A stretch of 64,000 bases of DNA from Escherichia coli O157:H7. Lineage in GTDB: Bacteria > Pseudomonadota > Gammaproteobacteria > Enterobacterales > Enterobacteriaceae. Made by a program: the position numbers and the translations under genes. Of this stretch, positions 1 through 64,000 are shown piece by piece. Positions within the stretch are counted from its first letter, which is position 1. Every line of letters starts with the position of its first letter. The notes under the pieces were generated by a model. The model made no database searches. It saw only the letters and a program-made list of their open reading frames with translations, and was not told where the DNA came from. The DNA is taken from the NCBI RefSeq assembly GCF_013167455.1, contig NZ_CP038328.1. The stretch is one strand, 5' to 3'.

Positions 1-1536
1 AATCAGCGCCTTATCGAAACGGCGGATACCAGTCTGCTGGTGTTGCCGGAGTTTCTGGGATTATTGCTGCTGTTGATGGCAGTCACTCTCGGATCGCAAC
101 TGGCGCTCACCACTTTGGGGCATCACTTCGTTTACCGACTGCGTAGTGAATTTATCAAGCGGATTCTGGATACTCACGTCGAGCGCATTGAACAACTCGG
201 TAGCGCCTCGTTGCTGGCGGGATTAACCAGCGATGTGCGCAATATCACCATTGCTTTTGTGCGTCTGCCGGAACTGGTGCAGGGGATCATTCTCACTATC
301 GGTTCAGCGGCGTATCTGTGGATGCTGTCGGGCAAAATGTTGCTGGTAACGGCTATCTGGATGGCAGTCACCATCTGGGGCGGTTTTGTGCTGGTGGCGC
401 GGGTGTACAAACATATGGCGACCCTGCGTGAAACCGAAGACAAGCTGTACACGGATTTTCAAACTGTACTTGAAGGGCGCAAAGAGCTGACTCTGAACCG
501 GGAACGCGCCGAGTATGTGTTTAACAACCTCTACATTCCTGATGCGCAAGAGTATCGCCATCATATTATTCGCGCAGACACCTTCCATCTTAGTGCCGTG
601 AACTGGTCAAACATCATGATGCTGGGCGCTATCGGCCTGGTGTTCTGGATGGCGAACAGTCTCGGTTGGGCTGATACCAACGTTGCCGCGACCTATTCGT
701 TGACGCTTTTATTCCTGCGTACGCCGCTGCTTTCGGCGGTTGGCGCATTGCCGACGCTGCTGACGGCGCAGGTGGCGTTTAACAAGCTGAACAAATTCGC
801 GCTCGCGCCTTTCAAAGCAGAGTTTCCGCGCCCGCAGGCGTTTCCCAGCTGGCAAACGCTGGAGCTGCGTAACGTGACGTTTGCTTATCAGGATAACGCG
901 TTTTCCGTTGGTCCGATTAATCTCACCATCAAACGTGGCGAGCTGCTGTTTCTGATTGGCGGCAACGGTAGCGGAAAATCGACGCTGGCGATGTTGTTGA
1001 CGGGCTTGTATCAGCCACAAAGCGGCGAAATCTTGCTGGATGGCAAACCTGTCAGCGGCGAACAACCGGAAGATTATCGCAAACTGTTTTCGGCAGTGTT
1101 TACCGATGTCTGGCTGTTTGATCAACTGCTGGGGCCGGAGGGTAAACCCGCTAACCCGCAACTGGTTGAGAAGTGGCTGGCGCAGCTGAAAATGGCTCAT
1201 AAGCTTGAGTTAAGAAACGGGCGTATTGTTAACCTGAAGTTATCAAAAGGGCAGAAAAAACGCGTGGCGCTGTTGCTGGCGCTGGCAGAAGAACGCGATA
1301 TTATCCTGCTGGATGAATGGGCGGCGGATCAGGATCCACACTTCCGTCGTGAGTTTTATCAGGTGTTGCTGTCGCTGATGCAGGAGATGGGTAAAACTAT
1401 TTTCGCCATCAGTCATGATGATCATTACTTTATCCACGCCGACCGCCTGCTGGAAATGCGCAACGGGCAACTTAGCGAGCTGACGGGCGAAGAGCGCGAT
1501 GCCGCTTCGCGTGATGCCGTTGCCCGGACGGCATAA
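1..1536 (+). CDS. yojI: ABC transporter permease/ATPase YojI (microcin J25 efflux), 5'-truncated by window edge
   Basis: Frame-1 ORF running from window start; Walker [10 protein letters not shown] and ABC signature LSKGQKKR in translation; recalled YojI sequence continues upstream of position 1. Confidence 0.9.
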
Positions 1537-1547
1537 TATTACGACGC

Positions 1548-1575
1548 TGACCTGGCGGACTGCTGCCGCCAGGTC
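1548..1575 (+). terminator. Hairpin after yojI (10-bp perfect stem GACCTGGCGG/CCGCCAGGTC); no clear U-tract
   Basis: Inverted repeat read directly from sequence. Confidence 0.4.
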
Positions 1576-1741
1576 AATATGCTAAAAATCCCTTCATTTC
1601 TAATAACCCTATAATTAATCAACGAAATTATAATGTTTCTAAAATTAGAATATAATTTATAAACATTATTTAAATGTTGTTACTTAAGTGTTACCGTTGA
1701 TGCCGCGCAAATCTCACCTGCAATAAAGCGACTAAAAGTAA

Positions 1742-3400
<1,659 letters not shown>

Positions 3401-3404
3401 TGAT

Positions 3405-3545
3405 GTGCCACATCCGGCATGGTATGCCGGATGTGGCGTATGCTGATAAGACGCGCCAGCGTCGCATCAGGCAACCGGCTCGGGCGTTAGATGTCGGATG
3501 CGGCGTGACCGCTTTATCCAACCTACGGGGTGCCGCACTTCACGG
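3405..3545. repeat. REP (repetitive extragenic palindrome) cluster between convergent mqo and eco
   Basis: Repeated GCCGGATGCGGCGT-like palindromic units (tgccggatgtggcgta, gtcggatgcggcgtg). Confidence 0.6.
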
Positions 3546-3549
3546 CAGT

Positions 3550-4038
3550 TTAGCGAACTACCGCGTTGTCAATTTTCTCTTCCGCCTTCCAGACGCGGTA
3601 CTTCACATCTACATTGTCTGGCGTATACACCACGATCGGCAGCTTGCTGTTGTAACGCAGCATTCCAGTATCGCCCAGATACGCGGTGACAAATTTCTTC
3701 TCTTTCTTGCCATCCGGGCAGGCCATCATCGTGGAAACCGGCGAGCTAACTTTATCAAAGACATAATAATCATAGCCCCAGCCTTCCAGCGTTTTGCTTT
3801 CCAGCTTCCCGCCGAGACGATGCAAATTGCAATCGACTTCCAGCGTCTGACCGATTAACAGTTCTACTTTCAGGGTAGATTCATCTTCTTGCGGGGTTAA
3901 CTGAATCACCTGACGCTTCATGCCTTTTTCAGCTTGTGGATAAGGCGCGATTTTTTCCAGTGGCTGGACGCTCTCTGCCGCCCAGGCGGAAGTGGTGGCG
4001 AAAGCGGCAAACAATACTGCAGGTAGAATGGTCTTCAT
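3550..4038 (-). CDS. eco: Ecotin, periplasmic serine protease inhibitor
   Basis: 162-aa ORF with signal peptide; sequence matches recalled ecotin. Confidence 0.9.
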
Positions 4039-4220
4039 TTTTTGCTTTCCTTCTTCATTTATAGGTTTGCACCGATGATGTCGCTGAAGGTTAACATATT
4101 CATCAGATTTATTAATTTGCTTTATGAATAACTTAAAGAATATTCAGACAATTTTACCTGCTCTTTTAGTGTTAAATTCTGATGAGAGAGCAAACCAGCA
4201 GAAATATCTCTGGTGAATTA

Positions 4221-4331
4221 ATCGCTATATAAATATATTTATAACCATTTGAAATGTGAGCAAAAGCCCGTTTTTGCCACGCTTCCCGCCACTCTTTTGA
4301 TCCTGCTACAGGTTTTACCTCGATCGGGGTA
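4221..4331 (+). promoter_or_regulatory. napF control region: ModE-like site (4221-4246), FNR-like site TTGATcctgCTACA (4296-4309), NarP/NarL 7-2-7 site TACCTCG-AT-CGGGGTA (4316-4331)
   Basis: Motifs read from sequence; their spacing (about -135, -65, -44.5 relative to a predicted start near 4368) fits the recalled architecture of the napF promoter. Confidence 0.55.
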
Positions 4332-4444
4332 TGCATCTTTGACACATCCTTTAATATCTTAGCGGCTATAAAAATGGCTTATTAATTATGCGGTTTATTT
4401 GGTCGCTCTCAATTTTCAGAGCGCGTTAATGATGGAAGGTCAAT

Positions 4445-4939
4445 GTGAAGATTGATGCATCCCGTCGGGGCATACTCACTGGTCGCTGGCGCAAAGCCAG
4501 TAACGGTATCCGTCCGCCCTGGTCCGGTGATGAATCTCATTTTCTGACCCATTGCACCCGCTGCGACGCCTGTATTAATGCTTGTGAAAACAACATTCTG
4601 CAACGCGGCGCGGGCGGCTATCCGAGCGTTAATTTCAAAAATAACGAGTGCAGCTTCTGTTACGCCTGCGCGCAGGCTTGCCCCGAATCGCTATTTTCTC
4701 CGCGCCACACCAGGGCCTGGGATTTGCAGTTCACCATTGGGGACGCGTGCCTGGCGTATCAGTCAGTTGAATGCCGCCGCTGTCAGGATAGCTGTGAGCC
4801 AATGGCAATTATCTTTCGCCCGACGCTCTCCGGGATCTACCAGCCGCAACTTAATAGCCAACTTTGCAACGGATGTGGAGCATGTGCAGCCAGCTGTCCG
4901 GTATCAGCCATAACTGCGGAGTATCTCCATGCACACTAA
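4445..4939 (+). CDS. napF: Ferredoxin-type protein NapF (GTG start)
   Basis: 164-aa ORF with multiple CxxCxxCxxxCP iron-sulfur motifs; first gene of nap operon. Confidence 0.9.
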   Translation: MKIDASRRGILTGRWRKASNGIRPPWSGDESHFLTHCTRCDACINACENNILQRGAGGYPSVNFKNNECSFCYACAQACPESLFSPRHTRAWDLQFTIGDACLAYQSVECRRCQDSCEPMAIIFRPTLSGIYQPQLNSQLCNGCGACAASCPVSAITAEYLHAH

Positions 4940-5192
4940 CTGGCAAGTTTGCAGCCTGGTTGTGCAGGCCAAAAGCGAACGAATTTCAGACATCAGCACC
5001 CAACTGAACGCCTTTCCCGGCTGTGAAGTTGCTGTCAGCGACGCGCCGAGCGGTCAGTTGATTGTGGTGGTGGAAGCAGAAGACAGCGAAACGCTGATCC
5101 AAACCATTGAGTCAGTACGCAACGTAGAGGGCGTGCTGGCGGTGTCGCTGGTTTATCACCAGCAGGAAGAGCAAGGTGAGGAAACACCATGA
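4929..5192 (+). CDS. napD: NapA chaperone NapD
   Basis: 87-aa ORF overlapping napF end and napA start. Confidence 0.9.
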
Positions 5193-7675
5193 AACTCAGT
5201 CGTCGTAGCTTTATGAAAGCTAACGCCGTTGCGGCCGCTGCGGCGGCTGCCGGTCTCAGCGTGCCGGGCGTTGCCCGCGCCGTTGTTGGTCAGCAGGAAG
5301 CCATTAAATGGGATAAAGCGCCGTGCCGTTTCTGCGGTACTGGTTGCGGCGTTCTGGTCGGAACGCAGCAGGGGCGTGTGGTGGCCTGTCAGGGCGACCC
5401 GGACGCACCGGTTAACCGTGGCCTGAACTGCATTAAGGGCTATTTCCTGCCCAAGATCATGTACGGTAAAGACCGTTTGACGCAGCCGCTGCTGCGTATG
5501 AAAAACGGTAAATATGACAAAGAAGGCGAATTTACCCCAATCACCTGGGATCAGGCCTTCGATGTGATGGAAGAGAAATTCAAAACCGCCCTGAAAGAAA
5601 AAGGGCCGGAATCGATCGGTATGTTCGGTTCTGGTCAGTGGACTATCTGGGAAGGTTATGCCGCGTCCAAGCTGTTTAAAGCGGGCTTCCGTTCGAACAA
5701 CATCGACCCGAATGCGCGTCACTGTATGGCGTCGGCAGTAGTTGGCTTTATGCGAACCTTTGGTATGGATGAGCCGATGGGCTGCTATGACGACATCGAG
5801 CAGGCTGACGCGTTTGTGCTGTGGGGCGCAAACATGGCGGAGATGCACCCGATCCTCTGGTCACGCATCACTAACCGTCGTCTCTCTAACCAGGACGTCA
5901 CCGTGGCGGTGCTTTCAACCTACCAGCATCGTAGCTTCGAGCTGGCGGATAACGGCATCATCTTTACGCCGCAATCTGACCTGGTGATCCTGAACTACAT
6001 CGCCAACTATATCATTCAAAACAATGCGATAAATCAGGACTTCTTCAGCAAGCACGTTAACCTGCGCAAAGGGGCGACGGACATCGGCTACGGTTTACGT
6101 CCGACCCATCCGCTGGAAAAAGCAGCGAAGAATCCGGGTTCTGACGCCTCCGAACCGATGAGCTTTGAAGATTACAAAGCCTTCGTTGCTGAGTATACGC
6201 TGGAAAAAACCGCTGAAATGACTGGCGTACCAAAAGATCAGCTGGAACAACTGGCGCAGCTGTATGCCGATCCGAACAAGAAAGTCATCTCCTACTGGAC
6301 GATGGGCTTCAACCAGCATACTCGTGGCGTGTGGGCCAACAACCTGGTCTACAACCTGCACCTGCTGACCGGCAAAATTTCCCAGCCGGGTTGCGGTCCG
6401 TTCTCCCTGACCGGGCAGCCTTCCGCGTGTGGTACTGCGCGTGAAGTGGGCACCTTTGCTCACCGTCTGCCTGCGGACATGGTGGTAACTAACGAGAAAC
6501 ATCGTGATATCTGCGAGAAGAAGTGGAATATCCCGAGCGGCACCATTCCGGCGAAAATCGGTCTGCATGCGGTAGCACAAGACCGTGCGCTGAAAGACGG
6601 CAAGCTGAATGTTTACTGGACCATGTGTACCAACAACATGCAGGCCGGGCCGAACATTAATGAAGAGCGTATGCCGGGCTGGCGCGATCCGCGCAACTTC
6701 ATCATCGTCTCCGATCCGTATCCGACAGTCAGTGCGCTGGCCGCCGACTTGATCCTGCCGACCGCAATGTGGGTAGAAAAAGAGGGGGCTTACGGTAACG
6801 CCGAACGCCGTACTCAGTTCTGGCGTCAGCAGGTACAGGCGCCAGGCGAAGCGAAATCGGACCTCTGGCAGTTAGTCCAGTTCTCCCGCCGCTTCAAAAC
6901 TGAAGAAGTATGGCCGGAAGAGCTGCTGGCGAAGAAACCGGAACTGCGTGGCAAAACGCTGTACGAAGTTCTGTATGCCACCCCCGAAGTGAGCAAATTC
7001 CCGGTATCCGAACTGGCGGAAGATCAGCTGAACGATGAATCCCGCGAGCTGGGCTTCTATCTGCAAAAAGGGCTGTTCGAAGAGTACGCATGGTTTGGTC
7101 GCGGTCACGGTCACGATCTCGCGCCGTTCGATGACTACCACAAAGCGCGCGGTCTGCGCTGGCCGGTGGTGAACGGTAAAGAAACGCAGTGGCGTTACAG
7201 CGAAGGTAACGACCCGTACGTGAAAGCGGGCGAAGGCTATAAGTTCTACGGTAAACCGGATGGTAAAGCGGTGATCTTCGCGCTGCCGTTCGAACCGGCG
7301 GCGGAAGCACCGGATGAAGAGTACGACCTGTGGCTCTCTACCGGACGCGTCCTGGAGCACTGGCACACCGGCAGTATGACTCGCCGTGTGCCGGAACTGC
7401 ACCGTGCCTTCCCGGAAGCGGTCCTGTTTATTCACCCGCTGGATGCGAAAGCGCGCGATCTGCGCCGTGGCGACAAAGTGAAAGTGGTTTCTCGCCGTGG
7501 CGAAGTGATCTCGATTGTCGAAACGCGCGGTCGTAACCGTCCGCCGCAGGGCCTGGTGTACATGCCGTTCTTCGACGCCGCACAGCTGGTTAACAAACTA
7601 ACGCTGGACGCGACCGATCCGCTCTCGAAAGAGACGGACTTCAAGAAGTGCGCGGTCAAACTGGAGAAGGTGTAA
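5189..7675 (+). CDS. napA: Periplasmic nitrate reductase catalytic subunit NapA
   Basis: 828-aa ORF; Tat signal SRRSFMK; molybdopterin oxidoreductase with N-terminal Cys cluster. Confidence 0.95.
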
Positions 7676-7681
7676 GCCATT

Positions 7682-8377
7682 ATGTCCCGGTCAGCGAAAC
7701 CTCAAAATGGTCGCCGCCGCTTTCTGCGCGATGTCGTTCGCACAGCAGGCGGGCTGGCTGCCGTGGGTGTGGCGCTGGGGTTACAACAGCAAACCGCACG
7801 CGCATCTGGCGTGCGGTTGCGCCCGCCCGGAGCCATAAACGAGAACGCCTTTGCCAGTGCCTGTGTGCGTTGCGGTCAGTGTGTTCAGGCTTGCCCTTAC
7901 GACACCTTAAAACTGGCGACGCTGGCCTCTGGCCTGTCGGCGGGCACGCCATATTTTGTCGCACGGGATATTCCTTGCGAAATGTGTGAGGACATTCCGT
8001 GCGCCAAAGTGTGCCCGAGCGGTGCGCTGGATCGTGAGATTGAATCGATCGACGACGCGCGGATGGGGCTGGTGGTACTGGTGGACCAGGAAAACTGTCT
8101 CAACTTTCAGGGGCTGCGCTGCGATGTTTGTTATCGCGAATGCCCGAAAATTGATGAGGCCATCACCCTGGAGCTGGAGCGCAACACGCGTACCGGTAAG
8201 CACGCCCGCTTTCTGCCGACGGTTCACAGCGACGCCTGTACCGGTTGCGGTAAGTGCGAAAAAGTATGCGTGCTGGAACAACCGGCAATCAAGGTGTTAC
8301 CGCTGTCACTGGCGAAAGGGGAGTTAGGTCACCATTACCGCTTCGGCTGGCTGGAGGGGAACAATGGCAAATCGTAA
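7682..8377 (+). CDS. napG: Ferredoxin-type protein NapG
   Basis: 231-aa ORF; Tat-like leader; 4Fe-4S CxxCxxCxxxCP motifs. Confidence 0.9.
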
Positions 8378-9227
8378 ACGTGACGCCGGGCGCGAGGCGC
8401 TGGAGAAAAAAGGCTGGTGGCGCAGTCACCGTTGGCTGGTGTTACGTCGCCTTTGTCAGTTCTTCGTGCTGGGGATGTTTTTGAGCGGTCCGTGGTTTGG
8501 TGTGTGGATCTTGCACGGCAACTATAGCAGTAGCCTGTTATTCGACACCGTTCCGCTGACCGATCCGCTGATGACGCTGCAAAGTCTTGCCAGTGGTCAT
8601 CTGCCTGCCACGGTGGCGTTGACCGGTGCGGTGATTATCACCGTGCTCTACGCCCTGGCAGGAAAGCGATTATTTTGCAGCTGGGTCTGCCCGCTGAACC
8701 CGATTACCGACTTAGCGAACTGGTTACGCAGGCGCTTTGACCTCAATCAGTCTGCGACGATCCCTCGCCACATTCGCTACGTGCTGTTGGTGGTCATTCT
8801 GGTGGGATCAGCCTTAACTGGCACGCTCATCTGGGAATGGATCAACCCCGTTTCCCTGATGGGGCGTAGCCTGGTAATGGGCTTCGGCAGCGGCGCGCTG
8901 CTTATTCTCGCGCTGTTTTTATTTGATCTACTGGTCGTTGAACACGGCTGGTGCGGGCACATTTGTCCGGTTGGCGCGCTGTATGGCGTGCTGGGTAGCA
9001 AAGGTGTGATTACCGTTGTGGCCAGCGATCGGCAGAAATGTAACCGCTGTATGGATTGTTTTCATGTTTGCCCGGAACCGCATGTGCTACGTGCCCCGGT
9101 GCTGGATGAACAAAGCCCGGTGCAGGTCACCAGCCGCGATTGCATGACGTGCGGTCGCTGCGTGGATGTCTGTTCTGAGGATGTATTTACAATAACTACA
9201 CGATGGAGTTCGGGAGCGAAATCATGA
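8364..9227 (+). CDS. napH: Membrane-bound ferredoxin-type protein NapH
   Basis: 287-aa ORF; TM segments plus C-terminal Fe-S motifs. Confidence 0.9.
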
Positions 9228-9673
9228 AAAGCCATGACCTGAAGAAAGCGCTGTGTCAATGGACGGCGATGCTGGCCCTGGTGGTAAGCGGCGCGGTTTG
9301 GGCGGCTAATGGCGTCGATTTTAGCCAGTCGCCGGAAGTATCCGGGACGCAGGAAGGGGCCATTCGGATGCCAAAAGAGCAGGATCGGATGCCGCTGAAC
9401 TATGTGAATCAGCCGCCAATGATCCCGCATAGCGTTGAAGGTTATCAGGTAACGACCAATACCAACCGCTGCTTGCAGTGCCACGGTGTCGAAAGCTATC
9501 GCACCACTGGCGCGCCGCGTATCAGTCCTACTCACTTTATGGACAGCGACGGCAAAGTGGGCGCGGAAGTGGCTCCGCGTCGTTATTTCTGTCTGCAATG
9601 TCACGTACCGCAGGCCGATACCGCGCCAATCGTGGGGAATACCTTTACCCCATCAAAAGGTTACGGGAAATAA
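9224..9673 (+). CDS. napB: Dihaem cytochrome c NapB
   Basis: Starts MKSHDLKK (internal Met of the track ORF); two CxxCH haem motifs. Confidence 0.85.
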   Translation: MKSHDLKKALCQWTAMLALVVSGAVWAANGVDFSQSPEVSGTQEGAIRMPKEQDRMPLNYVNQPPMIPHSVEGYQVTTNTNRCLQCHGVESYRTTGAPRISPTHFMDSDGKVGAEVAPRRYFCLQCHVPQADTAPIVGNTFTPSKGYGK

Positions 9674-9682
9674 GAGGTTATT

Positions 9683-10285
9683 ATGGGAAATTCTGACCGT
9701 AAGCCTGGTCTGATTAAGCGCCTGTGGAAATGGTGGCGTACCCCCAGCCGTCTGGCGCTGGGGACGCTGCTGTTGATCGGTTTTGTCGGCGGCATCGTCT
9801 TCTGGGGCGGCTTTAACACTGGGATGGAAAAAGCCAATACCGAAGAGTTCTGCATTAGCTGCCACGAAATGCGTAACACGGTGTATCAGGAATACATGGA
9901 TTCCGTGCACTACAACAACCGTAGCGGCGTCCGTGCGACCTGTCCGGATTGTCACGTTCCGCACGAGTTTGTGCCGAAGATGATACGCAAGCTCAAAGCA
10001 AGTAAAGAGCTGTATGGTAAAATTTTTGGCGTTATTGACACGCCGCAGAAATTTGAAGCTCATCGTCTGACGATGGCACAGAATGAGTGGCGGCGCATGA
10101 AGGACAATAACTCGCAGGAGTGCCGTAACTGTCACAACTTCGAGTATATGGATACAACCGCCCAGAAATCGGTTGCCGCGAAGATGCATGACCAGGCGGT
10201 GAAAGATGGGCAAACCTGTATTGATTGCCATAAAGGGATAGCGCACAAGCTGCCCGATATGCGTGAAGTCGAGCCAGGTTTTTAA
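9683..10285 (+). CDS. napC: Tetrahaem cytochrome c NapC (NapC/NirT family)
   Basis: 200-aa ORF; four CxxCH motifs; N-terminal membrane anchor. Confidence 0.9.
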   Translation: MGNSDRKPGLIKRLWKWWRTPSRLALGTLLLIGFVGGIVFWGGFNTGMEKANTEEFCISCHEMRNTVYQEYMDSVHYNNRSGVRATCPDCHVPHEFVPKMIRKLKASKELYGKIFGVIDTPQKFEAHRLTMAQNEWRRMKDNNSQECRNCHNFEYMDTTAQKSVAAKMHDQAVKDGQTCIDCHKGIAHKLPDMREVEPGF

Positions 10286-10297
10286 CAGGGTTATTGC

Positions 10298-10921
10298 GTG
10301 GGTATGCTTGAAGTCAGAGAGTTACTTTGTGAGCGGGATGAACGAACCTTATTTAGTGGCTTGTCATTTACGCTGAACGCAGGAGAGTGGGTACAAATCA
10401 CCGGTAGCAACGGCGCGGGGAAGACAACGCTTCTCCGTTTGCTGACGGGGTTGTCTCGCCCTGACGCAGGCGAGGTTCTCTGGCAAGGGCAGCCCTTGCA
10501 TCAGGTACGCGACAGCTACCATCAAAACCTGTTATGGATAGGCCATCAGCCGGGGATCAAAACCCGGCTGACGGCGTTAGAAAATCTGCACTTTTATCAT
10601 CGCGATGGCGATACCGCACAATGTCTGGAAGCCCTGGCGCAGGCCGGGCTTGCCGGATTCGAAGATATTCCGGTAAATCAACTTTCTGCCGGGCAACAAC
10701 GCCGCGTCGCTTTAGCGCGTCTGTGGCTGACCCGTGCCACGTTATGGATCCTCGACGAGCCTTTTACCGCGATTGACGTTAACGGCGTCGATCGTCTGAC
10801 CCAGCGTATGGCGCAGCATACAGAGCAGGGGGGGATTGTGATTCTCACTACCCACCAGCCGCTCAACGTTGCTGAAAGTAAAATTCGCCGCATTTCACTG
10901 ACGCAAACGAGGGCCGTATGA
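10298..10921 (+). CDS. ccmA: Haem exporter ATPase CcmA
   Basis: 207-aa ABC ATPase; Walker [10 protein letters not shown]. Confidence 0.9.
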
Positions 10922-11580
10922 TGTTCTGGCGCATTTTCCGTCTTGAGCTGCGCGTAGCGTTTCGCCATAGCGCTGAAATCGCCAACCCGCTGTGGTTCTT
11001 CCTGATTGTAATTACCCTTTTTCCGCTCAGTATCGGTCCGGAGCCGCAACTGCTGGCACGTATTGCACCGGGCATTATCTGGGTTGCCGCGCTGCTTTCA
11101 TCCTTGCTGGCGCTGGAACGACTGTTCCGTGACGATTTGCAGGACGGCAGTCTTGAACAATTGATGTTGTTGCCGTTACCCTTGCCCGCCGTTGTGCTGG
11201 CGAAGGTGATGGCGCACTGGATGGTAACCGGTCTGCCGTTACTCATCCTTTCGCCACTGGTAGCAATGCTACTGGGAATGGATGTTTATGGCTGGCAAGT
11301 GATGGCGTTAACGCTACTGCTGGGAACGCCTACGCTTGGCTTTCTCGGTGCACCGGGCGTGGCGCTGACAGTGGGACTTAAGCGCGGTGGTGTGCTGCTC
11401 AGCATACTGGTGTTACCGCTGACTATCCCATTACTCATCTTTGCCACCGCCGCGATGGACGCGGCTTCTATGCATTTGCCCGTTGACGGGTATCTGGCAA
11501 TTTTAGGCGCGTTGCTGGCAGGCACCGCGACATTAAGTCCTTTTGCGACGGCGGCAGCGTTACGAATCAGCATTCAATAA
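10918..11580 (+). CDS. ccmB: Haem exporter permease CcmB
   Basis: 220-aa polytopic membrane protein; overlaps ccmA stop. Confidence 0.9.
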
Positions 11581-11621
11581 CGCTGGATTACTGATTTTTG
11601 TTCGAGTCTGGTATCGAAACT

Positions 11622-12359
11622 ATGTGGAAAACACTGCATCAACTGGCGATCCCACCACGGCTGTATCAAATCTGTGGCTGGTTTATACCGTGGCTGGCAA
11701 TTGCCAGTGTAGTCGTGCTTACCGTCGGCTGGATCTGGGGATTCGGCTTTGCTCCGGCTGATTATCAGCAGGGAAATAGCTACCGCATTATCTACCTGCA
11801 TGTGCCTGCGGCGATCTGGTCGATGGGCATTTATGCATCAATGGCGGTGGCGGCGTTTATTGGCCTTGTCTGGCAGATGAAAATGGCCAACCTGGCGGTG
11901 GCGGCGATGGCCCCCATTGGTGCCGTGTTTACCTTTATTGCCCTGGTTACCGGCTCTGCATGGGGAAAACCGATGTGGGGCACCTGGTGGGTATGGGATG
12001 CACGTCTGACTTCTGAACTGGTGCTGCTGTTTTTGTATGTGGGTGTGATTGCCCTGTGGCACGCCTTCGACGACCGCCGTCTGGCGGGCCGTGCGGCAGG
12101 TATCCTGGTGCTGATTGGCGTGGTGAATCTGCCGATTATTCATTACTCCGTGGAGTGGTGGAACACCCTGCATCAGGGATCAACGCGGATGCAGCAAAGT
12201 ATCGATCCGGCGATGCGTTCGCCGCTGCGCTGGTCGATTTTTGGCTTCCTGCTCCTCTCTGCCACGCTGACGCTGATGCGGATGCGTAATTTGATTTTGC
12301 TGATGGAAAAACGCCGTCCGTGGGTGAGTGAACTGATACTGAAAAGAGGCCGTAAATGA
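11622..12359 (+). CDS. ccmC: Haem lyase / haem exporter subunit CcmC
   Basis: Starts MWKTLHQLAIPP (internal Met of track ORF); WGxxWxWD tryptophan-rich motif. Confidence 0.85.
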   Translation: MWKTLHQLAIPPRLYQICGWFIPWLAIASVVVLTVGWIWGFGFAPADYQQGNSYRIIYLHVPAAIWSMGIYASMAVAAFIGLVWQMKMANLAVAAMAPIGAVFTFIALVTGSAWGKPMWGTWWVWDARLTSELVLLFLYVGVIALWHAFDDRRLAGRAAGILVLIGVVNLPIIHYSVEWWNTLHQGSTRMQQSIDPAMRSPLRWSIFGFLLLSATLTLMRMRNLILLMEKRRPWVSELILKRGRK

Positions 12360-12565
12360 CCCCTGCATTTGCTTCCTGGAATGAATTTTTCGCAATGGGC
12401 GGTTACGCCTTTTTTGTCTGGCTGGCGGTGGTGATGACCGTTATTCCGCTGGTGGTTTTGGTCGTGCACTCGGTGATGCAGCATCGCGCAATTCTGCGTG
12501 GTGTGGCGCAACAGCGGGCGCGTGAGGCGCGTTTACGTGCTGCGCAACAGCAGGAGGCTGCATGA
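12356..12565 (+). CDS. ccmD: CcmD
   Basis: 69-aa small membrane protein in ccm operon position. Confidence 0.85.
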
Positions 12566-13041
12566 ATATTCGCCGTAAAAACCGCTTGTGGATTGCCTGT
12601 GCCGTGTTGGCAGGGCTGGCGCTGACTATCGGTCTGGTGCTATATGCGCTGCGCTCGAATATCGATCTCTTTTATACGCCGGGGGAAATTCTCTACGGCA
12701 AGCGTGAAACTCAGCAGATGCCGGAAGTCGGTCAGCGTCTGCGCGTTGGCGGGATGGTGATGCCGGGTAGTGTGCAGCGCGATCCCAATTCGCTGAAAGT
12801 GACCTTCACCATTTACGACGCTGAAGGCTCAGTGGATGTCTCTTATGAAGGCATTTTGCCGGATCTGTTCCGTGAAGGGCAGGGCGTTGTGGTGCAGGGC
12901 GAGCTGGAAAAAGGCAATCATATCCTCGCAAAAGAAGTGCTGGCGAAACATGATGAAAACTACACGCCGCCAGAAGTTGAGAAAGCGATGGAAGCTAACC
13001 ACCGTCGCCCGGCGAGTGTTTATAAGGACCCAGCATCATGA
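12562..13041 (+). CDS. ccmE: Haem chaperone CcmE
   Basis: 159-aa ORF; operon position. Confidence 0.9.
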
Positions 13042-14981
13042 TGCCGGAAATTGGTAACGGGCTGCTGTGCCTGGCGCTGGGAATTGCGCTGCTGCTGTCC
13101 GTGTATCCGCTATGGGGCGTGGCGCGCGGAGATGCGCGCATGATGGCGTCTTCCCGCTTGTTTGCCTGGCTGCTGTTTATGTCTGTGGCTGGCGCATTTC
13201 TGGTGCTGGTCAATGCTTTCGTGGTCAACGACTTTACCGTCACCTATGTTGCCAGCAACTCCAATACCCAGCTTCCGGTGTGGTATCGCGTGGCGGCTAC
13301 CTGGGGCGCACATGAAGGCTCACTGCTGCTGTGGGTGCTGCTGATGAGCGGCTGGACCTTTGCGGTGGCGATTTTTAGTCAGCGTATTCCGCTGGATATT
13401 GTGGCCCGCGTACTGGCGATAATGGGGATGGTCAGTGTCGGCTTTTTGCTGTTCATTCTCTTTACCTCTAACCCATTCTCACGCACGCTGCCGAACTTCC
13501 CGATTGAAGGGCGCGATCTTAACCCGCTGTTACAGGATCCGGGGCTGATCTTCCATCCGCCTCTGCTTTATATGGGGTACGTGGGTTTCTCGGTGGCGTT
13601 TGCTTTTGCCATTGCTTCTTTGCTGAGCGGGCGTCTGGACAGCACTTATGCGCGTTTTACTCGTCCGTGGACGCTGGCAGCGTGGATCTTCCTGACGCTC
13701 GGCATCGTGCTCGGTTCCGCATGGGCCTATTACGAACTCGGCTGGGGTGGCTGGTGGTTCTGGGATCCGGTAGAAAACGCCTCGTTTATGCCGTGGCTGG
13801 TGGGGACTGCGCTGATGCACTCACTGGCGGTCACTGAACAACGCGCCAGCTTCAAAGCGTGGACATTACTGCTGGCAATCAGTGCCTTCTCGTTGTGTCT
13901 GTTGGGGACTTTCCTCGTGCGTTCCGGCGTGCTGGTATCGGTACACGCGTTTGCGTCTGATCCGGCGCGCGGTATGTTTATCCTCGCCTTTATGGTGCTG
14001 GTGATTGGCGGTTCGCTGCTGCTGTTTGCCGCGCGTGGACACAAAGTTCGCTCACGCGTAAACAATGCGCTGTGGTCGCGGGAATCTTTGCTGTTAGCGA
14101 ACAACGTTTTGCTGGTCGCCGCGATGCTGGTGGTGTTGCTGGGGACGCTGCTGCCGCTGGTGCACAAGCAACTGGGACTGGGCAGTATTTCGATTGGCGA
14201 ACCGTTCTTCAACACCATGTTTACCTGGCTGATGGTGCCGTTTGCGCTACTGCTGGGTGTCGGTCCTCTGGTGCGCTGGGGGCGCGATCGCCCACGTAAA
14301 ATCCGCAATTTATTGATTATCGCCTTCATCTCTACGCTGGTGCTGTCTCTGCTGTTGCCGTGGCTGTTCGAAAGCAAAGTTGTGGCGATGACGGTGCTCG
14401 GCCTGGCAATGGCCTGCTGGATTGCGGTGCTGGCAATTGCGGAAGCTGCGCTACGTATTTCACGCGGCACGAAAACCACCTTCAGTTATTGGGGGATGGT
14501 GGCGGCTCACCTGGGGCTGGCAGTGACAATTGTTGGCATTGCCTTTAGCCAGAACTATAGCGTTGAGCGTGATGTGCGCATGAAGTCCGGCGATAGCGTC
14601 GATATTCATGAATATCGCTTCACCTTCCGTGATGTCAAAGAGGTGACTGGCCCGAACTGGCGTGGCGGTGTGGCGACTATCGGCGTAACGCGAGAGGGTA
14701 AACCGGAAACGGTGCTGTATGCGGAAAAACGTTATTACAACACTGCCGGGTCGATGATGACCGAAGCGGCAATTGACGGCGGCATCACGCGTGACCTGTA
14801 CGCCGCGCTCGGTGAAGAGCTGGAAAACGGCGCGTGGGCTGTGCGTCTTTACTACAAACCATTTGTTCGCTGGATTTGGGCGGGCGGGCTGATGATGGCG
14901 TTGGGCGGACTGCTGTGTCTGTTTGATCCTCGCTATCGTAAGCGCGTGAGCCCGCAAAAAACTGCGCCGGAGGCTGTATGA
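13038..14981 (+). CDS. ccmF: Cytochrome c-type biogenesis protein CcmF
   Basis: 647-aa polytopic membrane protein; W-rich motif. Confidence 0.9.
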
Positions 14982-15535
14982 AGCGCAAAGTATTGTTAAT
15001 TCCGTTGATTATCTTCCTGGCGATTGCCGCGGCGCTGCTGTGGCAGCTGGCGCGTAATGCCGAAGGGGATGATCCGACCAATCTGGAATCGGCGCTCATT
15101 GGCAAGCCTGTGCCGAAGTTTCGTCTCGAATCACTGGACAATCCGGGGCAGTTTTATCAGGCGGATGTGCTGACTCAGGGCAAACCAGTGCTGCTTAACG
15201 TCTGGGCGACCTGGTGTCCGACCTGCCGTGCGGAACATCAATATCTGAATCAGCTTTCTGCGCAGGGCATCCGCGTGGTCGGCATGAACTATAAAGACGA
15301 TCGCCAGAAGGCAATCAGCTGGCTGAAAGAGCTGGGCAATCCTTACGCGCTAAGCCTTTTTGATGGCGATGGCATGTTAGGGCTGGATCTCGGTGTCTAT
15401 GGCGCGCCAGAAACGTTTCTTATTGACGGCAACGGCATCATTCGCTATCGCCATGCGGGCGATCTCAATCCTCGCGTCTGGGAAGAAGAGATCAAGCCGC
15501 TGTGGGAGAAATACAGTAAGGAGGCCGCACAATGA
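14978..15535 (+). CDS. ccmG: Thiol:disulfide interchange protein CcmG/DsbE
   Basis: 185-aa ORF; thioredoxin WCPTC motif. Confidence 0.9.
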   Translation: MKRKVLLIPLIIFLAIAAALLWQLARNAEGDDPTNLESALIGKPVPKFRLESLDNPGQFYQADVLTQGKPVLLNVWATWCPTCRAEHQYLNQLSAQGIRVVGMNYKDDRQKAISWLKELGNPYALSLFDGDGMLGLDLGVYGAPETFLIDGNGIIRYRHAGDLNPRVWEEEIKPLWEKYSKEAAQ

Positions 15536-16584
15536 GGTTTTTATTGGGCGTGCTGATGCTGATGATCTCCGGCTCAGCGCTGGCGACCATCGACGTGTTG
15601 CAGTTTAAAGATGAAGCACAGGAACAACAGTTCCGTCAGCTCACTGAAGAACTGCGCTGCCCGAAATGCCAGAATAACAGCATTGCCGATTCCAACTCGA
15701 TGATTGCCACCGACCTGCGCCAGAAAGTGTATGAACTGATGCAGGAAGGCAAAAGTAAGAAAGAGATTGTCGATTATATGGTGGCGCGTTACGGCAACTT
15801 CGTCACTTACGATCCGCCGTTAACGCCGCTGACCGTGCTGCTGTGGGTGCTTCCGGTAGTGGCTATTGGTATTGGCGGTTGGGTCATATACGCCCGTTCG
15901 CGGCGTCGGGTACGCGTGGTACCGGAAGCGTTTCCTGAACAAAGCGTGCCGGAAGGTAAGCGTGCCGGATATGTTGTTTATCTGCCGGGTATTGTGGTGG
16001 CGTTAATTGTGGCTGGCGTCAGCTACTACCAGACTGGCAATTATCAGCAGGTGAAAATCTGGCAGCAGGCCACGGCACAGGCTCCGGCGTTGCTGGACAG
16101 GGCGCTGGATCCGAAAGCCGATCCGCTCAACGAAGAAGAGATGTCGCGCCTTGCGCTGGGGATGCGTACTCAACTGCAAAAAAATCCGGGAGATATAGAA
16201 GGTTGGATTATGTTGGGTCGCGTTGGCATGGCGCTGGGTAACGCCAGTATCGCCACCGATGCATACGCTACTGCGTATCGCCTCGATCCGAAAAACAGCG
16301 ATGCCACACTGGGTTATGCTGAAGCGTTGACACGTTCATCTGATCCCAACGACAACCGCCTCGGCGGCGAACTGCTGCGCCAGTTGGTGAGAACGGACCA
16401 TAGCAATATTCGTGTGTTAAGCATGTATGCGTTTAATGCCTTTGAGCAGCAGCGATTTGGCGAAGCCGTTGCCGCGTGGGAGATGATGTTGAAACTCTTA
16501 CCTGCCAACGATACTCGCCGTGCGGTGATTGAACGTAGTATCGCGCAGGCGATGCAACATTTGTCGCCGCAGGAGAGTAAATAA
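15532..16584 (+). CDS. ccmH: Cytochrome c maturation protein CcmH
   Basis: 350-aa ORF; CPKC motif; TPR-like C-terminal half. Confidence 0.9.
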   Translation: MRFLLGVLMLMISGSALATIDVLQFKDEAQEQQFRQLTEELRCPKCQNNSIADSNSMIATDLRQKVYELMQEGKSKKEIVDYMVARYGNFVTYDPPLTPLTVLLWVLPVVAIGIGGWVIYARSRRRVRVVPEAFPEQSVPEGKRAGYVVYLPGIVVALIVAGVSYYQTGNYQQVKIWQQATAQAPALLDRALDPKADPLNEEEMSRLALGMRTQLQKNPGDIEGWIMLGRVGMALGNASIATDAYATAYRLDPKNSDATLGYAEALTRSSDPNDNRLGGELLRQLVRTDHSNIRVLSMYAFNAFEQQRFGEAVAAWEMMLKLLPANDTRRAVIERSIAQAMQHLSPQESK

Positions 16585-16589
16585 AAAGA

Positions 16590-16620
16590 GGCCCGATGGT
16601 GATGCCATCGGGCTATTTTT
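16590..16620. terminator. Bidirectional intrinsic terminator between convergent ccmH and narP
   Basis: Hairpin GCCCGATGG-tgatg-CCATCGGGC followed by TATTTTTA. Confidence 0.7.
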
Positions 16621-17266
16621 ATTGTGCCCCGCGTTGTTGCAGGAACAGAATGGTGGCTGCCACGCGTGAGCGGACATTGAGTTTGCGCAGTAGATTGCGA
16701 ATATGTACTTTTACTGTCTGCTCGGAAATATTCAACACCGAGGCAATCTGTTTATTTGACAGCCCCTGTGCCAGCTCGTGCAGAACATCCAGCTCGCGCT
16801 CCGTCAGCACGCTGAAGGGATCTTCTTCCGCGCCAAACATTTCACGTTCATGTAAGTACTGATTGACGCGTTCGCTAAAGACTTTGCTGCCTTTCGCTCC
16901 GGCACGAATCGCTTCCAGCAACACTTCCGGGTCGCTGTCTTTCAACAGATAACCGTCTGCGCCTGCGTCTATCAGTGCAAAGACATCGCTGGAGGCATCT
17001 GATACGGTCAGGATAATAATTTGCGCGGTAACGCCATCCCTGCGCAAGGCATTGAGGGTATCCAGGCCACTCATACCTTTCATATTGAGATCCAGCAAGA
17101 TCACGTCGATATCCAGTCTATTCGCCAGATCGATAGCACTCGCGCCGTCGCCCGCTTCGGCGACCACTTCAAAGCCAGGATCAAGCTCCAGTAACTGACG
17201 AACACCGCGTCGCATAAGTGGATGATCATCCACAATCATCACCTGAAAAGGCGTTGCTTCAGGCAT
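16619..17266 (-). CDS. narP: Nitrate/nitrite response regulator NarP
   Basis: Starts MPEATPFQVMIVDDHP; receiver domain plus LuxR-type HTH. Confidence 0.9.
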   Translation of the reverse strand: MPEATPFQVMIVDDHPLMRRGVRQLLELDPGFEVVAEAGDGASAIDLANRLDIDVILLDLNMKGMSGLDTLNALRRDGVTAQIIILTVSDASSDVFALIDAGADGYLLKDSDPEVLLEAIRAGAKGSKVFSERVNQYLHEREMFGAEEDPFSVLTERELDVLHELAQGLSNKQIASVLNISEQTVKVHIRNLLRKLNVRSRVAATILFLQQRGAQ

Positions 17267-17585
17267 AGTAGTCTCCTGAGGTTTTATTAGAATCATTATG
17301 TTTGAGCGTAGCGTTGGTAACGCTACCAGGCGCGTGAATGTTACCCCATTTTATGTATGGACATGTAGCGAAAACTACAACCTTGTCGTTCGCTTTGGCA
17401 TCATTTTCATTATAAAGACGGAATTTTGCATCAGCTTCTCATCAAGAAAAACAACTAAAAAATCAATCACAATACTTGTGCATTTCTTTAAACAGTTTTT
17501 AAAAACTGACTCCGGGTATGGAGCTATGGGTATTTTCTGTACCCAATGCTTTTAACTGCAATTAATTTCATAGGATGAAAGCTCA

Positions 17586-20177
17586 ATGCATCAATCTGGT
17601 TCTGTTTCTCTTTGTCGTTCCGCAATATCTGTTCTGGTAGCTACAGCGTTATATTCACCCATAGCATTGGCATCAACAGTTGAGTATGGTGAGACAGTTG
17701 ATGGTGTTGTCCTGGAAAAAGATATCCAGCTGGTTTATGGGACCGCCAATAATACGAAAATCAATCCTGGCGGAGAACAGCATATTAAAGAATTTGGTAT
17801 AAGTAGTAATACTGAAATTAACGGCGGGTATCAGTACATTGAAATGAATGGCACCGCAGAATACTCAGTATTAAATGATGGTTATCAAATTGTTCAAATG
17901 GGTGGCGCGGCAAACCAGACTACGCTCAATAATGGTGTGCTACAGGTTTATGGCGCAGCGAATGATCCCACGATTAAAGGCGGGCGCTTAATCGTTGAAA
18001 AAGATGGGATTACCGTCCTTGCCGCTATCGAAAAGGGAGGATTACTGGAGGTTAAAGAGGGGGGATTAGCGATTGCGGTAGATCAGAAAGCAGGCGGTGC
18101 TATTAAAGCAAGCACGCGGGTCATGGAGGTATTCGGAACAAACCGTCTCGGTCAGTTCGAAATCAAGAATGGTATTGCTAACAATATGCTGTTGGAAAAC
18201 GGCGGAAGTTTGCGAGTTGAAGAAAATGACTTCGCTTATAATACTACTGTAGATAGTGGCGGCTTACTGGAGGTTATGGATGGCGGGACTGCAACTGGCG
18301 TTGATAAAAAAGCAGGCGGAAAATTAATTGTCTCAACGAATGCGCTGGAAGTGAGTGGTACAAACAGTAAAGGCCAATTTAGTATAAAAGATGGTGTGTC
18401 AAAAAATTATGAACTGGATGATGGTTCCGGGCTTATTGTTATGGAGGACACGCAGGCCATTGACACTATCCTCGATGAGCATGCCACTATGCAATCGCTG
18501 GGAAAGGATACTGGTACGAGAGTGCAGGCAAATGCGGTATATGATCTCGGTCGATCAGATCAGAATGGAAGTATAACGTATTCCTCTAAAGCCATCTCTG
18601 AAAATATGGTTATCAACAATGGCCGCGCTAACGTCTGGGCTGGCACAATGGTTAACGTGTCAGTCAGAGGAAATGATGGCATTCTTGAGGTTATGAAGCC
18701 GCAAATAAATTATGCACCCGCAATGTTGGTGGGTAAGGTAGTGGTTTCTGAGGGCGCTTCTTTAAGAACGCATGGTGCCGTGGATACCAGCAAAGCGGAT
18801 GTTTCGCTCGAAAATAGCGCATGGACCATCATTGCCGATATCACTACGACGAACCAAAACACCCGCCTTAACTTAGCCAACCTTGCGATGTCTGGCGCAA
18901 ATGTGATTATGATGGATGAGTCAGTGACTCGTTCATCTGTGACGGCAAGTGCGGAAAATTTCACTACGTTGACCACCAATACCCTGTCGGGAAACGGCAA
19001 TTTTTATATGCGTACCGATATGGCGAATCATCAGAGCGATCAGCTCAACGTCACCGGTCAGGCAACAGGTGATTTCAAAATATTCGTGACGGACACCGGT
19101 GCCAGCCCGGCAGCAGGAGATAGCCTTACACTGGTAACAACGGGCGGCGGTGATGCTGCATTTACGTTGGGCAATGCCGGAGGCGTTGTTGATATCGGTA
19201 CGTATGAATATACCTTGCTGGATAATGGTAACCATAGCTGGAGTCTGGCAGAGAATCGCGCGCAAATTACCCCTTCAACCACTGATGTGCTGAATATGGC
19301 GGCCGCACAACCGCTGGTATTTGATGCAGAACTGGACACCGTGCGTGAGCGTCTTGGTAGCGTAAAAGGCGTTAGTTACGATACGGCGATGTGGAGTTCG
19401 GCAATTAACACCCGCAACAACGTGACCACTGATGCGGGAGCTGGTTTTGAGCAAACATTGACGGGCCTGACGCTCGGTATCGATAGCCGTTTCTCCCGTG
19501 AAGAAAGCAGCACAATTCGCGGCTTGTTCTTTGGTTACTCTCATTCTGATATTGGTTTTGATCGCGGCGGCAAAGGCAATGTCGATAGCTATACCCTGGG
19601 GGCTTATGCCGGTTGGGAGCATCAGAACGGTGCCTATGTTGATGGAGTGGTGAAAGTTGACCGTTTTGCCAACACCATCCATGGCAAGATGAGTAATGGG
19701 GCAACAGCGTTTGGCGATTACAATAGTAACGGCGCGGGTGCTCATGTCGAGAGCGGGTTCCGTTGGGTTGACGGATTGTGGAGTGTTAGACCCTATCTGG
19801 CCTTTACCGGCTTTACCACAGATGGTCAGGACTACACGTTATCAAACGGCATGCGCGCGGATGTGGGAAATACCCGGATATTACGCGCTGAAGCGGGAAC
19901 GGCGGTAAGCTATCACATGGACCTGCAAAACGGTACGACGCTGGAACCCTGGCTGAAAGCCGCCGTGCGTCAGGAATACGCCGATTCTAACCAGGTGAAA
20001 GTTAATGACGATGGCAAATTTAATAATGATGTGGCTGGAACCCGTGGCGTTTATCAGGCTGGGATAAGGTCATCGTTTACCCCGACGTTAAGCGGTCATT
20101 TGTCAGTCAGCTATGGCAATGGCGCAGGGGTAGAATCGCCGTGGAATACCCAGGCGGGTGTGGTCTGGACGTTCTGA
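17586..20177 (+). CDS. yejO: Autotransporter adhesin-like protein YejO (intact)
   Basis: 863-aa ORF; signal peptide, repetitive beta-helix-like passenger, C-terminal beta-barrel ending in WTF. Confidence 0.8.
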   Translation: MHQSGSVSLCRSAISVLVATALYSPIALASTVEYGETVDGVVLEKDIQLVYGTANNTKINPGGEQHIKEFGISSNTEINGGYQYIEMNGTAEYSVLNDGYQIVQMGGAANQTTLNNGVLQVYGAANDPTIKGGRLIVEKDGITVLAAIEKGGLLEVKEGGLAIAVDQKAGGAIKASTRVMEVFGTNRLGQFEIKNGIANNMLLENGGSLRVEENDFAYNTTVDSGGLLEVMDGGTATGVDKKAGGKLIVSTNALEVSGTNSKGQFSIKDGVSKNYELDDGSGLIVMEDTQAIDTILDEHATMQSLGKDTGTRVQANAVYDLGRSDQNGSITYSSKAISENMVINNGRANVWAGTMVNVSVRGNDGILEVMKPQINYAPAMLVGKVVVSEGASLRTHGAVDTSKADVSLENSAWTIIADITTTNQNTRLNLANLAMSGANVIMMDESVTRSSVTASAENFTTLTTNTLSGNGNFYMRTDMANHQSDQLNVTGQATGDFKIFVTDTGASPAAGDSLTLVTTGGGDAAFTLGNAGGVVDIGTYEYTLLDNGNHSWSLAENRAQITPSTTDVLNMAAAQPLVFDAELDTVRERLGSVKGVSYDTAMWSSAINTRNNVTTDAGAGFEQTLTGLTLGIDSRFSREESSTIRGLFFGYSHSDIGFDRGGKGNVDSYTLGAYAGWEHQNGAYVDGVVKVDRFANTIHGKMSNGATAFGDYNSNGAGAHVESGFRWVDGLWSVRPYLAFTGFTTDGQDYTLSNGMRADVGNTRILRAEAGTAVSYHMDLQNGTTLEPWLKAAVRQEYADSNQVKVNDDGKFNNDVAGTRGVYQAGIRSSFTPTLSGHLSVSYGNGAGVESPWNTQAGVVWTF

Positions 20178-20237
20178 TAACAGACAATAAACAGGCCCTG
20201 ATGTGTCGCGGTCTGTTTATCGAATTAAATGCAGATA

Positions 20238-20270
20238 TAAAAAAACCAACCTTTACGGTTGGTTTTTTTG
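20238..20270 (+). terminator. Intrinsic terminator after yejO
   Basis: aaaaaACCAACC-ttta-CGGTTGGttttttt. Confidence 0.7.
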
Positions 20271-20275
20271 GGATT

Positions 20276-20292
20276 TTTGGTCGGCACGAGAG
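20276..20292. repeat. attL: 17-bp direct repeat TTTGGTCGGCACGAGAG, a copy of the tRNA-Pro 3' end
   Basis: Identical 17-mer at 29850-29866 overlapping the tRNA-Pro 3' end. Confidence 0.85.
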
Positions 20293-20353
20293 TAGTTTAA
20301 TTGAGTATGTAACTACATGATTTTAAATAATATGCTTGATTCAACTTTTAAAC

Positions 20354-20377
20354 CGTATAACTAAACGTATAACTAAA
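20354..20377 (+). repeat. Two tandem CGTATAACTAAA motifs at left end (candidate integrase arm-type sites)
   Basis: Same 12-mer present four times near the right end (29665-29720). Confidence 0.5.
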
Positions 20378-20559
20378 ATCATTTGCTGAAAAAGTGTACA
20401 ATTTAAATGCGAGTTTTCCTGTGGTAAAAGCTCCAACCGTAACGATGTTCGTTATGGTTGCCTTGATGGTCTGCGTGGTCATTATGACCATTCAGGATTT
20501 GAAGGGTGACGCTTCCGACTTCCTCAAATTGAGGTTTCCGAAAATATCAGCGGGTTAGG

Positions 20560-20860
20560 CCAGAGTGCAAATTTGCACTCTGGAACAATTCCAACCAGTA
20601 ATCAGCGCAATTTTGCGCTTTGCTTTAAGTTCAGCGAGTAACCGAAGGCGGAATTACGCCCTCGGTACTCACATATGAGAAACGATATTTCTTCCACCGA
20701 TACCCTTTATTTGGGTATCGCGAGTAAGCCCCAAAATCTGGGTGTTACTCTTACTACCCAAACTACGGGTATTTTCCGTAATTTCATGGTCGAGTTGCAG
20801 ATCTGCAACTCACCCACCAGCCAACGCAATTTTGCGCTTTGCTTTAAGTTCAACCAGTTA
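20560..20860. other. Hairpin-dense non-coding left arm of island with duplicated composite element
   Basis: Perfect 24-bp palindrome CCAGAGTGCAAATTTGCACTCTGG (20561-20584); GAGTTGCAGATCTGCAACTC (20791-20810); near-identical direct repeats containing GCGCAATTTTGCGCTTTGCTTTAAGTTCA (20605-20633 and 20826-20853); further hairpins at 20641-20666 and 20698-20718; no ORF with RBS. Confidence 0.6.
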
Positions 20861-21139
20861 CCGCCGTAACCGCTCCGGCTTCTTCCAGTGGTACGTAATT
20901 TTTGCTTTTTCCCTGTACGTCTGCACGCGGCGACGGTAGGCCAGCATTTCAAGAACGCGGATCCGTATGTTGCGCATATCAACGCCATTAAGTTCTATAC
21001 CATCACGGCGCATCACCTCAGCAACCACACGCGCGTAATTTTCGGCGGTCACGCTGTACGGCTGCGCGGTTTTTTCGTCAGCCTGCTGGCTGATTCCGGC
21101 GACGCGGCGGATTAATCCCAGTATTTCGGCTTCTGTCAT
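20858..21139 (-). CDS. Hypothetical 93-aa protein, last gene of island packaging/capsid operon
   Basis: ORF with RBS AGGTGGAG 41 nt downstream of the capsid-like gene stop; no recognisable motif. Confidence 0.5.
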   Translation of the reverse strand: MTEAEILGLIRRVAGISQQADEKTAQPYSVTAENYARVVAEVMRRDGIELNGVDMRNIRIRVLEMLAYRRRVQTYREKAKITYHWKKPERLRR

Positions 21140-21180
21140 TTCTCCACCTGGTCAGCTATTAAACTGCGAAAATTTCGTAA

Positions 21181-22149
21181 TTATCCCGATACGGGGATCA
21201 CCATATCGGGATTGATGCCGGAAAAATCAGCTTTCGCCAGAACGGTGACGGCCTTATCGAGTTTTTGCCATCCGCAATAGGTGATTGCCCTGAACGCTGT
21301 AGCGTCATTCTGGAAAAGGCTAACCGCCCCTGATTCGGTTTTTATTACCGCCTCATCAGTTGGGGTTATAACCGTGGCTTCAACGTTAATAATCAGCTTT
21401 TGAGCGTCTATCAGCATCATGCGATCCGCCTGTTCGCTCACAATTACCGGTATTCTCAAAAGCTCTATCTGCCAGAACTCAGCATCAGTAAGCTGTAATG
21501 CGTTTTCTACGGGCAAGATTAGCGACGACGTGGAAAGCGTGTTACCGTTCGCTATGTGCTTTTTGAAAAGCTCTATGAAGTTTTCGGCCTCATCAGCACC
21601 ATTAAGCACGCCCTCAGGGGATACGCCAGCCACCTCCTGATCACTGGAAAGAAATTTTTTATCTATTTCTTTCACCGATTCCGATGTGATCAAGTCTCTG
21701 ATCGCTGAATTGGTGCCAGGGGTGCTAAATTTGATTAGCTCGTTATTCAGCATCACAATAGCGCCAAGTTTGCACAGTTTTAGCGCGCTTTCGTTTACTT
21801 CTCCCTCTTTGACAGGGATTTCTTCTGCTTCTTTAAGCCATTTACTACCCTTGCCTGATATTGACTGCAATTTTGCGCCAAACGGAAGATTAAGCGCGCT
21901 GCTGATTAGCTTGCCTGGTACAGACTGCGAAAAAATATATTCTCCAAGCTCTCTTACTATCGGCTCTGCCACCAGCGACGGCATATTATCCGTAGTCATT
22001 CCGGCAATAATGGATTTTTCAAGAAATTTCGATACTGCCGGATCATTTCTTTTCGTCATCTCTATAGCGTCTGCATGGCTGAATTTACACGATGTAAGCA
22101 CGCTGGCGGCGCGAACTGCCGAAACGCCTTTCATGTTTTTAGAAATCAT
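21181..22149 (-). CDS. Putative HK97-fold major capsid protein-like
   Basis: ~322 aa; segments GKGSKWLKEAEEIPVKEGEVNESALKLCKLGAIVMLNNELIKFS and EGVLNGADEAENF resemble conserved Phage_capsid (HK97 family) motifs from memory; start taken at second ATG (9 nt after GGAGG). Confidence 0.5.
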   Translation of the reverse strand: MISKNMKGVSAVRAASVLTSCKFSHADAIEMTKRNDPAVSKFLEKSIIAGMTTDNMPSLVAEPIVRELGEYIFSQSVPGKLISSALNLPFGAKLQSISGKGSKWLKEAEEIPVKEGEVNESALKLCKLGAIVMLNNELIKFSTPGTNSAIRDLITSESVKEIDKKFLSSDQEVAGVSPEGVLNGADEAENFIELFKKHIANGNTLSTSSLILPVENALQLTDAEFWQIELLRIPVIVSEQADRMMLIDAQKLIINVEATVITPTDEAVIKTESGAVSLFQNDATAFRAITYCGWQKLDKAVTVLAKADFSGINPDMVIPVSG

Positions 22150-22300
22150 CTTCTTCATCCTCCTGGAAGCACGGGTTTAGTGTTTCGTGAAAATATGGCA
22201 TCAGAACAGCGGCGGCCTGTAACCGTATTTCGGTCGGCTGCTGCTTGTCGTTCATGATTTCCGTGAGTACATCAATAGGGTCTGTGATGTATTCGCTCAT
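22139..22300 (-). CDS. Small acidic protein (53 aa) between terS-like and capsid-like genes; below ORF-track threshold
   Basis: ATG with GAGGT RBS 11 nt after terS stop; MSEYITDPIDVLTEIMNDKQQ...EDEEDDF; overlaps capsid-like gene start. Confidence 0.4.
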   Translation of the reverse strand: MSEYITDPIDVLTEIMNDKQQPTEIRLQAAAVLMPYFHETLNPCFQEDEEDDF

Positions 22301-22311
22301 AGTTCGCTACC

Positions 22312-22800
22312 TCAGTGTTTTAAGTCTGTTGGTGGCTTAGGGATGGGGAACCGATTTGAGTAGACACTAGCGGCATTGAGTTTTTTAACCTCTTTTTTCC
22401 CAATGCTGCCGATCTTGCGGTGGGTGAACTGGGCCAGCTTAAACGCGGCATCTAAAGCCAGTTTTGGATCTGTGTCCATGTTGTCAATCAGTATCCTGCC
22501 CATTGCTTTGATGGGGTCGGGTAGGCCGTTATCCATCATCTCAATGGTGTTAATTGATGCCCGTTCCGGTGTAACTTTTTCGGTAACTTTCTTTGTAACT
22601 TTTTTCGGTTTTGTAACCTGAAAAGTTACATCAGAAGTTACAGCCTTAAGATACTTTTTCACCTCAGGATCGTTGGATAGCTGCCAGCCTTTAACCCTTG
22701 CGGTCTTTTCGCTGTATCCAGCATGTATAGCGGCTTCCGTGGGATTTGCGCCCCTTGATAACGCATCAGCAAACCGCTTTTTTTTGGTCGTTAATGCCAT
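22312..22800 (-). CDS. Terminase small subunit-like protein (TerS)
   Basis: Starts MALTTKKKRFADALSRGANPTEAAIHAGYSEKTARVKGWQL, matching the recalled TerS HTH motif (Terminase_2-type); GAGG RBS upstream; the 46-aa N-terminal extension in the track ORF is rejected. Confidence 0.6.
   Translation of the reverse strand: MALTTKKKRFADALSRGANPTEAAIHAGYSEKTARVKGWQLSNDPEVKKYLKAVTSDVTFQVTKPKKVTKKVTEKVTPERASINTIEMMDNGLPDPIKAMGRILIDNMDTDPKLALDAAFKLAQFTHRKIGSIGKKEVKKLNAASVYSNRFPIPKPPTDLKH
22565..22643. repeat. Array of AAAGTTAC / GTAACTTT repeats inside terS-like gene (candidate pac/terminase recognition site)
   Basis: At least six copies in both orientations, encoding the KKVTKKVTEKVT peptide; similar copies upstream at 22821-22850. 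Confidence 0.4.
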
Positions 22801-22927
22801 GCAAAAACCTCGTTTTGAGGGGGTGTAACTTTTCGTGTAACTTTTTTGAAAAGCAAAATTTTCTACGAATGAGACGGGGGGCGGTGTCCAGGGCGATCGA
22901 CTTTCCGGCCGGAACACTCCCCCCCTG

Positions 22928-23089
22928 TCATTGCTCACCGAGTAACGAGATCAGGCCTTCAACTTCATCACTCAGCTTGTTTATTCGTGTCTCAAGCTCT
23001 GCGATCTTTTCCATCAATGGCGCTATGGTGTCTCTTGTTTCCTCGCCAATGGCTTTAATGATGCTTGCCTCGCGTTCTGTGATAGCCAT
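22928..23089 (-). CDS. Small coiled-coil protein (53 aa); below ORF-track threshold
   Basis: ATG with GAGG RBS 8 nt upstream, 3 nt after stop of preceding ORF; MAITEREASIIKAIGEE... Confidence 0.4.
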   Translation of the reverse strand: MAITEREASIIKAIGEETRDTIAPLMEKIAELETRINKLSDEVEGLISLLGEQ

Positions 23090-23092
23090 TGT

Positions 23093-23287
23093 TTACGCCT
23101 CACTTGTTGCAATGCCCAGGCGTTCGCGTAACAGTACGCGCGCAAGATGCCCTATTGTTGGTGTTGCCGCCCTGCCGTAGATACCTGATTCATTCATCCG
23201 GCGCACAATATCGAACTGCAACTTTTTAAGCTCGTTAAGGATTTCATGATCAATCATCACGGTAGCGCTTTGCTTTATCTCTTCCAC
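23093..23287 (-). CDS. Small hypothetical protein (64 aa, GTG start), first gene of packaging operon; possibly DNA-binding
   Basis: ORF with GGAG RBS; located just downstream of a terminator. Confidence 0.4.
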   Translation of the reverse strand: MEEIKQSATVMIDHEILNELKKLQFDIVRRMNESGIYGRAATPTIGHLARVLLRERLGIATSEA

Positions 23288-23374
23288 TTTGTTTTCTCCA
23301 GATACTTATCATTGCATAACCAGTATTTTCGATAGATTATCATTAATTAACCATCTTTGAAGATATATGAGATC

Positions 23375-23399
23375 GAAAAAAAGCCGGATTGCTCCGGCT
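23375..23399 (-). terminator. Intrinsic terminator ending the replication module
   Basis: Minus-strand AGCCGGAGCAATCCGGCT followed by TTTTTTT. Confidence 0.7.
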
Positions 23400-23417
23400 A
23401 TGTGCTCACTTCTTCGG

Positions 23418-23657
23418 TTATTCTCCAGCGCTTTTAACGTTGATGGTTGTTACCTGTTCCGCTTCGGCAATCTCCCGTTCTGTCAGCGTGGCAAAGTTTG
23501 CCGCCGCTGTGGTCATGAATGCGCTTATCAGTTCGGGATGTGCTTTCGCATATCCTTCCCCGGCGTTGCGGTCGATGATTTTTATCGACACCCTTAACCA
23601 GTGTTCCGTCAAATCAAGGGCGTGCGATTGTGATTTTTTTGTGTGCTTCGCTGTCAT
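23418..23657 (-). CDS. Hypothetical 79-aa protein downstream of origin
   Basis: ORF only; weak RBS. Confidence 0.4.
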   Translation of the reverse strand: MTAKHTKKSQSHALDLTEHWLRVSIKIIDRNAGEGYAKAHPELISAFMTTAAANFATLTEREIAEAEQVTTINVKSAGE

Positions 23658-23699
23658 AGGCTTTATCTCACAGCAGTAAATTAAAATTTTTGCGTTTTA

Positions 23700-23935
23700 A
23701 CCCTTCACCTGTTCACCTTTTGATATTTTATCTTTTAATTCATAATGTTAAGGGGTGAACAGTTTCACAAAAACTATTCACCAACTATTCACCACTGTTC
23801 ACCCTTGAAGCTCAATAAACAATCAAAAAGGTGAACAGTGAATAGTTTGGTGAACAGTTCATAAATAACTGTTCACCCTATAATATACTGATATAAAAGA
23901 TATTTATGACAGGGTGAACAGTGGTGAACAGTTAT
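23700..23935. repeat. Iteron array (GGTGAACAG / CTGTTCACC, with CTATTCACC variants) and AT-rich tracts: putative island replication origin
   Basis: At least 8 perfect 9-mers in both orientations plus variants, immediately 3' of the primase-helicase gene. Confidence 0.75.
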
Positions 23936-23944
23936 TCCATAAGT

Positions 23945-25762
23945 TTAATTTTTGCTATCGTCATTAGTGACCGATACACATGACGGCATCCAGTCTTCTG
24001 ATTCCTCCGTCAGTGTCACGTTTGAACGCAAACCGTGCTTCGTTTTCCGTTTCATATACTCCCTGCCATATTCCGCCATTGCCCCCGGCATATCTTTACC
24101 GAAGCGCGTCAGTGTTACAGGTTTACCGAATCCGTGTGCCCTCATATATGCCAGATAGGCGTGATAAAGATACCTGCGCGGACTGAACGGAATAATTTCG
24201 GCATTACCCACTAACAGACCATCACACATTACCGACGACATGAGATAGCCGCAGAAGTCCACCAGCGAATCGCCCTCGCGTTTTATCACCAGAGCTTCTT
24301 CTGATTTCTGCTGCTCATACAGCAGGCGTTTAGCTTCGTCCTGGTCAGAAAAACGAGTAAGCAGGTGGCGAATCACAACCGCCAGCTCTCCTTCTATTTT
24401 TTCTGCCAGCATGGGGTCGCGTTCGTTTTCCGGTACAACCTCCGAAAAATTGAATATCACCCGACGACGTGAAATCCCCCCGCTGCGGTCACTGAATGAC
24501 ATGGCGTTATTGTTCACCGCCAACACTACCGCCTGAATGCGTGTTGAGTAGGGGGCTTTATGCTTCGGGTCGATTGCCACCTTGTCACCGCCTGTAATGG
24601 CCTTAATTCCTGCGCCATCACCAGCGTAACGGGTCATATCCGGCATGATAATCAGCGAAAAGCCAACCACTAACGCGCGTTCCCTGGCATCTTCCAGCGC
24701 CTTCATGCTTGCCGATACCGTGTTGGCCTTACCCGCCAGCATGGTGCAAATCTCCGCCATCACGCTTTTACCACTTCCCCCTGGACCTGTTACCTCAATG
24801 AATAACTGCCAGTCGTACCGGTTCGCCAGCACCATGAATAATGCAGCCAGTACGCGATCCGCCTTGCGGTCATTCTCAGCCACCGAACGGCGTAACCACT
24901 TCCAGAAATTCGGCGCATGTGTTGCCAGCGTTTCCCCCTCTGCTGGTGGGCTGAAAGGTAATTCACTGGCAATTAACAACCAGTCGTTTTTGTTATGCTC
25001 CCGAAAATCGCCTGTCCGGGTATCAAAAACACCGTTACTGAATCCAATCAGGTTACGGGCTGTATTCCCCATTACAGGCAAACTTAACTTCATGGTATCG
25101 ACCGCCGATTTAATGGCGTTCTGCGAATAGCTGATCTCCGCATCAATGAAAATCTGTGCCATAGCTCGCTGTAATTCTTTATCCTGTACTGGCTCCCATA
25201 CAACGCCGTTGTAATAGTGAACAGTGTCAGAGTCAGCATGAATCGCCAGTTCACCGCCATAATGTGCCAGGAGAACTTCGCCGCGTTGACTTGCTCCCAT
25301 CTGGTTAAGCGCCAGTGATGAAGCGTTATCGTCTTTTACCCGCTCTTTTTTCTTTACAGGCAGTTCAACTACCTTTTTCTTTTCCGCCTGCTCTGCCCGT
25401 TCACGTTCCAGATATTCGCGCCAGTTCTCCCGTTTCTGGCTGTGCATTCCTTCAGGGTAATAATCAGCATCCCTGACACCTGCCGCTGCCAGTTTCTGCC
25501 CGATGGTATTAACAAGCCCCGAACGCAATAACCCCGCCTGATAGAGACGCACGCGATAGCGTCCGTCCGGTACGATTTGCAGGTTGTCCAGTTCGGCAAG
25601 TTGTTGCTCTCCAAGCCAGACAGGTGGCACGTTATCGCCAGCCAGTCGCCCGTCCTGTTCCTGCCACTGCTTCGCATGTGCCCACGCATCACTACCCGCA
25701 AAAATGATGACTTCCGTCATTTTGTCACGTGGCTGGTGTTTTAAATTTGGCGCTTTTTTCAT
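23945..25762 (-). CDS. Replication initiator primase-helicase (P4 alpha / D5-like)
   Basis: ~605 aa; Walker A VTGPGGSGKS in C-terminal half; N-terminal region consistent with a primase-type domain; ATGA start/stop overlap with upstream ORF. Confidence 0.8.
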   Translation of the reverse strand: MKKAPNLKHQPRDKMTEVIIFAGSDAWAHAKQWQEQDGRLAGDNVPPVWLGEQQLAELDNLQIVPDGRYRVRLYQAGLLRSGLVNTIGQKLAAAGVRDADYYPEGMHSQKRENWREYLERERAEQAEKKKVVELPVKKKERVKDDNASSLALNQMGASQRGEVLLAHYGGELAIHADSDTVHYYNGVVWEPVQDKELQRAMAQIFIDAEISYSQNAIKSAVDTMKLSLPVMGNTARNLIGFSNGVFDTRTGDFREHNKNDWLLIASELPFSPPAEGETLATHAPNFWKWLRRSVAENDRKADRVLAALFMVLANRYDWQLFIEVTGPGGSGKSVMAEICTMLAGKANTVSASMKALEDARERALVVGFSLIIMPDMTRYAGDGAGIKAITGGDKVAIDPKHKAPYSTRIQAVVLAVNNNAMSFSDRSGGISRRRVIFNFSEVVPENERDPMLAEKIEGELAVVIRHLLTRFSDQDEAKRLLYEQQKSEEALVIKREGDSLVDFCGYLMSSVMCDGLLVGNAEIIPFSPRRYLYHAYLAYMRAHGFGKPVTLTRFGKDMPGAMAEYGREYMKRKTKHGLRSNVTLTEESEDWMPSCVSVTNDDSKN

Positions 25763-26058
25763 TTCTGCTCTCTCCACGCGGCAATCATGTTTTTCAGTTC
25801 CTGTAGTTTTTTATCAACATCCATACATGGCACATGGTTATTTCTGGAAGGCGGGATTTCCCGCCTGAATCTGCTAATAAAGATCTCCACGTTCAGCGAA
25901 CTATGAAATGAATAGCCATCACGAATAAAATACACACGGTCAAACATCAGTTCTTTTACCGTTACTCTGTTACCGTTCTTATCCAGATAAATAGCGCCGG
26001 GGATAATTTTTGGGTGTGCATAACCGCTGGCAGTCAAGCCAGATAAATATGTTCTCAT
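25759..26058 (-). CDS. Hypothetical protein (99 aa), translationally coupled to primase
   Basis: ORF with RBS; its stop overlaps the primase start (ATGA). Confidence 0.5.
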   Translation of the reverse strand: MRTYLSGLTASGYAHPKIIPGAIYLDKNGNRVTVKELMFDRVYFIRDGYSFHSSLNVEIFISRFRREIPPSRNNHVPCMDVDKKLQELKNMIAAWREQK

Positions 26059-26064
26059 GATTAT

Positions 26065-26385
26065 TTATCCCCGATTTGAATCAGTATTCGCTTTCTTTAT
26101 GGCATTTAATGCATCTGTGGCATTTTCAATGGTGCACCGTAACGAAATATTAAACTGTCCAAGCATTGCCAGTAACAAACCGATATTACCCATATCAATG
26201 CGCATGACCTTTTCGTCATAGTCCTCATTTTCTGACGCATGCCACATCAGGCTACCAATTGACGCAACAGCCATTGATATATTGTCAGTAGCCCCATCCG
26301 CAGCGGAATAAACCTTTTTAGCAATATCATGCTCACAGTTAAAATGCGGATTAATCAGGTACTGGTAATTTGACATATCAGGCAT
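26065..26385 (-). CDS. Hypothetical protein (106 aa, starts MPDMSNYQY)
   Basis: Start overlaps upstream stop (ATGCCTGA); track ORF N-terminal extension rejected. Confidence 0.5.
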   Translation of the reverse strand: MPDMSNYQYLINPHFNCEHDIAKKVYSAADGATDNISMAVASIGSLMWHASENEDYDEKVMRIDMGNIGLLLAMLGQFNISLRCTIENATDALNAIKKANTDSNRG

Positions 26386-26935
26386 GGCACACCCCCTGAC
26401 GAATACGGGCGGCGAATACAGCAACACAACCGGACGGGCAACGGCTACGCGCTTCGCGTTCCGTCCAGGCGGTTACGTGGATGATTTGATGTTCTGACGC
26501 GCCAAAGATGATAAAGCGCCAGAGAAAGGCGGTTTGAGAATGTACAAGGGTAGGGATAGTAGCCATGTTGGCAGCCTCCTCAGTGTGGTTAAGATAACCG
26601 CCACCGGAAACGCCAATTTCGCTGGTGGCGGACTGTACAGGGTTGGCGTAACCGGACACTGAAGAAACCGGCGCGGATTGCTCCGCCCCCGTACAGCCCA
26701 CCATTGATAAGGTGTGACTATGCGGCACAAAAAAACACGCGGGGCGCGTGTTATGCGCTTCAGTTTTGCCCAGGACGCCAATCCCGGCACCCGTTTTATG
26801 AGGTGCGCGGGAATCATAGCTATTTTCGACACTGGCGATCAACTGGTTTTTTTCTCCGATATTCAGGGCCAGAAAACGCCACACAAAGGCCGTTTGTGTG
26901 TGTACAAGGTGTGGTATATGATTTACGGCAACCAT
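26378..26935 (-). CDS. Hypothetical protein with internal tandem duplication (possible Ash/Icd-like small-protein family); may be one 185-aa ORF or two in-frame cistrons
   Basis: AGGAG RBS before ATG at 26935; motif IPxLVHxQTAFxWRF occurs twice (N-terminus and at the internal Met at 26566, preceded by GAGGAGG); family name is an unverified recollection. Confidence 0.45.
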   Translation of the reverse strand: MVAVNHIPHLVHTQTAFVWRFLALNIGEKNQLIASVENSYDSRAPHKTGAGIGVLGKTEAHNTRPACFFVPHSHTLSMVGCTGAEQSAPVSSVSGYANPVQSATSEIGVSGGGYLNHTEEAANMATIPTLVHSQTAFLWRFIIFGASEHQIIHVTAWTEREARSRCPSGCVAVFAARIRQGVCHA

Positions 26936-26966
26936 AACGGCTCCTAGTTTACGTTGTTGGTTAGAA

Positions 26967-27008
26967 GCCCTGCGAGTGGTAACGACACTTGCGGGGCTTT
27001 GTCTTTTC
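26967..27008 (+). terminator. Plus-strand-specific terminator-like hairpin within the 5' leader region of the minus-strand replication operon
   Basis: 12-bp stem GCCCTGCGAGTG/CACTTGCGGGGC; both mismatches are G-U wobbles only in the plus-strand RNA; followed by TTTGTCTTTTC. Confidence 0.45.
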
Positions 27009-27026
27009 ATCGATTACCTTGATAAA

Positions 27027-27108
27027 GGTGTCAGCCACTATATTAGTAACAGGTGTCAGCCACGTCAATAGTGTTTTTCCGTTTTCTTGTGTGTATACTG
27101 TCAGCCAC
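27027..27108. promoter_or_regulatory. Divergent promoter region with three GTCAGCCAC operator-like repeats
   Basis: GGTGTCAGCCAC at 27027-27038 and 27052-27063, TGTCAGCCAC at 27099-27108 adjacent to a TATACT -10-like hexamer. Confidence 0.55.
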
Positions 27109-27129
27109 CTAATAACGAGGAAATCAGAT

Positions 27130-27309
27130 ATGGCAACAAAAGCAGTTAATGCAAAATCCAAAAAGCTTGAGGCTCGAGTACCACACGCAATAGCTGATGC
27201 TGTAGAAAATTTAAAGGAAGATGGCGAAAGTACAGGGCAATTTATCGTTTCGGCACTTGAAGGCGAGATCAAACGCCGCCAGCGCCGCAAGGCCAAAGAA
27301 TCAGAATAA
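27130..27309 (+). CDS. Small ribbon-helix-helix-like DNA-binding protein (candidate island repressor)
   Basis: 59-aa ORF with AGGAAA RBS; predicted beta-strand/helix/helix pattern typical of Arc/CopG-type proteins; divergent from replication operon. Confidence 0.5.
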   Translation: MATKAVNAKSKKLEARVPHAIADAVENLKEDGESTGQFIVSALEGEIKRRQRRKAKESE

Positions 27310-27366
27310 TCACTATCAGCGCCGTGGTGTGAGGTATTACGGCGCATTGCTATGCAGGACAACACA

Positions 27367-27540
27367 ATGACCGATAAAGAATTGACCAAAACATTATCAC
27401 CGGCACGGAAAAGACGGCGCAGAAAGATAGAGCATGAATCAGAAAGATTCGCACCATGTGCTTTTGCCCTTGAGCAATTCCTTAAAGAGTACAGGGAAAA
27501 GCGCTCATTGCAGGTATGGCAACGAACTGAACCAGACTGA
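27367..27540 (+). CDS. Small basic hypothetical protein (~57 aa)
   Basis: ORF with AGGA RBS; arginine-rich segment RKRRRRK. Confidence 0.35.
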   Translation: MTDKELTKTLSPARKRRRRKIEHESERFAPCAFALEQFLKEYREKRSLQVWQRTEPD

Positions 27541-27633
27541 TTGCATTGCCCACCAGCCTGATAGCGGCTATCATCCCCGTGCTTATGTTTGGGATCACAT
27601 ACACATAAGGCGCAGCGGGTTAATTGTTCAGAA

Positions 27634-27660
27634 AGGCGGCTCCATATCGGGGCCGCTTTT
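27634..27660 (+). terminator. Intrinsic terminator after plus-strand small genes
   Basis: 8-bp stem GCGGCTCC/GGGGCCGC (one G-U), loop ATATC, then TTTTTT. Confidence 0.7.
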
Positions 27661-27688
27661 TTCGTGTTTGTCATATCTGTGATACCCG

Positions 27689-27895
27689 TTAAGCAGCCGT
27701 TCCGCGTGCTTCCTCTTCGCGTTCTTTCTGCCAGGACAACACATCATCCTCATACCATCCGCGACGGCGTAAACCAACGCGAAAACCCTGCGGAAATTCT
27801 CCGGCGTTGATCATGCTTTGCAGCGTGCTGTCTGCCTTGATGTGGATAATTTTTTTTACTTCCTGGCGAAAGATAATTTTTCTGATTGCTTCCAT
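27689..27895 (-). CDS. alpA: AlpA-family phage regulatory protein / excisionase-like HTH
   Basis: 68-aa ORF; motif STLQSMINAGEFPQGFRVGLRRRGWYEDDVLSW resembles AlpA. Confidence 0.75.
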   Translation of the reverse strand: MEAIRKIIFRQEVKKIIHIKADSTLQSMINAGEFPQGFRVGLRRRGWYEDDVLSWQKEREEEARGTAA

Positions 27896-27912
27896 CGTGA
27901 TTTACCTTGTGA

Positions 27913-27930
27913 ATCCGGTGTATTCCGGTG
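27913..27930. promoter_or_regulatory. Two TCCGGTG motifs upstream of alpA (same motif repeated upstream of int)
   Basis: aATCCGGTGtaTTCCGGTGa; the same heptamer occurs about 5 times at 29743-29844. Confidence 0.4.
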
Positions 27931-28033
27931 ACAAATACGGTAAATCATCGGATATGGGTAAAAACAGTTCCCACCGTTTTTAAACGGTATACACCGTTTT
28001 TTATATTGATGATTTGAAATGGAATTATAAAAA

Positions 28034-28060
28034 AAGCGGCATTTCTGCCGCTTCCAGGAT
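28034..28060 (-). terminator. Intrinsic terminator after the 83-aa ORF
   Basis: Minus-strand GGAAGCGGCAGAAATGCCGC followed by TTTTTTT. Confidence 0.6.
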
Positions 28061-28062
28061 TG

Positions 28063-28314
28063 TTACCGCCATTTTTTGGGCCTGCCTCCGATCTTCATAG
28101 ATGCCGGACGTACGACCTTATCAATACTTACCGCCAGATTTCTGGAAGCGCCACGGGATACCAGAAAATCTACTACCTGTTTTTTTGATGGGGCCGTCGT
28201 TCTGTCCTCCGGATCGTAGGTTGACCAAAATTCATGCTGAACCATCAGGGCCAGTTGCAGCCCGTCGCAATTGCATCTGATATTTTTTTGCATCTTAACG
28301 GTTTCATGTTTCAC
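28063..28314 (-). CDS. Hypothetical 83-aa protein between int and alpA (CxC motif, basic C-terminus)
   Basis: ORF only. Confidence 0.4.
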   Translation of the reverse strand: MKHETVKMQKNIRCNCDGLQLALMVQHEFWSTYDPEDRTTAPSKKQVVDFLVSRGASRNLAVSIDKVVRPASMKIGGRPKKWR

Positions 28315-28391
28315 GGCCTTGTCGTTAAATTTGATGCAATTATACGACGGTTTTACATGGTTTTCGTAGTTTTTACTGGTTTTCTGTACAG

Positions 28392-29633
28392 CTACACGGC
28401 TCGGATACCCCTTTTACCACTGGCGAGGGTTACGCCCGTCGCCGCGGCCTCGACAAATTCGCCCCACCAGCGCATCAGCACGATGCGTTTTTCTATGTAG
28501 TTGCTCCGGTTGTATGCCCGTCTAACTTCGTTGGTGTCGACGTGGGCAAGTGCCGCCTCTATTACGTCCGGCTCGAATCCTTCCTCGTTCGCTGCTGTGC
28601 TGAATATGGCGCGTAATCCATGAGACACCAGCACGCCAGCGAATCCCATACGCCGCAATGCTGCGTTAGCTGTCTGGCTGTTCATCGGCTGCTGTGGGTC
28701 TTTCAGACTTGGGAAAACGTAATTGCGGTGGTGGCTGATTGGTTTCATGGCCTCCAGCACCGCCATAGCCTGACCGGAAAGCGGGATAACGTGATCCCTG
28801 CGCATCTTCATGCGTCCGGCAGGTATCGTCCATTGCTTCGCGTCCAGGTTGATTTCATCCCACCGCGTTGATGACGCTTCGGCGGGACGGGTTACGGTCA
28901 GTAACTGCCATTCAATCAGTAATCTGGTCTGCCGTTCTGTTGCCGATACTGATAAAGCCTGCATAAGCTCGGGCAGCTGTTCGGGGCGGATTGTTGGCAT
29001 ATGTTTTTTTACAGGTGAGGGAAACGCCTTACGCACATTCATAGCCGGATTGGCATCAATCAGCCCACTGTTGGCGGCGTAATCCATTACCTCATTAACG
29101 CGCTGTAAAACCCGCTTGAGTGTTTCCAGGTTGCCGCGCTCCTTGATGGGGGTAAGCACTTCAACGAACCTTCGGGCGGTGAGGGTATCTATTGGCGTGT
29201 TGCCGATGAACGGGAATACATATTTATCCAGCGAACGCCAGATGTCTTTAATCGTGTTGGGGGCCAGATTCTGGCTGATTTTCACCTGGTACCATGCCGC
29301 CGCCACATTTTCGAACGTGTTCCCTTGTCTTCGGGCCTCTGTCTCTCTTTTTTGCCTCTCGTGGTCCTGCGGGTCAGTTCCGGCACTGATTAACGTCCTG
29401 TACTCGCTACGGCGTTTTCTGGCATCAGCCAGGGAAACATCTTCAAGCGATCCAAAACTCAGCAATATTCTTTTTTTGTCCGATGGTCGGTAGTAGGAAA
29501 ATCTCCAGAGTTTTGATCCAGACGGTTTGACCAGGAGAAAAAGCCCTCCGCCGTCCTGCAGGGTGTACTCCTTTTGCGCTGGTCTGGCTGCTTTGATCTG
29601 CACTGTGGTTAATGGGTGTGTTTTTCTCGCCAT
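28392..29633 (-). CDS. int: Tyrosine recombinase, P4-family integrase
   Basis: ~413 aa from MARKTHPLT; N-terminal DGGGLFLLVKPSGSKLWRF arm-binding-like domain; catalytic HGLR and RAYNRSNY(Y) motifs; adjacent to tRNA. Confidence 0.9.
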   Translation of the reverse strand: MARKTHPLTTVQIKAARPAQKEYTLQDGGGLFLLVKPSGSKLWRFSYYRPSDKKRILLSFGSLEDVSLADARKRRSEYRTLISAGTDPQDHERQKRETEARRQGNTFENVAAAWYQVKISQNLAPNTIKDIWRSLDKYVFPFIGNTPIDTLTARRFVEVLTPIKERGNLETLKRVLQRVNEVMDYAANSGLIDANPAMNVRKAFPSPVKKHMPTIRPEQLPELMQALSVSATERQTRLLIEWQLLTVTRPAEASSTRWDEINLDAKQWTIPAGRMKMRRDHVIPLSGQAMAVLEAMKPISHHRNYVFPSLKDPQQPMNSQTANAALRRMGFAGVLVSHGLRAIFSTAANEEGFEPDVIEAALAHVDTNEVRRAYNRSNYIEKRIVLMRWWGEFVEAAATGVTLASGKRGIRAV

Positions 29634-29664
29634 ATGTCTATGATTCCACACGAAAAAACAGGGT

Positions 29665-40866: not shown

Positions 40867-41960
40867 TAACGTCCCTCAAAATCTATACGCGGATCGACCA
40901 GCGTATAGCTGATATCACTGACAATATTCAGCAGCAGGCCAATCAGGGTGAAAATATACAAGGTACCAAACATTACAGGATAATCGCGCGAGACGGTCGC
41001 TTCGTAGCCCAGTAAGCCAAGACCATTGAGTGAAAACATCACCTCAATCAGCAGCGAGCCGGTAAAAAACATGCTGATAAACGTCGCCGGAAAACCGGCA
41101 ATCACCAGCAGCATGGCGTTGCGGAACACATGTTTCCAGAGAATATTTTTTTCACTTACCCCTTTCGCACGCGCGGTCACCACGTATTGCTTGCGTACTT
41201 CATCAAGGAATGAGTTTTTTGTCAGCATAGTCAGCGCCGCAAAGCCACCAATCACCGTCGCCAGCACCGGCAGCGTGATATGCCACAGATAATCGGTGAT
41301 TTTCTGATACCACGGCAGCGAATCAAAGTTAGCGGAAACCAGGCCGCGTAGAGGGAACAGGTCGAAATAGCTGCCGCCTGCGAAGAAGACAATCAGCAGG
41401 ATGGCAAACAAAAAGGCCGGAATGGCGTAGCCGATGATGATAAATGCGCTACTCCAGACGTCAAAGCGGCTCCCATTATAAACAGCTTTGCGAATGCCTA
41501 ACGGAATCGACACCAGATAGATAATCAGCGTGCTCCACAATCCGAGGGTGATGGAAACCGGCAGACTGTCTTTAATCAGCGTCAGCACCGAGGCGCTGCG
41601 AAACAGGCTATCGCCAAAATCAAAGCGGATGTAGTCCCAGAGCATTTTGAAGTAACGTTCGTGGATCGGCTTATCGAAACCGTAGCGATGAGTGATCTCG
41701 GCGATCACTTCTGGATCTAATCCGCGTCCGCCACGGTAATTACTGTCGCTGATATTACCGACGCCCGTTTGCGCATGGCTGGCGCGAACGCCTTCACCGC
41801 CTGCGCCGGGTAATACTCCGGCATTACCAAACTCAATGGCGGCGATGGCCTGGTCGACCGGACCGCCAGGCGCAATTTGCACGATGAAAAAGTTGATAGT
41901 GATAATCGCCCATAACGTTGGGATCACCAGCAACAGACGGCGAATCAGATAAGCGCCCAT
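40866..41960 (-). CDS. yejB: ABC transporter permease YejB
   Basis: 364-aa membrane protein. Confidence 0.9.
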
Positions 41961-43781
41961 CTACTCTCCCTGTTGTCTGGCTGACGGCAGTTTGGCCGCT
42001 TTATTAACATCATACCACCAGGTATCGATACCCAGACTGTAAACAGGGCGCACAGCGGGTTGGGAGAATTTATCCCACCAGGCGAGACGGTCTTCCGCCA
42101 TGTACCACATTGGCAGCATGTAATAATTCCACGTTAATACGCGATCCAGTGCTCGCCCTAACGGCAGTAATTTTTCTTTATTTCCCTGCGCGGCAATAAT
42201 TTGGTTGATCAGCGAGTCGATAACCGGGCTTTGCACGCCGGGGGCATTATAAGTGGAATTGATATATTCCGATGACCAGGAAATCTGTAAATCGGAACTG
42301 GGCCACGGCATCGCCCGCCATAGGCGCGGCATCATGTCATAGTCGCGACTGCGCATGCGGTTGGTGATTTGCGAGTGATCCACCTTGCGAATGTCCATGT
42401 TGATACCCAGCCGTTGCAGGCTGTGCTGGAACGGCAATACCCACTGACTATTGCTGCTTGCAGGAAGCAATAATTCAAAGCTGAGCGGCTGACCCGTAGT
42501 GGCATTAACGCGTTGCTGACCTTTCAGCACCCAGCCCGCTTCGTTGAGAAGTTTGTCGGCTTTTAACAGGTTGTCACGATCGTAGCCATCGCCTTTCGAT
42601 ACCGGCGGCTGGTAGATTTGTGTGAAGACTTCTGGCGGTAAATCTTTTTTCATTGGTGCCAGAAGCACCAGCTCCGCGGCGTCGGGGTAATTTCTGGCCG
42701 CGTATTCGGTATTCTGAAAATAACTGTTCGTGCGACTCCAGGCATTGTAAAACAACGCCTTGTTCATCCATTCAAAGTCAAAGGCGAGGGTGATTGCTTC
42801 CCGGACCCGGCGATCGCTGAATACCGGACGTTGGATATTAAACGCCAGCCAGCGCGTATCCTGGGCTGATTCGTTCTTTTGCTCATCTTTGATGATGTAT
42901 TTTTTATCGAAATTTTTACCGCTATAGCGTGTGGCCCAGTTTTTGGCGTCGTTTTCCATACGCAAATCAAAGGCACCTGCTTTAAACGCTTCAAAGGCGA
43001 CATTATCATCGAGGTAATAATCGTAGCGAATGGTGTCGAAATTCCAGCGTCCACGGTTTACCGGTAAGTTTGCTGCCCAGTAATCTTTCACGCGGGAATA
43101 GACAATATTTTGCCCCATTTTCCAGGACGTAATTCGGTACGGACCACTGGCAAGCGGAGGCGTGGCGAGCGGATCGCTAAGTTTGTGATCCTTCCAGTAC
43201 TTTTCTGGAAATACCGGCAGCGAAAACAGACTCAACATATCTTCTTTGCCGGGTTTAGCTAACTCAATGCGCACGGTTAACGGCGCAATGGCTTTGACGG
43301 TGGTGCCTTTGTAGACCAGACGAAATTGCGGCACGCCTTCAGTCATAAATTTTTGAAAAGTAAACTCTACATCGCGGGCAGTAATGGGCGAACCATCATG
43401 AAAACGGGCGCGAGGATTAATAGCGACCTCCACCCAGGAATAATCGTCAGCATAGCGTGCGCTTTCAGCAATCAGCGGGTAATAACTGCCTGGTTCGTCA
43501 TCGGAAGTCGTAAATAGCGTGTCGTACAGCTGCTCGGTGCGTGCGCCCGGGTTGCCGCGCAGTGCATAGCGGTTGAAATTATCGAAGGTACCGAGGGCTG
43601 ACAACGTTATCTGCCCACCTTTTGGCGCGGCGGGGTTCACATAATCAAAATGGTTGAAATTAAACGCGTACCGGGGTTCGCCCAGCACGGCAAAGGCATA
43701 GCTTTCCTTGATAGCCTGCGCCTGCGCACCAAAGGTGAACAGAGCGATAAACAGCAGCAGTATGCGCACAATCATCTGCAA
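41961..43781 (-). CDS. yejA: Periplasmic substrate-binding protein YejA
   Basis: ~606-aa ORF with signal peptide; start may be the second Met. Confidence 0.9.
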
Positions 43782-43856
43782 CGGATTTCCTTTTACTCAT
43801 CATTAGCCGCAATCCGGCATGCTTTCACTATGAATAATAAGGGACGTAAGCACACC

Positions 43857-45413
43857 TTACCACTGCGGCGTATACGGTTTCTTCAGCCAGCGGACAAAAT
43901 CGTCCAGCGGTAACGGGCGACTAATCCAGTAGCCTTGCATGAAATTAACGCCGCGTTCGCTTAGCCATCGCGCCTGTTCCGGCGTTTCGACCCCCTCAGC
44001 AACCGTCAGCATATTGAGGCGTTTCGCCAGCGTCAGCACCGCGTCAAGTACGGGTGAAGTGATCGTTTCCGTACCGATGGCGTTGATAAATCCACGGTCA
44101 ATTTTCAGATAATCGAGCGTAAAACGCTCAAGATAGATAAGCGCGCTGTGCCCGGTGCCGAAGTCATCAATAGCAATTTCTACGCCGACCGAGTGCAGCC
44201 AGGCGAAGAGTTGTGTGGCTTCTTGCTCTTTCAGCATATCGCGCTCGGTAATTTCCAGCACAATCTGGAAATGGTGTGCGGGTAGGGAAGTGAGCAGTTT
44301 CTGGATATTTGCTTTAAAGCTTTCGCTGTGCAGATGGTCCGGCGCAATGTTAATGCCAAATTTGACGCCTACCGGCAGCACTTTTTCTAATTCTGCGGCA
44401 TCGCGGGCAATTAACTCAAACAGGTGCTGAGTCAGCGGCACAATCATCTTTTGCGATTCGGCAAAGTTAATGAAGGCATCCGGGGGAATTTCTCCCGCGA
44501 CAGGATGCCGCCAGCGTAGCAGTACTTCCAGGCCCGTTACTCGCAAAGCTTGTGTATCCACCACCGGTTGATACGCCACGTAAAATTGTTCGCGCTTGAT
44601 GGCGGTCATGATTTCTCTGCCGGGGCGCATACGTACGCTCATCAGGTAATAGCAGAGCAGGCCAACGACAGTTCCACTCATGCCGCCCAGTAAAAATGCG
44701 TACCACACATCGTTCCATGTCCAGTCATCTGCATAAAGCCGAACGGTCAGAGGAATGCCCGCAATTTTAGTTTCACGGACTGGCATGTCGGTTAATTCGT
44801 TAACGTTCATCAAACGTGAAGAAAAGGTAGATAGCGCAGTATTGCCAATAATGAGGGCGACGCCATCGTAATCTTCCTGCCGTGAGCTATAAAAGAGAGA
44901 AGGCGTCAGGTTGAGATTCAGAGCGGCAAAGACGCCGCTATTTTTCAGCAAAGGGTTGCGATACCAGATGACGATTGCGGGTTTGTTCGGCACCATCGGC
45001 GTGCCGGGTAAGATCGCCATATCGACATTTTTATTAATGTCGAGCGCAGGAATCAATTCATTGAGTGGAATGTCCATCTCACCGGTCGCAGATGAACAGA
45101 ATGTTTTTTTATCTTTCACCAGCACAAACGTTCGGACATTCATGCTAAACGCCGCGCGGGCGGTCAGTTCGGGGTTAGCTTGCTTGCATGTATCTAAGGT
45201 CAGCGGCTGGAGCCGGTCAGTAGTGGATTTCAGGTCGGCAAAATAGGTATCGAGATACTTTTGTACGTCGGTAATCAGTGTGTCGTATTTGACTTCGTGC
45301 TTATGCCAGGCCACTAAAAACTGAAGGCAGCTCACCAGTATCGCAATCATTACGCCTGCAACAATGCAGGTAAGCAGGAGCTTACGTCCAGAATTGGGAG
45401 CGCGTATGAACAT
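43857..45413 (-). CDS. pdeN: c-di-GMP phosphodiesterase PdeN (Rtn), CSS-EAL domain
   Basis: 518-aa ORF; N-terminal TM/periplasmic domain plus C-terminal EAL domain. Confidence 0.85.
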   Translation of the reverse strand: MFIRAPNSGRKLLLTCIVAGVMIAILVSCLQFLVAWHKHEVKYDTLITDVQKYLDTYFADLKSTTDRLQPLTLDTCKQANPELTARAAFSMNVRTFVLVKDKKTFCSSATGEMDIPLNELIPALDINKNVDMAILPGTPMVPNKPAIVIWYRNPLLKNSGVFAALNLNLTPSLFYSSRQEDYDGVALIIGNTALSTFSSRLMNVNELTDMPVRETKIAGIPLTVRLYADDWTWNDVWYAFLLGGMSGTVVGLLCYYLMSVRMRPGREIMTAIKREQFYVAYQPVVDTQALRVTGLEVLLRWRHPVAGEIPPDAFINFAESQKMIVPLTQHLFELIARDAAELEKVLPVGVKFGINIAPDHLHSESFKANIQKLLTSLPAHHFQIVLEITERDMLKEQEATQLFAWLHSVGVEIAIDDFGTGHSALIYLERFTLDYLKIDRGFINAIGTETITSPVLDAVLTLAKRLNMLTVAEGVETPEQARWLSERGVNFMQGYWISRPLPLDDFVRWLKKPYTPQW

Positions 45414-45520
45414 GATTCCGTTAATTTCCTGAAATTACGACAACATTTAAAAGATAACAATGACCGGACTATAGCCTGGATCAAGACGCGGAAACATCAT
45501 TTTCTCTGATGAATGAAAAC

Positions 45521-45550
45521 AAAAAAGCACTGCCTAAACAGTGCTTTCAG
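45521..45550 (-). terminator. Intrinsic terminator after mepS
   Basis: Minus-strand AGCACTGtttaggCAGTGCT followed by TTTTTTGTTTTC. Confidence 0.6.
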
Positions 45551-45593
45551 TTAACTCGTCAGGATAGCCAAGGGATTGCATCCAAACGGTTTA

Positions 45594-46160
45594 TTAGCTG
45601 CGGCTGAGAACCCGGCGTGCTTCGTTGTAACGCTTCTTCCAGTACGGTTCATTCATGCTGGAAATAATAACACCACTGCTGGTGGAAGCATGGACAAACT
45701 GATTGTTGCCGATATAAATACCGACATGGCGTCCCGTTGAACCGGCACGGAACAGAACTAAATCACCCGTACGCAAATTACTGCGGGAAACAGATTTACC
45801 CATTTCCTGCTGTTCGTAAGTCGAACGCGGAAGTTCTAAGCCAAATTGCTCACGGAATGTACGCTGTACGAAACCAGAACAATCGATACCTTTTTTAGTG
45901 CTGCCGCCCAGACGATAACGTACGCCTTTCCAGTCAGCATACTGATCCATAATTCGCGATTTTACGTCGACATTACGAACCAGGTTTTCAAATTCATCCT
46001 GAGAAGCTTGCAGTGATGATGTTTCACTACCCACTGCACGTGTCTCAGGATGCATATTCTTTGCGGTGTTATTTGCACTACATGCAGAAAGCAGAACCGC
46101 TACTGCAATCGCGGGGATCCCGCGCAAGATATATCTCAAAATCGGTTGAGATTTGACCAT
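45594..46160 (-). CDS. mepS: Peptidoglycan DD-endopeptidase MepS (Spr), NlpC/P60 lipoprotein
   Basis: 188-aa ORF; lipobox LSAC; NlpC/P60 Cys/His residues. Confidence 0.9.
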
Positions 46161-46572
46161 GTTGTTTGTTTTCCCTTGAAGTCCTTAACGACAAATATCG
46201 TTATAAAAAAAATGCCAAGCGACACGAGACTAATTACCAGGGCATGTTGAAACAATTCCTTAAGGCCAAATCTGTGGACTAACGCACAAAATTATATGCT
46301 GTGAGGATAATCTACCGCCGAGGCAAAACGAGTTCGAGATTACCCGATTGGTGCGGTCTTGGCGAGCGGTTTTACATGATTTTTTATAAGAAAAAGTGAT
46401 ACAGAAAGTTAATAAGCGGGATTGGTCAATTAAAGTACGATTGAGTGAAATGCATGCAATCCATTCATTTACTTAGAGAATGATTTTTGCTTTCGATGGA
46501 TGAAAGCACGGTGCGCATCATCAGGATTATCCTCACTATAAAAATAAACCTGATGATGTTAAGTACTGTGAG

Positions 46573-47286
46573 TTATTTGTTTTGGAAATGTTTGTTTTTT
46601 CCCGGTAGTGATTTGTCAAAAAAGGTGATTAATCGATCACTTAATGGCGTCAGCAACACCCAGGGCAAACCGATCAATATCACGGTCATCGAACCGACAA
46701 TGATGTCAGTAAACCAGTGTGCGCCAATCATTACTCTGGGAAACGCAAAAACCACAAAAATAATAAGGGCGATAAGACCTGCAACTTTGCCGAAATAACG
46801 CCACATGAATGCCGAAAAAATAAGCAGCATCATGCCGTGATCGCCGGGAAAGCTATCTCGTGAGGCATCTTTCGTGGGGACAGAGAGCAGTTCGCTGACG
46901 CGGTTAATATCGGTAAAAGTCAATGTTGGGCTGGCCCGTTTTACAGGAATTAATGCCTGACCCAGCTGGTTTAATACCACTGCAGTTAATAGCATGACCA
47001 GACCAATAATCACGATACGTCGTCTGCCTGGGGCGTTTTCTTTCAGCCAGAAACTCAGCATCAACATTCCCATTGCCAGCAGTGAACAACCGTCGAAAGC
47101 GCGATTGTTGGTCAATGCAACCAGCCACAAAAAGGCCTTACTTTCGACCAGTTTCTGATTAAAGAAATAAAAAATATCCGCATCAATCGGCAACCAGAAT
47201 CCATGATTAACGGGAATATACCAGGAAAGAAACAGCGCGAGGCCGACAATATTCAACAACACTATTTGCGGCAAATTTTTAATCAT
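46573..47286 (-). CDS. lpxT: Lipid A 1-diphosphate synthase LpxT (YeiU), PAP2 family
   Basis: 237 aa from MIKNLPQIV; track ORF extension rejected. Confidence 0.85.
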   Translation of the reverse strand: MIKNLPQIVLLNIVGLALFLSWYIPVNHGFWLPIDADIFYFFNQKLVESKAFLWLVALTNNRAFDGCSLLAMGMLMLSFWLKENAPGRRRIVIIGLVMLLTAVVLNQLGQALIPVKRASPTLTFTDINRVSELLSVPTKDASRDSFPGDHGMMLLIFSAFMWRYFGKVAGLIALIIFVVFAFPRVMIGAHWFTDIIVGSMTVILIGLPWVLLTPLSDRLITFFDKSLPGKNKHFQNK

Positions 47287-47324
47287 ATTTTCTCTAATTA
47301 TCTTACTGAAAAACGCAGGCAACC

Positions 47325-48311
47325 TTACGCGGTAGTCGCTAAACGAAGCTTCAACAGCGCGCTCTGCAAGGCATTCCAGTCAGCTTCGCTGCTGGAAATC
47401 AGCTCAATACGGCTGTCCGGTGGCGCAACGTTTTGCGTTTCAATGTGCAGGTCATCGCCCTGACGGTTGATTCGCACCAGCCCTTCGGGAATACGCAGCA
47501 CGCCTTTGACGCGTTCCACCGGTGCAAGTCGCGCCCATTCCAGAATGCCAATGGTGTCGAATACCGTATCAGCGTCGAATATCCAGCCGCAGGCCTGATG
47601 TCCTTGTCCACTGTTCAGACTGCGACGCCAGCGTTGATGCTCTGGCAGGCTTAACGCTGCTAACCCTTTTTTCACGACATGCTGATGAGAATGCGCGGCG
47701 CTGGCGGGCAACTCGGCTAAATTGTGACGCGGCAAATCCAGAAGATGACCGGCAACTTTCCCATGCTCACTGTGAATTAATTGCCGATCGCCACCATTTT
47801 GCTGCCACCAGCGCTGTAGCGCTTGCTCGCTTTCAGGTGTCGCACGGTCGGATTTATTGGCGACAATGATGTCTGCGGCAGCCAGCTGGTCACGGAAGTT
47901 TTCATTGCTGGCGCTTTTTTCGTCCAGCAGCAGGCGTGGATCGAGAATGCACAACGTGGCGCGCAGATCTATCCACGGTTCATAGACTGGTGCGGTTAAC
48001 AGATCGAGGATCTGTTTCGGATGGCCCAGCCCAGTCGGCTCTATCAACAAGCGGTCTGGTTTTCCCTGACGCAGTAAGGTATTCAACCCTACCTGCATGG
48101 GTAAACCATTAACGCAGCACATGCAGCCGCCGGGGATCTCTTTCAGCAGTGCGCCGCTATCGGCGAGCAAAGCACCATCAATTCCGACTTCCCCAAATTC
48201 ATTAACCAGTACCGCCCATTTTTCGTTGGGATCTTTATGGGCTAACAGATGAAGAATCGACGTGGTTTTCCCGCTGCCGAGAAAACCGGTGATGAGGTTG
48301 GTCCTGGTCAC
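47325..48311 (-). CDS. yeiR: Zinc-binding GTPase YeiR (COG0523 family)
   Basis: 328-aa ORF; GFLGSGKTT P-loop; CxCC motif. Confidence 0.85.
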   Translation of the reverse strand: MTRTNLITGFLGSGKTTSILHLLAHKDPNEKWAVLVNEFGEVGIDGALLADSGALLKEIPGGCMCCVNGLPMQVGLNTLLRQGKPDRLLIEPTGLGHPKQILDLLTAPVYEPWIDLRATLCILDPRLLLDEKSASNENFRDQLAAADIIVANKSDRATPESEQALQRWWQQNGGDRQLIHSEHGKVAGHLLDLPRHNLAELPASAAHSHQHVVKKGLAALSLPEHQRWRRSLNSGQGHQACGWIFDADTVFDTIGILEWARLAPVERVKGVLRIPEGLVRINRQGDDLHIETQNVAPPDSRIELISSSEADWNALQSALLKLRLATTA

Positions 48312-48428
48312 AACAGCTCCGCAATACTCTGGTAAGTTAACTGAGCGTTAATCCTGGCTAAAAACGGCAGAAAAGAGAAGGGGAGAGCGGACGAAGGCGA
48401 GCTTCATCCGCTTTAACCGCAGAAATCG

Positions 48429-49904
48429 TTAAATTTTGAGGGTGTTTAATAGCGCCTGATGCGCGCCGAATTGTGCGATTTGTTGCCGGGCTTGTTCGAT
48501 GGCCTGCACAAAATGCGGGTTATCTGGCAGATCATCACCGAAAACTTCACGCAGGGAAAGCAGGGCGGTGACGCGTTGCTCACTGATGCTGCCCGCAACA
48601 AGATCGCGAATTTTATCGCTAAGCGGATCGCGAACATCAATGGCATTTCCGGCATCATCAACGCCGCTGACGTAACGCATCCAGCCTGCAACGCCTAATG
48701 CCAGCAACGACCAGTCCGTTTCGCGCCCCAGATGTATGCGAATACCTGCCAGCATGCGTTGCGGTAATTTCTGGCTGCCATCCATCGCGATTTGCCAGGT
48801 CTTACGTTTCAGCGCCGGATTAGCAAAACGTGCAATTAACTTATCCGCATATTGTGTTAAATCGACATCTTTAATCCGCAGTGTCGGCGCTTGCTCATCC
48901 AGCATTAATGTTCTGGCGGCATGGCGAAATGCGCGATCCTGCATGCAATCACTGATATGGGCGAATCCTGAGAGGTAACCCAGATAAGCGAGAAAAGAGT
49001 GGCTGCCATTAAGCATCCGCAGTTTCATCTCTTCCCATGGCAGGACATCATTCACCATTTGTACACCTGCGACTTCCCAGGCAGGACGCCCAGCGACGAA
49101 GTTATCTTCCACCACCCACTGGATAAACGGTTCGCAGCTAATCGCGCAGGGATCATTTACCCCCAGATGCTGGCTGATTTCTGCCAGTGATTCGTCGGTT
49201 GCAGCCGGAACAATGCGGTCGACCATGGTTCCCGGAAAACTGACGTGTTCTTTTATCCACCCGGCGAGTTCTGGCGAACGTTTTTCTGCCATTCCCAGCA
49301 CCGCGTTTTTCACCACATGGCCATTGTCGGGAATATTGTCGCAGGAGAGCACGGTAAACGGTGTAAGGCCGCGCTCACGGCGGCGTTTCAGTGCTTCGAC
49401 GAGAATACCCGGTGCGGAGTGAGGTTCTTCAGGGGTTTGTAGATCGTGAATAATCCGCGGATTGCTGGTGTCGAGTGCACCGGTGGCCGGGTCAATACAA
49501 TAGCCTTTTTCGGTAATCGTCAGGGAAACAATTGCCACCTGTGGCTCGCAAAATTTCTCAATAATTGCCGCTAAGGAATCCAGTTTTGCATTCAGGCATT
49601 CGTGAACGGCACCGACAATTATCGCCTGATTGCCGTCCGCCCCTTTCTCCAGCACGGTATATAAATGGTTCTGTGCGCGGAGCTGGCTCATCAGTTGATC
49701 ACCGCTGAACAAGCTGATTTCACAGATCCCCCAGTCGCCGCCCTGGGCATTCAGCACACGATCGGTCAGTAACGCCTGATGTGCGCGGTGAAAGGCTCCA
49801 AAGCCAAAATGAACGATACGTGATTGCAACTGCTGGCGATCGTAGCGTGGAGCGTGTACATGATGCGGGAGCGTAACGGAGGCGATTGTATTCATAGGAG
49901 TCAT
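48429..49904 (-). CDS. yeiQ: Putative mannitol-dehydrogenase-family oxidoreductase YeiQ
   Basis: ~490-aa ORF. Confidence 0.85.
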   Translation of the reverse strand: MTPMNTIASVTLPHHVHAPRYDRQQLQSRIVHFGFGAFHRAHQALLTDRVLNAQGGDWGICEISLFSGDQLMSQLRAQNHLYTVLEKGADGNQAIIVGAVHECLNAKLDSLAAIIEKFCEPQVAIVSLTITEKGYCIDPATGALDTSNPRIIHDLQTPEEPHSAPGILVEALKRRRERGLTPFTVLSCDNIPDNGHVVKNAVLGMAEKRSPELAGWIKEHVSFPGTMVDRIVPAATDESLAEISQHLGVNDPCAISCEPFIQWVVEDNFVAGRPAWEVAGVQMVNDVLPWEEMKLRMLNGSHSFLAYLGYLSGFAHISDCMQDRAFRHAARTLMLDEQAPTLRIKDVDLTQYADKLIARFANPALKRKTWQIAMDGSQKLPQRMLAGIRIHLGRETDWSLLALGVAGWMRYVSGVDDAGNAIDVRDPLSDKIRDLVAGSISEQRVTALLSLREVFGDDLPDNPHFVQAIEQARQQIAQFGAHQALLNTLKI

Positions 49905-50117
49905 GTCTTAGTAACGATTAATTAACAATGACAGTGTAAAGTTATATGACAGCAATTGAAATTGGTCTGGATTGTTAATGCGATGAAGTGTGAGGGCGAT
50001 CAATCAACGAGTGAAAATTGAGGGCGTAAGGTGTTCAGGAAGCGCAAAATAGAAGATTGGTATAATAAATTAAAAAAGGGACAGCCTGAGCTATCCCTTT
50101 TCTGCATGCGGCTGAAG

Positions 50118-50690
50118 TTAGTCAGCACGCCCCATATAACGGCGTTCTTCGATATGGATACGAATTTTTTCGCCCGGGCTTAAGTATTCTGGTACCTGAA
50201 TCACCAGACCAGTGCTCAATGTCGCCGGTTTGTTACGGGCGCTGGCAGATGCCCCTTTGATGCCTGGTGCGGTTTCAACGATTTCCAGATCAACGGTCTG
50301 CGGCAGCTCAAGCGCCAGCAGTTGACCGTCCCAGGTCAGCACCTGCATGTCCGGCATGCCGCCCTCTGGCATAAACAGCAACTCTTCTTCAATCTGATCT
50401 TTGGTGAAGGTATACGGGGTATAGTCTTCTTTATCCATAAAGACATATTCGTTGCCATCGACATAGGAGAAGTCAACGTAACGGCGGGTCAGCGTCACGG
50501 TGTCAACGATATCATCTCCTTTGAAACGCTCTTCTACTTTCAGCCCGGTACGGACATCAGAAAAACGCATTTTGTACAGCGTAGCGGCACCGCGGGCAGT
50601 GGGCGACTGAATATCAATGTCCTTAACCAGCAGCAGTTTGCCGTTGTAATTCAGTACCATACCTTTTTTAATTTCGTTCGCTCTTGGCAT
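50118..50690 (-). CDS. yeiP: Elongation factor P-like protein YeiP
   Basis: 190 aa from [10 protein letters not shown]; 85-aa extension in track ORF rejected. Confidence 0.85.
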
Positions 50691-50844
50691 CGAAAAATTC
50701 CTGTAGTCGAAAATGTCAAAAATATCGCGACAAAGTACTCGCGACGAGCCTTTCGGGCAAGTGGTATTCGCACTTTTGCTGGTGCAAAAAAGGTGGTACT
50801 GTGCGCGCTCATCAATCCGGTGGTTAACCTTAAGAGAACAACGT

Positions 50845-51099
50845 ATGGAATGCCGTCCGGGTTGCGGGGCGTGTTGCACTGCCCCTTCAATTTCCAGCCC
50901 TATTCCCGGTATGCCAGATGGCAAGCCCGCCAATACGCCCTGCATTCAGCTTGATGAACAGCAACGCTGTAAAATTTTCACCTCGCCACTGCGGCCGAAA
51001 GTCTGTGCAGGCTTACAAGCCAGCGCTGAAATGTGCGGTAACTCGCGTCAGCAGGCAATGACCTGGCTTATCGATCTGGAAATGCTGACCGCGCCTTAA
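50845..51099 (+). CDS. yeiW: Cysteine-cluster protein YeiW
   Basis: 84 aa from [11 protein letters not shown]; internal start of track ORF. Confidence 0.8.
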
Positions 51100-52277
51100 A
51101 CATCTTTAATCCGCAGTAAGCAAAACAGAGTGGCGATAATCATCACCATCGCAAACCAGAACACAGCGTGATAATTCCAGATCTCGGCGACGATGCCCGC
51201 CACTGATCCCGCGATGATCCAGCCCACGCGCGACGTGTTGGTATAGAGCGTGGTGGCTGAACCTGCCTGACCGGGCATCAGATCCTGAAAATAGAGCATC
51301 CCGATACCGCCCAGAATGCCAATAAAAATAGCATTTAGCAGCTGCAAGCCCAACAGAATGACAGGAGAATGCGCCATCAGCATTCCTGCGTAAAAACAGA
51401 CGCCACCCACGGCAGCAACGCGCATTAAGAAACGCTTACCCAGACGTTTGGCGAAATATCCGGCAATCAACATGGTCGGGATTTCCAGCCCGGCGGCGGT
51501 CCCCATCATCACACCGGCCAGTTTCTCGGGAAGATGGAGTTCGTTGATAATAAATAGCGGCATGTTGATGATGTACAGGCTGTTCGAGCCCCACATCAAT
51601 GTACAAATGACAAACAGCAGCAGCGTATCGCGACGGTTACGGCGCGGCGCTTCAACCGTGCCGGTCGCCAGCGGAAGCTCTTTTTGCATCGACGGTAAAA
51701 ACAGCCACACCATCACGCCGCAAACAATAAATGCTACCGCTGCGCTCAGATACATTACCGTAAAGCTGAAACCCATCGCTAAGGCATAAGCCAGCGGTGG
51801 GCCAATGACCCATGCCAGTGAAACCTGAGCGCGTAAAAAAGAGCTGAACATCACCGCCTCACGTCCGGTTTTGTCGGCATGTTCACGGGCAAGGGCAAAC
51901 ATTTGCGGGTTAGCGGTCGAGCCAAAGCTGCTAAGAAAGACGCCAACGAATAGCAAAACAAAGTAGTTGCGATTCCAGGCAAAAAGGGTGCAGGCCAGCA
52001 CGCCTAACAGGCAGCAAAAGACAATCAGCGATTTGCGATCGCCGCGCTTATCAGAGCGCCCGGCGAGAAACTGACTCACCAGAACCCCAATGACAGCGCT
52101 GCCGGTAAAGAAGAATCCCACCATCGCCGGACGGGCATGTACTTCATCGGTAAGAAAAATACTGAGTGTCGGGGTTTGCAGAGCGCCCGCAATACCGGTG
52201 AGAAAGGCAACGATTAAAAACGCCGTCGAGGTCAGGTCAAACGATTTCGCGCTGGAGACTGCGGGGGAGTTATGCAT
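51096..52277 (-). CDS. setB: Sugar efflux MFS transporter SetB
   Basis: 393-aa, 12-TM MFS protein. Confidence 0.9.
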
Positions 52278-52542
52278 GCTGGTCGATCACTGGAAGAGGA
52301 AGACGCGGAGTTTACGCTGCTTGTCAGAAAATAAACAGACAGCGAAATCAAAAGCGCCACGAATAATCAAAATGCCATTTCACTGTTGCTGATTGGCTGC
52401 TGACGCTGCTGAAATGAAATTGCTGATAACGGATTTTCCCATCAGCAATTAGGAAAAATGACAAAAAATTGTGCAGCACATCAAACTTTTGCTCATAACT
52501 TTACGGCTTTCCTTGCGTGCTGAAACAGAAGTATTATGCTTT

Positions 52543-52630
52543 CTTGAAACGTTTCAGCGCGATCTTGTCTTTAACCCTAAGCCAGGTTGGCGCTTTTTTT
52601 CTCATAGAAGCTGAATCGTTTCAATTCAGC
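52543..52630 (+). promoter_or_regulatory. fruB promoter with two Cra (FruR) operator-like palindromes
   Basis: Perfect TGAAACGTTTCA at 52545-52556 and GCTGAATCGTTTCAATTCAGC at 52610-52630, matching the recalled Cra consensus. Confidence 0.65.
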
Positions 52631-52644
52631 AAGAGAGGAGAACT

Positions 52645-53775
52645 ATGTTCCAGTTATCCGTACAGGACATCCATCCGGGCGAAAAGGCCGGAGACAAAGA
52701 AGAGGCGATTCGCCAGGTCGCTGCGGCGCTGGTGCAGGCCGGTAATGTAGCAGAAGGCTACGTCAATGGCATGCTGGCGCGCGAACAGCAAACCTCAACG
52801 TTCCTCGGCAATGGTATTGCTATTCCACACGGCACTACCGACACCCGCGATCAGGTGCTGAAAACCGGCGTTCAGGTATTTCAGTTCCCGGAAGGCGTCA
52901 CCTGGGGTGACGGTCAGGTAGCGTACGTAGCGATCGGTATTGCTGCCAGCTCGGATGAGCATCTGGGCCTGCTACGCCAGCTGACCCACGTACTGAGCGA
53001 TGATTCCGTTGCTGAACAACTGAAGTCAGCAACAACAGCAGAAGAACTTCGCGCATTGCTGATGGGCGAAAAGCAGAGTGAGCAGCTGAAGCTCGACAAC
53101 GAAATGCTGACGCTGGATATCGTCGCCAGCGATCTGCTGACTCTTCAGGCGCTGAACGCTGCGCGTCTGAAAGAGGCGGGGGCAGTTGACGCCACTTTCG
53201 TCACCAAAGCCATCAATGAACAACCGCTGAACCTCGGACAGGGTATCTGGCTGAGCGATAGCGCCGAAGGCAATCTGCGTAGCGCAATTGCGGTAAGCCG
53301 TGCGGCAAATGCTTTTGATGTGGACGGCGAAACGGCAGCCATGCTGGTGAGTGTGGCGATGAATGACGATCAGCCCATTGCGGTTCTTAAGCGTCTCGCT
53401 GATTTGTTGCTCGACAATAAAGCTGACCGCTTGCTGAAAGCGGATGCGGCAACGTTGCTGGCGCTGCTGACCAGCGATGATGCGCCGACCGACGACGTGT
53501 TAAGCGCGGAGTTTGTGGTGCGCAATGAACACGGCCTGCATGCTCGTCCAGGTACCATGCTGGTCAACACCATTAAACAATTTAACAGTGATATTACCGT
53601 GACAAACCTTGATGGCACCGGCAAACCGGCAAACGGACGTAGTCTGATGAAAGTTGTGGCACTTGGCGTTAAGAAAGGTCATCGCCTACGCTTTACCGCC
53701 CAGGGTGCAGATGCTGAACAGGCGCTGAAAGCAATCGGCGACGCTATCGCTGCTGGTCTTGGGGAGGGCGCATAA
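52645..53775 (+). CDS. fruB: PTS fructose-specific multiphosphoryl transfer protein FruB (IIA-FPr)
   Basis: 376-aa ORF; first gene of fru operon. Confidence 0.9.
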
Positions 53776-54713
53776 TGAGCAGACGTGTTGCTACTATCAC
53801 CCTTAATCCGGCTTATGACCTTGTTGGTTTCTGCCCGGAAATTGAACGCGGCGAAGTGAACCTGGTGAAAACCACCGGTCTGCATGCGGCGGGTAAAGGC
53901 ATCAACGTGGCCAAAGTATTAAAAGACCTGGGAATTGATGTCACCGTTGGCGGCTTCCTCGGTAAAGACAATCAGGATGGTTTTCAGCAACTGTTCAGCG
54001 AGCTGGGCATTGCCAACCGTTTCCAGGTTGTACAGGGGCGCACCCGAATTAACGTTAAGCTGACGGAAAAAGACGGCGAAGTGACCGACTTCAACTTCTC
54101 GGGTTTTGAAGTCACCCCCGCCGACTGGGAACGCTTTGTGACTGATTCTCTGAGCTGGCTCGGTCAGTTCGATATGGTCTGTGTCAGCGGAAGCTTACCG
54201 TCAGGCGTCAGCCCGGAAGCGTTCACCGACTGGATGACTCGCCTGCGTAGTCAGTGCCCTTGCATTATCTTTGATAGTAGCCGTGAAGCGTTAGTAGCAG
54301 GTTTGAAAGCGGCACCGTGGCTGGTGAAACCTAACCGCCGCGAGCTGGAAATCTGGGCAGGCCGTAAACTGCCTGAAATGAAAGATGTGATTGAAGCTGC
54401 GCATGCGCTGCGTGAACAAGGTATTGCGCATGTCGTTATTTCACTGGGTGCCGAAGGCGCGCTTTGGGTTAATGCCTCCGGCGAATGGATCGCCAAACCA
54501 CCGTCAGTCGATGTCGTAAGCACCGTTGGCGCAGGGGATTCTATGGTTGGTGGCCTGATTTATGGCTTGCTAATGCGTGAATCCAGTGAACACACACTGC
54601 GTCTGGCGACTGCTGTTGCAGCCCTGGCGGTAAGTCAAAGCAATGTGGGTATTACCGATCGTCCGCAGTTGGCCGCAATGATGGCGCGCGTCGACTTACA
54701 ACCTTTTAACTGA
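53775..54713 (+). CDS. fruK: 1-phosphofructokinase FruK
   Basis: 312-aa PfkB-family kinase. Confidence 0.9.
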   Translation: MSRRVATITLNPAYDLVGFCPEIERGEVNLVKTTGLHAAGKGINVAKVLKDLGIDVTVGGFLGKDNQDGFQQLFSELGIANRFQVVQGRTRINVKLTEKDGEVTDFNFSGFEVTPADWERFVTDSLSWLGQFDMVCVSGSLPSGVSPEAFTDWMTRLRSQCPCIIFDSSREALVAGLKAAPWLVKPNRRELEIWAGRKLPEMKDVIEAAHALREQGIAHVVISLGAEGALWVNASGEWIAKPPSVDVVSTVGAGDSMVGGLIYGLLMRESSEHTLRLATAVAALAVSQSNVGITDRPQLAAMMARVDLQPFN

Positions 54714-54729
54714 CAGCAGGAGAGGCATA

Positions 54730-56421
54730 ATGAAAACGCTGCTGATTATTGACGCTAATCTCGGTCAGGCACGCGCCTATATGGCGAAGACCCTGCTGGG
54801 CGCGGCGGCGCGAAAAGCAAAACTGGAAATCATCGACAATCCGAACGACGCAGAAATGGCGATTGTTCTCGGTGATTCCATCCCGAATGACAGCGCGCTG
54901 AACGGTAAAAATGTCTGGCTGGGCGATATTTCCCGGGCAGTTGCGCACCCTGAGCTGTTCCTGAGTGAAGCCAAAGGCCATGCGAAACCTTACACTGCGC
55001 CGGTCGCTGCGACAGCACCGGTTGCCGCCAGCGGTCCGAAACGCGTAGTTGCGGTGACTGCTTGCCCGACTGGCGTAGCACACACCTTTATGGCGGCTGA
55101 AGCCATTGAAACCGAAGCGAAAAAACGTGGCTGGTGGGTGAAAGTTGAAACCCGTGGTTCTGTTGGCGCGGGTAATGCAATCACTCCCGAAGAAGTAGCC
55201 GCAGCGGATCTGGTGATTGTGGCGGCAGATATCGAAGTGGATCTGGCGAAATTTGCTGGTAAACCGATGTATCGCACCTCTACCGGTCTGGCGCTGAAGA
55301 AAACCGCGCAGGAACTGGATAAAGCGGTTGCTGAAGCAACGCCGTATGAACCGGCGGGCAAAGCTCAAACGGCGACCTCTGAAGGTAAGAACGAGAGTGC
55401 AGGCGCATACCGTCACTTGCTGACGGGCGTCTCTTACATGCTGCCGATGGTCGTTGCAGGTGGTCTGTGTATCGCGCTTTCTTTTGCTTTTGGTATCGAA
55501 GCGTTTAAAGAGCCGGGTACGTTGGCAGCGGCGCTGATGCAGATTGGTGGTGGTTCAGCCTTTGCGCTGATGGTGCCGGTACTGGCAGGTTATATTGCCT
55601 TCTCCATTGCCGATCGTCCGGGTCTCACGCCGGGTCTGATTGGCGGTATGCTGGCGGTCAGCACCGGTTCTGGCTTCATTGGCGGTATTATTGCGGGCTT
55701 CCTGGCTGGTTACATTGCGAAGTTAATCAGTACGCAACTGAAACTGCCACAGAGTATGGAGGCGCTGAAACCGATCCTGATCATTCCGCTAATTTCCAGT
55801 CTGGTGGTCGGTCTGGCGATGATCTACCTGATCGGTAAACCGGTTGCTGGCATTCTCGAAGGGTTGACTCACTGGCTGCAGACCATGGGGACTGCGAATG
55901 CGGTTCTGCTGGGGGCGATCCTCGGTGGCATGATGTGTACTGACATGGGCGGTCCGGTAAATAAAGCAGCGTACGCATTCGGTGTGGGTCTGCTGAGTAC
56001 TCAAACCTATGGCCCGATGGCGGCGATTATGGCGGCAGGTATGGTGCCACCGCTGGCAATGGGTCTGGCAACAATGGTGGCGCGTCGCAAATTTGACAAA
56101 GCGCAGCAGGAAGGTGGCAAAGCCGCTCTGGTTCTTGGTCTGTGCTTTATTTCGGAAGGTGCAATTCCTTTTGCTGCTCGTGATCCGATGCGTGTGCTGC
56201 CGTGTTGTATCGTTGGTGGGGCGCTGACTGGCGCAATCTCAATGGCGATTGGTGCGAAACTGATGGCACCGCACGGTGGTCTGTTTGTTCTGCTGATCCC
56301 TGGCGCTATTACGCCGGTACTGGGTTACCTGGTAGCAATTATTGCCGGTACGCTGGTGGCGGGTTTGGCCTATGCCTTCCTGAAACGTCCGGAAGTGGAC
56401 GCAGTAGCGAAAGCCGCGTAA
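54730..56421 (+). CDS. fruA: PTS fructose-specific EIIB'BC component FruA
   Basis: 563-aa ORF. Confidence 0.9.
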   Translation: MKTLLIIDANLGQARAYMAKTLLGAAARKAKLEIIDNPNDAEMAIVLGDSIPNDSALNGKNVWLGDISRAVAHPELFLSEAKGHAKPYTAPVAATAPVAASGPKRVVAVTACPTGVAHTFMAAEAIETEAKKRGWWVKVETRGSVGAGNAITPEEVAAADLVIVAADIEVDLAKFAGKPMYRTSTGLALKKTAQELDKAVAEATPYEPAGKAQTATSEGKNESAGAYRHLLTGVSYMLPMVVAGGLCIALSFAFGIEAFKEPGTLAAALMQIGGGSAFALMVPVLAGYIAFSIADRPGLTPGLIGGMLAVSTGSGFIGGIIAGFLAGYIAKLISTQLKLPQSMEALKPILIIPLISSLVVGLAMIYLIGKPVAGILEGLTHWLQTMGTANAVLLGAILGGMMCTDMGGPVNKAAYAFGVGLLSTQTYGPMAAIMAAGMVPPLAMGLATMVARRKFDKAQQEGGKAALVLGLCFISEGAIPFAARDPMRVLPCCIVGGALTGAISMAIGAKLMAPHGGLFVLLIPGAITPVLGYLVAIIAGTLVAGLAYAFLKRPEVDAVAKAA

Positions 56422-56577
56422 TAAAAGGTGTGTTACAGGGCAGAAATTTACTGCCCCGTATCATTGGATGAGCGCAAAGAGAATGACCGGTTTGTGAATG
56501 TAATTTTATGAATTTAAATGGTTTTATCTTTCAGTAGAAACCTGAAACGTTCATCAAACACTAAGGTTATTTCCTCA

Positions 56578-56604
56578 AGGGCAGATTCTTTTCTGCCCTT
56601 TTTT
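56578..56604 (+). terminator. Intrinsic terminator of fruBKA
   Basis: aGGGCAGattcttttCTGCCCtttttt. Confidence 0.75.
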
Positions 56605-56744
56605 AGTGTTCATGTTCTGTGCATCCCGTCACAAATTCCTCGCTTTTGTAATTCAGGCATTTAATCGCATTTTGTGAGCCTGCTCAAATCTGCCCGCTTT
56701 GCCTCTCTGGCGGCAATTTACTTTACGTAAAACATGCATACTAT

Positions 56745-56778
56745 GAGCACATGTTTAAATATGAACACATGTTTAAAC
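56745..56778 (+). promoter_or_regulatory. Tandem 16-bp direct repeats (GAgCACATGTTTAAAt / GAaCACATGTTTAAAc) upstream of psuK
   Basis: Read from sequence; 2-bp gap between copies; each contains palindromic ACATGT. Confidence 0.5.
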
Positions 56779-56844
56779 CGTCTTTGCAGTATCTATATCC
56801 TTGTGGATTGACAGGGTTGGTAATTTTTTACCAGAGGACGTGCT

Positions 56845-57786
56845 ATGCGCGAAAAGGATTATGTCGTAATTATAGGCTCGGCGAATATTGATGTCGCCGG
56901 ATATTCACATGAATCATTAAATTATGCGGATTCAAATCCAGGTAAAATAAAATTTACGCCTGGTGGGGTAGGGCGCAATATTGCACAAAACCTGGCGTTG
57001 CTGGGTAATAAAGCCTGGCTACTGAGCGCCGTAGGCAGTGATTTTTATGGCCAATCGCTGCTAACGCAAACCAATCAATCTGGCGTTTATGTCGATAAAT
57101 GCCTGATTGTGCCGGGAGAAAATACGTCGAGCTATTTATCATTACTCGATAATACCGGTGAAATGCTGGTTGCTATAAATGACATGAATATTAGCAACGC
57201 TATTACAGCTGAATATCTCGCACAGCACCGTGAATTTATTCAGAGGGCAAAGGTCATTGTCGCGGACTGTAATATCAGTGAAGAGGCACTGGCATGGATT
57301 CTGGATAATGCTGCCAACGTACCCGTATTTGTCGATCCGGTTTCCGCGTGGAAATGCGTCAAAGTACGCGAGCGATTAAGTCAAATCCATACTCTCAAGC
57401 CAAACCGCCTTGAAGCGGAAACCCTGAGTGGGATTGCGCTGTCAGGGCGTGAAGATGTGGCAAAAGTTGCTGCCTGGTTCCATCAACATGGCCTGAACCG
57501 ACTGGTATTGAGCATGGGCGGCGACGGCGTTTATTACAGCGATATCAGCGGTGAAAGTGGCTGGTCTGCGCCGATCAAAACCAATGTTATTAATGTTACC
57601 GGAGCGGGCGATGCCATGATGGCGGGACTTGCTTCGTGTTGGGTAGACGGAATGCCGTTTGCCGAATCTGTTCGTTTCGCACAGGGATGTTCGTCAATGG
57701 CGCTCTCCTGTGAATACACCAATAACCCCGATTTATCGATTGCCAACGTTATATCGTTAGTGGAGAACGCAGAATGTCTGAATTAA
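56845..57786 (+). CDS. psuK: Pseudouridine kinase PsuK (YeiC)
   Basis: 313-aa PfkB-family kinase. Confidence 0.85.
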   Translation: MREKDYVVIIGSANIDVAGYSHESLNYADSNPGKIKFTPGGVGRNIAQNLALLGNKAWLLSAVGSDFYGQSLLTQTNQSGVYVDKCLIVPGENTSSYLSLLDNTGEMLVAINDMNISNAITAEYLAQHREFIQRAKVIVADCNISEEALAWILDNAANVPVFVDPVSAWKCVKVRERLSQIHTLKPNRLEAETLSGIALSGREDVAKVAAWFHQHGLNRLVLSMGGDGVYYSDISGESGWSAPIKTNVINVTGAGDAMMAGLASCWVDGMPFAESVRFAQGCSSMALSCEYTNNPDLSIANVISLVENAECLN

Positions 57787-58712
57787 AAATTTCCCCTGAA
57801 TTATTACAAATTTCCCCGGAAGTGCAGGACGCTTTAAAAAACAAAAAACCGGTTGTGGCGCTGGAATCGACCATTATTTCTCACGGGATGCCGTTCCCAC
57901 AAAATGCCCAGACCGCAATTGAAGTAGAAGAAACTATTCGTAAACAGGGCGCAGTACCTGCCACTATCGCCATTATTGGCGGCGTGATGAAAGTGGGTTT
58001 AAGCAAAGAAGAAATTGAATTACTGGGTCGTGAAGGGCATAACGTGACTAAAGTTAGTCGTCGCGATTTACCTTTTGTCGTTGCCGCAGGAAAAAATGGT
58101 GCAACCACCGTGGCTTCAACGATGATTATTGCGGCGCTTGCCGGAATTAAAGTATTTGCCACCGGCGGAATTGGTGGTGTTCATCGAGGGGCGGAACATA
58201 CCTTCGATATTTCTGCCGATTTGCAAGAACTGGCAAATACTAATGTCACCGTTGTTTGTGCCGGGGCGAAATCTATTCTCGATTTAGGATTAACCACTGA
58301 GTATTTAGAAACCTTCGGTGTGCCGTTAATTGGCTATCAGACTAAAGCGCTACCTGCGTTTTTCTGCCGTACCAGCCCGTTTGACGTCAGCATTCGTCTC
58401 GACAGCGCCAGTGAAATTGCCCGTGCAATGGCGGTGAAATGGCAAAGCGGGCTGAACGGTGGCCTCGTGGTAGCGAACCCGATCCCGGAACAGTTTGCGA
58501 TGCCAGAACACACTATCAATGCGGTGATCGATCAGGCGGTAGCTGAAGCTGAAGCGCAGGGTGTTATTGGTAAAGAAAGTACGCCATTCCTGCTGGCGCG
58601 CGTTGCTGAGCTGACCGGCGGTGACAGCCTGAAATCCAACATCCAGCTTGTGTTCAACAACGCCATTCTGGCGAGCGAAATTGCCAAAGAATATCAGCGT
58701 CTCGCGGGTTAA
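57774..58712 (+). CDS. psuG: Pseudouridine-5'-phosphate glycosidase PsuG (YeiN)
   Basis: 312-aa ORF overlapping psuK end. Confidence 0.85.
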   Translation: MSELKISPELLQISPEVQDALKNKKPVVALESTIISHGMPFPQNAQTAIEVEETIRKQGAVPATIAIIGGVMKVGLSKEEIELLGREGHNVTKVSRRDLPFVVAAGKNGATTVASTMIIAALAGIKVFATGGIGGVHRGAEHTFDISADLQELANTNVTVVCAGAKSILDLGLTTEYLETFGVPLIGYQTKALPAFFCRTSPFDVSIRLDSASEIARAMAVKWQSGLNGGLVVANPIPEQFAMPEHTINAVIDQAVAEAEAQGVIGKESTPFLLARVAELTGGDSLKSNIQLVFNNAILASEIAKEYQRLAG

Positions 58713-58805
58713 TTTCTGACGGGCAGAAAGCCGTCGCCCGTACTCATCAAACATACCGAAACCTGGCGCTGACGCCGGGTTTACTGGCATGAAGGGAAAA
58801 TCATT

Positions 58806-60056
58806 ATGGACATAATGAGAAGTGTTGTGGGGATGGTGGTGTTACTGGCAATAGCATTTCTGTTGTCAGTGAATAAAAAGAGCATCAGTTTGCGTACGGT
58901 TGCAGCCGCACTACTGCTGCAAATTGCTCTTGGTGGCATCATGCTCTATTTTCCGCCGGGAAAGTGGGCTGTAGAACAGGCGGCATTAGGCGTTCATAAA
59001 GTGATGTCTTACAGTGATGCTGGTAGCGCCTTCATTTTTGGTTCGCTGGTCGGGCCGAAAATGGATGTCCTCTTTGACGGTGCGGGTTTTATCTTCGCCT
59101 TTCGCGTACTTCCGGCGATTATCTTCGTCACTGCGCTCATTAGTCTGCTGTACTACATTGGCGTGATGGGGCTGCTGATTCGCATCCTTGGCAGCATTTT
59201 CCAGAAAGCCCTCAACATCAGCAAAATCGAATCTTTTGTCGCAGTCACCACTATTTTCCTCGGGCAAAATGAGATCCCGGCGATCGTTAAACCGTTTATC
59301 GATCGCATGAATCGAAACGAGTTGTTTACGGCTATTTGTAGCGGGATGGCGTCCATTGCTGGTTCGATGATGATTGGTTATGCCGGAATGGGCGTACCAA
59401 TTGACTACCTGTTGGCGGCATCGCTGATGGCGATCCCCGGCGGTATTTTGTTTGCACGTATTCTTAGTCCAGCAACCGAGCTTTCGCAGGTCACGTTTGA
59501 AAATCTGTCGTTCAGCGAAACGCCGCCAAAAAGCTTTATCGAAGCAGCGGCGAGCGGTGCGATGACCGGGCTGAAAATCGCCGCTGGTGTGGCGACGGTG
59601 GTAATGGCATTTGTGGCAATTATTGCGCTGATCAACGGCATTATCGGCGGAATTGGCGGCTGGTTTGGCTTCGCCAATGCTTCTCTGGAAAGTATTTTTG
59701 GCTATGTGCTGGCACCGCTGGCGTGGATCATGGGTGTGGACTGGAGTGATGCCAACCTTGCGGGTAGCCTGATTGGGCAGAAACTGGCGATTAACGAATT
59801 CGTCGCTTACCTGAGTTTCTCCCCATACCTGCAAACGGGCGGCACGCTGGAAGTGAAAACCATTGCGATTATCTCCTTTGCGCTTTGTGGTTTTGCTAAC
59901 TTTGGTTCTATCGGTGTTGTCGTTGGGGCATTTTCGGCTATTTCGCCAAAACGCGCACCGGAAATCGCTCAGCTTGGTTTACGGGCGCTGGCAGCAGCAA
60001 CGCTTTCCAACCTGATGAGCGCGACCATTGCCGGGTTCTTTATTGGTCTGGCGTAA
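58806..60056 (+). CDS. psuT: NupC-family nucleoside transporter PsuT (YeiM)
   Basis: 416-aa membrane protein, paralog of nupX. Confidence 0.85.
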   Translation: MDIMRSVVGMVVLLAIAFLLSVNKKSISLRTVAAALLLQIALGGIMLYFPPGKWAVEQAALGVHKVMSYSDAGSAFIFGSLVGPKMDVLFDGAGFIFAFRVLPAIIFVTALISLLYYIGVMGLLIRILGSIFQKALNISKIESFVAVTTIFLGQNEIPAIVKPFIDRMNRNELFTAICSGMASIAGSMMIGYAGMGVPIDYLLAASLMAIPGGILFARILSPATELSQVTFENLSFSETPPKSFIEAAASGAMTGLKIAAGVATVVMAFVAIIALINGIIGGIGGWFGFANASLESIFGYVLAPLAWIMGVDWSDANLAGSLIGQKLAINEFVAYLSFSPYLQTGGTLEVKTIAIISFALCGFANFGSIGVVVGAFSAISPKRAPEIAQLGLRALAAATLSNLMSATIAGFFIGLA

Positions 60057-60065
60057 TGCTCAATT

Positions 60066-60112
60066 TGTAGACCGGATAAAACGCATCAAGCGTTGCATCC
60101 GGCAATCGCGCT
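60066..60112. repeat. REP-like palindromic element
   Basis: gaccggataaaacgcatcaagcgttgcatccggca. Confidence 0.5.
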
Positions 60113-60126
60113 ATTGCAAATAATTT

Positions 60127-60786
60127 TTACTGCATCATCCCGGAGAATTTATTCTCCGGGTCCATCTCCAGTGCCAGCCCTGACAACTGCTTTCTGTTTT
60201 TAATTAGATATCCTTTCTTGCTTTTAATTAATAAACCGTCGTGAATGAATTGCGCGAGAACATATAAAAGATGTCGATAAGAAACGCCTAAATACTCTGC
60301 CGCTTGCGTATGCTTTTCGTGATAAAGATCACCTTCTTGTGAGAGTAATATAAATGCTGCCAGGCGATTCACTAACGGAAATGATTGATTCTGAGTTAAA
60401 GAAACAATATTACGATAATTTTTATGACTTAAGGTGACGCAAAGTTTTCGTAAAAATAGGGTGTCGTTTAATAACAGCGGACGGTAATGTTTCATAGGGA
60501 GCGCAAGGCACCAACACTCTTCAATAGCCTGTACCGCACGCGGTTCATGGTCTTTATCGATTAACTCAATCTCACCAATAAAACAGGGGGCGGCAAAGAA
60601 ATCGATCAGCGACACGCGACCATTAGCTAGCGTGGCGTAAAGCCTGGCGCGGCCTCGCGTCAGGTAAAACAGCCAGGACGGCTGTTGCCCTTCCTGCACA
60701 ATGTAGTCACGCGCTAAAAAATGAAACAGCCGCGTATCGGCTGAAACATCCGTTAAAAAGCAATCCTTAAACGCGGATTCACTCAT
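60127..60786 (-). CDS. yeiL: Crp/Fnr-family transcriptional regulator YeiL
   Basis: ~219 aa from [10 protein letters not shown]; cNMP-binding-like domain plus C-terminal HTH. Confidence 0.8.
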
Positions 60787-60954
60787 CAATTGCTGCTTAA
60801 GATCATTATTGTGGATTTCTTTCACGATGTTTATCCGCTATGAGATTTCTCATATTTAGCATACGTACGCTGTTGTTAAGATTCAATCATCGGCCCGATC
60901 GAAATTTCTTTGCTGTAGAAAAAATAACGCAACTGGAAACAGAGGAAATAAACA

Positions 60955-61896
60955 ATGGAAAAGAGAAAAATTATTCTGGATTGTGATCCGGGTCATGATG
61001 ATGCTATTGCTATAATGATGGCGGCGAAACATCCGGCAATAGATTTATTAGGCATCACTATTGTAGCGGGTAATCAGACGCTTGATAAAACATTAATTAA
61101 TGGCCTGAATGTTTGCCAGAAACTGGAGATTAATGTTCCGGTTTATGCGGGGATGCCACAACCCATTATGCGGCAACAAATCGTTGCCGATAATATTCAC
61201 GGTGATACCGGACTGGATGGCCCGGTATTCGAGCCGCTGACCCGCCAGGCAGAAAGCACTCATGCGGTGAAATACATCATTGATACCCTGATGGCAAGCG
61301 ATGGCGATATCACTCTGGTGCCGGTTGGTCCGCTTTCAAATATCGCGGTGGCAATGCGTATGCAACCCGCGATCCTGCCCAAAATCCGTGAAATTGTGCT
61401 AATGGGCGGCGCTTACGGTACAGGCAACTTCACGCCATCTGCCGAGTTCAACATCTTTGCTGACCCGGAAGCCGCACGCGTGGTGTTCACCTCTGGCGTT
61501 CCATTAGTGATGATGGGCCTCGATCTCACCAACCAGACCGTTTGCACCCCGGACGTGATTGCACGAATGGAAAGGGCAGGCGGCCCTGCCGGAGAGCTGT
61601 TCAGCGACATCATGAACTTCACTCTCAAAACCCAGTTCGAAAACTACGGCCTGGCTGGCGGCCCGGTGCACGACGCCACCTGCATCGGTTATCTGATTAA
61701 CCCTGATGGCATTAAAACCCAGGAGATGTACGTCGAAGTGGACGTCAACAGTGGCCCTTGTTATGGGCGTACCGTCTGCGACGAGCTGGGCGTTCTTGGC
61801 AAGCCCGCTAATACCAAAGTCGGCATCACTATTGATAGCGACTGGTTCTGGGGCTTAGTCGAAGAGTGCGTGCGCGGCTACATCAAAACCCATTAA
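60955..61896 (+). CDS. rihB: Pyrimidine-specific ribonucleoside hydrolase RihB (YeiK)
   Basis: 313-aa ORF; N-terminal DCDPGHDD motif. Confidence 0.9.
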
Positions 61897-61995
61897 GTGT
61901 TGATAACAAGCCGGGCCGGTATCGCAAGATGCAGGCCTGGCTATTTCTGATGGGCAGAAAGCCGTCGCCCAATATGACATGAAGAGATAATCACT

Positions 61996-63246
61996 ATGGA
62001 TGTCATGAGAAGTGTTCTGGGAATGGTGGTATTGCTGACGATTGCGTTTTTACTGTCAGTAAACAAGAAGAAGATCAGCCTGCGTACCGTTGGCGCGGCG
62101 TTAGTGTTACAGGTCGTGATTGGCGGCATTATGCTTTGGTTACCGCCAGGGCGTTGGGTCGCTGAAAAAGTCGCTTTTGGTGTGCATAAAGTGATGGCGT
62201 ACAGCGACGCGGGTAGCGCATTTATCTTCGGTTCTCTGGTCGGACCGAAAATGGACACCTTATTTGATGGCGCAGGATTTATCTTTGGTTTCAGGGTATT
62301 ACCGGCAATTATCTTCGTCACTGCACTGGTGAGTATTCTCTACTACATCGGTGTGATGGGGATTTTAATTCGCATTCTCGGCGGTATATTCCAGAAAGCA
62401 TTAAATATCAGCAAGATTGAGTCATTCGTCGCGGTCACTACCATTTTCCTCGGGCAAAACGAAATTCCGGCGATTGTGAAGCCCTTTATCGATCGGCTGA
62501 ATCGCAATGAATTATTTACAGCGATTTGTAGCGGCATGGCCTCGATTGCTGGTTCGACAATGATTGGTTATGCCGCACTGGGCGTGCCTGTGGAATATTT
62601 GCTGGCGGCATCGTTAATGGCGATCCCCGGGGGGATCTTGTTTGCCCGCCTGCTAAGCCCGGCTACGGAATCTTCGCAGGTTTCTTTTAATAACCTCTCT
62701 TTCACCGAAACACCGCCAAAAAGCATTATTGAAGCCGCCGCGACAGGGGCAATGACCGGGCTGAAAATCGCCGCAGGTGTGGCGACAGTAGTGATGGCAT
62801 TCGTCGCCATCATTGCGTTAATTAACGGTATTATCGGCGGCGTTGGCGGCTGGTTTGGTTTTGAACATGCCTCGCTGGAGTCCATTGTAGGTTATCTGCT
62901 GGCCCCACTGGCGTGGGTAATGGGTGTTGACTGGAGTGATGCGAATCTTGCCGGGAGTTTGATTGGACAGAAACTGGCAATAAATGAATTTGTCGCTTAT
63001 CTCAATTTCTCACCCTATCTGCAAACGGCTGGCACTCTGGATGCTAAAACCGTGGCGATTATTTCCTTCGCGTTGTGCGGTTTCGCTAACTTTGGTTCTA
63101 TCGGGGTGGTGGTGGGGGCGTTTTCTGCGGTTGCGCCACACCGTGCGCCGGAAATCGCCCAGCTTGGTTTACGCGCGCTGGCGGCGGCGACACTTTCTAA
63201 CCTGATGAGTGCCACCATTGCCGGGTTCTTTATTGGTTTAGCGTAG
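61996..63246 (+). CDS. nupX: NupC-family nucleoside permease NupX (YeiJ)
   Basis: 416-aa ORF, highly similar to psuT. Confidence 0.85.
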   Translation: MDVMRSVLGMVVLLTIAFLLSVNKKKISLRTVGAALVLQVVIGGIMLWLPPGRWVAEKVAFGVHKVMAYSDAGSAFIFGSLVGPKMDTLFDGAGFIFGFRVLPAIIFVTALVSILYYIGVMGILIRILGGIFQKALNISKIESFVAVTTIFLGQNEIPAIVKPFIDRLNRNELFTAICSGMASIAGSTMIGYAALGVPVEYLLAASLMAIPGGILFARLLSPATESSQVSFNNLSFTETPPKSIIEAAATGAMTGLKIAAGVATVVMAFVAIIALINGIIGGVGGWFGFEHASLESIVGYLLAPLAWVMGVDWSDANLAGSLIGQKLAINEFVAYLNFSPYLQTAGTLDAKTVAIISFALCGFANFGSIGVVVGAFSAVAPHRAPEIAQLGLRALAAATLSNLMSATIAGFFIGLA

Positions 63247-63254
63247 TGTGCGAT

Positions 63255-63300
63255 TTATGAGCCGGATAAGATGCGGTCAAGCGTCGAATCCGGCAACATT
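63255..63300. repeat. REP-like palindromic element
   Basis: gagccggataagatgcggtcaagcgtcgaatccggca. Confidence 0.45.
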
Positions 63301-63301
63301 G

Positions 63302-64000
63302 TTACACCATTGGCACTAATGAAAGCGCGTTATCGGCAGACAGGGTAGGGTTGTTTAAGCTGCCGCTGGCGCGTGAAATTGCCGCGCAGGCCATCGCAAA
63401 ACGGGCGCTGTCACGGAAATTGTTTCCTTCCAGAAAGCTATATACCAGGCCCGCCATAAAACCATCGTCAGCACCAAAACTGTCTACTGTCGTATGCGCT
63501 GGTGCGGTCAGCAAAAATTGTTCTCCATCCTTTTCGCTGCAATAAACTGACTCATCGGGCAAATAAACAAACAGTTGCTGAACACCTTGCTGATGCAACG
63601 CATTCACTGCAGCATTACGGTCAGCATCGCTGGTGATCGCCTGTCCCCATAAAATTTCCAGCTCCGGTAAAGTGGGTTTCAGGGTGTGAATATGCGCCAG
63701 CCAGTGTTTGATTTTGCCCGCTTTGAATTCTGAAACGGTATCGACAAACACCGGGATCTCACCAGCGAGGGTAAAGACCCATTCCAGCGCCTCGGCTGTC
63801 AGGTTGCAATCAGCCAGTACCACGCCCGCATGACGAAGTAAATCGCGCGACCCGTTCAATAATTGCGGCGATAACTGTTCCAGCAGATGGGTATCGTTAA
63901 TCGCCAGCACGGTTTCATCGTCTCGATTGGCAATTGCCAGATACGTCGATGTGCTTTGACCATGTAAACGAACGCAGCCGGAGACATTCACGCCGGCGCG
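63302..64000 (-). CDS. yeiI: PfkB-family sugar kinase YeiI, 3' portion (5' end beyond window)
   Basis: Open frame continues to window end; paralog of psuK. Confidence 0.8.
   Translation of the reverse strand, partial: RAGVNVSGCVRLHGQSTSTYLAIANRDDETVLAINDTHLLEQLSPQLLNGSRDLLRHAGVVLADCNLTAEALEWVFTLAGEIPVFVDTVSEFKAGKIKHWLAHIHTLKPTLPELEILWGQAITSDADRNAAVNALHQQGVQQLFVYLPDESVYCSEKDGEQFLLTAPAHTTVDSFGADDGFMAGLVYSFLEGNNFRDSARFAMACAAISRASGSLNNPTLSADNALSLVPMV

Follow-up and report, generated by a model that had tools for sequence, protein, structure and literature searches.

Uninterrupted yejO autotransporter gene of the Escherichia coli O157:H7 lineage at the locus disrupted by IS5K in K-12

The closest described systems to YejO are the autotransporters Ag43 (Flu), AIDA-I and TibA, in which a signal peptide precedes a beta-helical passenger, built from AIDA-type repeats each about 19 residues long, and a barrel. 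YejO shares this layout and this type of repeat, carries two stretches matching the heptosylation-target repeat TIGR04415, and has a passenger homologous to the solved passengers of Ag43 and TibA (E=1e-36 to 1e-25). Its passenger is shorter than theirs, at about 530 aa, and, unlike AIDA-I and TibA, it has no heptosyltransferase gene of the aah/tibC type adjoining it, as its neighbors are narP and the proL region. Scores against the Ag43 (NF033177, 143.6 bits) and AIDA-I (NF033176, 69.9 bits) equivalog models both fell far below the cut-off of 1200; therefore, YejO represents a distinct paralogous family, related to these proteins without being a member of either group. Resemblance to the Bordetella autotransporters was found as well, with a pertactin-type junction region (PF03212, aa 431-555) and a barrel homologous to those of BrkA and Vag8, the match spanning the entire BrkA translocator structure. 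In contrast to pertactin, BrkA and Vag8, however, this homology was confined to the C-terminal half of YejO, and the N-terminal passenger was of the AIDA type. Both the intact gene and its interruption by IS5K in K-12 were previously annotated and published.

The gene order in the 64-kb window (the whole stretch of DNA analyzed), ccmH-narP-yejO-(island)-proL-yejM, matched that of K-12, O55:H7 and O157:H7, and narP, the divergent upstream neighbor of yejO, is annotated at the same position in all three. The features at the narP side of the locus were as follows:

16619..17266, minus strand: narP, nitrate/nitrite response regulator, 215 aa (NCBIfam NF007708 NarP equivalog, 456 bits, full length)
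17267..17585, no strand: divergent intergenic spacer between narP and yejO, 319 bp, 36.7% GC, without insertion sequence
17586..20177, stop codon included, plus strand: yejO, intact gene for an 863-aa type Va (AIDA-I-type) autotransporter (ORF list, Pfam, TIGR01414, O157:H7 identity)

A preliminary description had reported a spacer of about 320 bp with no transposase ORF and no insertion sequence between narP and yejO, and this was confirmed. The spacer has the same length in K-12, with 2 mismatches; its length is therefore no lineage marker, and what tells the lineages apart is whether the ORF runs unbroken through its first 70 nt. The only spacer ORF of at least 60 aa (85 aa, 17298..17555, plus strand) was rejected as a gene or transposase remnant, having no Pfam match and no annotation in K-12, O55:H7 or O157:H7. 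A simple scan of 17200..20400 found no consensus sigma-70 promoter in the spacer; its two matches, both on the minus strand, were internal and below the shuffle count.

The 863-aa frame at 17586..20177 (plus strand) opened with ATG and contained zero internal stops in the ORF list. Its position between narP and proL and its near-identity to annotated YejO identified it as the orthologue of yejO, which is b2190 in K-12 and WP_000554210.1 in O157:H7. Spacer and gene showed 100% nucleotide identity to O157:H7 FRIK804, Z866 and NCCP 13918, where the PGAP label is an intact “autotransporter YejO” with no pseudogene flag, and the exact 863-aa protein carries that name on at least 1000 contigs. The gene was collinear with annotated 863-aa YejO genes, bearing out the earlier view that it is intact, and comparison with intact orthologues, in which frameshifts had been named as the sign against that view, revealed no frameshift or premature stop in 17586..20177. 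The window yejO is an ordinary uninterrupted E. coli allele, the same as the O157:H7 copy; the sole difference from typical O157:H7 is an island occupying the downstream proL site.

Within the protein, the following parts were recognized:

17586..17672, plus strand: predicted Sec signal peptide, aa 1-29, MHQSGSVSLCRSAISVLVATALYSPIALA followed by ST (inspection and Kyte-Doolittle hydropathy)
18039..18476, plus strand: passenger segment of 74 aa duplicated in tandem, aa 152-223 and 226-297 (AIDA-type strand-loop-strand repeats)
18876..19250, plus strand: pertactin-like junction/autochaperone region closing the passenger on its C-terminal side, aa 431-555 (PF03212, E=2.9e-45; homology to 1dab and 2iou)
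19389..20174, plus strand: translocator beta-barrel domain, aa 602-863, ending ...VVWTF (PF03797, 3qq2)

The signal peptide, read by inspection and hydropathy only, showed R11 followed by a hydrophobic core (residues 12-28) with a Kyte-Doolittle mean of up to 2.15 over 11-residue windows, and ALA before S at positions 27-29/30. Pfam AIDA matched two stretches of the passenger (E=3.6e-51). An offset scan and a shuffle-controlled local alignment revealed the duplication, giving an identity peak at offset 74 and an alignment score of 172 vs. 28 ± 5 for shuffles; blastp of YejO against itself returned the identity match only and not the repeat. A 789-aa YejO variant in APEC E19057 was missing exactly aa 168-241, one 74-aa repeat. 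In the C-terminal half, TIGR01414 covered aa 456-863 (373 bits), PF03797 (Autotransporter) covered aa 602-841 at profile positions 1-254 of 255 (E=2.5e-45), and residues 3-284 of 284 of the BrkA translocator 3qq2 aligned to aa 582-863 (E=7.6e-19), while the C-terminus, ...QAGVVWTF, was an aromatic-ended beta-signal. Further homologues in the PDB were the Ag43 passengers 7koh (1e-36) and 4kh3 (2e-28), TibA 4q1q (1e-25), Vag8 7akv (6e-36) and pertactin 1dab (2.5e-18). Inspection, profiles and homology together recovered the signal peptide, passenger with junction region, barrel and aromatic beta-signal by which a type Va autotransporter is recognized in sequence. The architecture can be regarded as settled because Pfam, NCBIfam and PDB sequence matches converged on it, with E down to 1e-111, and an 863-aa ORF with full-length profile matches lies far beyond what chance would produce. 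All the parts first proposed for the ORF, namely a signal peptide, a repetitive passenger, a C-terminal beta-barrel and an aromatic terminus, were accordingly present.

In MG1655, yejO is annotated as joined from two fragments around IS5K (insH8), an element of 1195 bp lying inside the gene after nt 67 (codon 23), among the signal-peptide codons. This K-12-type yejO::IS5K allele is marked by IS5 ends (GGAAGGTGCG...) and by a flanking 4-bp TTAT duplication. In the window, the site was continuous, and the target stood as a single copy:

17649..17652, plus strand: TTAT, unoccupied IS5K target, single copy in the window and duplicated in MG1655 (4-base overlap of the MG1655 blastn segments; junctions read)

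No IS5 terminal repeats occurred anywhere in the 64-kb window, and blastn found no similarity to IS5K or IS1203 in the whole of it. The tentative statement in the preliminary description that laboratory K-12 has an IS5 element in this neighborhood was correct as to its presence, but the element lies within yejO and not between narP and yejO. Alignment with MG1655, suggested there as a check, accordingly did not show identical organization, as IS5K interrupts the K-12 gene. The proposal that the window comes from a lineage other than K-12 held up, since the flanks (31 kb) were 99.99-100% identical to O157:H7 Z866 vs. 97.4-99.3% to K-12, and the locus places the window in the O157:H7 lineage.

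Once IS5K and one TTAT were taken out of the K-12 gene, a collinear frame of 2592 nt remained, uninterrupted by stops or frameshifts; what sets the window apart from K-12 is therefore simply that it lacks this one insertion. Compared with the reconstructed K-12 yejO, the window allele carried 60 nt and 28 aa differences (97.7% nt and 96.8% aa identity), the latter clustering at aa 142-179. Among such differences there might be missense changes that prevent the barrel from inserting or the passenger from folding, so that an open yejO would encode a defective protein. We consider this highly improbable, as only 3 of the 28 fell in aa 561-863, the barrel and passenger profiles were matched at full length, the terminal aromatic beta-signal was in place, and the differences are allelic variation common to hundreds of O157:H7 and O55:H7 genomes, which share these variants among 318 records at least 99% identical to the window allele.

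With a 34-nt junction probe, the IS5-yejO junction was found in 357 of 5,426 complete E. coli genomes and the empty site in 5050, the two adding up to 5407, the full set of genomes matched at all. All 60 of 60 evenly sampled junction matches were K-12-type (MG1655, W3110, DH1, DH5alpha, BW25113, J53, MC4100, O16:H48), making the insertion lineage-specific. This distribution bears on whether the uninterrupted state could be secondary, arising from an IS5-bearing ancestor by precise excision or recombinational repair. Since insertion sequences can excise precisely and alleles can be replaced, such a history is possible in principle, with nothing positive pointing to it. Against it, the junction was K-12-type in all the genomes listed, the empty site belonged to all other lineages, the single TTAT bore no scar, and the allele was 100% identical to that of the O157:H7 clone and 2.3% diverged from K-12. 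A secondary origin is effectively refuted by the genome distribution. We conclude that 17586..20177 is very probably the ancestral-state uninterrupted yejO of the O157:H7 lineage, encoding a type Va autotransporter, and that the IS5K pseudogenization in K-12 is derived. It is the K-12 reference that forms the exception at this locus, which makes yejO::IS5K a clean K-12 lineage marker and the K-12 “pseudogene” label unsuited for transfer to other strains; beyond correct annotation, this carries little weight.

The states of yejO across the species were more varied. In a sample of 60 rows taken at even intervals from one ranking, about 60% of genomes had an uninterrupted, collinear yejO and about 20% had remnant pseudogenes. 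B2-type lineages carried deletion remnants, ST131 was without yejO, certain lineages had the 789-aa form, and sporadic strains showed independent insertions of IS1203, IS3, IS1A and IS2; IS5 is a further element found in the gene. Outside B2, most E. coli carry an intact yejO. Because it is so often lost, through remnants, insertions and the ST131 absence, yejO is clearly dispensable, and it could be silent under many conditions.

Comparison of the O157 gene with the reconstructed K-12 yejO gave a dN/dS of 0.29 overall, 0.35 for the passenger and 0.13 for the barrel; the neighboring genes were more tightly constrained, with 0.07 for narP and 0.01 for ccmH. These ratios indicate continuing purifying selection on YejO, strongest on the barrel. 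They also weigh against the idea that yejO is intact yet cryptic, effectively silent (for example, silenced by H-NS and heading for loss) and of no phenotypic meaning in this strain. That idea draws on the AT-rich upstream spacer (36.7% GC vs. 51% in the window) with no consensus sigma-70 match, the recurrent pseudogenization and the ST131 absence described above, and the place of the yejO fragment among the least-detected genes in K-12 RNA-seq compendia, although the gene is IS-disrupted there. Ongoing purifying selection (dN/dS 0.13-0.35), retention of a collinear uninterrupted copy in about 60% of evenly sampled genomes, and domains that each match their profile end to end argue in the other direction, and we regard a cryptic yejO as possible but rather unlikely. 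Functional E. coli autotransporters are typically silenced in laboratory conditions; silencing of yejO would therefore not imply loss of function.

For the ancestral, uninterrupted gene, a route to the cell surface can be proposed from sequence and homology. The predicted 29-residue Sec signal peptide would direct YejO to the periplasm, where the C-terminal domain (approximately aa 582-863), with its terminal ...WTF as the putative beta-signal, would enter the outer membrane as a beta-barrel aided by BAM. The passenger (approximately aa 30-560) would then reach the surface as a predicted beta-helix of strand-loop-strand repeats of about 19 residues, with the duplicated 74-aa segment as part of it and a pertactin-like cap at its C-terminal end. 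There it probably acts as an adhesin or a self-associating aggregation factor. Secretion, surface display and adhesion are thus suggested by resemblance to known systems. For adhesion, homology is the sole basis because the literature that could be searched yielded no experimental work on what YejO does; there, yejO appears as a deletion serving as a neutral K-12 control, in IS5 studies, in presence/absence surveys and on OMP arrays. We suggest only tentatively that intact YejO of the O157:H7 type may be expressed and work as a self-associating adhesin. In that case, the repeated losses of yejO (IS5 in K-12, remnants in B2/ST131, and sporadic IS1203, IS3, IS1 and IS2) and the variation in the number of 74-aa repeats would be the outcome of selection acting on aggregation or on exposure to immunity, and YejO would be an uncharacterized colonization factor of EHEC.

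On its downstream side, yejO was followed by these features:

20238..20270, plus strand: terminator-like hairpin, 14-pair stem and T-run, 61 nt past the yejO stop (terminator scan)
20276..20292, no strand: direct repeat of 17 bp, TTTGGTCGGCACGAGAG, copying the 3' end of proL and forming the yejO-side (low-coordinate) att border of the island (read directly; blastn vs. K-12 and O157:H7)
29852..29928, minus strand: proL, tRNA-Pro(GGG) (ARAGORN, Rfam, K-12 and O157:H7 annotation)

The hairpin is kept in K-12, because the alignment with K-12 extends to 20292. Just downstream of yejO, a P4-like satellite island of 9.56 kb (20293..29849) was observed at proL, which lies about 100 bp from yejO in K-12 and O157:H7 and is shifted by 9.56 kb in the window by this island.

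The gene yejO was uninterrupted in the window. The preliminary description had reported an intact ORF separated from narP by a spacer of about 320 bp without a transposase gene, and both its coordinates and this observation were confirmed, with a measured spacer of 319 bp. The features concerned were as follows.

16619..17266, - strand: narP (annotated-length form), upstream neighbour of yejO, 215 aa; NarP equivalog, 456 bits end to end
17586..20177, + strand: yejO, a single 863-aa ORF with an ATG start in the ORF list
17649..17652: TTAT in single copy, duplicated in the MG1655 record (L001) at 2288915..2288918 and 2290114..2290117
20238..20270: terminator-like hairpin, 3' of the yejO stop codon

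The spacer (17267..17585) had a GC content of 36.7%, against 51.0% for the window, and held only one ORF of at least 60 aa (17298..17555, 85 aa), which had no Pfam match and is unannotated in K-12, O55:H7 and O157:H7. The IS5 terminal repeat was absent from the window when two mismatches were tolerated, and blastn detected no similarity to IS5K or IS1203 across the whole 64 kb.

In the MG1655 record, yejO (b2190) is a pseudogene whose two pieces are joined around IS5K/insH8. Window positions 16591..17652 aligned by blastn with one side of IS5K and 17649..20292 with the other, overlapping by exactly four bases, and the junctions read ...GCGTTAT/GGAAGGTGCG... and ...CGCACCTTCC/TTATATTC.... The junction sequences and the four-base overlap therefore placed the 1195-bp element after yejO nucleotide 67, where it breaks codon 23 of the signal-peptide region and is flanked by a TTAT duplication. 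The duplicated TTAT is a misfit to the canonical YTAR target (CTAA/CTAG-type) usual for IS5 (PMC11677980). Removal of IS5K and one TTAT from K-12 yielded a collinear 2592-nt frame with no stop and no frameshift, differing from the window's yejO at 60 nucleotides and 28 amino acids, so that the gene is free of frameshifts relative to this allele. The K-12 narP–yejO spacer was also 319 bp, with 2 mismatches. The earlier interpretation, that the organization differs from K-12, was thus supported with one correction: an IS5 element does occur in this K-12 neighbourhood, but it lies inside yejO and not between narP and yejO.

A 34-nt probe spanning the K-12 IS5 junction, which seeds only where that junction exists, found a match in 357 of 5,426 complete E. 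coli genomes. When 60 of these matches were sampled evenly, every one was a K-12-type genome of 4.5-4.8 Mb, among them MG1655, W3110, DH1, DH5alpha, BW25113, J53, MC4100, AB1157, NCM3722 and O16:H48. An 80-nt empty-site probe was covered to at least 80% in 5,050 genomes, and the two sets together (5,407) accounted for every genome with any match. Because the junction was confined to K-12-type genomes among the sampled matches and the empty site was found in 5,050, the IS5 insertion in yejO is a derived state that marks the K-12 lineage; the window has the ancestral arrangement.

The window also came from a lineage other than K-12, as had been suspected. The spacer and yejO were 100% identical to those of O157:H7 strains FRIK804, Z866 and NCCP 13918, and the flanks differed from Z866 at 2 of 17,026 positions (3267..20292) and 0 of 13,902 positions (29850..43751), or 99.99-100% identity, versus 97.4-99.3% for K-12 across the same backbone. 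The Z866 PGAP annotation lists an intact 'autotransporter YejO' (WP_000554210.1) without a pseudogene flag; the identical protein occurs under that name on at least 1000 public contigs, and its 90%-identity cluster holds 16,859 sequences. Everything at the yejO locus is already annotated and published. An Rfam L25 ribosomal-protein leader upstream of rplY (33644..33669, - strand) was expected for this backbone.

The signal peptide, repetitive passenger and beta-barrel with aromatic terminus ascribed to YejO were borne out by its domain matches, termini and internal duplication. In Pfam, YejO matched AIDA over two stretches at E=3.6e-51 and Pertactin over aa 431-555 at E=2.9e-45, and aa 602-841 spanned positions 1-254 of the 255 in the Autotransporter beta-domain profile (E=2.5e-45); NCBIfam matched TIGR01414 (aa 456-863, 373 bits) and the strand-loop-strand repeat TIGR04415. 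The N-terminus, MHQSGSVSLCRSAISVLVATALYSPIALA/ST, was assigned as a signal peptide by inspection alone, on the strength of basic R11, an A-x-A site and a core of hydrophobic residues (12-28); the protein ends in ...VVWTF. The passenger carries a tandem 74-aa duplication (aa 152-223 versus 226-297), with a local alignment score of 172 against 28 +/- 5 in shuffles. The gene thus encodes all sequence elements of a type Va autotransporter, and YejO is, as judged from sequence, a classical one of the AIDA-I kind; it scored far under the cut-offs of the Ag43, AIDA-I and BafA equivalog models. Structures of Ag43 (7koh, 1e-36; 4kh3, 2e-28) and TibA (4q1q, 1e-25) were homologous to the passenger, and those of Vag8 (7akv, 6e-36) and pertactin (1dab, 2.5e-18) to the C-terminal half, while all 284 residues of the BrkA translocator (3qq2) aligned with aa 582-863. 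By analogy with Ag43, AIDA-I, TibA, pertactin and BrkA, YejO would be exported by Sec, its barrel would be inserted with the help of BAM, and its passenger would be translocated, fold as a beta-helix and probably mediate adhesion or self-association. The literature that could be searched yielded no functional study of YejO. NCBIfam recognized repeats of the heptosylation-target type, and no heptosyltransferase gene adjoins yejO in the window or the O157:H7 annotation.

Across the 5,426 genomes, at least 80% of the spacer and yejO was covered in 4,281. One match ranking was sampled evenly at 60 rows: about 36 had a collinear, uninterrupted yejO; 8 were split by IS elements (IS5 in four K-12 genomes, IS3 twice, IS1203 and IS1A), 3 (about 5%) were shorter, 12 (about 20%) covered only 38-43% of the query, and 1 retained next to none of it. 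The B2-type strains APEC O18 and uk_P46212 kept remnants of 768-923 nt between narP and proL (L004 1820..2587 and L005 1820..2742, in locus coordinates), with flagged internal stops and no C-terminus, a condition shared by about 20% of the sampled genomes. This fits a published account in which ST131 has no yejO. APEC O78:H4 E19057 (L006 1820..4189) encodes an intact 789-aa YejO lacking exactly aa 168-241, one 74-aa repeat unit (window 18087..18308), which points to repeat-number variation through recombination within the passenger. In O157:H7 F8798 (L007 1804..3110), IS1203 interrupts a yejO otherwise 100% identical to the window's, and an IS2 insertion was seen outside the 60-row sample. Independent insertions of IS1203, IS2, IS3-family elements and IS1A in unrelated strains (also matches H30, H113, H128 and H134) indicated that yejO appears to be a repeated target of IS elements. 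Given the remnants, shorter forms and insertions, yejO is dispensable and has been lost repeatedly.

This frequent loss, together with an AT-rich spacer in which a consensus promoter was not found, would fit a gene that is intact yet silent, the main alternative, which we consider rather unlikely. Selective constraint speaks against a functionless gene: between the O157 allele and the reconstructed K-12 allele, dN/dS was 0.29 for the whole gene (passenger 0.35, barrel 0.13), compared with 0.07 for narP and 0.01 for ccmH. Hence, yejO is under purifying selection, relaxed as is typical for a surface protein.

A 9,557-bp island (20293..29849), with all its genes on the - strand, separates the yejO terminator from proL.

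20276..20292 and 29850..29866: att repeats, a 17-bp direct repeat TTTGGTCGGCACGAGAG of the tRNA 3' end
21181..22158, - strand: capsid-like protein
22312..22938, - strand: small terminase
23945..25777, - strand: D5/P4-type primase
25759..26058, - strand: DUF4222 protein
26378..27010, - strand: Ash-family regulator, a mechanically called 210-aa ORF
26621..26708 and 26730..26806, - strand: C4 antisense RNA (Rfam, 77.6 bits) and isrK Hfq-binding RNA (66 bits)
28392..29651, - strand: tyrosine integrase
29852..29928: proL, tRNA-Pro(GGG), with the island at its 3' end

The island resembles a phage satellite of the P4-like or PICI-like type. The proL site of Z866 was empty, and the whole island occurred in none of the 5,426 complete E. 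coli genomes; the best match was O111:H11 88-19539 (90% cover, 95% identity), and in O55:H7 DEC5A the corresponding site is occupied by a mosaic relative. The true start of the Ash-family ORF may lie further downstream than called. The C4 and isrK RNAs are adjacent and overlap this ORF, and the pair suggests an RNA immunity region of the P1/P4 type.

Follow-up and report, generated by a model that had tools for sequence, protein, structure and literature searches.

A palindrome array at the end of a P4-like satellite of Escherichia coli O157:H7 resembles an element inside lambdoid phage Rha/Roi genes

The integrase-distal end (here called the arm) of a 9.6 kb P4-like/PICI satellite of E. coli O157:H7 is built from palindromic units, whose types share 80–92% identity with an element that lambdoid phages carry inside their Rha/Roi-family regulator genes. 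Based on sequence comparisons, we tentatively read this arm as a multi-allele array of predicted phage-regulator operators with predicted IHF sites. Since its modules appear to be copied from inside lambdoid regulator genes, it is probable that phage regulators find a landing pad or decoy in the arm, which would then not be a packaging site. A first-pass annotation had proposed a packaging signal, a structured ncRNA or a cluster of regulator sites at this place; the last of these is favored, given the homology of the modules to the palindrome-plus-IHF-consensus element in Rha/Roi genes. A literature search for a description of the arm found none.

The satellite is inserted at tRNA-Pro in the analyzed window, i.e., the whole 64,000 nt stretch of contig NZ_CP038328.1 (assembly GCF_013167455.1). 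Its features are listed in the table. The arm adjoins the last gene of a TerS/capsid-like operon; between its start and the att core lie about 130 bp, and between its start and the arm-type integrase repeats 45 bp. These repeats are based on a 26-nt word common to both island ends, and four further copies (two per orientation) lie at 29665–29721 beside int. This proximity, together with the IHF sites that att arms commonly have, would fit an accessory of excision and integration, in which the attL arm would be lengthened by IHF sites and palindromes as binding sites for Int, an excisionase (AlpA) or other directionality factors. However, the segment common to other satellite types begins at 20420, past the arm-type sites of Int, and is 98% identical in islands with another att site and with arm-type repeats GACTACACC instead of CGTATAACT. 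Further, the arm reaches about 590 bp from the core, well past known att arms, and we regard such a role as extremely improbable.

Features of the satellite ends and of the arm (positions in the window)
Feature	Position	Strand	Composition and remarks
attL core	20276–20292		17-bp direct repeat TTTGGTCGGCACGAGAG, copy of the tRNA-Pro 3′ end; marks the island end
Two integrase arm-type repeats	20351–20374	+	(A)ACCGTATAACT / AAACGTATAACT; distinct from the arm
Module A	20435–20459		hairpin AACCGTAACGA-TGT-TCGTTATGGTT; first element common to other satellite types
Module B	20476–20490		palindrome TGGTCATTATGACCA flanked by conserved TCTGCG and TTCAG
Unit C	20514–20559	+	palindrome CCTCAAATTGAGG (20522–20534), linker TTTCCGAAAAT, motif TATCAGCGGGTTA (20545–20557)
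Unit D	20560–20604	+	perfect 24-bp palindrome CCAGAGTGCAAATTTGCACTCTGG (20560–20583), then degenerate motif copy AACAATTCCAACCAGTAATCA
Unit E1 (29-nt repeat, copy 1)	20604–20644	+	palindrome AGCGCAATTTTGCGCT (20604–20619), linker TTGCTTTAAG, degenerate motif TTCAGCGAGTAACCG
Block F–J	20636–20811		F 20636–20670, G 20699–20719, H 20722–20750, I 20755–20771 (alternative 20764–20780), J 20792–20811 (perfect 20-bp palindrome GAGTTGCAGATCTGCAACTC)
Unit E2 (29-nt repeat, copy 2)	20824–20863	+	palindrome CGCAATTTTGCG, linker, then TTCAACCAGTTACCG
93-aa gene	20858–21139	-	phrog_1561, function not assigned; operon's last gene before the arm in every case
terS	22312–22938		arm approx. 1.5 kb away, downstream of the operon's last gene
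Second att repeat	29850–29866		TTTGGTCGGCACGAGAG, partner of 20276–20292
tRNA-Pro	29852–29928

The first-pass annotation had described about 300 bp (20560–20860) of hairpin-dense non-coding DNA, directly downstream of the packaging and capsid operon at the island end. This stretch and its location were confirmed, but the feature is actually larger, covering about 20420–20863, and three hairpins lie outside the range first described (modules A and B and the palindrome of unit C). Both perfect palindromes, of 24 bp in unit D and of 20 bp at J, are present as claimed, as are the further hairpins F to I. The two copies of the 29-nt repeat (20605–20633 and 20824–20852; 219 bp start to start) differ by one mismatch, at the first base. 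Each is preceded by a palindrome, with gaps of 21 nt and 12 nt. The repeat extends to 53 nt with 83% identity, and no match like it is expected in shuffles of the window. When 20420–20860 was folded and compared with dinucleotide shuffles, z-scores of −9.65 (+ strand) and −10.4 (- strand) were obtained; the signal is thus highly non-random and strand-symmetric, as palindromes would give. Mechanically called ORFs over the arm comprise 64 aa on the + strand and 93 aa on the - strand. Since the + frame differences inspected against another island (few, and judged by eye) are all non-synonymous, the ORFs of the arm do not look like genes, and the 64-aa ORF (20675–20869) was rejected as one; the reading frame through its E hairpin is also not constant between islands.

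The arm is a tandem, one-orientation mosaic of approximately 46-nt units, four of which (C, D, E1 and E2) are found in the window besides the extra palindromes of A, B and block F–J. Each unit consists of a variable palindrome (arms of 4–12 bp, center of 0–4 nt), a 10–11-nt linker TTYSSGRAAW, and the motif ATCA(A/G)CNNGTTA(C/G)(C/G). Of 74 distinct unit contexts, 57 show an inverted repeat (5 bp or longer) whose end is 9–12 nt before ATCA, compared with 2.1 in shuffles, and the palindrome slot is filled by 21 distinct strings of about ten unrelated types. Related islands carry from one to at least seven units. The lack of conservation in related islands that the first-pass annotation had named as evidence against its reading was not observed; the repeats are conserved and re-assorted across many islands. 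Some piece of the arm is carried by about 27% of complete E. coli genomes.

The repeated motif, in the form ATCA(A/G)NNNNTTA, fits the IHF consensus WATCARNNNNTTR (PMC8421141). Its copy in unit C is a perfect match, while those of units D, E1 and E2 are two to three mismatches away, so that only one of the four units of the window is perfect. Across 44 non-redundant arms, 74 IHF-type motifs were counted in the orientation of the array and 4 in the opposite one, where about 2 would be expected for the two strands combined. Candidates for the A/T-rich tract on the left side of an IHF site of about 35 bp, with the lambda H′ site as reference for the spacing, are the palindrome centers (AAATT, AATTTT) some 17–21 nt before ATCA and the GAAAAT at the end of the linker.

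In the phage genes, the homologous element lies in the N-terminal coding region, a few codons after the helix-turn-helix (HTH), and always in the orientation of the satellite units. Unit C matches roi of HK620 at 33/36 positions in the window copy and at 34/37 in the best satellite copy. Other satellite units match other roi, “DNA-binding protein” or Rha alleles at 45/49, 34/39, 35/43, 32/37, 37/43 and 33/39 positions. The first 21 nt of unit E1 are identical (21/21) to the Rha-family gene of Stx2a phages (ORF55 of P13374), and the best satellite copy of the E1/E2 type matches Stx2a-phage Rha at 33/39. The proteins encoded by the homologous phage genes were assigned to phrog_63 (anti-repressor Ant), to phrog_518 (Rha-like) and to phrog_129. 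For unit D, no phage counterpart was found, its exact palindrome 22-mer occurring in one viral contig only, and a BLAST search of modules A–B against phages gave chance-level matches only.

At one and the same codon position, Roi-type genes carry palindromes of five or more types, each with its own HTH helix, and an IHF-consensus sequence follows the palindrome at the same distance as in the satellite units. In Rha-type genes, the palindrome GCGCAA(TT/AA)TTGCGC is paired with the helix GK(E/N)HK(D/E)VL(R/K) in four subfamilies (38–100% identity) and is encoded in two reading frames, as ERNFAL and as AQNCAL. In the L250 group, which is closer (60% identity), the helix is GKLPKNVVR and the palindrome is a different one. 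The downstream motif of Rha-type phage genes is one mismatch off the IHF consensus, or absent. An intragenic palindrome which goes with the recognition helix and persists in different reading frames supports an autoregulation from within the coding sequence. Part of this covariation could stem from physical linkage, since the two variable segments are adjacent. Roi of phage HK022 reportedly binds within its own gene close to an IHF site, and this binding is said to be stabilized by IHF. Regarding Rha (rha of phi80 and P22), the protein harms phage growth when IHF is absent, and rha is regulated by IHF (PMC4936722).

We searched the arm for an HTH-coding flank and for C-terminal coding parts of Rha/Roi, and only the element of approximately 46 nt was present. 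Since the arm is non-coding and has neither the HTH flank nor a Rha/Roi gene, it is best described as a derived copy and not as a strict member of the intragenic class. Homology to coding sequence, a mosaic content varying between islands and a weak protein-level similarity of the + strand ORF 20675–20869 to the N-terminus of Rha would also be expected of neutral debris, i.e., functionless pieces of Rha/Roi genes that remained after satellites recombined with lambdoid phages or, in a variant of this idea, that serve as recombination substrates only. However, the short element always occurs alone, never with flanking HTH or C-terminal coding parts, its copies abut in phase, the geometry described above is retained, and the frequency of the arm in complete E. 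coli genomes likewise speaks against debris. Moreover, the palindromes are more perfect in the satellites than in the coding phage copies, and compensated variants were found between islands (AGCGC..GCGCT / AGCTC..GAGCT; GGTCAT..ATGACC / AATCAT..ATGATT), such as AATCATAATGATT for module B and CAGAATGTAAATTTACATTCTG for unit D. Consequently, symmetry is selected in the satellite. In addition, one satellite unit is closer to the IHF consensus than its phage copy. Taken together, we consider debris quite improbable.

The uniform orientation of the units, all of which face the operon, is also what would be expected of an insulator, where hairpin and bound IHF block RNA polymerase and stop + strand transcription, coming from the chromosome or across attP in the circle, from entering the late operon antisense. 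A fixed distance between hairpin and IHF site, T-rich linkers after many hairpins (TTTCCG, TTTGCTTT, TTTTCG) and terminator-like sites on the + strand of the arm (two, at 20604–20619 and 20755–20771; none on the - strand) agree with this possibility, and an intragenic roadblock could explain the reported regulation of rha by IHF. The T runs are short, however, and the number of terminator-like sites does not exceed that of shuffles (5 in the window region, 2.6 ± 1.9 expected). Terminator matches of the unit type were seen once each in two other islands (L038 and L052), and most units have no T run of at least 5. Furthermore, an insulator gives no reason for the palindrome to change together with the HTH helix of the phage protein, and tandem duplication alone would also produce a one-orientation layout. 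An insulator is, hence, an unlikely explanation.

Block F–J consists of conserved, satellite-specific palindromes and is the most conserved part of the arm, with few substitutions between islands. A BLAST search of the block against phages produced no counterpart and chance-level matches only; palindrome J has 63 exact copies in viral contigs, nearly all within the same H–J block context. The regulator-operator model does not account for this block. For the same stretch (20636–20811), a structured ncRNA had been suggested in the first-pass annotation, and the arm could more generally be transcribed, either within the late operon's 3′ UTR or separately as an sRNA, with hairpins stabilizing the mRNA or binding a factor. 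The sequence conservation of the block, a folding energy far below that of shuffles for either strand (z about −10), stems kept by compensatory changes and the position directly downstream of the operon are in line with this suggestion. Nevertheless, the fold signal is strand-symmetric, and many palindrome centers measure 0–2 nt, which is unsuited to RNA loops. The covariance models of Rfam 15 gave no match at E ≤ 1 in 20200–21200 (matches in the island are C4, isrK and tRNA only, all outside the arm), and no promoter-like site was found in 20100–22400. In addition, islands differ from each other by shuffling, duplication and loss of units, and the phage homolog resides inside coding sequence, in different frames and with a matching HTH helix. 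Positive support for an ncRNA in the block was thus not obtained, and a structured RNA is not a likely identity of the arm.

The 93-aa gene accompanies the arm in at least four satellite types, whose integrases and att sites differ, as do their genes for capsid and terminase. This distribution bears on the packaging signal proposed in the first-pass annotation, according to which the arm would be a cos or pac site, the palindromes being terminase-binding sites and the IHF sites acting as I1 does in lambda cosB. The arm does lie beside genes for packaging and capsid where the island ends, the island has its own TerS and no recognizable cos elsewhere, and lambda-like cosB typically interleaves IHF sites with protein sites (PMC9026076). 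On the other hand, the modules are common to islands with four unrelated packaging systems (TerS plus capsid-like; a full HK97-type head with HNH/TerS/TerL; DUF1441 plus a protease-capsid fusion; capsid plus decoration plus another TerS), and in 51 of 80 related satellites a lambda-type cosN is found upstream of the 93-aa gene, outside the arm. The lambda cosN sequence GGGCGGCGACCT was not detected with up to two mismatches in 20200–29900, i.e., in the arm and the island. Published PICI cos sites adjoin rpp (PMC6739421, PMC9026076). R repeats directly upstream of the start of terS or rpp, as in the cosB layout, were not found, the arm being located downstream of the operon. As the units also derive from phage regulator genes instead of cos regions, the proposed packaging signal was not supported, and we judge it very improbable.

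Three other identities were rejected. Ends of the IS200/IS605 type have a conserved subterminal hairpin recognized by TnpA and a conserved cleavage tetranucleotide. An end like this (hairpin plus 10 nt plus TCAA, with a TTAC target) was dismissed, as about ten unrelated hairpins occupy the slot, the bases 7–10 nt after the hairpin foot vary (AAAA, GAAT, TTAA) and no transposase is nearby; we noted no tnpA in the searched or annotated ORFs of these islands. Integron attC (GTTRRRY; motif GTTAGGC) was discarded because the hairpins are mutually unrelated and there is neither an inverse core site nor an IntI nearby. An origin of replication does not fit an arm common to islands with different primase/helicase types.

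The 93-aa protein ends in an almost invariant Y-x-W-KKPERLRR, and GTTACCG of unit E2 overlaps the stop codon (20858–20860) and the last Arg codons of its gene. No homologs were found in phage genomes, and searches of Pfam, NCBIfam, PDB sequences and Foldseek-PDB gave no match; a single-protein search of genome contigs also returned nothing. The predicted model is helical (pLDDT 73), and a relationship to Rpp was rejected at the sequence level. Given that it constantly adjoins the array, the gene may belong to the same module.

Returning to the operator array, we propose that each palindrome is a putative operator of a Rha/Roi protein, an equation of palindrome and Roi site drawn from the sequence, and that IHF would bind the adjacent motif, bending the DNA and stabilizing the complex. 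The array would then offer operators of many specificities to regulators from co-resident or infecting lambdoid phages. A homolog of Rha/Roi was searched for in 412 kb of satellite loci and none is encoded; therefore, any binding protein would be phage-borne. Once the satellite replicates, the array could capture the low-abundance, autoregulated Rha/Roi proteins and might either serve as a decoy that upsets the phage's own control, or form a phage-dependent nucleoprotein complex that marks satellite DNA as a sensor or roadblock. Such an effect, be it sensing, titration or roadblock, is what we infer from the array. Against the operator model, spacer-free palindromes of 20–24 bp exceed the usual operator length. 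In HK106, for which experiments have proven that it is a helper of the cf-PICI EcCIEDL933, roi is absent from the ninF–ninG interval and from the remainder of 26–41.5 kb, and EcCIEDL933 is a cf-PICI like two satellites which carry the arm (L001 and L003). Thus, Roi is not needed for helper function. A more far-reaching version of the model, which we consider doubtful, is that satellites carry a re-assortable tandem library of operators plus IHF sites, with modules from different Rha/Roi genes that would titrate those proteins, so that many lambdoid phages could be sensed or sabotaged at once and modules would be swapped as phage alleles change.

On how Gram-negative PICIs and cf-PICIs sense lambdoid phages and act on them, the literature says only that the helper activates alpA (cf-PICI preprint). 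The arm provides a concrete, testable link from satellites to the common but poorly understood Rha/Roi proteins of phages. Should it work as a decoy or sensor, the arm would amount to a protein-free device for interference or sensing, and the array would mark which phages a satellite has met; if modules are indeed swapped, it would be an arms-race record written as operators. There is also a practical aspect, as PICI work places markers in the arm: one primer of the cat insertion in IHE3034 matches the att-proximal arm of the L002 type. Therefore, such PICI constructs may not be neutral.

Several known systems share features with the arm. Lambda-like cosB (R3-I1-R2-R1) and PICI cos-rpp likewise combine protein-binding repeats with interleaved IHF sites near packaging genes (PMC9026076, PMC6739421). 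Unlike these, the arm has neither cosN/cosQ nor R-like direct repeats and is not located upstream of terS or rpp. BIME-1 elements (RIB, RIP) are reportedly REP palindromes flanking an IHF site at the 3′ ends of transcription units; the arm resembles them in its mosaic of extragenic palindromes and IHF site after an operon's last gene, and in its variable copy number. However, its palindromes do not resemble REP (judged by eye), have many unrelated sequences, are confined to satellites and derive from phage genes, and they form a head-to-tail array, whereas in BIMEs the IHF site is placed between two inverted REPs. The Cox boxes at the P4 promoter P_LL are said to be bound by the Cox protein of the helper P2. 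As proposed here for the arm, a satellite thereby has repeated sites for another phage's regulator and, hence, responds to that phage. Cox boxes, which have no sequence relation to the arm, are direct repeats upstream of a promoter and serve one helper, whereas the arm has palindromes and IHF sites of many specificities, downstream of an operon at the island end and with no known promoter target. A homologous counterpart is the intragenic element of roi and rha itself, with 33/36 to 45/49 identical positions, a palindrome, the 10–11-nt spacing and, in Roi-type genes, the IHF consensus. The intragenic Roi-binding site of HK022, together with its adjacent IHF site, is what we take to be the counterpart of the satellite units; compared with it, the satellite element is non-coding and tandemly multiplied, combines several allele types per array and has longer, more perfect palindromes.

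The genes of the window are those of E. coli (ccm genes, narP, the yejO autotransporter gene and yejM), and an island of 9.6 kb lies between yejO and tRNA-Pro(ggg), bordered by a 17-bp repeat. Because of its gene content, we mark the island as a P4-like/PICI satellite. Its genes, mainly on the minus strand, encode a P4-type integrase, a P4-family primase, a small terminase, a 325-aa protein with partial HK97-capsid similarity and a 93-aa protein (phrog_1561), besides a YlcI/YnfO gene on the plus strand; no portal, protease or large terminase was found among them. In HK97-type major capsid profiles (phrog_617, phrog_10), the 325-aa protein aligns to the C-terminal half alone, and it scores slightly under the TIGR01554 cut-off. 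Like SaPI Ccm, the protein may act by redirecting capsid size. The stretch with C4 antisense RNA and isrK is a P4/P1-type RNA immunity region, which mechanically predicted ORFs overlap.

Features of the island and of its hairpin-rich arm (coordinates of the window)
Feature	Position	Strand	Remark
Island border repeat	20276-20292; 29850-29866		TTTGGTCGGCACGAGAG
Integrase arm-type repeats	20351-20374; near int		CGTATAACTAA; separate from the arm finding
Unit C	20514-20559		perfect IHF-consensus match, 20545-20557
Unit D	20560-20604		its palindrome is the 24-bp one
24-bp palindrome	20560-20583		perfect
Unit E1	20604-20644		one copy of the 29-nt repeat
29-nt repeat	20605-20633; 20824-20852		one mismatch
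Block F-J	20636-20811
64-aa ORF	20675-20869	+	spans block G-J and unit E2
20-bp palindrome	20792-20811		perfect; in block F-J
Unit E2	20824-20863		other copy of the 29-nt repeat
C-terminal end of 93-aa gene	20858-20900		stop codon and final Arg codons overlapped by unit E2
325-aa protein	21181-22158	-
Small terminase (phrog_641)	22312-22938	-	adjoins 325-aa protein
C4 antisense RNA	26621-26708	-	Rfam, 77.6 bits
isrK	26730-26806	-	Rfam, 66 bits
a1/b1 target match (Rfam)	26767-26819		weak
Arm-type repeats adjoining int	29665-29721		TTAGTTATACG; four, two per orientation
ATCCGG(T/C)G-like motif	29726-29845		five copies between int and tRNA
IHF-consensus match near int	29786-29798		AATCAAGTGATTA
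tRNA-Pro(ggg)	29852-29928	-

The integrase-distal end of the island is a hairpin-rich arm. All elements described here by the first-pass annotation were recovered, i.e., both palindromes, the 29-nt repeat (0 expected by chance) and further stem-loops, of which several additional ones are present; the feature is larger than described, however, with its left edge at about 20420. Either strand of 20420-20860, folded singly, is about 10 SD more stable than its dinucleotide shuffles.

Of 5426 complete E. coli genomes, 1454 carry 20400-20900 in whole or in part. Satellites of at least four kinds end, on the side away from the integrase, in this arm together with the 93-aa gene: the window island at tRNA-Pro(ggg); cf-PICIs inserted in tqsA (L001, L003), with a complete HK97-type head and an HNH-TerS-TerL module; a satellite next to clpS (L002), with DUF1441 and a protease-capsid fusion; and one inserted in caiT (L004), with capsid, decoration protein and another TerS. 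The common DNA begins at 20420, directly after the island-specific integrase sites. It had been proposed, as one candidate, that the arm is a packaging signal. This is unlikely, since the arm is common to unrelated packaging modules, a lambda-type cosN lies elsewhere, upstream of the 93-aa gene, in 51 of 80 related satellites, and published PICI cos sites adjoin rpp (PMC6739421, PMC9026076). Each of these 51 satellites (of L005-L084) has two lambda-type cosN in inverted orientation, one on either side of the gene that precedes the 93-aa gene, with the second about 76 nt ahead of the 93-aa start codon (for example 2058 (+) and 2925 (-) in L005). In L004, they lie at 7708 and 8575. The pair resembles cos1/cos2 of EcCICFT073.

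Besides the arm of the window, the comparison took in four annotated loci and loci from IMG/VR, 44 non-redundant arms in all. Its elements recur across islands as a mosaic, with pieces re-ordered, duplicated or lost from island to island. The motif ATCA(A/G)CNNGTTA(C/G)(C/G) is present in one to at least seven copies per arm, in constant orientation, and a palindrome ends 10-11 nt ahead of it; in 57 of 74 distinct contexts, an inverted repeat (5 bp or longer) has its end 9-12 nt upstream of the motif, compared to 2.1 in shuffles. The palindrome slot holds 21 distinct strings of about 10 unrelated types, including compensated variants such as AGCGCAATTTTGCGCT and AGCTCAATTTTGAGCT. The unit thus defined is about 46 nt long: the palindrome, which varies, is joined to the conserved motif by a linker of 10-11 nt. 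Preceded by A or T, ATCA(A/G)NNNNTTA fits the IHF consensus WATCARNNNNTTR (PMC8421141). In the 44 arms, perfect matches number 74 in array orientation and 4 in the opposite one (about 2 expected, both strands together). As the copies are related, the count does not stand for independent events but shows that a consensus-fitting repeat is conserved. In the window, the versions in D, E1 and E2 are degenerate. In some related arms (L070, L084), an insertion of about 190 nt, located about 470-280 nt from the 93-aa gene end, contains four GTCAC repeats TTGTCACGGTGTGTCACTGGTTGTCACTCTCCGTCACG; one piece of it resembles DNA of the Stx-phage lysozyme region. Further, primer IHE3034-adjustchlor-2c, used for cat insertion in the IHE3034 PICI (PMC6092414 supplement), matches the att-proximal portion of the L002-type arm (L002, about 6785-6850); the marked islands of transfer assays may therefore be altered in the arm region.

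Phage databases were searched for the units. Among 50,697 phage records, the only site matched by unit C using BLAST is inside roi of lambdoid phages (HK620, H-19B, Stx phages and others), with orientation kept; the HK620 segment is CCGGCTTCCTCAAATTGAGGTTTCCGAAAGAATCAATAACTTAGGG, encoding IRLPQIEVSERINNLG. With a composite query built from other unit types, hits fell on the corresponding position of other roi, "DNA-binding protein" and antirepressor alleles, and unit E matches 21/21 nt inside a Rha-family gene of about 90 Stx2a phages. The best satellite-phage pairs are 34/37, 45/49, 34/39, 35/43, 32/37, 37/43 and 33/39, and the phage proteins fall in phrog_63 (anti-repressor Ant/Roi), phrog_518 (Rha-like) and phrog_129. 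The anatomy of the array and the homology of its units to phage genes are directly observed. At the protein level, similarity does not go beyond the 15-22 residues encoded by the unit; the arms lack the HTH-coding and C-terminal portions of Rha/Roi genes, and none of the sampled satellites encodes a Rha/Roi homologue. The 64-aa ORF shows weak similarity to the N-terminus of Stx2a-phage Rha (28% over 43 aa, driven by RNFALC). Every difference read by eye from one other island is non-synonymous, which makes a gene improbable; the surrounding block might even so be a very old Rha-gene remnant.

In Roi-type genes (four from INPHARED and 80 IMG/VR loci), a palindrome occupies a constant codon position a few residues past the helix-turn-helix. 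It differs by allele (CCTCAAATTGAGG, CCTGCATTGCAGG, CCCCCAATGGTGG, CGCCAATGGCG, TTTCCACAGACTGTGGAAA), and each version pairs with its own recognition helix while the remaining domain is nearly identical. Rha-type genes (38-100% identity) carry GCGCAA(TT/AA)TTGCGC in four subfamilies with the common helix GK(E/N)HK(D/E)VL(R/K); in a more closely related subfamily (60% identity), the helix is GKLPKNVVR and CAAAGCTCAACTTTGAGCTTTG takes the place of that palindrome. Among the phage Rha loci (L235-L314), the palindrome GCGCAAnnTTGCGC is read in two frames (ERNFAL, AQNCAL) in different subfamilies, an exceptionally clear example of a DNA element preserved inside coding sequence. Such a pattern would be expected if the palindrome were the protein's own operator. 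It agrees with the site of Clerget and Boccard (1996), where Roi reportedly binds inside its own gene beside an IHF site and IHF stabilises binding. Rha is detrimental without IHF, and rha is regulated by IHF (PMC4936722).

Freed from coding, satellite palindromes are more symmetric than phage ones (e.g., CCCCCAATGGGGG vs. phage CCCCCAATGGTGG, or arms of 10-12 bp vs. 5-9 bp); one satellite copy is nearer the IHF consensus (AAGAATCAA vs. phage AATAAACAA), and the units stand head to tail in fixed geometry. The satellite copies thus appear to be under selection. In summary, the sequences best support a reading of the arm as a putative multi-allele array of phage Rha/Roi operators, each with an IHF site. 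Were the arm instead a non-coding RNA, a terminator/insulator stack, neutral gene debris or a set of att accessory sites, the link between helix and palindrome would be left unexplained in each case. We infer that protein binds the operator array, with a consequence for satellite or phage: an amplified satellite could titrate the autoregulated phage protein, satellite DNA could be marked in a phage-dependent manner, or the array could form a roadblock. A limit on the model comes from HK106, a proven helper of cf-PICI EcCIEDL933 (cf-PICI preprint): neither its early nor its nin region contains roi, so the array cannot be required for helper function as such.

No part of the arm is more widely conserved than block F-J, in which five palindromes lie together with several TACCC/GGGTA repeats. 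The block is satellite-specific, and no phage counterpart was found. Either a satellite protein may bind there, in which case the neighbouring 93-aa protein is the obvious candidate, or the block may form a structured RNA. Close relatives of the 93-aa protein number about 1000, mostly from E. coli and none from phage genomes, and neither a related fold nor a related family was detected. The C-terminus of the protein, Y-x-W-KKPERLRR, is nearly invariant even at 46-60% identity, and the nearest array unit overlaps the end of the gene; C-terminal conservation may partly be a DNA-level constraint. The final codons also lie within a small inverted repeat, GTTAC..GTAAC.

In the literature searched, neither the arm nor a connection of PICIs with Rha/Roi or IHF at this site is described. 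Nearest to it come the Roi/IHF site itself, BIME/RIB elements and the Cox boxes of P2 in satellite P4. A satellite-borne cluster of phage-regulator sites is a known kind of thing, but an architecture of tandem, re-assortable putative operator modules taken from gene interiors is unprecedented.

Follow-up and report, generated by a model that had tools for sequence, protein, structure and literature searches.

A PICI-type phage satellite of Escherichia coli O157:H7 with a small terminase and an HK97-fold capsid homologue akin to proteins of Shiga-toxin-converting lambdoid phages

The DNA stretch analysed here (the window, 64,000 nucleotides of Escherichia coli O157:H7, contig NZ_CP038328.1) holds a textbook phage-inducible chromosomal island (PICI). 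Its sequence appears to fit the head and packaging genes of Stx-converting prophages and their lambdoid relatives. We consider it likely that this island is a satellite of the classical Gram-negative PICI type, that it packages itself and exploits its helper through the region encoding a small terminase subunit (TerS) and an HK97-fold capsid homologue, and that it does so by the mechanism proposed below. The similarities of TerS and of the capsid homologue to phage proteins are far beyond chance. An earlier note on this DNA had regarded a satellite that supplies its own major capsid protein, but depends on a helper for portal, protease, TerL and tail, as an unusual hijacking strategy. A small terminase together with a lone capsid homologue belongs, however, to the standard equipment with which PICIs hijack their helpers, and satellites with a single capsid gene are well known and frequent; 21 of the 29 Gram-negative PICIs used as reference carry a gene for a major capsid protein (PMC10111431), as do EcCICFT073 (c1499) and PmCI172 (PMC6092414).

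The satellite has a size of ~9.57 kb, lies in the proL tRNA-Pro gene and is flanked by yejO and yejM. The left att core (TTTGGTCGGCACGAGAG, 20276..20292, direct repeat D3) is a copy of the tRNA-Pro 3' end. The right att core (29850..29866) overlaps the 3' end of tRNA-Pro(GGG) on the minus strand (feature 29850..29928, tRNA 29852-29928). By repeat search, both cores match exactly over 17 nt with a start-to-start distance of 9574 nt. A second exact repeat of 26 nt (D4, CCGTATAACTAAACGTATAACTAAAA) is found once just inside either island end (20353..20378 and 29696-29721), and these copies are candidate integrase arm-type sites. All island genes are encoded on one strand, the minus strand, in the order int, alpA-like gene, P4-type primase gene, small ORFs, cos-like site, terS, a 53-aa ORF and the capsid homologue. 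The tyrosine integrase (28392..29651) matches PHROG 1 (integrase, E 9e-72). It is followed by a 68-aa AlpA-type helix-turn-helix regulator or excisionase (27689..27895), which matches PHROG 2790 and PHROG 66 ("excisionase and transcriptional regulator") at the modest score of E 2.5e-6; the gene at this position in a Hafnia island encodes PF05930 (Phage_AlpA). A DUF4222 protein, named after its RefSeq orthologue, is encoded at 25759..26058 (PHROG 285). The P4-type primase or replication protein (610 aa, 23945..25777) matches the DNA primase family PHROG 864 with E 4e-194 and reaches 97.5 bits against TIGR01613, under the cut-off of 108.7. In PICIs, the replication origin is located directly 3' of the pri-rep gene (PMC6092414), and the A+T-rich, repeat-bearing region at 23658-23944 (repeat D6) is a candidate ori.

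A terminator-like hairpin of 7 pairs, 5 of them G-C, followed by TTTTTTT (23382..23399, minus strand) lies between the replication and packaging modules. The latter opens with two small ORFs of 53 aa and 64 aa (22928..23287, minus strand), which are kept in the O111:H11 island and have no significant family match among the PHROGs. A sigma-70 scan of 20200-24000 gave no promoter-like site, so the packaging module has no assigned promoter. Downstream (3') of the capsid homologue, a 93-aa ORF (20858..21139, minus strand) matches PHROG 1561 (unknown function) over its full length (E 3.9e-54). Comparison of the 20 island ORFs (20276-29866) with the PHROGs identified an integrase, an AlpA-type regulator, a primase, regulators, TerS and the capsid homologue, and no other recognisable genes. 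As the earlier note had pointed out, genes for portal, protease and large terminase (TerL) are absent; this was confirmed among these 20 ORFs, and the same search found no tail, lysis, head-tail connector or adaptor, scaffold or head-completion genes. Since the island comprises just 9.57 kb, the missing head genes cannot fit. No component of a known defence system was detected when eight island proteins were scanned with PADLOC. Elsewhere in the window, low-GC stretches correspond to ordinary E. coli core genes.

TerS (162 aa) is encoded at 22312..22800 on the minus strand, with an ATG start preceded by GAGG; a longer GTG-started ORF reaching 22938 is probably spurious. The ORF contains the string on which its recognition had been based (RFADALSRGANPTEAAIHAGYSEKTARVKGW). 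Over its full length the protein matches PHROG 641 ("terminase small subunit", E 1.5e-43), and Pfam Terminase_2 (PF03592) is matched with E 5.2e-10 at model positions 1-54 alone. TerS is composed of an N-terminal helix-turn-helix DNA-binding domain, a weakly conserved linker with KVT repeats and conserved C-terminal helices. In the AlphaFold model, residues 1-56 superpose on the DNA-binding domain of SF6 TerS (4zc3) with TMt 0.86, an rmsd of 1.6 A and 30% identity, and 11 of the best 12 PDB matches in Foldseek are small terminases. The C-terminal helices were modelled, as a monomer, with moderate confidence (pLDDT 55-85) and are 58% identical to those of phage TerS. This conservation is uneven along the protein: compared to the helper-type TerS, identity amounts to 60% in the N-terminal part, 21% in the middle or linker part and 58% in the C-terminal part. 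Over the full length, TerS is 47% identical to TerS of the Stx1a phage Stx1_14040, where the gene adjoins the TerL gene. A BLASTP comparison with the 144-aa RppA candidate of EcCICFT073 gave no alignment better than E 5, and TerS thus shows no sequence similarity to the Rpp proteins (RppA/B/C) as represented by this candidate.

Between terS and the capsid homologue lies a 53-aa ORF (22139..22300, minus strand), which resembles the C-terminal helix pair of TerS (residues 90-128). It matches PHROG 641 at positions 89-125 (E 1.1e-6) and aligns with TerS in hhalign (probability 82%, E 1.1e-5). By BLASTP no match to the island TerS was obtained, so this likeness is visible at the profile level only. 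An ORF of 50-54 aa is kept at the same position in the Hafnia and Serratia islands. On the basis of this resemblance one may speculate that the peptide interferes with helper TerS or TerL.

Further indications of a link to a particular phage group are provided by the DNA upstream of terS. A 56-nt stretch (22870..22925, minus strand, GGGGGGGAGTGTTCCGGCCGGAAAGTCGATCGCCCTGGACACCGCCCCCCGTCTCA) mimics a phage cos core. It occurs once in the window and shares 82-86% identity with the block between the HNH gene and terS in the Stx phages 1717 and Stx1_14040. In the deposited genome of phage Lys8385Vzw, both record ends fall inside the cos block. Between the cos core and the terS start, two AGTTAC(AC) sites are placed 12 nt apart (22825..22842), and AAAAAGTTACACCC is also found upstream of terS in the Hafnia island. 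Five further AGTTAC sites are located inside terS (22571..22642), three direct at 12-nt spacing and two inverted; this cluster represents candidate TerS-binding sites of a cosB-like type. The region 22571-22844 holds 7 of the 18 AGTTAC sites and 6 of the 7 GTAACTTT sites of the window, and none of 100 shuffles attained seven GTAACTTT matches. The intragenic sites at the same time code for the KVT repeats in the linker of TerS, so the clustering could in part reflect a coding repeat. While AGTTAC follows the cos core in the island, the repeat at this place in Stx-type phages is TGTTAAC. A 23-nt cos core is identical in 61 IMG/VR contigs. In 50 of these a phage-type TerS is encoded, accompanied by TerL in 44 of the 50, and TGTTAAC-type sites (mean 4.5) but no AGTTAC sites are present. 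Six of the 61 encode the island-type TerS together with the island-type capsid homologue; each carries 7 AGTTAC sites, and neither TerL (0/6) nor TGTTAAC is found in them.

The capsid homologue is encoded at 21181..22158 on the minus strand (325 aa from the first ATG). Its start is probably located at 22149 (MISKN..., the start of the RefSeq orthologue), which gives 322 aa. All three strings quoted by the earlier note in support of a capsid-like protein are present in this ORF. Profile searches gave matches to Pfam Phage_capsid (PF05065, E 4.5e-5, model positions 47-274 of 280) and to the "major head protein" families PHROG 617 and PHROG 10 (E 2e-10 and 2e-8), and the NCBIfam HK97 equivalog TIGR01554 scored 26.5 bits, slightly under its cut-off of 27.5. 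In tblastn against phage capsid genes, 89-94% of the length was aligned with E down to 3e-17. The AlphaFold model has a mean pLDDT of 91.0 and a pTM of 0.87. Foldseek returned 259 PDB matches at E<=0.001, of which the best 50 are all HK97-fold shell proteins: mostly phage capsids, besides capsids of satellites and gene-transfer agents and encapsulins. Among them are Bxb1 (5e-12), SaPI1/80alpha, the SaPIbov5 procapsid 7rwz (which includes Ccm), HK97 and the P4 procapsid. Searching the PDB chains by sequence gave no match for the capsid homologue and nothing significant for TerS (best E 0.18-0.9, to TerS DNA-binding domains), and for this reason both fold assignments needed structure prediction and Foldseek. 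Relatives were scarce in a word-indexed homologue search (8 and 13), and the alignment depth for modelling came from an exhaustive search of representatives. The TerS fold and the HK97 fold that had been expected from HMM searches and AlphaFold modelling were thus both found. Two further, distant standalone capsid homologues were noticed, both on short contigs.

When compared with the 645-aa Peptidase_S78::Phage_capsid fusion protein of Stx1_14040, the capsid homologue aligns to residues 291-638 (25% identity, E 1e-19). It spans the complete HK97-fold core and an N-terminal helical segment, and lacks the protease and linker that make up the ~290-residue N-terminal part of the helper-type fusion. 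Between the window's copy and that of O111:H11 we counted 20 synonymous and 6 non-synonymous differences (dN/dS 0.08); the capsid homologue is under purifying selection. In the window's copy, one nucleotide is missing from an A-run close to the 3' end, so that a 16-aa tail of low pLDDT takes the place of the usual stop after ...VLAKS. This frameshifted tail might impair the copy.

The closest phage relatives of TerS and of the capsid homologue belong to the same group, Stx-converting lambdoid phages with an HNH-TerS-TerL-protease::MCP head module. Identity to these Stx-type relatives is 46-47% over the full length for TerS and 24-26% over 94% of the length for the capsid homologue, which aligns to the C-terminal half of their protease::MCP fusion. 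The cassette was found in 219 of 5426 complete E. coli genomes (~4%), where its proteins bear the RefSeq names "phage major capsid protein" and "terminase small subunit". The hosts sampled among the matches listed are mostly O157, O111 and O103 strains, from bovine or human isolates. The helper-type head module is present in 1254 genomes, and STEC often carry 3-6 copies. Sequence kinship together with this co-distribution among strains suggests that Shiga-toxin-type lambdoid phages act as helper. The O111:H11 island has an identical gene order, and int/alpA/replicase islands of ~8-9 kb in Serratia and Hafnia also terminate in the cassette of TerS, an ORF of 50-54 aa and the capsid homologue.

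Based on these data, we propose the following mechanism. The island would be induced by a lambdoid helper with an HNH-TerS-TerL-protease::MCP-portal head module, as carried by many STEC Stx-converting prophages. The island TerS, in which the helper-like C-terminal part is kept, would recruit the TerL and the HNH nuclease of the helper, and its diverged DNA-binding domain would read the AGTTAC repeats of the island instead of the TGTTAAC repeats of the phage. The common cos core would then be cut, with a candidate cut in island and helper between ...CCCCCCGT and CTCA..., and island concatemers would be packaged in preference to phage DNA. The capsid homologue would correspond to the capsid-domain region of the helper fusion, starting just past protease and linker. 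Less surely than the packaging steps, it might co-assemble with the helper capsid protein or compete against it, in a manner similar to Ccm. The outcome would be a change in capsid size or a poisoning of phage-sized capsid assembly. To our knowledge, no size-redirection mechanism for capsids built from protease::MCP fusions is known. A more far-reaching reading, which we regard as unlikely, takes TerS, the 53-aa peptide and the capsid homologue as a three-part weapon against HNH-cos lambdoid phages including Stx-converting prophages. According to it, the capsid homologue, free of protease and linker, would form a small satellite shell on the helper portal or would cap or poison helper shells, and the 53-aa mimic would titrate helper TerS or TerL.

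Several other explanations of the module were weighed against the proposed one. One of them, possible albeit rather doubtful, makes the capsid homologue a passenger that the island could do without: a late gene taken over from the head module of a helper and since retained by drift or as a spare copy. It would then have no part in island transfer or interference, for which TerS and cos alone would count. In EcCICFT073, the sole Gram-negative PICI tested in this respect, the capsid homologue c1499 was deleted or replaced without effect on transfer or on interference with lambda, and heads were of full size (PMC6092414). A capsid-remodelling role is consequently not a safe default. Moreover, PICI capsid genes have been described as not required, and it was proposed that late genes are repeatedly captured from helpers and lost again (PMC10111431). 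A 30%-identical standalone homologue within a TerS - 556-aa - MCP - portal module would fit capture followed by deletion, as would the frameshifted C-terminal tail fit a passenger. Contrary to this, the ORF is intact, dN/dS between the E. coli copies is low, the same three-gene cassette is found in other genera at 45-50% identity of the capsid homologue, and the protein has only ~25% identity to any phage capsid protein, yet its fold is confidently predicted. Low dN/dS, conservation of the cassette and divergence with retention of the fold argue for long-term selection of the capsid homologue inside satellites.

The reading of the earlier note, that the island supplies its own major capsid protein, would imply that this protein builds all or most of the satellite shell on the helper portal, with processing by the helper protease, and that the element is intermediate between classical PICIs and capsid-forming PICIs (cf-PICIs). 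The complete HK97-fold core with its N-terminal helical segment is in line with this, standalone relatives of ~330 aa are the sole capsid gene of phage-like head modules, and cf-PICIs show that satellites can make shells of their own (10.1101/2022.09.08.507074). Nevertheless, we hold it to be improbable: scaffold, protease, portal and head-completion genes are missing from the island, as are Peptidase_S78 and the ~290-residue N-terminal part from the protein, PICI and cf-PICI capsid genes fall into separate clades (PMC10085698), and Ccm fills pentamer positions only, with the helper capsid protein still needed (PMC6893505, PMC8569155). The claim was stronger than the evidence allows; on precedent, we judge that the capsid homologue more probably modifies the helper's capsid protein or competes with it than builds a whole shell. 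We regard it as highly improbable that, in place of a PICI, the element represents what is left of a decayed prophage or a satellite like P4. Integrase and primase are indeed of the P4 type, with matches to the TIGR01613 domain and PHROG 864, and integration into tRNA genes is frequent for P4-like elements and prophages. Still, the TIGR01613 score stays below the cut-off, Sid, Psu, Delta and other P4 hijacking genes were unmatched among the 20 ORFs in the PHROGs, both att cores are intact, and the compact architecture is kept in three genera. In addition, the island possesses the five components of the published core of proteobacterial PICIs, namely integrase, AlpA, primase, a capsid-morphogenesis gene and terS (PMC10085698). 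It also agrees with the classical PICI definition (SatelliteFinder / Penades) in that the integrase lies at one end with att repeats, the AlpA-type regulator, primase-replicase, capsid-morphogenesis and small terminase genes are present, TerL, portal, connector, tail and lysis genes, which that definition forbids, are absent, and the size is ~9.5 kb.

The proposed module shares features with several known satellites. In the literature searched, we found no description of Stx-converting lambdoid phages with an HNH-TerS-TerL-protease::MCP module as the closest phage kin of both proteins, of a 56-nt cos-core copy followed by the island's own AGTTAC repeats, or of a conserved 53-aa TerS-C-terminus-like ORF between terS and the capsid gene. 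Like the classical PICIs of the EcCICFT073/PmCI172 type, as delimited by SatelliteFinder and by Fillol-Salom et al. 2018, the island has int, alpA, pri/rep, capsid gene and terS laid out in one direction, measures ~9.5 kb, uses an attachment site not used by prophages and lacks TerL, portal, tail and lysis genes. In contrast, EcCICFT073 has no TerS and uses Rpp with the helper TerS. Its capsid homologue resembles lambda gpE, shares 45% identity with a capsid protein of a CFT073 prophage and is accompanied by a gpD-like decoration gene; in the island, the capsid gene follows terS, and the helper would appear to be of the HNH-cos type with protease and MCP fused. The island's capsid homologue is not similar in sequence to the gpE-type c1499.

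SaPIbov5 offers a precedent for a satellite capsid homologue in Ccm (PMC5052747, PMC8569155), which occupies the pentamer positions of small capsids in a solved structure (PMC8569155). The chimeric or size-altered capsids envisaged by the earlier note hence stand as a known possibility and not as a novelty. As in the island, the SaPIbov5 homologue is distant from the helper capsid protein (23% for Ccm versus phi12, ~25%, at E 1e-19, in the island, where the helper itself is assigned from kinship and co-distribution), no other head genes are present and a copy of the helper cos is carried. Its helpers phi12 and phiSLT likewise package at a cos site with HNH, TerS and TerL. The island adds a TerS and a repeat set of its own, whereas SaPIbov5 encodes no TerS and directly employs the cos of the phage. 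The likeness of the capsid homologue to Ccm lies at the level of the fold only (Foldseek E 4e-9, 13-15% identity to 7rwz chains). The helper capsid of the island presumably is isometric and involves a fused protease, so the conversion of prolate into isometric capsids by Ccm cannot serve directly as a model. Redirection by a satellite TerS is known from SaPIs: according to the discussion of PMC6739421, the TerS_S of the pac-type SaPIs SaPI1 and SaPIbov1 pairs with helper TerL and reads a satellite-specific site, and a small companion protein, Ppi, may block the helper terminase. The 53-aa ORF has no similarity to Ppi. Pac-type SaPIs differ from the island, which has a cos-core mimic, by headful packaging, and they remodel capsids by CpmA/CpmB and not by a capsid homologue. 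The cf-PICIs (e.g. EcCIEDL933) resemble it as E. coli satellites with an alpA-type regulatory module, capsid and terS genes. They differ in that they also encode TerL, portal, prohead protease and head-tail connectors, none of which the island has, and take only tails from the helper.

What is added to the known satellite repertoire is a testable pairing of an uncharacterised PICI lineage, present in the 219 E. coli genomes, with the Stx-type or lambdoid head-packaging module. If the island interferes with Stx-type phages or rides on them, both the production of Stx phages and the passage of island DNA between STEC strains could be affected, and were the three-part-weapon reading true, a lower Stx-phage yield would be expected in island-carrying STEC. 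The pairing also provides an E. coli system for the role of capsid homologues of Gram-negative PICIs, a question raised by the phenotype-less homologue of EcCICFT073.

The window comprises E. coli chromosome in the order ccm genes, narP, yejO, the inserted element, tRNA-Pro(GGG) (29852-29928, -), yejM and yejL. The part outside the element is core genome with 100% identity to O157:H7-like strains. Each border of the island carries the same 17 nt from the 3' end of the tRNA (20276-20292 and 29850-29866, spacing 9574 nt), and nearly all of its genes lie on the minus strand. In transcription order these are an integrase (28392-29651, -), a 68-aa AlpA-type helix-turn-helix protein (27689-27895, -), regulators and small ORFs, DUF4222 (25759-26058, -), a P4-type primase of 610 aa (23945-25777, -), an A+T-rich repeat-bearing stretch with small ORFs behind it, the small terminase TerS (162 aa; 22312-22800, -), a 53-aa ORF (22139-22300, -), the capsid homologue (325 aa; 21181-22158, -) and a 93-aa ORF (20858-21139, -). 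This gene set and order is the classical proteobacterial PICI pattern. The median size of classical PICIs is 9.5 kb, and other structural genes are forbidden components for them (PMC10085698). As the earlier note had stated, the island lacks a portal, protease or large terminase (TerL); none was present among the 20 scanned ORFs.

The same note regarded a satellite with its own capsid gene as an unusual strategy. However, a lone capsid gene is the norm for this class: a major-capsid gene is found in 21 of 29 reference Gram-negative PICIs (Mageeney et al., PMC10111431), and capsid homologues have been described in EcCICFT073 (c1499) and PmCI172 (Fillol-Salom et al., PMC6092414). RefSeq already names this very pair 'terminase small subunit' and 'phage major capsid protein'. 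The cassette of TerS, a 50-54 aa ORF and capsid homologue also closes int/alpA/replicase islands of Serratia aquatilis and Hafnia. Given the PICI definitions, published homologues, RefSeq labels and these islands, the architecture was already known; the sequence had been read correctly and its strangeness over-rated. The element itself, a classical PICI that encodes TerS and a capsid homologue, is a new and uncharacterised member of its class. Of 5426 complete E. coli genomes, 219 carry its cassette at ≥95% identity; carriers among the matches listed are mostly O157, O111 and O103 strains, from cattle and humans. What goes beyond the literature found is a specific helper assignment, a mimic of the cos core with a repeat set of its own, and a TerS-like mini-ORF. 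Together they form a tidy, testable model that would not surprise a specialist. In the searchable literature, no paper was found that links HNH-cos or Stx phages to an E. coli PICI with its own TerS.

The nearest phage relatives of both island proteins belong to one group of lambdoid, often Stx-converting phages (1717, Stx1a phages, PPompW prophages, Lys8385Vzw), the putative helper type. Their late region runs HNH nuclease, TerS, TerL, Peptidase_S78::Phage_capsid fusion, portal. The peptide strings quoted in the earlier note are all present in ORFs of the window, and its TerS call holds. The 162-aa protein matches PHROG 641 over its full length (E 1.5e-43) and Pfam Terminase_2 over the N-terminal 54 model positions (E 5.2e-10). 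An AlphaFold model built from a 17-sequence alignment has a confident N-terminal domain of four helices, which superimposes on the DNA-binding domain of SF6 TerS (4zc3; TMt 0.86, rmsd 1.6 A); small terminases make up 11 of the 12 top PDB matches. TerS of the Stx1a phage Stx1_14040, encoded directly upstream of TerL, is 47% identical over the full length. Compared with the helper type, the DNA-binding domain (60% identity) and the C-terminal part (58%) are better conserved than the linker (21%); within the C-terminal part, most of a core stretch is identical as judged by eye from the alignment. Such unevenness would be expected of a TerS that docks on the helper motor yet reads different DNA.

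The HK97 fold proposed for the capsid homologue (322 aa if counted from the RefSeq start codon) is likewise borne out. The protein matches Pfam Phage_capsid (E 4.5e-5), PHROG 617 and PHROG 10 'major head protein', and scores 1 bit below the TIGR01554 cut-off. Its AlphaFold model (67-sequence alignment; pLDDT 91, pTM 0.87) gave 259 Foldseek matches in the PDB at E≤0.001. The best 50 of the 259 are all HK97-fold shell proteins, namely phage, satellite and gene-transfer-agent capsids and encapsulins, with Bxb1, 80alpha/SaPI1, the SaPIbov5 procapsid with its capsid homologue Ccm, HK97 and P2/P4 among the matches. Residues 10-316 align with 291-638 of the 645-aa helper-type fusion (25% identity, E 1e-19), in which Pfam places the protease at residues 48-153; the island protein thus covers the capsid part and lacks the protease and the intervening segment. 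The usual form has 307-310 aa. At the 3' end of the window copy (21181-21230, -) the loss of one base from an A-run (GCGAAAAGCTGA to GCGAAAGCTGA) swaps the usual ...VLAKS stop for a 16-aa C-terminal tail, ADFSGINPDMVIPVSG, of low pLDDT. This deletion may be a sequencing error, reflect a phase-variable run or mark the onset of gene decay. The gene is under purifying selection, with 20 synonymous and 6 non-synonymous differences to the O111:H11 copy (dN/dS 0.08), and orthologues of 45-50% identity occupy the same cassette in other genera.

The closest mechanistic precedent for this protein is SaPIbov5 Ccm. Ccm shares 23% identity with the phi12 capsid protein, occupies pentamer positions and turns prolate heads into small T=4 heads, while the helper capsid protein is still required (PMC6893505, PMC5052747, PMC8569155). 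Because of this precedent a Ccm-like modifier or competitor is favoured, and only weakly so because the EcCICFT073 homologue, a lambda gpE-type protein unrelated to that of the island, has no detectable phenotype and the EcCICFT073 island uses full-size heads. The earlier note's reading, in which the island protein builds its own shell, is improbable. A metagenomic contig (L073, 3596-8108) nevertheless encodes a Terminase_2 TerS, a 556-aa protein, a 332-aa standalone capsid protein with 30% identity to the island protein, and a portal; elsewhere, then, the short form can genuinely serve as a shell protein. The island cassette resembles a head module minus TerL, and the layout of this contig could be its source, through loss of TerL.

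Upstream of island terS, a 56-nt block (22870-22925, -), present once in the window, has 82-86% identity to a block just 3' of the HNH gene in the helper-type phages. In Stx-type phages this G-run...C-run block lies at the HNH-terS junction (L002, 4252-4305; L003, 5718-5772). The deposited Lys8385Vzw genome starts and ends inside it (...CCCCCCCT / CTCACGC...; L009/L010); these ends, as chosen by the depositors, fit the block as a candidate cos cleavage region. The phages carry five TGTTAAC sites 3' of the block. The island carries seven AGTTAC sites, two before terS and five in its 5' half, mostly at 12-nt spacing. A scan of IMG/VR with a 23-nt core of the block returned 61 contigs. Phage-type TerS follows in 50, with TerL in 44 of these, on average 4.5 TGTTAAC-type sites and no AGTTAC. 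Six encode island-type TerS and capsid homologue, with no TerL, exactly seven AGTTAC and no TGTTAAC; the remaining five were too short to classify. The identical core also occurs in a third phage lineage (e.g. L021, L024, L026, L037) whose TerS is 48% identical to the helper type, which suggests that one nuclease site may serve several TerS specificities. In the simplest reading, for which we infer every functional step, a common cosN-like nuclease site would be combined with TerS-specific, cosB-like recognition repeats. The logic would be that of the EcCICFT073 Rpp system, where cosN and cosQ are conserved and cosB differs (PMC6739421). As in pac-type SaPIs, a complete satellite TerS would do the redirection.

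The 53-aa peptide (MSEYITDPIDVLTEIMNDKQQPTEIRLQAAAVLMPYFHE...) resembles TerS at a level that BLASTP alone does not detect. It matches TerS profile positions 89-125 (PHROG 641, E 1e-6) and, in a profile-profile comparison, island TerS residues 90-128 (probability 82%, E 1e-5), where the two conserved C-terminal helices lie. The islands of Hafnia and Serratia keep the ORF in position and sequence (50-54 aa). We speculate that it might be a decoy against helper TerS or TerL, by analogy with SaPI Ppi (PMC6739421) and PLE Gpi (PMC11417361).

Several further features were observed. An exact 26-nt repeat of two CGTATAACTAAA units lies just inside each island end (20353-20378 and 29696-29721), with related GTTATAC units at 29662-29689; all of these probably serve the integrase as arm-type sites. 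Between the replication-side ORFs and the packaging module, a strong hairpin followed by a T-run resembles a terminator (23382-23399, -), and a scan of 20200-24000 gave no sigma-70-like promoter. The packaging genes may depend for their expression on read-through, or on an activator or antiterminator that the helper supplies. Downstream of the capsid homologue, a 53-nt sequence is directly repeated (20592-20644 and 20811-20863; 83% identity), overlapping the end of the 93-aa ORF. The repeat looks like what is left of a 3' accessory gene after duplication or decay; in the O111:H11 island a truncated pseudogene occupies this place. yejO (17586-20177, +) is an intact autotransporter ORF of 863 aa in the window; in the O111:H11 genome with the most similar island, an internal stop makes it a pseudogene. 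The regulatory regions of the two islands are not alike: a 210-aa ORF in the window (26378-27010, -) has a full-length match to PHROG 29966 (E 1e-109) and further matches to several families of phage transcriptional regulators and repressors, and in the corresponding O111:H11 part RefSeq annotates just one short Icd-like gene together with YlcI/YnfO-like genes on the plus strand.

Follow-up and report, generated by a model that had tools for sequence, protein, structure and literature searches.

Two 53-amino-acid open reading frames in a 64-kb window (64,000 nucleotides, the whole stretch analysed) of Escherichia coli O157:H7 DNA, termed ORF-A (22139..22300) and ORF-B (22928..23089), are best explained as real genes in the packaging operon of a PICI-type phage satellite. 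ORF-A would be a paralogue of the small terminase (TerS) that lacks the DNA-binding domain and likely acts on terminase, and ORF-B a short coiled-coil protein encoded beside orf64; we place somewhat better than even confidence in this reading as a whole.

The satellite and its packaging operon

The satellite occupies ~9.6 kb from integrase to orf93 (20269..29874), is inserted at tRNA-Pro(ggg) (29852-29928) and is flanked by att direct repeats at 20269-20300 and 29843-29874. It encodes an integrase (28392-29651), AlpA, a D5-type primase and DUF4222, and contains iterons at 23754-23942. PICIs were recognized by an integrase, an AlpA-type activator, pri-rep with an adjacent ori, packaging genes, the absence of tail and lysis genes, a length of ~10 kb and flanking att sites; judged by its int, AlpA, primase, iterons and att repeats, this element is a PICI-type phage satellite.

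Read along the minus strand, the operon comprises orf64, ORF-B, a cos-like spacer, terS, ORF-A, a capsid-like gene and orf93. An intrinsic terminator after orf79 (23382..23399, minus strand; a 7-bp stem with five GC pairs, then TTTTTTT) lies upstream of orf64 and forms the upstream boundary. A promoter scan of positions 20700-24100 found no sigma-70 consensus, so no promoter is named for the operon. The sequence-only reading had placed the two ORFs in a packaging operon, which agrees with this terminator and with the presence of terS and an HK97-type capsid homologue on either side of ORF-A. The last gene, orf93 (20858..21139, minus strand; phrog_1561, E 3.9e-54), is common to many E. coli islands, and this segment matches far more genomes than the core module does.

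The capsid-like gene (21181..22149, minus strand) encodes a Ccm-like protein of the HK97 fold (Pfam Phage_capsid, 1.3e-6) and probably starts at M4 (22149), which is the PGAP call in relatives. Its product is the counterpart of the mature capsid domain in protease-capsid fusions of the helper type; only the C-terminal parts of the phrog_617 and phrog_10 profiles match it, and the delta or scaffold part of those fusions is missing from it. The satellite SaPIbov5 carries the capsid homologue Ccm, has HNH-cos helper phages and relies on the helper TerS. The island described here likewise has a capsid homologue and seems suited to helpers of the HNH-cos type, but it has its own TerS where SaPIbov5 uses that of the helper.

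That TerS is a 162-aa, SF6/PaP3-like protein (22312..22800, minus strand; Pfam Terminase_2, 1.4e-10; phrog_641, 1.5e-43). Its conserved start is the ATG at 22800; the longest ORF, from a GTG at 22938, would overlap ORF-B. The AF2 model predicts an N-terminal HTH (1-56), a disordered linker of KVT repeats (57-82), a hairpin (H96-107/H112-126) and a basic tail, with Foldseek matches to the SF6 DNA-binding domain, 3zqq, NV1 and PaP3; a scan of species-representative genomes with TerS returned nothing. The KVT repeats are encoded by three AAAGTTAC repeats inside terS (22571..22602, minus strand). Within the 64-kb window, six of the seven matches to AAAGTTAC fall in 22571-22844, vs 1.8 expected, and the copy number differs among relatives (P0013 and P0014).

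Between ORF-B and terS lies a 127-nt spacer (22801..22927, minus strand) with a GC-rich core, TCGCCCTGGACACCGCCCCCC, and two AAAGTTACAC repeats. It is conserved between PICIs and a Hafnia prophage, where it separates an HNH gene from terS, and its core GGACACCGCCCCC also occurs in two further loci (L039 and L040). We read this spacer as a likely cos or TerS-binding region.

ORF-A and ORF-B are conserved genes

The two 53-codon frames lie where they had been reported, each with a GAGG Shine-Dalgarno (SD) sequence, and the descriptions of the first as acidic and the second as coiled-coil also hold. Both are on the minus strand, which the sequence-only reading did not state. ORF-A has 13 D/E and 2 K/R residues (pI 4.05); its GAGG is 8 nt upstream of the start (upstream sequence ctGAGGtagcgaactATG) and overlaps the terS stop codon, the start itself being 11 nt past that stop. 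At its other end, the last 11 nt of ORF-A overlap the capsid-like gene if the latter begins at M4, and the AGGAGG of the capsid-like gene is embedded in the ORF-A acidic-tail codons CAG GAG GAT. ORF-B, which is leucine-zipper-like (pI 4.4), has a clean a/d heptad pattern over residues 22-50, as read from the sequence, and a GAGG 9 nt upstream (upstream sequence gtGAGGcgtaaacaATG); it starts 3 nt after the orf64 stop. The earlier description of both ORFs as sitting tightly between neighbours is thus accurate for both sides of ORF-A and for the 5' side of ORF-B, but not for its 3' side, where the 127-nt spacer follows. As a chance baseline, just 8 of the 106 ATG-initiated ORFs of 50-80 aa in the 64-kb window have an SD core at -16..-5.

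In related E. coli genomes PGAP annotates both ORFs, each time as "hypothetical protein". Across 15 related loci, no stop or frameshift was found in either ORF where the regions are present (one locus, L002, does not extend to ORF-B), and the reading frames are retained as far out as Salmonella. The 43 variable sites of ORF-A among related loci are distributed 12/8/23 over the three codon positions (dN/dS 0.21), and the six of ORF-B among close relatives 1/1/4 (dN/dS 0.115); the corresponding ratios for terS and the capsid-like gene are 0.17 and 0.15. In comparisons with relatives from Salmonella and from metagenomes, pS ranges over 0.55-0.95 and pN over 0.25-0.44, and the dN/dS of ORF-B against Salmonella is 0.175. 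Both ORFs are therefore under purifying selection (omega ~0.1-0.3) at shallow and deep divergence. Frame conservation in homologues and synonymous-site analysis, the two checks proposed by the sequence-only reading that were run, both speak for coding function, and together these comparisons show ORF-A and ORF-B to be, at the level of sequence, genuine conserved genes of the satellite's packaging operon.

Searches of Pfam, NCBIfam and PADLOC returned no family for ORF-A, ORF-B or orf64. A word-indexed protein search recovered only close relatives of ORF-A and ORF-B, and scans of viral contigs only near-identical E. coli loci.

ORF-A contains a predicted small-terminase hairpin

By profile comparison and predicted structure, the ORF-A hairpin is a homologue of the oligomerisation hairpin found in small terminases of the SF6/PaP3 type (Pfam Terminase_2; PDB 3ZQQ, 6W7T, 7JOQ). 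The predicted fold is a helix (8-17), a turn, a second helix (23-37) and a disordered acidic tail (38-53); the AF2 model contains these two helices only, with a pLDDT of ~95 for the hairpin. ORF-A matched positions 89-125 of phrog_641, 'terminase small subunit' (E 1.1e-6), and a tblastn search of 50,697 phage records gave 24 weak matches (best E 4e-3), most of them inside annotated TerS genes. A profile of the ORF-A family retrieved 106 proteins at E<=1e-3 among 1.84 billion, including ~30 stand-alone representatives as well as Terminase_2 proteins in which the motif is followed by GKKE..KF..PP.

A bridge is provided by the family member P0028, for which 20 of 20 phage matches are TerS genes (best E 8e-7). 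These same TerS proteins align with the window TerS from end to end (31-34% identity, 71-77 bits) and, in their core, with ORF-A (~37-56% identity, ~40 bits). The ORF-A hairpin shares the register of H96-107/H112-126 of TerS. The top Foldseek matches of the hairpin are the PaP3 and NV1 small terminases (6w7t, 7joq); their E-values (0.8-1.5) are not significant, as expected for a match of only 28 residues, and the hairpin also resembles single HEAT repeats. In PaP3 TerS the equivalent hairpin, alpha4-alpha5, belongs to the oligomerisation core, and that protein's own tail is acidic (PMC7672466). Some ORF-A relatives, such as P0046, P0055 and P0100, have two tandem hairpins in one chain, which fits hairpins working together.

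Direct comparison of ORF-A with the neighbouring TerS gave little: hhalign of the ORF-A family against the window TerS subfamily was weak (E 0.008 and 0.14), BLASTP produced no alignment, and a Smith-Waterman comparison with shuffles reached z = 3.2 only, so the homology rests on intermediates. For the same reasons no claim is made that ORF-A arose recently from the terS beside it. When ORF-A, TerS and orf64 were searched against PDB sequences, the yield was, at most, weak matches to the TerS DNA-binding domain.

ORF-A differs from these small terminases in what it lacks. With 53 aa it has roughly a third of the length of a TerS, and it is encoded in addition to a complete terS; its hairpin begins 7 residues in, with no HTH DNA-binding domain ahead of it, and it was not matched by the Pfam Terminase_2 model, whose coverage includes the HTH. 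The C-terminal segment of a small terminase recruits TerL; in ORF-A this end is a disordered acidic tail, acidic as in PaP3 TerS, in place of the GKKE..KF..PP tail of the adjacent TerS. In 8 of 8 cognate pairs the TerS tail carries a charge of +4 to +8 and the ORF-A tail one of -5 to -8.

ORF-A-like genes follow terS

In each context examined, an ORF-A-like gene comes immediately after terS, both in the loci from E. coli and in L021, L023, L024, L026, L027, L029, L039 and L040. The gene that comes next varies: a capsid-like gene, terL, or nothing relevant. It is followed by terL in L027 and in L040, the latter a complete phage-like head module with the order HNH-terS-A-terL-portal-protease-capsid, and in L039 it still stands directly after terS with the capsid gene upstream of terS. 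The L039/L040 pair hints that satellites with an ORF-A gene may have helper phages that carry one too. The overlap with the capsid-like gene is 11 nt here and 8 nt in L023. In L023 terS has been replaced by one of another subfamily with ORF-A retained, which argues against a finely matched TerS partner. ORF-A is missing from close relatives, namely the HNH-terS-capsid islands L016 and L017 and the Hafnia prophage L018, and therefore is not universally required. Stop-codon read-through to give a TerS-ORF-A fusion was considered and rejected as a general mechanism; L027 and L039 have the two genes adjacent and in one frame, but here their frames differ.

ORF-B and orf64

ORF-B is preceded by orf64 (23093..23287, minus strand), the first gene of the operon, which has a GTG start and a GGAG SD and is translationally coupled to ORF-B. 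The two are satellite-specific and are conserved together in Salmonella (L021) and in L023, and they occupy exactly the place where related phages carry HNH. Profile searches found no family match for orf64; its sequence pattern makes a ribbon-helix-helix fold possible.

The ORF-B family is narrow, with three divergent members. An N-terminal (T/S)ERExS(I/M)(I/M) motif is conserved and the C-terminal VEGLISLLGE is invariant, with synonymous differences in 7 of its 10 codons. A scan of 100,044 species-representative genomes with the ORF-B family alignment returned nothing, and comparison with all fetched loci, helper-type prophages included, gave no relative beyond three satellite lineages. The name "NusG antitermination" attached to ORF-B clusters at NCBI was disregarded, as no profile supports it. 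ORF-B might, as a weak guess, be a satellite-specific adaptor or regulator acting with orf64.

Possible roles of the two proteins

In our preferred reading, ORF-A is a small-terminase paralogue that would keep only the two-helix oligomerisation hairpin of SF6/PaP3-type TerS, a disordered acidic tail replacing the basic C-terminal tail of its neighbour. Translated in step with TerS, such a "mini-TerS" would associate with TerS or terminase, most likely by docking on or co-assembling with the TerS ring through its hairpin, and could thereby alter engagement of the ring with DNA, TerL or HNH. ORF-B would be a short coiled-coil dimer, produced along with orf64 from a site immediately before the cos-like spacer. 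Since HNH-cos phage-like head modules, and not only satellites, contain the terS-ORF-A pair, the satellite probably took over ORF-A along with its cos and terS and did not devise it as a capsid factor. More tentatively, and with less than even confidence, it can be proposed that a widespread, unrecognised mini-TerS family (hairpin plus acidic tail, always directly after terS) is a third component of HNH-cos terminases that co-assembles with the TerS ring, and that satellites captured the cos-terS-miniTerS cassette, possibly to separate their own TerS from that of the helper or to poison the latter.

Two known satellite proteins invite comparison. Rpp (redirecting phage packaging; RppA/B/C) of EcCICFT073-type E. 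coli PICIs, a protein of 144-153 aa, mimics the winged-HTH DNA-binding domain of lambda Nu1 and has a C-terminal dimerisation coiled coil (PMC6739421). ORF-A would resemble it as a satellite protein that mimics part of TerS to engage terminase, but the part is the oligomerisation hairpin of another TerS class, without a DNA-binding domain, and this island has its own terS in place of rpp; ORF-A and ORF-B are each 53 aa, with no HTH predicted in ORF-A and only a coiled coil in ORF-B. The phage packaging interference protein Ppi of SaPIs is described as small, linked to the terS of its satellite and with a TerS as its proposed target (10.1101/2022.09.08.507074); a protein of this kind would bind the helper TerS and block the packaging of phage DNA. 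Going by that description, the gene position of ORF-A and its TerS mimicry are suggestive. If ORF-A were a functional analogue of Ppi, the hairpin mimic would poison or sequester the helper TerS ring, or use its acidic tail to do so to TerL, and packaging would be confined to satellite DNA. The small size of ORF-A, its place beside the satellite terS and its TerS hairpin without DNA-binding domain or basic tail would suit such a decoy, as would the failure of searches to turn up a stand-alone copy among 50,697 deposited phage genomes; moreover, the TerS of the satellite shares 57% identity with that of a helper-type prophage, which makes discriminating the two a real problem. We nevertheless consider a decoy role unlikely: unlike Ppi as described, ORF-A-like genes also occur in phage-like head modules, and a terS-ORF-A pair within the complete module of L040 and before terL in L027 would be odd for a pure anti-phage weapon. 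The ORF-A hairpin also differs from the one common to enterobacterial satellite and helper-type TerS.

The sequence-only reading had favoured scaffolding or capsid-size factors. Capsid-size scaffolds of the CpmB/Sid type are small helical proteins that bind the capsid protein of the helper, in many cases with a C-terminal motif in common with the helper's scaffold. CpmB of SaPI1 is a small helical internal scaffold with a conserved C-terminus, and ORF-B is likewise small and helical, by its heptad pattern, with an invariant C-terminus. The translational coupling of ORF-A to the capsid-like gene in enterobacterial satellites, and the missing delta or scaffold part of the capsid-like protein, would also fit one or both small proteins acting with that protein to give small capsids, in the manner of CpmB or Sid. 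For ORF-A, what speaks against this is its homology to TerS and its linkage, in contrast to Ccm and CpmB, to terS, which it follows whether or not a capsid gene adjoins (L027, L039, L040). It is orf64, not the capsid gene, to which ORF-B is coupled, and the cos-like site, terS and ORF-A lie between ORF-B and the capsid gene; comparison with the helper-type prophage segments examined (L018-L020) gave neither a similar protein nor a matching motif, and the L016/L017 islands carry a capsid-like gene with neither small ORF. Overall, a capsid role for one or both seems improbable to us, but ORF-B may yet have a scaffold-like one. We give very little credence to the notion that both are functionless, ORF-A as the decaying remnant of a terS duplication and ORF-B as an incidental ORF in regulatory DNA: short length, the lack of a curated family and the very narrow ORF-B family are what it would predict, but it does not account for the purifying selection at both depths of divergence, for the SD site of each ORF, or for the length (49-59 aa) and acidic tail kept by ORF-A-like proteins from E. 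coli to loci of 55-60% GC. The ORF-B family, moreover, has a 4-codon indel that is in frame and a C-terminal decapeptide that is invariant despite synonymous changes.

Implications

The usual picture of a terminase holoenzyme is TerS with TerL, joined by HNH in cos phages like HK97. A TerS core that is conserved, has a gene of its own and lacks the DNA-binding domain would, if true, be a new regulatory motor subunit or a new route of satellite interference, a distinction that bears on how PICIs with their own terS win the competition for packaging; in Gram-negative islands that question has so far been answered for Rpp-type islands only. The ORF-A family is without a Pfam or NCBIfam model and hence invisible in annotation. 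A profile built from the ORF-A family alignment (A6) would label its members, and the order terS then mini-TerS would serve as a simple marker for this class of packaging module.

Organization of the satellite and its packaging block

The packaging block under study belongs to a 9.6 kb PICI-type satellite (20269-29874) that is inserted at tRNA-Pro(ggg) (29852-29928) and bounded by imperfect direct repeats (20269-20300 and 29843-29874). Its chromosomal flanks contain ccm genes, a response regulator and an autotransporter, and two near-identical E. coli loci share this insertion context. The satellite encodes an integrase (28392-29651), AlpA, a DUF4222 protein and a D5-type primase, all on the minus strand. 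A perfect 26-nt repeat, CCGTATAACTAAACGTATAACTAAAA, composed of GTATAACTAAA units, is found just within both island ends (20353-20378 and 29696-29721), with a further site at 29662-29689, and these repeats may be integrase arm-type sites.

The PICI replication origin has been described as lying 3' of pri-rep. The position of the iterons (23754-23942), which comprise three copies of repeats containing GGTGAACAGTT immediately 3' of the primase gene, fits this description. They are followed by orf79 (23418-23657; phrog_1231) and an intrinsic terminator on the minus strand (23399-23382). Between this terminator and the orf64 start are two direct repeats, GATA(C/GA)TTATCATT (23301-23313 and 23331-23344, 30 nt apart), that could be the operator of the packaging operon; a promoter scan of 20700-24100 found no sigma-70 consensus.

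The block itself, on the minus strand, begins with orf64 (23093-23287) and continues with the predicted coiled-coil ORF-B (22928-23089), a 127-nt spacer (22801-22927), the small terminase gene terS (22312-22800), the acidic ORF-A (22139-22300), a gene for an HK97-type capsid homologue (21181-22149) and orf93 (20858-21139; phrog_1561). The 3' end of the capsid-like gene (21181-21230) is 15 codons longer than in most relatives, ending in ..VLAKADFSGINPDMVIPVSG instead of ..VLAKS, because a 1-nt difference seen in the alignment removes the usual stop in the window genome. Two 53-nt direct repeats, 83% identical and containing the internal palindrome GCGCAATTTTGCGC, occur between orf93 and the island end (20592-20644 and 20811-20863). 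Some match to orf93 or orf79 was present in 1,691 E. coli genomes, versus 219 with the terS-capsid core, and these two genes are common to islands with other packaging modules.

ORF-A and ORF-B as genes

Both 53-codon ORFs are present as a sequence-only reading had described them, and lie on the minus strand; each has the canonical Shine-Dalgarno site it reported, a GAGG core 8-9 nt before the ATG that accompanies just 8 of the 106 ATG-initiated ORFs of 50-80 aa in the whole window. The tight fit between neighbours, also proposed, holds on both sides of ORF-A, which starts 11 nt past the terS stop with its Shine-Dalgarno site overlapping that stop, and whose last codons run into the capsid-like gene and hold that gene's AGGAGG. 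For ORF-B the fit holds only toward orf64, whose stop is 3 nt from the ORF-B start, since the 127-nt spacer lies on its 3' side. Read as its longest possible ORF, terS would begin at a GTG (22938), encode 208 aa and share 11 nt with ORF-B, and a gene caller that favours length would therefore miss ORF-B; the start that is conserved, and also annotated, is an ATG at 22800, which yields 162 aa. Both ORFs are labelled hypothetical protein by PGAP in E. coli O157:H7 PV15-279. The acidic character of ORF-A (13 D/E, 2 K/R, pI 4.05) and the coiled-coil character of ORF-B (an uninterrupted a/d heptad pattern across residues 22-50, read from the sequence) were likewise confirmed.

The cassette occurs in 219 of 5,426 complete E. 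coli genomes, with at least 95.8% identity in every case. When 15 related loci (85-97% nucleotide identity) were aligned, no stop or frameshift was found in ORF-A or ORF-B wherever they were present (one locus, L002, ends before ORF-B), and variable sites were most frequent at third codon positions (12/8/23 for ORF-A and 1/1/4 for ORF-B). dN/dS was 0.21 for ORF-A and 0.115 for ORF-B, similar to the 0.17 obtained for terS and the 0.15 for the capsid-like gene. Gene order is also kept in deeper relatives, reached through TerS proteins of 54-62% identity, namely a Salmonella island (L020/L021) and three metagenomic loci (L023, L024, L026), where the ORF-A homologues have 50-53 aa and, wherever the upstream region is available, those of ORF-B have 56 aa. 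In this comparison pS was 0.55-0.95, which is saturated, versus a pN of 0.25-0.44; ORF-B differs from its homologues by an in-frame 4-codon indel, and the ten conserved residues at its end, VEGLISLLGE, never vary despite synonymous differences in 7 of 10 codons. Both ORFs are thus regarded as real genes.

Relationship of ORF-A to small terminases

Residues 3-39 of ORF-A match positions 89-125 of the PHROGs family phrog_641, 'terminase small subunit' (E 1.1e-6); the adjacent TerS matches this family over its entire length. A tblastn search of 50,697 phage records with ORF-A gave 24 hits, all weak and most of them inside annotated TerS genes. When an ORF-A family profile was used to search 1.84 billion representative proteins exhaustively, 106 were found at E<=1e-3, of which ~30 are stand-alone proteins of 49-75 aa that share the core DPxDFLLxVMND..R..AA.aLMPYFH and in most cases an acidic tail. 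When the phage collection was searched with one of the stand-alone members, P0028, all 20 hits fell in TerS genes, each at a single place in its record (best E 8e-7). In five of the 106, all Pfam Terminase_2 proteins, GKKE..KF..PP comes after the ORF-A motif, a tail also present in the window TerS; some of the 106 have two tandem hairpin copies, and seven are long HEAT-repeat proteins matched weakly, repeat by repeat. The window TerS aligns with the Terminase_2 matches over its full length at 31-34% identity, and ORF-A with their core at ~37-56%. Compared directly, ORF-A and its neighbouring TerS show weak similarity, so a recent duplication of terS was rejected, and their sequences argue that the two are distant paralogues.

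The profile search also revealed a separate family of ~180-290 aa (P0074, P0076, P0084, P0089, P0095 and P0118) with the same hairpin motif at the C-terminus (..DP.DFLLAVMND..R..AA.ALLPYF..) and, in several members, the N-terminus MQ(R/K)L..QL(Q/K)RL(F/Y).LP, as well as alpha-proteobacterial-looking proteins that start with MPRGSKPGERRGGRQ and carry two tandem hairpins each; neither group has a Pfam family.

In AlphaFold2 predictions, TerS begins with an HTH (1-56), continues with a disordered linker of KVT repeats (57-82) and then forms a hairpin (H96-107/H112-126), and ORF-A consists of a hairpin (H8-17/H23-37, pLDDT ~95) and a disordered tail. Foldseek paired the TerS model with the TerS proteins of SF6, NV1 and PaP3. 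For the ORF-A model, the small terminases of PaP3 (rmsd 1.0 over 28 columns) and NV1 (41% identity) ranked highest in the PDB with a probability of 0.94; the E-values, for a match this short, do not reach significance. The oligomerisation core of PaP3 TerS is an alpha4-alpha5 hairpin plus a beta-strand, and its C-terminal tail is disordered and acidic (PMC7672466). The sequence matches to TerS, together with the predicted PaP3/NV1-like hairpin, argue that ORF-A is a cut-down TerS in which only the oligomerisation hairpin is left, followed by an acidic tail. It is not a TerS proper, because the DNA-binding domain is absent, nor is it Rpp, the packaging protein of EcCICFT073-type PICIs, which differs in fold, size and target domain. 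No description of a separately encoded TerS hairpin protein was found in the literature searched, an absence that is not proof.

Genomic contexts of ORF-A

In every readable context the ORF-A-like gene is directly 3' of terS. A capsid-like gene follows in the E. coli loci, L021, L023, L024 and L026, terL follows in L027, and the contig ends in L029. The pair also occurs in a chromosomal island next to rpoD and dnaG (L039; int-capsid-68aa-terS-A) and in a phage-like head module (L040; HNH-terS-A-terL-portal-ClpP protease-capsid), which have nearly identical TerS proteins and the same cos-like sequence upstream, and resemble a satellite paired with the kind of phage that serves as its helper. 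A Hafnia prophage, with a TerS that shares 57% identity with the window's, lacks ORF-A, as do E. coli islands of the HNH-terS-capsid-like type. The suggestion that ORF-A is a scaffolding or capsid-size factor was therefore not borne out, since its constant neighbour is terS and not the capsid gene. Net charge is +4 to +8 over the final 35 residues of TerS and -5 to -8 over the final 15 of ORF-A in each of the eight cognate pairs.

On the Salmonella enterica contig L020 (2114-6993), the satellite module has the order orf64-like, ORF-B-like, terS, ORF-A-like, capsid-like. At most 1.7 kb past it are genes of helper-phage type, for a protease-capsid fusion of 644 aa and for a portal protein; this satellite either adjoins or is inserted in a helper-type prophage.

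ORF-B, orf64 and the cos-like spacer

ORF-B is known from three divergent lineages only (E. coli, Salmonella and L023), in all of which it is coupled to orf64 and immediately upstream of the spacer. Neither protein had a match in any profile library searched, and no ORF-B-like sequence was found in the helper-type prophage segments examined. It is conceivable that ORF-B is a scaffold like CpmB, the capsid scaffold of SaPI1.

In HNH-cos phages, cos lies between the HNH gene and terS. The spacer has a GC-rich core and AAAGTTACAC repeats, both conserved in the Hafnia prophage between its HNH gene and terS; ORF-B and orf64 thus take the place of the HNH gene. The core (..GGACACCGCCCCC..), followed by AGAAAA and GTTA(C/A) motifs upstream of terS, is conserved in E. 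coli (window 22860-22925) and Salmonella satellites, the Hafnia prophage (L018 4860-4990) and two loci of 55-57% GC (L039 9400-9510; L040 1330-1410), and is the probable cos region of the HNH-cos phage lineage to which these loci relate. In addition, AAAGTTAC occurs seven times in the 64-kb window, six of them within or just upstream of terS (1.8 expected; 22571-22602, 22622-22629 and 22825-22844). Those inside terS code for the KVT repeats in the disordered linker of TerS, copy number differs among relatives (TerS of 154, 158 or 162 aa), and besides their coding role these repeats may serve as TerS-binding (cosB-like) sites.

Proposed action of ORF-A

There are two roles that ORF-A could have. 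It could be an accessory that serves the element's own terminase, as the presence of the terS-ORF-A pair in a phage-like module would suggest. Alternatively, like Ppi, the phage packaging interference protein of SaPIs, it could damage the terminase of the helper; consistent with this, a search of deposited phage genomes turned up no stand-alone ORF-A copies, and ORF-A is kept in satellites whose TerS closely resembles the helper type. As for the action itself, it is likeliest that ORF-A would join a TerS ring via its hairpin, producing mixed or capped TerS assemblies that would have fewer DNA-binding domains and basic tails, and to which acidic tails would be added.

Follow-up and report, generated by a model that had tools for sequence, protein, structure and literature searches.

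Introduction

EcCICFT073, a PICI of E. coli, carries a helper-type cosN beside a differing cosB, and packaging is redirected to the island. Its specificity factor, Rpp, heterodimerises with the lambda-type TerS of the helper, and the structure of RppC has been solved (PMC6739421). TerS-encoding PICIs, including the SaPIs with their TerS(S), bring their own TerS and a satellite-specific site and use the large terminase of the helper (PMC6739421, PMC6092414); SaPI packaging is of the headful (pac) type. The cf-PICIs, also found in E. coli (EcCIEDL933), possess HNH-terS-terL within a full set of HK97-like packaging and capsid genes: capsid, protease, portal, connectors, HNH, TerS and TerL (bioRxiv 10.1101/2022.09.08.507074).

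Among phages, lambda has a cos site in which several short TerS-binding elements of mixed orientation separate the cut site from the terS start codon. Lambda ends carry 12-nt 5′ overhangs, and the cosB elements R3, R2 and R1 are recognized by the N-terminal HTH of gpNu1. In the headful systems of P22 (pac in gene 3) and SPP1/SF6 (pacL/pacR), recognition DNA overlaps terS (PMC9611059, PMC4737164). One asymmetric site of 22 bp makes up the pac of P22; in the SF6/SPP1 family pac carries direct repeats flanking the terS start, and adjacent HTHs of the TerS ring lie about one DNA turn apart (PMC4737164).

Satellite-encoded TerS, private cosB elements and recognition sites overlapping terS are all already known. 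Here we describe AGTTACA repeats in and beside the terS gene of a PICI-type satellite, and conclude that they probably act as the cosB-like element through which a packaging site of cos type, the satellite's own, is recognized.

Results

The island has the gene content of a PICI-type satellite

The 64-kb stretch of DNA analyzed (the window) contains an island at tRNA-Pro, with yejM on one side and yejO on the other. Besides TerS, a 53-aa ORF and a capsid homologue, the island has genes for an integrase, an AlpA-like HTH regulator, Icd-like proteins and a D5-type primase, and this layout is that of Gram-negative PICIs (PMC6092414). An iteron field of about 10 copies of GGTGAACAGT, in both orientations, lies directly downstream of the primase gene (23709-23937). 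In an annotated, near-identical copy the island measures ∼9 kb from the integrase beside tRNA-Pro to the capsid homologue, against a class size of ∼10-15 kb. Neither annotation nor profile matches revealed a TerL, HNH, portal, tail or lysis gene in the island; since HNH and TerL are absent, the island would depend on a helper for both. Of 5426 complete E. coli genomes, 219 carry the island, among them many O157:H7 and O111 strains.

terS is followed by the 53-aa ORF and the capsid homologue (Table 1). ORFs of 49-51 aa also follow terS in four related loci (L021, L022, L100 and L101). BLASTP of the 53-aa product against TerS returned no match, so that it is tied to TerS by the PHROG profile only. 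The capsid homologue, which is free of the protease fusion found in phages and matches weakly the capsid part of the protease-capsid protein of Stx phage 2851, is part of the packaging/morphogenesis module of the island.

Table 1. Positions of packaging-related features of the island within the window.
Feature	Positions	Strand	Evidence or remark
HK97-fold major-capsid homologue, 325 aa	21181-22158	-	Pfam Phage_capsid, E=1.3e-6; PHROG 617, PHROG 10
53-aa ORF directly downstream of terS	22139-22300	-	PHROG 641 positions 89-125, E=1.1e-6; like the TerS oligomerisation core, with an acidic tail
terS, 162-aa small terminase	22312-22800	-	Pfam Terminase_2; PHROG 641; RefSeq 'terminase small subunit'
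Internal array of six GTWAC cores	22570-22642	-	Inside terS, encodes the VT-repeat linker; proposed distal TerS-binding elements
Leader pair, two non-coding AGTTACA elements 12 bp apart	22824-22842	-	24-42 nt 5′ of the terS ATG; proposed proximal cosB-like elements
cos core block in common with Stx phage 2851	22859-22932		67-nt local alignment (22859-22925) plus imperfect dyad
Proposed cosN cut region, 10-nt CGCCCCCCGT	22874-22883	-	Identical in phage 2851; one base different from the Lys8385Vzw end CGCCCCCCCT

The terS product is a G1P-like small terminase with a predicted disordered linker

The terS product matches Pfam Terminase_2 (PF03592) over residues 3-57 (E=1.4e-10; 42.4 bits, cut-off 26.1) and PHROG 641 over its full length (E=1.5e-43), and a copy of 99% identity bears this CDS in its RefSeq annotation. 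A longer 208-aa ORF starting at a GTG (22312-22938) was rejected: it would run through the cos block, and RefSeq and all homologues start at the ATG at 22800.

The protein comprises a G1P-like HTH domain (residues 1-56), a linker of VT repeats (∼53-79) and a C-terminal helical core. An AF2 model gave a four-helix N-terminal domain at residues 1-56 (pLDDT ∼90) and C-terminal helices at 96-126 (96-106, 112-126) and 135-147. pLDDT fell below 50 at residues 58-79, the stretch encoded by the repeats, and this part of the linker is accordingly predicted to be disordered. The best Foldseek match was the DNA-binding domain of SF6 G1P (4zc3; TMt 0.86, rmsd 1.5 Å), and superposition on the SF6 DNA-binding domains 4zc3 and 2cmp gave TMt 0.82-0.86 with rmsd 1.5-2.4 Å. 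Over the whole chain, Foldseek matched the TerS structures of SF6, NV1 and PaP3 weakly (E 0.01-0.6); it is by its N-terminal HTH, through a Pfam score above cut-off and fold superposition, that the island TerS is SF6/SPP1 G1P-like. Homology to RppA, RppB or RppC was rejected: the protein is a full-length member of the TerS family, and a PDB sequence search at E<=1 returned no Rpp chain.

Motif cores cluster at terS far beyond chance

Eight GTWAC cores lie in and near terS at 12-bp spacing, with the consensus AAAAGTTACA, or more fully (A)AAAGTTACA, and are set in A-rich tracts. Their plus-strand starts are 22571, 22583, 22595, 22613, 22625 and 22637 in the coding group and 22825 and 22837 in the leader, giving successive spacings of 12, 12, 18, 12, 12, 188 and 12. 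Tandem Repeats Finder reported period 12 for each group. Read on the gene strand, the coding array is GTA-ACT, GTA-ACT, GTT-ACA, GTT-ACA, GTT-ACC, GTT-ACA, which yields the peptide VTSDVTFQVTKPKKVTKKVTEKVT; the first two copies are inverted (TGTAACT) and the last four direct (AGTTACA, GGTTACA or AGTTACC). Since GTA-ACT and GTT-ACN both encode Val-Thr, either orientation of the motif is possible without any change of peptide.

The window contains 7 exact copies of GTAACTTT where 1.8 would be expected; none of 100 shuffles reached 7, and 6 of the 7 copies fall within 22571-22844. AGTTACA likewise occurs 7 times, 6 of them at the terS locus. The window contains 117 GTWAC; on random placement, six within 75 bp were never obtained in 20,000 trials, and eight within 275 bp had P=1.5e-4. 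The clustering of GTWAC at terS is thus far beyond chance.

A previous, sequence-only reading of this DNA had noted a repeat array of at least six units in the terS-like gene and further copies in its 5′ region. Counts, shuffles and random placement agree that the array is real, and the further copies are the two non-coding elements of the leader. The figure of six stands if GTWAC cores are counted; as exact octamers (AAAGTTAC/GTAACTTT) there are only four, and two of the six cores run opposite to the remaining four.

The proposed cut region is common to Stx phages

The phage TerS proteins nearest to that of the island share 46% identity with it and come from Stx1a, Stx2c and Stx2a phages, among them 2851, BP-4795, 1717 and Lys8385Vzw; no full-length TerS of the island type above 47% identity was found among the E. 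coli phage records of the collection. The packaging module of these Stx phages is ordered HNH-terS-terL-protease/capsid-portal, and a module of the 2851 type is present in 1252 of the 5426 E. coli genomes. terS lies directly upstream of terL in phage 2851, in the Hafnia phage L018 and in L100, L104 and L105.

Upstream of its repeats the island carries a block that aligns with phage 2851 (Table 1) and includes CGATCGCyCyGGACACCGCCCCCCGTCTCA; GGACACCGCCCCCCGTCTCA is unique in the window. The arms of the imperfect dyad lie at 22868-22881 / 22919-22932 and 22876-22895 / 22906-22925, centred near 22900. Phage Lys8385Vzw was classified by PhageTerm as a cos phage with 3′ cohesive ends CGCCCCCCCT (PMC7946995), and its GenBank record ends ...GGACACCGCCCCCCCT and starts CTCACGCAGAG. 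The sequence-only reading had supposed packaging of the pac type. Since the homologous HNH-terS-terL phages include one of established cos type, and since the 2851 form of that end sequence lies in the island just upstream of the repeats, that premise is not supported. Judged by its sequence, the island has a probable cos site of the type that belongs to HNH-dependent, HK97-like modules.

Other signals were sought at the locus. Folded as single-stranded DNA, the cos dyad did no better than shuffles (z=-0.8). A known RNA family was rejected, the only matches being sub-threshold chance matches to miRNAs, as was an intrinsic terminator, terminator-like matches being confined to the wrong strand and at chance level.

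The repeats keep register with the cut and differ from those of phage 2851

In phage 2851 the interval between cut and terS contains five GTTAAC and no GTTAC or GTAAC, whereas downstream of the cut the island has eight GTWAC and no GTTAAC. The nick region has been kept between the two and the identity of the repeat swapped. The arrangement also differs: the interval from cut to ATG is 229 nt in phage 2851 and 73 nt in the island, which places two elements there and six in the gene, whereas the equivalent 2851 repeats all fill the cosN-terS interval. The most distal GTTAAC of 2851 lies at ∼+150 from the cut; the internal array of the island lies farther away, at ∼230-300 nt.

The leader elements of the island lie +31 and +43 nt from the CTCA of cos, the first of them ∼32 nt downstream of the 10-nt end sequence. 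In the seven GTTAC lineages with available cos DNA the first element lies at +30 to +34 from CTCA. The corresponding offset is +33 for the GTTAAC of phage 2851, about +33 for the GTTAAC of L105 and about +34 for the GTTAAG of L104. Because the GTTAAC repeats of phages occupy the same place after the cut, the place of the island repeats is cosB-like.

This register bears on whether the repeats might instead be an operator, through which TerS or another island or phage protein represses or times transcription or translation of terS, perhaps by looping, with no direct part in packaging. The leader pair does adjoin the Shine-Dalgarno sequence, and a leader site combined with an intragenic site is a common geometry of repressor loops. 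But it is with the cut that the first element keeps its distance (+30 to +34), not with the ATG, its distance to which varies from ∼25 to 190 nt. Moreover, no sigma-70-like promoter was found in 22250-23350, and the confinement of the 2851 repeats to the cosN-terS interval also speaks against regulation as their purpose. We consider this explanation unlikely. Control of terS through the repeats would be compatible with a packaging role and does not exclude one.

The motif type changes with the TerS lineage

The domains of TerS have diverged unequally between the island and phage 2851, with 59% identity in the HTH domain, 3% in the linker and 69% in the C-terminal core. The C-terminal tail of the island protein (..LKH) resembles that of the Hafnia-type phages, unlike that of 2851 (..LVVNN..). 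At residue 39, within the HTH, every GTTAC-type TerS has W, C or Y and every GTTAA-type TerS has S; the comparison sets eight lineages against four, and these are phylogenetically nested. Residue 39 is a candidate specificity residue, in a comparison confounded by phylogeny.

The same pattern helps to weigh the possibility that the repeats are sites for a factor other than TerS that assists cleavage or bending of cos, for instance an architectural protein of the host, TerL or the HNH protein of the helper. A-rich tracts like those around the motifs can bend DNA, and lambda cosB sets a precedent, as it requires IHF in addition to its R elements. The AGTTACA motif is not known to resemble the IHF consensus, which counts against such a factor. 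The motif type moves with the TerS lineage and with residue 39 (subject to the same nesting), and it changes while cosN stays, the 10-nt end being common to the island and 2851. In addition, between GTTAC-type and GTTAAC-type phages both HNH and TerL show 64-65% identity, as ordinary orthologues would. Recognition by another factor is, on this evidence, rather improbable, and TerS remains the best candidate for the protein that would bind the repeats.

The idea, present in the sequence-only reading, that the site makes packaging specific to the island was borne out in part. GTTAC contrasts with the GTTAAC of related resident Stx phages, as specificity would require. However, AGTTACA elements upstream of and inside terS were also detected in the complete Hafnia alvei phage module L018 and in the phage-like contig L100, where terS lies beside terL. 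The AGTTACA motif is therefore not exclusive to islands and differs only from the E. coli phages sampled.

Repeat codons are kept where amino acids change

The sequence-only reading had proposed a comparison of synonymous positions, and for this we used a codon alignment of eight TerS lineages with 51-65% protein identity: the island of the window, the E. coli island variants L016 and L102, the Hafnia alvei phage L018, the contig L100, and Salmonella and metagenome loci (L020, L022, L101). The repeat codons are fixed in all eight, as GTA-ACT in the first two units and nAA-AAA-GTT-ACA in the later ones. The codon before GTA of the second unit ends in T in 8 of 8 lineages, although it reads GAT, GGT, AGT, TCT or CTT; before the first unit, T is found in 5 of 8. 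Ahead of the direct units, codons for Lys, Gln and Glu similarly retain -AA. As codons are kept even where the amino acid changes, what is conserved is the DNA rather than the peptide.

Between groups, synonymous third positions were identical in 157 of 205 comparisons (77%) in repeat columns and in 676 of 1432 (47%) elsewhere, although the common ancestry of the lineages means that this difference overstates the number of independent observations and inflates synonymous conservation. Free variation of the DNA under a conserved protein, which would speak against a signal in the DNA, was not seen. In the leader, GAAAAAGTTACACC is present in all eight lineages, including L100 and L101, the sequences of which barely reach the cos block or stop short of it. 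The earlier proposal that the repeats are a signal at DNA level, tied to terS and the packaging site, agrees with these observations.

More distant relatives repeat the pattern with a motif of their own. L104, a phage with HNH-terS-terL and a TerS of 35% identity, carries two copies of TGTTAAGT upstream and four of GTTAAS in the linker, and the KVKSEVKKVKSEVKKVN linker of L103, another integrase-capsid-terS island, contains four GTTAA. The number of elements varies between lineages, from 1 to 6 upstream and from 3 to 6 internally, and two close variants are missing one or two internal units, being shorter by 8 aa (P0003) and 4 aa (P0004). Given this variation between lineages and among natural variants, no fixed number of elements is required. 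Among 11 near-identical copies of the island the cores were invariant, at an overall divergence of 0.3-2.6% that is too low to gauge constraint. Scans of viral contigs returned only near-identical islands and 2851-type phages, and a scan of genome contigs returned one locus.

These comparisons leave little room for the internal array as a by-product of a slippage-prone, low-complexity VTKK linker that has no function in the DNA, with only the leader copies mattering, or none. The segment is indeed predicted to be disordered, and P0003 and P0004 lose length in exact 4-aa units. Slippage explains tandem identity within one genome, but not codon identity position by position across lineages of 51-65% identity. 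Nor does it account for the T or AA retained in adjacent codons of differing amino acids, for the conserved order of inverted then direct units, for recurrence of the same 7-mer in non-coding DNA upstream, or for relatives that carry another motif in their linker too. We regard it as very improbable.

Finally, we rejected the repeats as iterons of the island replication origin, a role that short, regularly spaced direct and inverted repeats in a replicating satellite might suggest but that is extremely improbable, because the separate, dense GGTGAACAGT field beside the primase gene lies where PICI origins do, downstream of that gene (PMC6092414), and because AGTTACA elements also occur at the cos-terS region of a complete Hafnia phage.

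Discussion

The best reading of the locus, drawn from sequence comparison, is that the repeats are TerS-binding sites that would give the island a packaging specificity unlike that of co-resident phages while the cosN of the helper is retained. The sequence-only reading was in part supported, right in substance and wrong on mechanism.

From the sequence architecture, the cosN common to island and phage, the motif swap, the synonymous conservation and the fold, we infer binding of TerS to the repeats, use of the helper TerL and HNH, and preferential packaging, along the following lines. The island would retain the cosN CGCCCCCCGT of Stx-phage-like helpers that package by means of HNH, TerS and TerL, and AGTTACA repeats matched to the island TerS would replace the GTTAAC repeats of those helpers. 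A ring-forming, SF6/SPP1 G1P-like island TerS could bind the periodic elements, two in the leader and six in its own gene, and recruit the helper TerL and HNH to cut cosN, leading to packaging of island concatemers in preference to phage DNA. The TerS of the helper, tuned to GTTAAC, would miss the island, and the island TerS would miss the phage. With an intergenic space of 73 rather than 229 nt, most elements would be written into codons of the disordered TerS linker, where the Val-Thr codons GTT-ACA or GTA-ACT may tolerate elements in either orientation. Counting against this reading are the distance of the internal array from the cut, the variable number of elements and the C-terminal tail of the island TerS, which is closer to Hafnia-type phages than to 2851.

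How such an arrangement arose can be suggested only tentatively. One possible, though doubtful, course is that a TerS lineage moved most of its cos elements into linker codons, and that a change from GTTAAC to GTTAC, coupled with a change at HTH residue 39, created an orthogonal specificity that was put to use by satellites keeping the cosN of their helpers.

Our search of the literature found no description of the cos architecture of the Stx-phage HNH module, of a PICI in which GTTAC replaces GTTAAC while the cosN of the helper is retained, or of recognition elements that lie within the codons of a TerS linker and constrain them; nor did the literature on O157 prophages and lambdoid Chi phages yield anything on this cos type of the HNH module. 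The sequence by itself points to a likely cos architecture for the Pankowvirus/Stx-phage packaging module, in which cosN CGCCCCCCGT is followed by GTTAAC repeats.

The findings suggest how a satellite common in STEC (219 of 5426 genomes) could be packaged selectively, and so bear on DNA mobility in these pathogens; the helpers would be Stx-type prophages, present in 23% of genomes. They also offer a testable case of what may be coding DNA that doubles as a binding site for its own protein. If this is true, the same ∼70 nt would serve as peptide tether and as DNA docking array, and terS with cos would form a compact, portable cassette with a specificity readable from sequence, one half of a natural orthogonal pair of cos systems in E. 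coli. The specificity of HTH-type small terminases is still debated, and a natural GTTAC/GTTAAC pair would provide a useful test system.

Comparison with known systems places the locus between several of them. It resembles lambda cos in the order of its parts and would, as a probable cos site, also have defined cohesive ends, recognition by an N-terminal HTH being established for gpNu1 and proposed here. It would differ in its ends, with 10-nt 3′ overhangs made with an HNH accessory nuclease as in HK97-like modules, and it differs in a TerS of the SF6/SPP1 G1P (Terminase_2) family rather than the Nu1 family, and in its elements, which are 7-mers at 12-bp spacing lying mostly inside the terS coding sequence. 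With P22 and SPP1/SF6 it has in common recognition DNA that overlaps terS, and with SPP1/SF6 also the fold family of TerS and direct repeats on either side of the terS start; those systems, by contrast, are headful. The cf-PICIs are likewise E. coli PICIs with HK97-like packaging genes, but the island has only TerS, the 53-aa ORF and the capsid homologue, so that TerL, HNH, portal and tails have to be borrowed. Like the SaPIs, it would pair its own TerS and site with the helper's large terminase, whereas theirs is a pac site and the island has a probable cos site bearing the cohesive-end sequence of the helper. Like EcCICFT073, it joins a helper-type cosN to a differing cosB; there the specificity factor is Rpp, and here it would be a complete TerS homologue acting with a helper module of the HNH/3′-cos type. 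The strategy is thus a functional parallel to both Rpp/cosB and the SaPI TerS, from which it differs by the combination of a complete satellite TerS with a cos site.

Repeat copy number and the cos region vary among relatives of the island

Comparison with close relatives provided evidence that the number of repeats within terS is not fixed. In two protein variants sharing 90-91% identity with the island TerS, P0003 and P0004, the VT repeat is shorter by exactly 8 and 4 residues, respectively. These differences correspond to the absence of two 12-nt units and one 12-nt unit, and therefore represent natural copy-number variation of the internal array. Repeats of this type are also found outside the coding sequence in a second E. 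coli island type (L016, positions 5348-6474), whose TerS is 62% identical to that of the island studied here. In this locus, the interval between the cut and the ATG is expanded to 227 nt and carries, besides the internal elements, six GTTAC/GTAAC elements, among them the inverted pair AAAAGTTACACGATGTAACTTTT. Upstream of terS, this locus has an ORF of 162 aa that matches HNH weakly.

The G-run of the cos dyad also varies. It is G7 in the window, and other, otherwise near-identical island copies have an extra G or T; its counterpart in phage 2851 is far longer (G12).

Near the start of terS, codons 6-8 (22777-22786, minus strand) read ACC-AAA-AAA-AAG, a sequence kept in most lineages. Within it, A-AAA-AAG forms a dnaX-type slippery heptamer in frame, which probably reflects simply a Lys-rich N-terminus.

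Features of the island and its neighbour

Features located around terS and in the adjoining chromosome
Feature	Position	Strand	Remarks
yejO autotransporter	17586-20177	+	adjoins island; intact 863-aa ORF
HK97-fold capsid homologue, 325 aa	21181-22158	-	without protease or scaffold fusion
53-aa ORF	22139-22300	-	directly 3′ of terS; matches oligomerisation-core part of TerS profile
G-run	22919-22926		left arm of cos dyad; variable length and sequence
Iteron field	23709-23937	both	~10 densely packed copies of GGTGAACAGT / ACTGTTCACC

In a profile search, the 53-aa ORF matched positions 89-125 of PHROG 641 (E=1e-6), and BLASTP of this ORF against TerS gave no match. At its C-terminus, the product carries the acidic stretch EDEEDDF. 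Four other loci (L021, L022, L100 and L101) likewise have a small ORF, 49-51 aa long, downstream of terS; in the phage-like contig L100, the small ORF is placed between terS and terL. The 53-aa product could be a mimic of the TerS core or a TerS partner.

The iterons are accompanied by long imperfect inverted repeats and occupy the non-coding gap immediately 3′ of the primase gene. This field is probably the replication origin of the island.

In the window yejO reads as intact, whereas the annotation of the 99%-identical reference genome marks it as a pseudogene interrupted by a stop codon.

Comparison with known satellites

On the metagenome contig L022 (1-5760), terS comes after one large and two small ORFs and is succeeded by ORFs of 50 aa and 321 aa; immediately beyond these is encoded a protein of 451 aa that contains a TerL nuclease domain. 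L022 may be a satellite embedded in the late region of a helper, an arrangement resembling that described for helper-embedded PICIs. In related phages the capsid protein is a 645-aa protease-capsid fusion, whereas the island homologue is unfused; it resembles capsid homologues reported from many Gram-negative PICIs, and recalls the SaPIbov5 Ccm idea.

Follow-up and report, generated by a model that had tools for sequence, protein, structure and literature searches.

We analyzed a 64,000-nt stretch of contig NZ_CP038328.1 from Escherichia coli O157:H7, which we will call the window. It contains an island of about 9.6 kb, of the P4/PICI type, with att repeats at tRNA-Pro. Most genes of the island run in one direction. 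Identical copies of a 26-nt arm-type repeat lie at 20353-20378 and 29696-29721, and the island also carries TerS and a gene for a major capsid protein. Judging by this gene content, the island appears to fit a Gram-negative PICI or P4-like satellite. The features that we discuss are, in descending order of coordinates:

29843..29874, unstranded: att repeat at the 3' end of tRNA-Pro(GGG) (tRNA at 29852-29928, minus strand); direct repeat D3, 81% over 32 nt with 20269-20300
28392..29651, minus strand: tyrosine integrase; strain 88-19539 has a near-identical island in which it is annotated as an integrase
27689..27895, minus strand: AlpA-like HTH regulator or excisionase (weak matches to Phage_AlpA and HTH_17 in Pfam; phrog_2790 and phrog_66, "excisionase and transcriptional regulator")
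26813..26842, minus strand: predicted sigma-70-like promoter (TTGATC-18-TATGAT) that precedes the first base of isrK by 7 nt; found by consensus scan alone
26730..26806, minus strand: isrK-type sRNA (Rfam RF01394, 66 bits, gathering threshold of 50); its intrinsic terminator is at 26752-26734 and is followed by a T run
26621..26708, minus strand: C4 antisense RNA, homologous to P1 C4 and P4 CI RNA; Rfam RF01695, 77.6 bits against a threshold of 45, full length
26570..26585, minus strand: predicted C4 target ACACUGAGGAGGCUGC, identified by complementarity, which spans the Shine-Dalgarno sequence (GAGGAGG) of the Icd-like ORF
26378..26566, minus strand: Icd-like ORF, 62 aa; phage_ICD_like in NCBIfam, E = 1.8e-16, 59.9 bits against a cut-off of 25
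26065..26385, minus strand: ORF-A, 106 aa, pI 4.8, predicted two-helix hairpin, uncharacterized family phrog_15327
25759..26058, minus strand: ORF-B, 99 aa, pI 9.7, DUF4222/RgdR family (Pfam PF13973)
23945..25762, minus strand: replicase (primase), 605 aa; domains D5_N, DUF5906, and Pox_D5
23848..23942, unstranded: two iteron-like repeats (TGGTGAACAGTT...), direct repeat D6, just downstream of the stop codon of the replicase
20269..20300, unstranded: distal att repeat that bounds the ~9.6-kb island, partner of 29843..29874

ORF-A and ORF-B are the subject of this analysis. An earlier note on this DNA had described two coupled ORFs of 106 and 99 aa at 25759-26385, and these coordinates and lengths are exact if the minus strand is read. 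ORF-A runs from 26385 (ATG at 26385-26383) to 26065 (stop codon TAA at 26067-26065). ORF-B runs from 26058 (ATG at 26058-26056) to 25759 (stop codon TGA at 25761-25759). The Icd-like ORF, which begins with ATG at 26566 and ends with TGA at 26380-26378, overlaps the start of ORF-A by 8 nt at the junction ATGCCTGA. A gap of 6 nt (ATAATC) separates the stop codon of ORF-A from the start of ORF-B. The stop codon of ORF-B overlaps the ATG of the primase gene (25762-25760) by 4 nt, as ATGA. There is a purine-rich, Shine-Dalgarno-like run 5' of each start (AGGGGG, GGGGA, and GGAGAGAG). Both ORFs are genuine and form a chain with the replicase gene, as had been claimed from the ATGCCTGA and ATGA overlaps. 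A consensus scan of the minus strand, from the isrK terminator to the end of the primase gene, identified no promoter-like or terminator-like site. The Icd-like ORF is the only real protein within a 210-aa "Ash" ORF. (The "icd" that is mentioned in the paper on helper-embedded PICIs is the isocitrate dehydrogenase gene and is irrelevant here.)

The only reasons to suspect that ORF-A and ORF-B are chance or decaying frames, with no function, are their small size and the missing annotation of ORF-A. We surveyed the junctions and the lengths in 77 loci from IMG/VR that have the pair. In operon order, the junctions were ATGCCTGA in 76 of 77 loci, TAAATAATCATG in 74 of 76, and ATGA in 74 of 74. The lengths were constant at 321 and 300 nt across 53 distinct sequences of ORF-A and 49 of ORF-B. 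The pooled pairwise dN/dS was 0.35 for ORF-A and 0.43 for ORF-B, which is far below the values for two shifted frames (0.8-1.8). The invariant junctions and lengths, along with the low dN/dS, show that the pair is maintained beyond chance. Furthermore, relatives of ORF-A align without gaps down to 25-40% identity, and ORF-B has a Pfam family. We consider the functionless reading to be effectively refuted.

Transcription of the early operon probably begins at the predicted promoter upstream of isrK. The C4 gene followed by an Icd-like ORF is the pattern of P1 immI (RF01695; NF033153, 59.9 bits against a cut-off of 25). In immI of P1 and P7 (c4-icd-ant), and in Gifsy-1, an antisense RNA or sRNA leader precedes a short ORF that must be translated for the coupled downstream gene to be expressed. 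In isrK-orf45-anrP of Gifsy-1, translational coupling through an AUGA junction is required (PMC4825925). In the island, the loop of the C4 RNA (GCCGGUUUCUUCAGUGU) is complementary to ACACUGAGGAGGCUGC, with 16 consecutive pairs, of which 4 are G-U. The predicted duplex of the C4 RNA with the 81-nt leader has an energy of -60.2 kcal/mol, as compared to -41.0 +/- 5.3 for shuffled sequences, and none of 1,000 shuffles reached it.

By analogy to P1 immI, Gifsy-1 isrK-orf45-anrP, and P4 immunity, we predict that C4 blocks the translation of the Icd-like ORF in the quiescent island, and hence the translation of the coupled downstream genes. Once the block is lifted, ribosomes that finish icd would re-initiate on ORF-A, then on ORF-B, and then on the replicase, so all three proteins would be made together. 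As far as can be told from sequence, co-expression of ORF-A and ORF-B with the replicase under the control of C4 appears to be well supported. The cargo is different, however. In P1/P7 immI and in Gifsy-1, the cargo is an antirepressor of the Ant/AnrP type, while ORF-A, ORF-B, and the replicase lack such a domain. Neither ORF-A nor ORF-B has any match to Ant, Bro, KilA, or Rha domains in Pfam or PHROGs.

The left operon of satellite P4 is arranged similarly: isrK, CI/C4 RNA, an Icd-like ORF, epsilon, orf151, orf106 (cnr), and alpha. The Icd-like ORF of P4 was found with E = 1.3e-21, and epsilon then starts at GTGCGTAA. Epsilon, which is the helper derepression protein, has the same 8-nt start-NN-stop overlap behind the Icd-like ORF as ORF-A does. 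In the O157 island Sp7, the Icd-like ORF is followed by ATGCTTAA. The earlier note had stated that this position holds helper-interference or anti-repressor functions in other satellites, and P4 bears this out: epsilon occupies the slot of ORF-A, as the first gene after the Icd-like ORF and downstream of the C4/CI RNA. Also, ORF-B is immediately upstream of an alpha-type replicase, which is the position of Cnr/ORF106 in P4. In both elements, an alpha-type replicase with helicase and ori-binding regions ends the series and a gene of the AlpA/ORF88 type lies upstream. In place of alpha's N-terminal primase domain, the island replicase has a different 140-aa module. Likewise, sid, delta, and psu of P4 are replaced in the island by a capsid gene and TerS.

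Remote homology searches, which the earlier note had recommended, placed ORF-B in the DUF4222/RgdR family but gave no likeness of either protein to epsilon or ORF106 (hhalign and BLASTP). The hhalign probability was 0.1% for ORF-A against epsilon and 0.05% for the ORF-A profile against ORF106 (DUF5375), and BLASTP produced no alignment of ORF-B to ORF106. Both proteins are also unrelated in sequence to orf151 of P4. When we scanned P4 with an HMM for the ORF-A family, we found no ORF-A-like ORF. Other small ORFs from related elements were not similar to epsilon, ORF151, or ORF106 either.

Both ORFs had been said to have no recognizable motifs. This holds for ORF-A, which has no match in Pfam or NCBIfam, but it is wrong for ORF-B, whose residues 16-67 match DUF4222 (PF13973) with 61.1 bits (cut-off of 27 bits; E = 7.6e-17). 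RefSeq labels the two proteins as "hypothetical protein" and "DUF4222 domain-containing protein," respectively.

ORF-B is 29% identical to RgdR (ECs1581) from Sp7, without gaps across 99 of 99 residues (E = 6e-12). We checked the identity of the RgdR sequence: its molecular weight (11,703) and its pI (10.09) agree with PMC3378721. RgdR, from OI-51/Sp7 (the cf-PICI EcCIEDL933), has the same domain as ORF-B, the same length of 99 aa, and a similarly basic pI. It is also encoded upstream of the island's primase with an ATGA overlap. RgdR is a characterized small regulator that binds DNA non-specifically and has pleiotropic effects on transcription; it acts on type III secretion and motility, and it changes the expression of LEE1 and the binding of Congo red (PMC3378721). 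Only ECs1581 and C1493 are known to bind DNA non-specifically, to activate LEE1, and to repress motility (PMC3378721). RgdR was reported to be in all of the E. coli PICIs that were analyzed (PMC6092414). The RGD tripeptide that gives RgdR its name has been linked to the activation of type III secretion (PMC3378721). ORF-B has P20-G21-A22 at this position (residues 20-22). Because the RGD is missing, we consider ORF-B to be a member of the DUF4222 family and not a strict ortholog of RgdR.

Using tblastn with ORF-A and ORF-B as queries, we found no match in 50,697 phage records at E = 0.01. The phage copies of DUF4222 are detectable only if RgdR or a phage copy is the query. In lambdoid phages and in e14, ORFs with DUF4222 overlap the start of the replication initiator gene; those of SfIV, of a Klebsiella phage, and of e14 overlap an O-like one. 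The hidden DUF4222 ORF of e14 is at about 1203974-1204180 of NC_000913.3. In records for Serratia and Yersinia phages, the DUF4222 matches lie over the annotated gene for "DNA replication protein O." In mEp460 and a Stx1a phage, DUF4222 is upstream of isrK-C4, away from the replication gene. We rejected YmfM of e14 (or gp40 of SfIV) as the DUF4222 protein, because the DUF4222 match is in another frame than ymfM. We also rejected the idea that the "antirepressor" of mEp460 and Stx1a phages begins with a DUF4222 domain, because DUF4222 is encoded there by its own small ORF, in a different frame. (The long ORFs that are annotated as "antirepressor" in these phages run through the isrK and C4 genes.)

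The replicase joins a 140-aa N-terminal module (25343-25762) to a helicase/ori-binding body similar to that of P4 alpha. Only this module is shared with the Sp7 primase (69% identity to ECs1582); the remainder is unrelated. The body (residues 145-595) shares 51% identity with the C-terminal part of P4 alpha. ORF-A, ORF-B, and the N-terminal module form a trio that is kept in 13 loci with different replicase bodies. The module also occurs without DUF4222. Given their position, the iteron-like repeats downstream of the replicase are a candidate origin of replication.

P4 Cnr controls copy number and is encoded between epsilon and alpha. By comparison, one or both of the ORFs might regulate the replication initiator or belong to it as accessory subunits. 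In 90% of P4-like elements, the cnr family is found between epsilon and alpha (PMC8628076). The coupling of ORF-B to the replicase by ATGA, here, in Sp7, and in 74 of 74 related loci, fits with such a role, as do the phage and e14 ORFs that overlap O-like initiators, the DNA binding by RgdR (PMC3378721), and the retention of the trio while the replicase body varies. But similarity to P4 ORF106/DUF5375 is lacking, DUF4222 lies apart from the replication gene in mEp460-type phages, and the N-terminal module can do without DUF4222. The family of ORF-A accompanies three unrelated types of replicase, and in one related locus (L094) a homolog of ORF-A is coupled to a DUF927 primase without DUF4222. 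Replication control is a credible role, which we nevertheless doubt.

Instead of serving the island, ORF-B could be an RgdR-type "moron" that benefits the host via type III secretion, motility, or curli, so that its place in the operon is incidental. It might then antagonize a nucleoid protein such as H-NS. The loci that RgdR targets are classical H-NS-regulated loci, and ORF-B is basic (pI 9.7). RgdR activates LEE1, represses motility, and raises Congo-red binding, and deletion of OI-51 lowers colonization (PMC3378721, PMC10877973). However, the RgdR phenotypes are chiefly from expression on plasmids, and ORF-B shares just 29% identity with RgdR and is without the RGD motif, which has been tied to activity. 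Also, ORF-B is encoded behind the predicted C4 block of translation, so in the resting island it is probably not expressed. Finally, the coupling of DUF4222 to replication genes is conserved in phages and satellites of hosts that lack LEE, which points to a role in the life cycle. Overall, we think that a moron is an unlikely explanation. We propose that the primary role of ORF-B is as a DNA-binding accessory factor that is made alongside the replication initiator, and that any effects on the virulence genes of the host would be a by-product. Since ORF-B is in the RgdR family and DUF4222 is habitually coupled to initiators, the virulence phenotypes of RgdR may themselves be side effects of a function in the life cycle.

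ORF-A belongs to a small family, with 21 matches among 1.8 billion representative sequences. Its sole match in PHROGs is phrog_15327, whose function is unassigned. Neither ORF-A nor ORF-B matched any of the PADLOC models, and sequence searches of the PDB gave no match. The earlier note had also suggested structure prediction, which was informative for ORF-A: given an alignment of 15 sequences, AlphaFold2 predicted a hairpin of two long helices with a pLDDT of 81. (With a shallow alignment, the model was poor, with a pLDDT of 50.) The conserved columns (G44, M47, A50, Y56, D64, and G69) flank the predicted turn. We found no specific structural relative of the predicted hairpin; the modeled fold seems to resemble generic antiparallel coiled-coil hairpins such as WXG100/EsxA, prefoldin, the coiled coil of DksA, and T4 UvsY. 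We rejected the idea that ORF-A is a WXG100/ESAT-6 protein: the fold is alike, but the turn is ENEDYD, WXG is absent, and there is no sequence match.

The relatives of ORF-A at 25-40% identity are in satellite-like elements, with 0-2 small genes between them and the Icd-like ORF. These elements carry replicases of three types (D5_N, AAA_25, and DUF927), which argues that the role of ORF-A is independent of the type of replicase. In four loci (L008, L094, L097, and L093), icd and the homolog of ORF-A have one or two further small ORFs between them, and in L096 the order is reversed and the setting is prophage-like. In L094, the homolog is coupled straight to the primase. In the distant elements, an unrelated family of ~115 aa fills the slot of ORF-B. 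Several of these elements already have separate Bro, AntA, or Rha-ANT genes.

ORF-A is acidic (pI 4.76) and helical, and its conserved surface is the tip of the hairpin, and we predict that its function is most likely to bind another protein. A regulator from the helper prophage or from the host would be the best candidate for this partner, which would make ORF-A an epsilon-like anti-repressor. P1 has an antirepressor behind its isrK/C4 leader. More broadly, ORF-A, and perhaps ORF-B, might be a helper-directed anti-repressor or interference protein, analogous to epsilon of P4. It would then inactivate a repressor that a resident helper prophage encodes, or it would prevent the helper from reproducing. 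ORF-A is in the exact slot of epsilon, with the 8-nt overlap, under a C4/CI RNA; and antirepressors are the cargo of isrK/C4 leaders in Gifsy-1 (PMC4825925), mEp460, and Stx1a phages. A small acidic protein with a conserved tip, as modeled, would suit an inhibitor that binds proteins, and a fairly relaxed dN/dS of 0.35 is usual for interaction proteins. On the other hand, ORF-A has no homology to epsilon or to antirepressor domains, and its distant relatives are second or third after icd, beside dedicated Bro, Ant, or Rha genes. Also, Gram-negative PICIs are described as being induced by the helper, and neither of these studies has a PICI inducing its helper (PMC10111431, PMC11773190). Because there is no similarity to epsilon, ORF106, or PADLOC models and the slot is variable in relatives, we can only infer such a role from the position of ORF-A. 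We hold it tentatively, as a possibility against which the odds lean. A bolder version, which we find improbable, is that ORF-A founds a new class of C4-gated effector, whose conserved acidic tip (SENEDYD) binds a helper-prophage repressor or another central regulator such as RNA polymerase. If so, PICI-type islands of E. coli could wake the helper as P4 epsilon does, but with an unrelated protein.

Our preferred reading, to which we assign a probability of roughly 55%, is that ORF-A and ORF-B are genuine accessory genes of the satellite's early operon, gated by C4, with ORF-B as a DNA-binding accessory factor and ORF-A as a protein binder. As such, the pair is largely an ordinary part of a satellite early operon that contains one uncharacterized small protein. 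In Gram-negative PICIs, there has been almost no study of what is encoded between the immunity RNA and the replicase, and if ORF-A turned out to be an epsilon-like derepressor, this would change the view of how such islands are induced. The element is also very common: a 901-nt region that includes the two genes matches 1,308 of 5,426 complete E. coli genomes, or about one quarter, and 470 of these matches have coverage of at least 80%.

Both ORFs lie on the E. coli chromosome, within an island of about 9.6 kb that is flanked by yejO and tRNA-Pro(GGG)/yejM. Identical 26-nt arm-type repeats lie just within both ends of the island, and almost all of its genes are on the minus strand. They run in the order integrase, small ORF, AlpA-like regulator, isrK (an upstream sRNA), C4 (an antisense RNA), Icd-like ORF, ORF-A (106 aa), ORF-B (99 aa), and replicase, followed by three small ORFs, the small terminase subunit, another small ORF, and the major capsid protein. 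Such a layout is that of Gram-negative PICIs, here combined with a P4-like half for regulation and replication. The features that we will refer to are as follows (genes by sequence reading).

20269-20300 and 29843-29874: boundary repeats of the tRNA 3' end (repeat search)
26842-26813, minus: promoter-like site, the sole one near the operon on this strand, 7 nt before isrK begins
26752-26734, minus: intrinsic terminator of isrK
26566-26378, minus: Icd-like ORF, 62 aa
26385 (ATG) to 26065 (TAA), minus: ORF-A, 106 aa
26058 (ATG) to 25759 (TGA), minus: ORF-B, 99 aa
25762-23945, minus: replicase gene, 605 aa

Our reading of the minus strand confirmed the coordinates, lengths, and junctions that an earlier note had claimed for ORF-A and ORF-B. 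The start of ORF-A overlaps the stop of the preceding 62-aa ORF (ATGCCTGA), a 6-nt gap separates ORF-A from ORF-B, and the stop of ORF-B overlaps the ATG of the replicase (ATGA). Each of these starts has a purine-rich, Shine-Dalgarno-like run on its 5' side. Upstream of ORF-A, the 210-aa "Ash family" ORF results from translating through isrK and C4; its final 62 codons alone, which make up the Icd-like ORF, resemble a genuine gene, and these are preceded by a strong ribosome-binding site (GAGGAGG). Matches to Pfam's Ash (PF10554) are likewise translations through isrK and C4 RNA genes, both in the window (26378-27010, minus) and in mEp460 and an Stx1a phage (L091:2373-3524 and L092:2484-3506).

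ORF-A and ORF-B are not chance frames, given their near-invariant junctions, constant lengths, and low in-frame dN/dS. Among 78 IMG/VR loci that encode a close relative of ORF-A, 77 have it at full length. Across these 77 loci, we found the junctions ATGCCTGA in 76/77, TAAATAATCATG in 74/76, and ATGA in 74/74. ORF-A is 321 nt in every full-length locus (53 distinct alleles) and ORF-B is 300 nt in every locus (49 distinct alleles). Pooled pairwise dN/dS was 0.35 for ORF-A and 0.43 for ORF-B, versus 0.8-1.8 for the two shifted frames of the same sequences; as the alleles are closely related and non-independent, these figures indicate constraint in the annotated frame rather than a precise rate. 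The region matches 1,308 of 5,426 complete E. coli genomes. RefSeq names ORF-A "hypothetical protein" and ORF-B "DUF4222 domain-containing protein".

How might these genes be controlled? In a sequence scan of the minus strand from past the isrK terminator to the end of the replicase, we found no promoter-like or terminator-like site. C4 is matched over its full length. Its loop GCCGGUUUCUUCAGUGU could pair, through 16 uninterrupted base pairs of which four are G-U, with ACACUGAGGAGGCUGC at 26585-26570, the segment that forms the Shine-Dalgarno region for the Icd-like ORF. For the whole C4 RNA against the leader, the most stable duplex has a predicted energy of -60.2 kcal/mol; 1,000 shuffles average -41.0 +/- 5.3, and none of them reached the observed value. 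The isrK region (26709-26806, minus) also holds AACUGAAGCGC, in which seven nucleotides (ACUGAAG) match the complement of the C4 loop; this may offer C4 a second target farther upstream, comparable to seqA in P4.

In immI of P1, C4 masks the ribosome-binding site of icd, and ant needs the translation of icd. In the isrK-orf45-anrP operon of Gifsy-1, coupling at an AUGA junction was proven by mutation (PMC4825925). The window operon shares its regulatory logic with these two systems and with P4 immunity. P4 likewise has isrK, C4 (known there as CI RNA), and, corresponding to the C-terminal portion of the former "cI" ORF, an Icd-like ORF (E = 1.3e-21). The start of P4's helper-derepression protein epsilon (GTGCGTAA) overlaps the stop of this ORF in the same register as ORF-A's does in the window, and Sp7, an O157 island, has the same type of junction after its Icd-like ORF (ATGCTTAA). 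From sequence and these precedents, we conclude that ORF-A, ORF-B, and the replicase would be made together once C4 no longer blocks the Icd-like ORF. The co-expression with the replicase that the earlier note proposed is well founded, and its analogy to anti-repressor positions is real, given epsilon's junction; the interference or anti-repressor role itself is not supported. The coupling of icd to the next gene, an architecture common to P4 and PICIs, is a useful by-product.

ORF-A has no match in Pfam, NCBIfam, or PADLOC, and searching 1.8 billion representatives exhaustively with a profile yielded just 21 proteins. The members of ~100 aa align nearly gap-free, with a conserved core SIGSLM(W/F)xAxxxxxY......DMxxIGxLL. 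Six distinct elements with ORF-A homologues are satellite-like (int, AlpA/HTH, small ORFs, replicase, and capsid gene), and in these an Icd-like ORF lies upstream of the homologue, with 0-2 small genes in between. Their replicases fall into three unrelated types (D5_N/P4-like, AAA_25, and DUF927). The weakest relative, the seventh, adjoins an Icd-like ORF in reversed order, in a prophage-like setting. In three distant elements, the gene after ORF-A belongs to a conserved family of ~115 aa, not DUF4222:

L005:6306-6674
L008:6300-6638
L097:5300-5647

These proteins (40-57% identity) have an HTH-looking segment, LSTSKAEELAR, and fill DUF4222's slot of the window operon in three satellites with three different replicases.

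AlphaFold2, with a 15-sequence alignment, predicts two long antiparallel helices for ORF-A (residues 19-51 and 58-104; pLDDT 81), with the conserved positions grouped around an acidic turn. The protein is acidic (pI 4.76). The predicted fold is not diagnostic, and we found no similarity of ORF-A to P4 epsilon or to ORF106. Given a predicted small acidic hairpin, independent of replicase type, at epsilon's position in an operon gated by C4, the simplest inference is a protein that binds and modulates a helper or host factor. However, its rank after icd varies, and some relatives carry separate Bro/Ant/Rha genes, which weakens this reading. The family of small satellite genes to which ORF-A belongs is uncharacterised but looks ordinary.

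ORF-B had been described as lacking recognisable motifs, which is incorrect: it matches Pfam's DUF4222 (61 bits versus a cut-off of 27) and phrog_285, and is an added member of this known family. The sole studied member, RgdR (ECs1581 of OI-51/Sp7), is a basic, 99-aa protein with non-specific DNA binding; it switches on LEE1 and type III secretion, represses motility, and increases the binding of Congo red (PMC3378721, PMC10877973). Every analysed E. coli PICI reportedly carries it (PMC6092414). Using the ECs1581 sequence from the Sakai genome, we aligned all 99 residues to ORF-B without gaps (29% identity, E = 6e-12), and the RgdR gene also overlaps its primase gene by ATGA. Because PGA in ORF-B replaces RgdR's RGD, ORF-B belongs to a sister clade to RgdR, and RgdR's activity on type III secretion may or may not carry over to ORF-B.

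The window replicase and the Sp7 primase are alike in their first 140 residues (69% identity) and unrelated from there on. Beyond residue 140, the window replicase resembles P4 alpha in the helicase/ori-binding part alone and hence lacks P4's primase domain. In 13 related loci, ORF-A, ORF-B, and the 140-aa module are kept with a differing replicase body. Two loci (L086 and L087) pair ORF-A (89% identity) with an RgdR-type DUF4222 and a 47%-identical replicase. Because of these swaps and pairings, the region is, by sequence comparison, a mosaic of small exchangeable modules. The DUF4222 gene in these two loci (L086:734-1030 in the first) is chimeric, with its first 12 residues of the window type and the remainder RgdR-like, which shows recombination inside the gene. 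The 140-aa module (25343-25762, minus) is mobile; it has no Pfam family, corresponds to phrog_2850, and is 44% identical to a DUF927 primase in L008. Directly after the replicase stop, two iteron-like repeats (TGGTGAACAGTT...; 23848-23868 and 23922-23942) may mark the island's origin.

Bona fide temperate phages also carry DUF4222. An ORF of this family that lacks an annotation (Pfam E about 1e-19) runs into the replication initiator gene, sharing its first 11 nt, in SfIV, a Klebsiella phage, and the K-12 prophage e14:

L099:4475-4681 (NC_000913.3, about 1203974-1204180), plus: e14
L089:3438-3659: SfIV
L090:3480-3659: Klebsiella phage ST101-KPC2phi6.3

Serratia and Yersinia phage records have DUF4222 matches over the annotated "DNA replication protein O" gene. 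In mEp460 and one Stx1a phage, the DUF4222 ORF is instead immediately upstream of isrK-C4. Since DUF4222 is often coupled to unrelated initiators and RgdR binds DNA, our best guess, by analogy, is a DNA-binding accessory role at the onset of replication, although it may instead be a Cnr-like or a host-directed regulator.

These hidden ORFs in lambdoid prophages are another useful by-product. They overlap, in another frame, the 3' half of ymfM (in e14 the "cell division inhibitor"). Across the 160-nt ymfM/DUF4222 overlap, SfIV and the Klebsiella phage are 81% identical in DNA; the DUF4222 frame retains 48/53 residues but the ymfM frame only 27/53, so the constraint is on the DUF4222 frame. The annotated "antirepressor" of mEp460 and the Stx1a phage (340-383 aa) fuses three separate features: the DUF4222 ORF, which is read in another frame; the isrK and C4 genes; and a protein with a Rha domain. 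The Rha-domain protein probably starts at MATIPTL, and the window's Icd-like ORF begins with the same residues.
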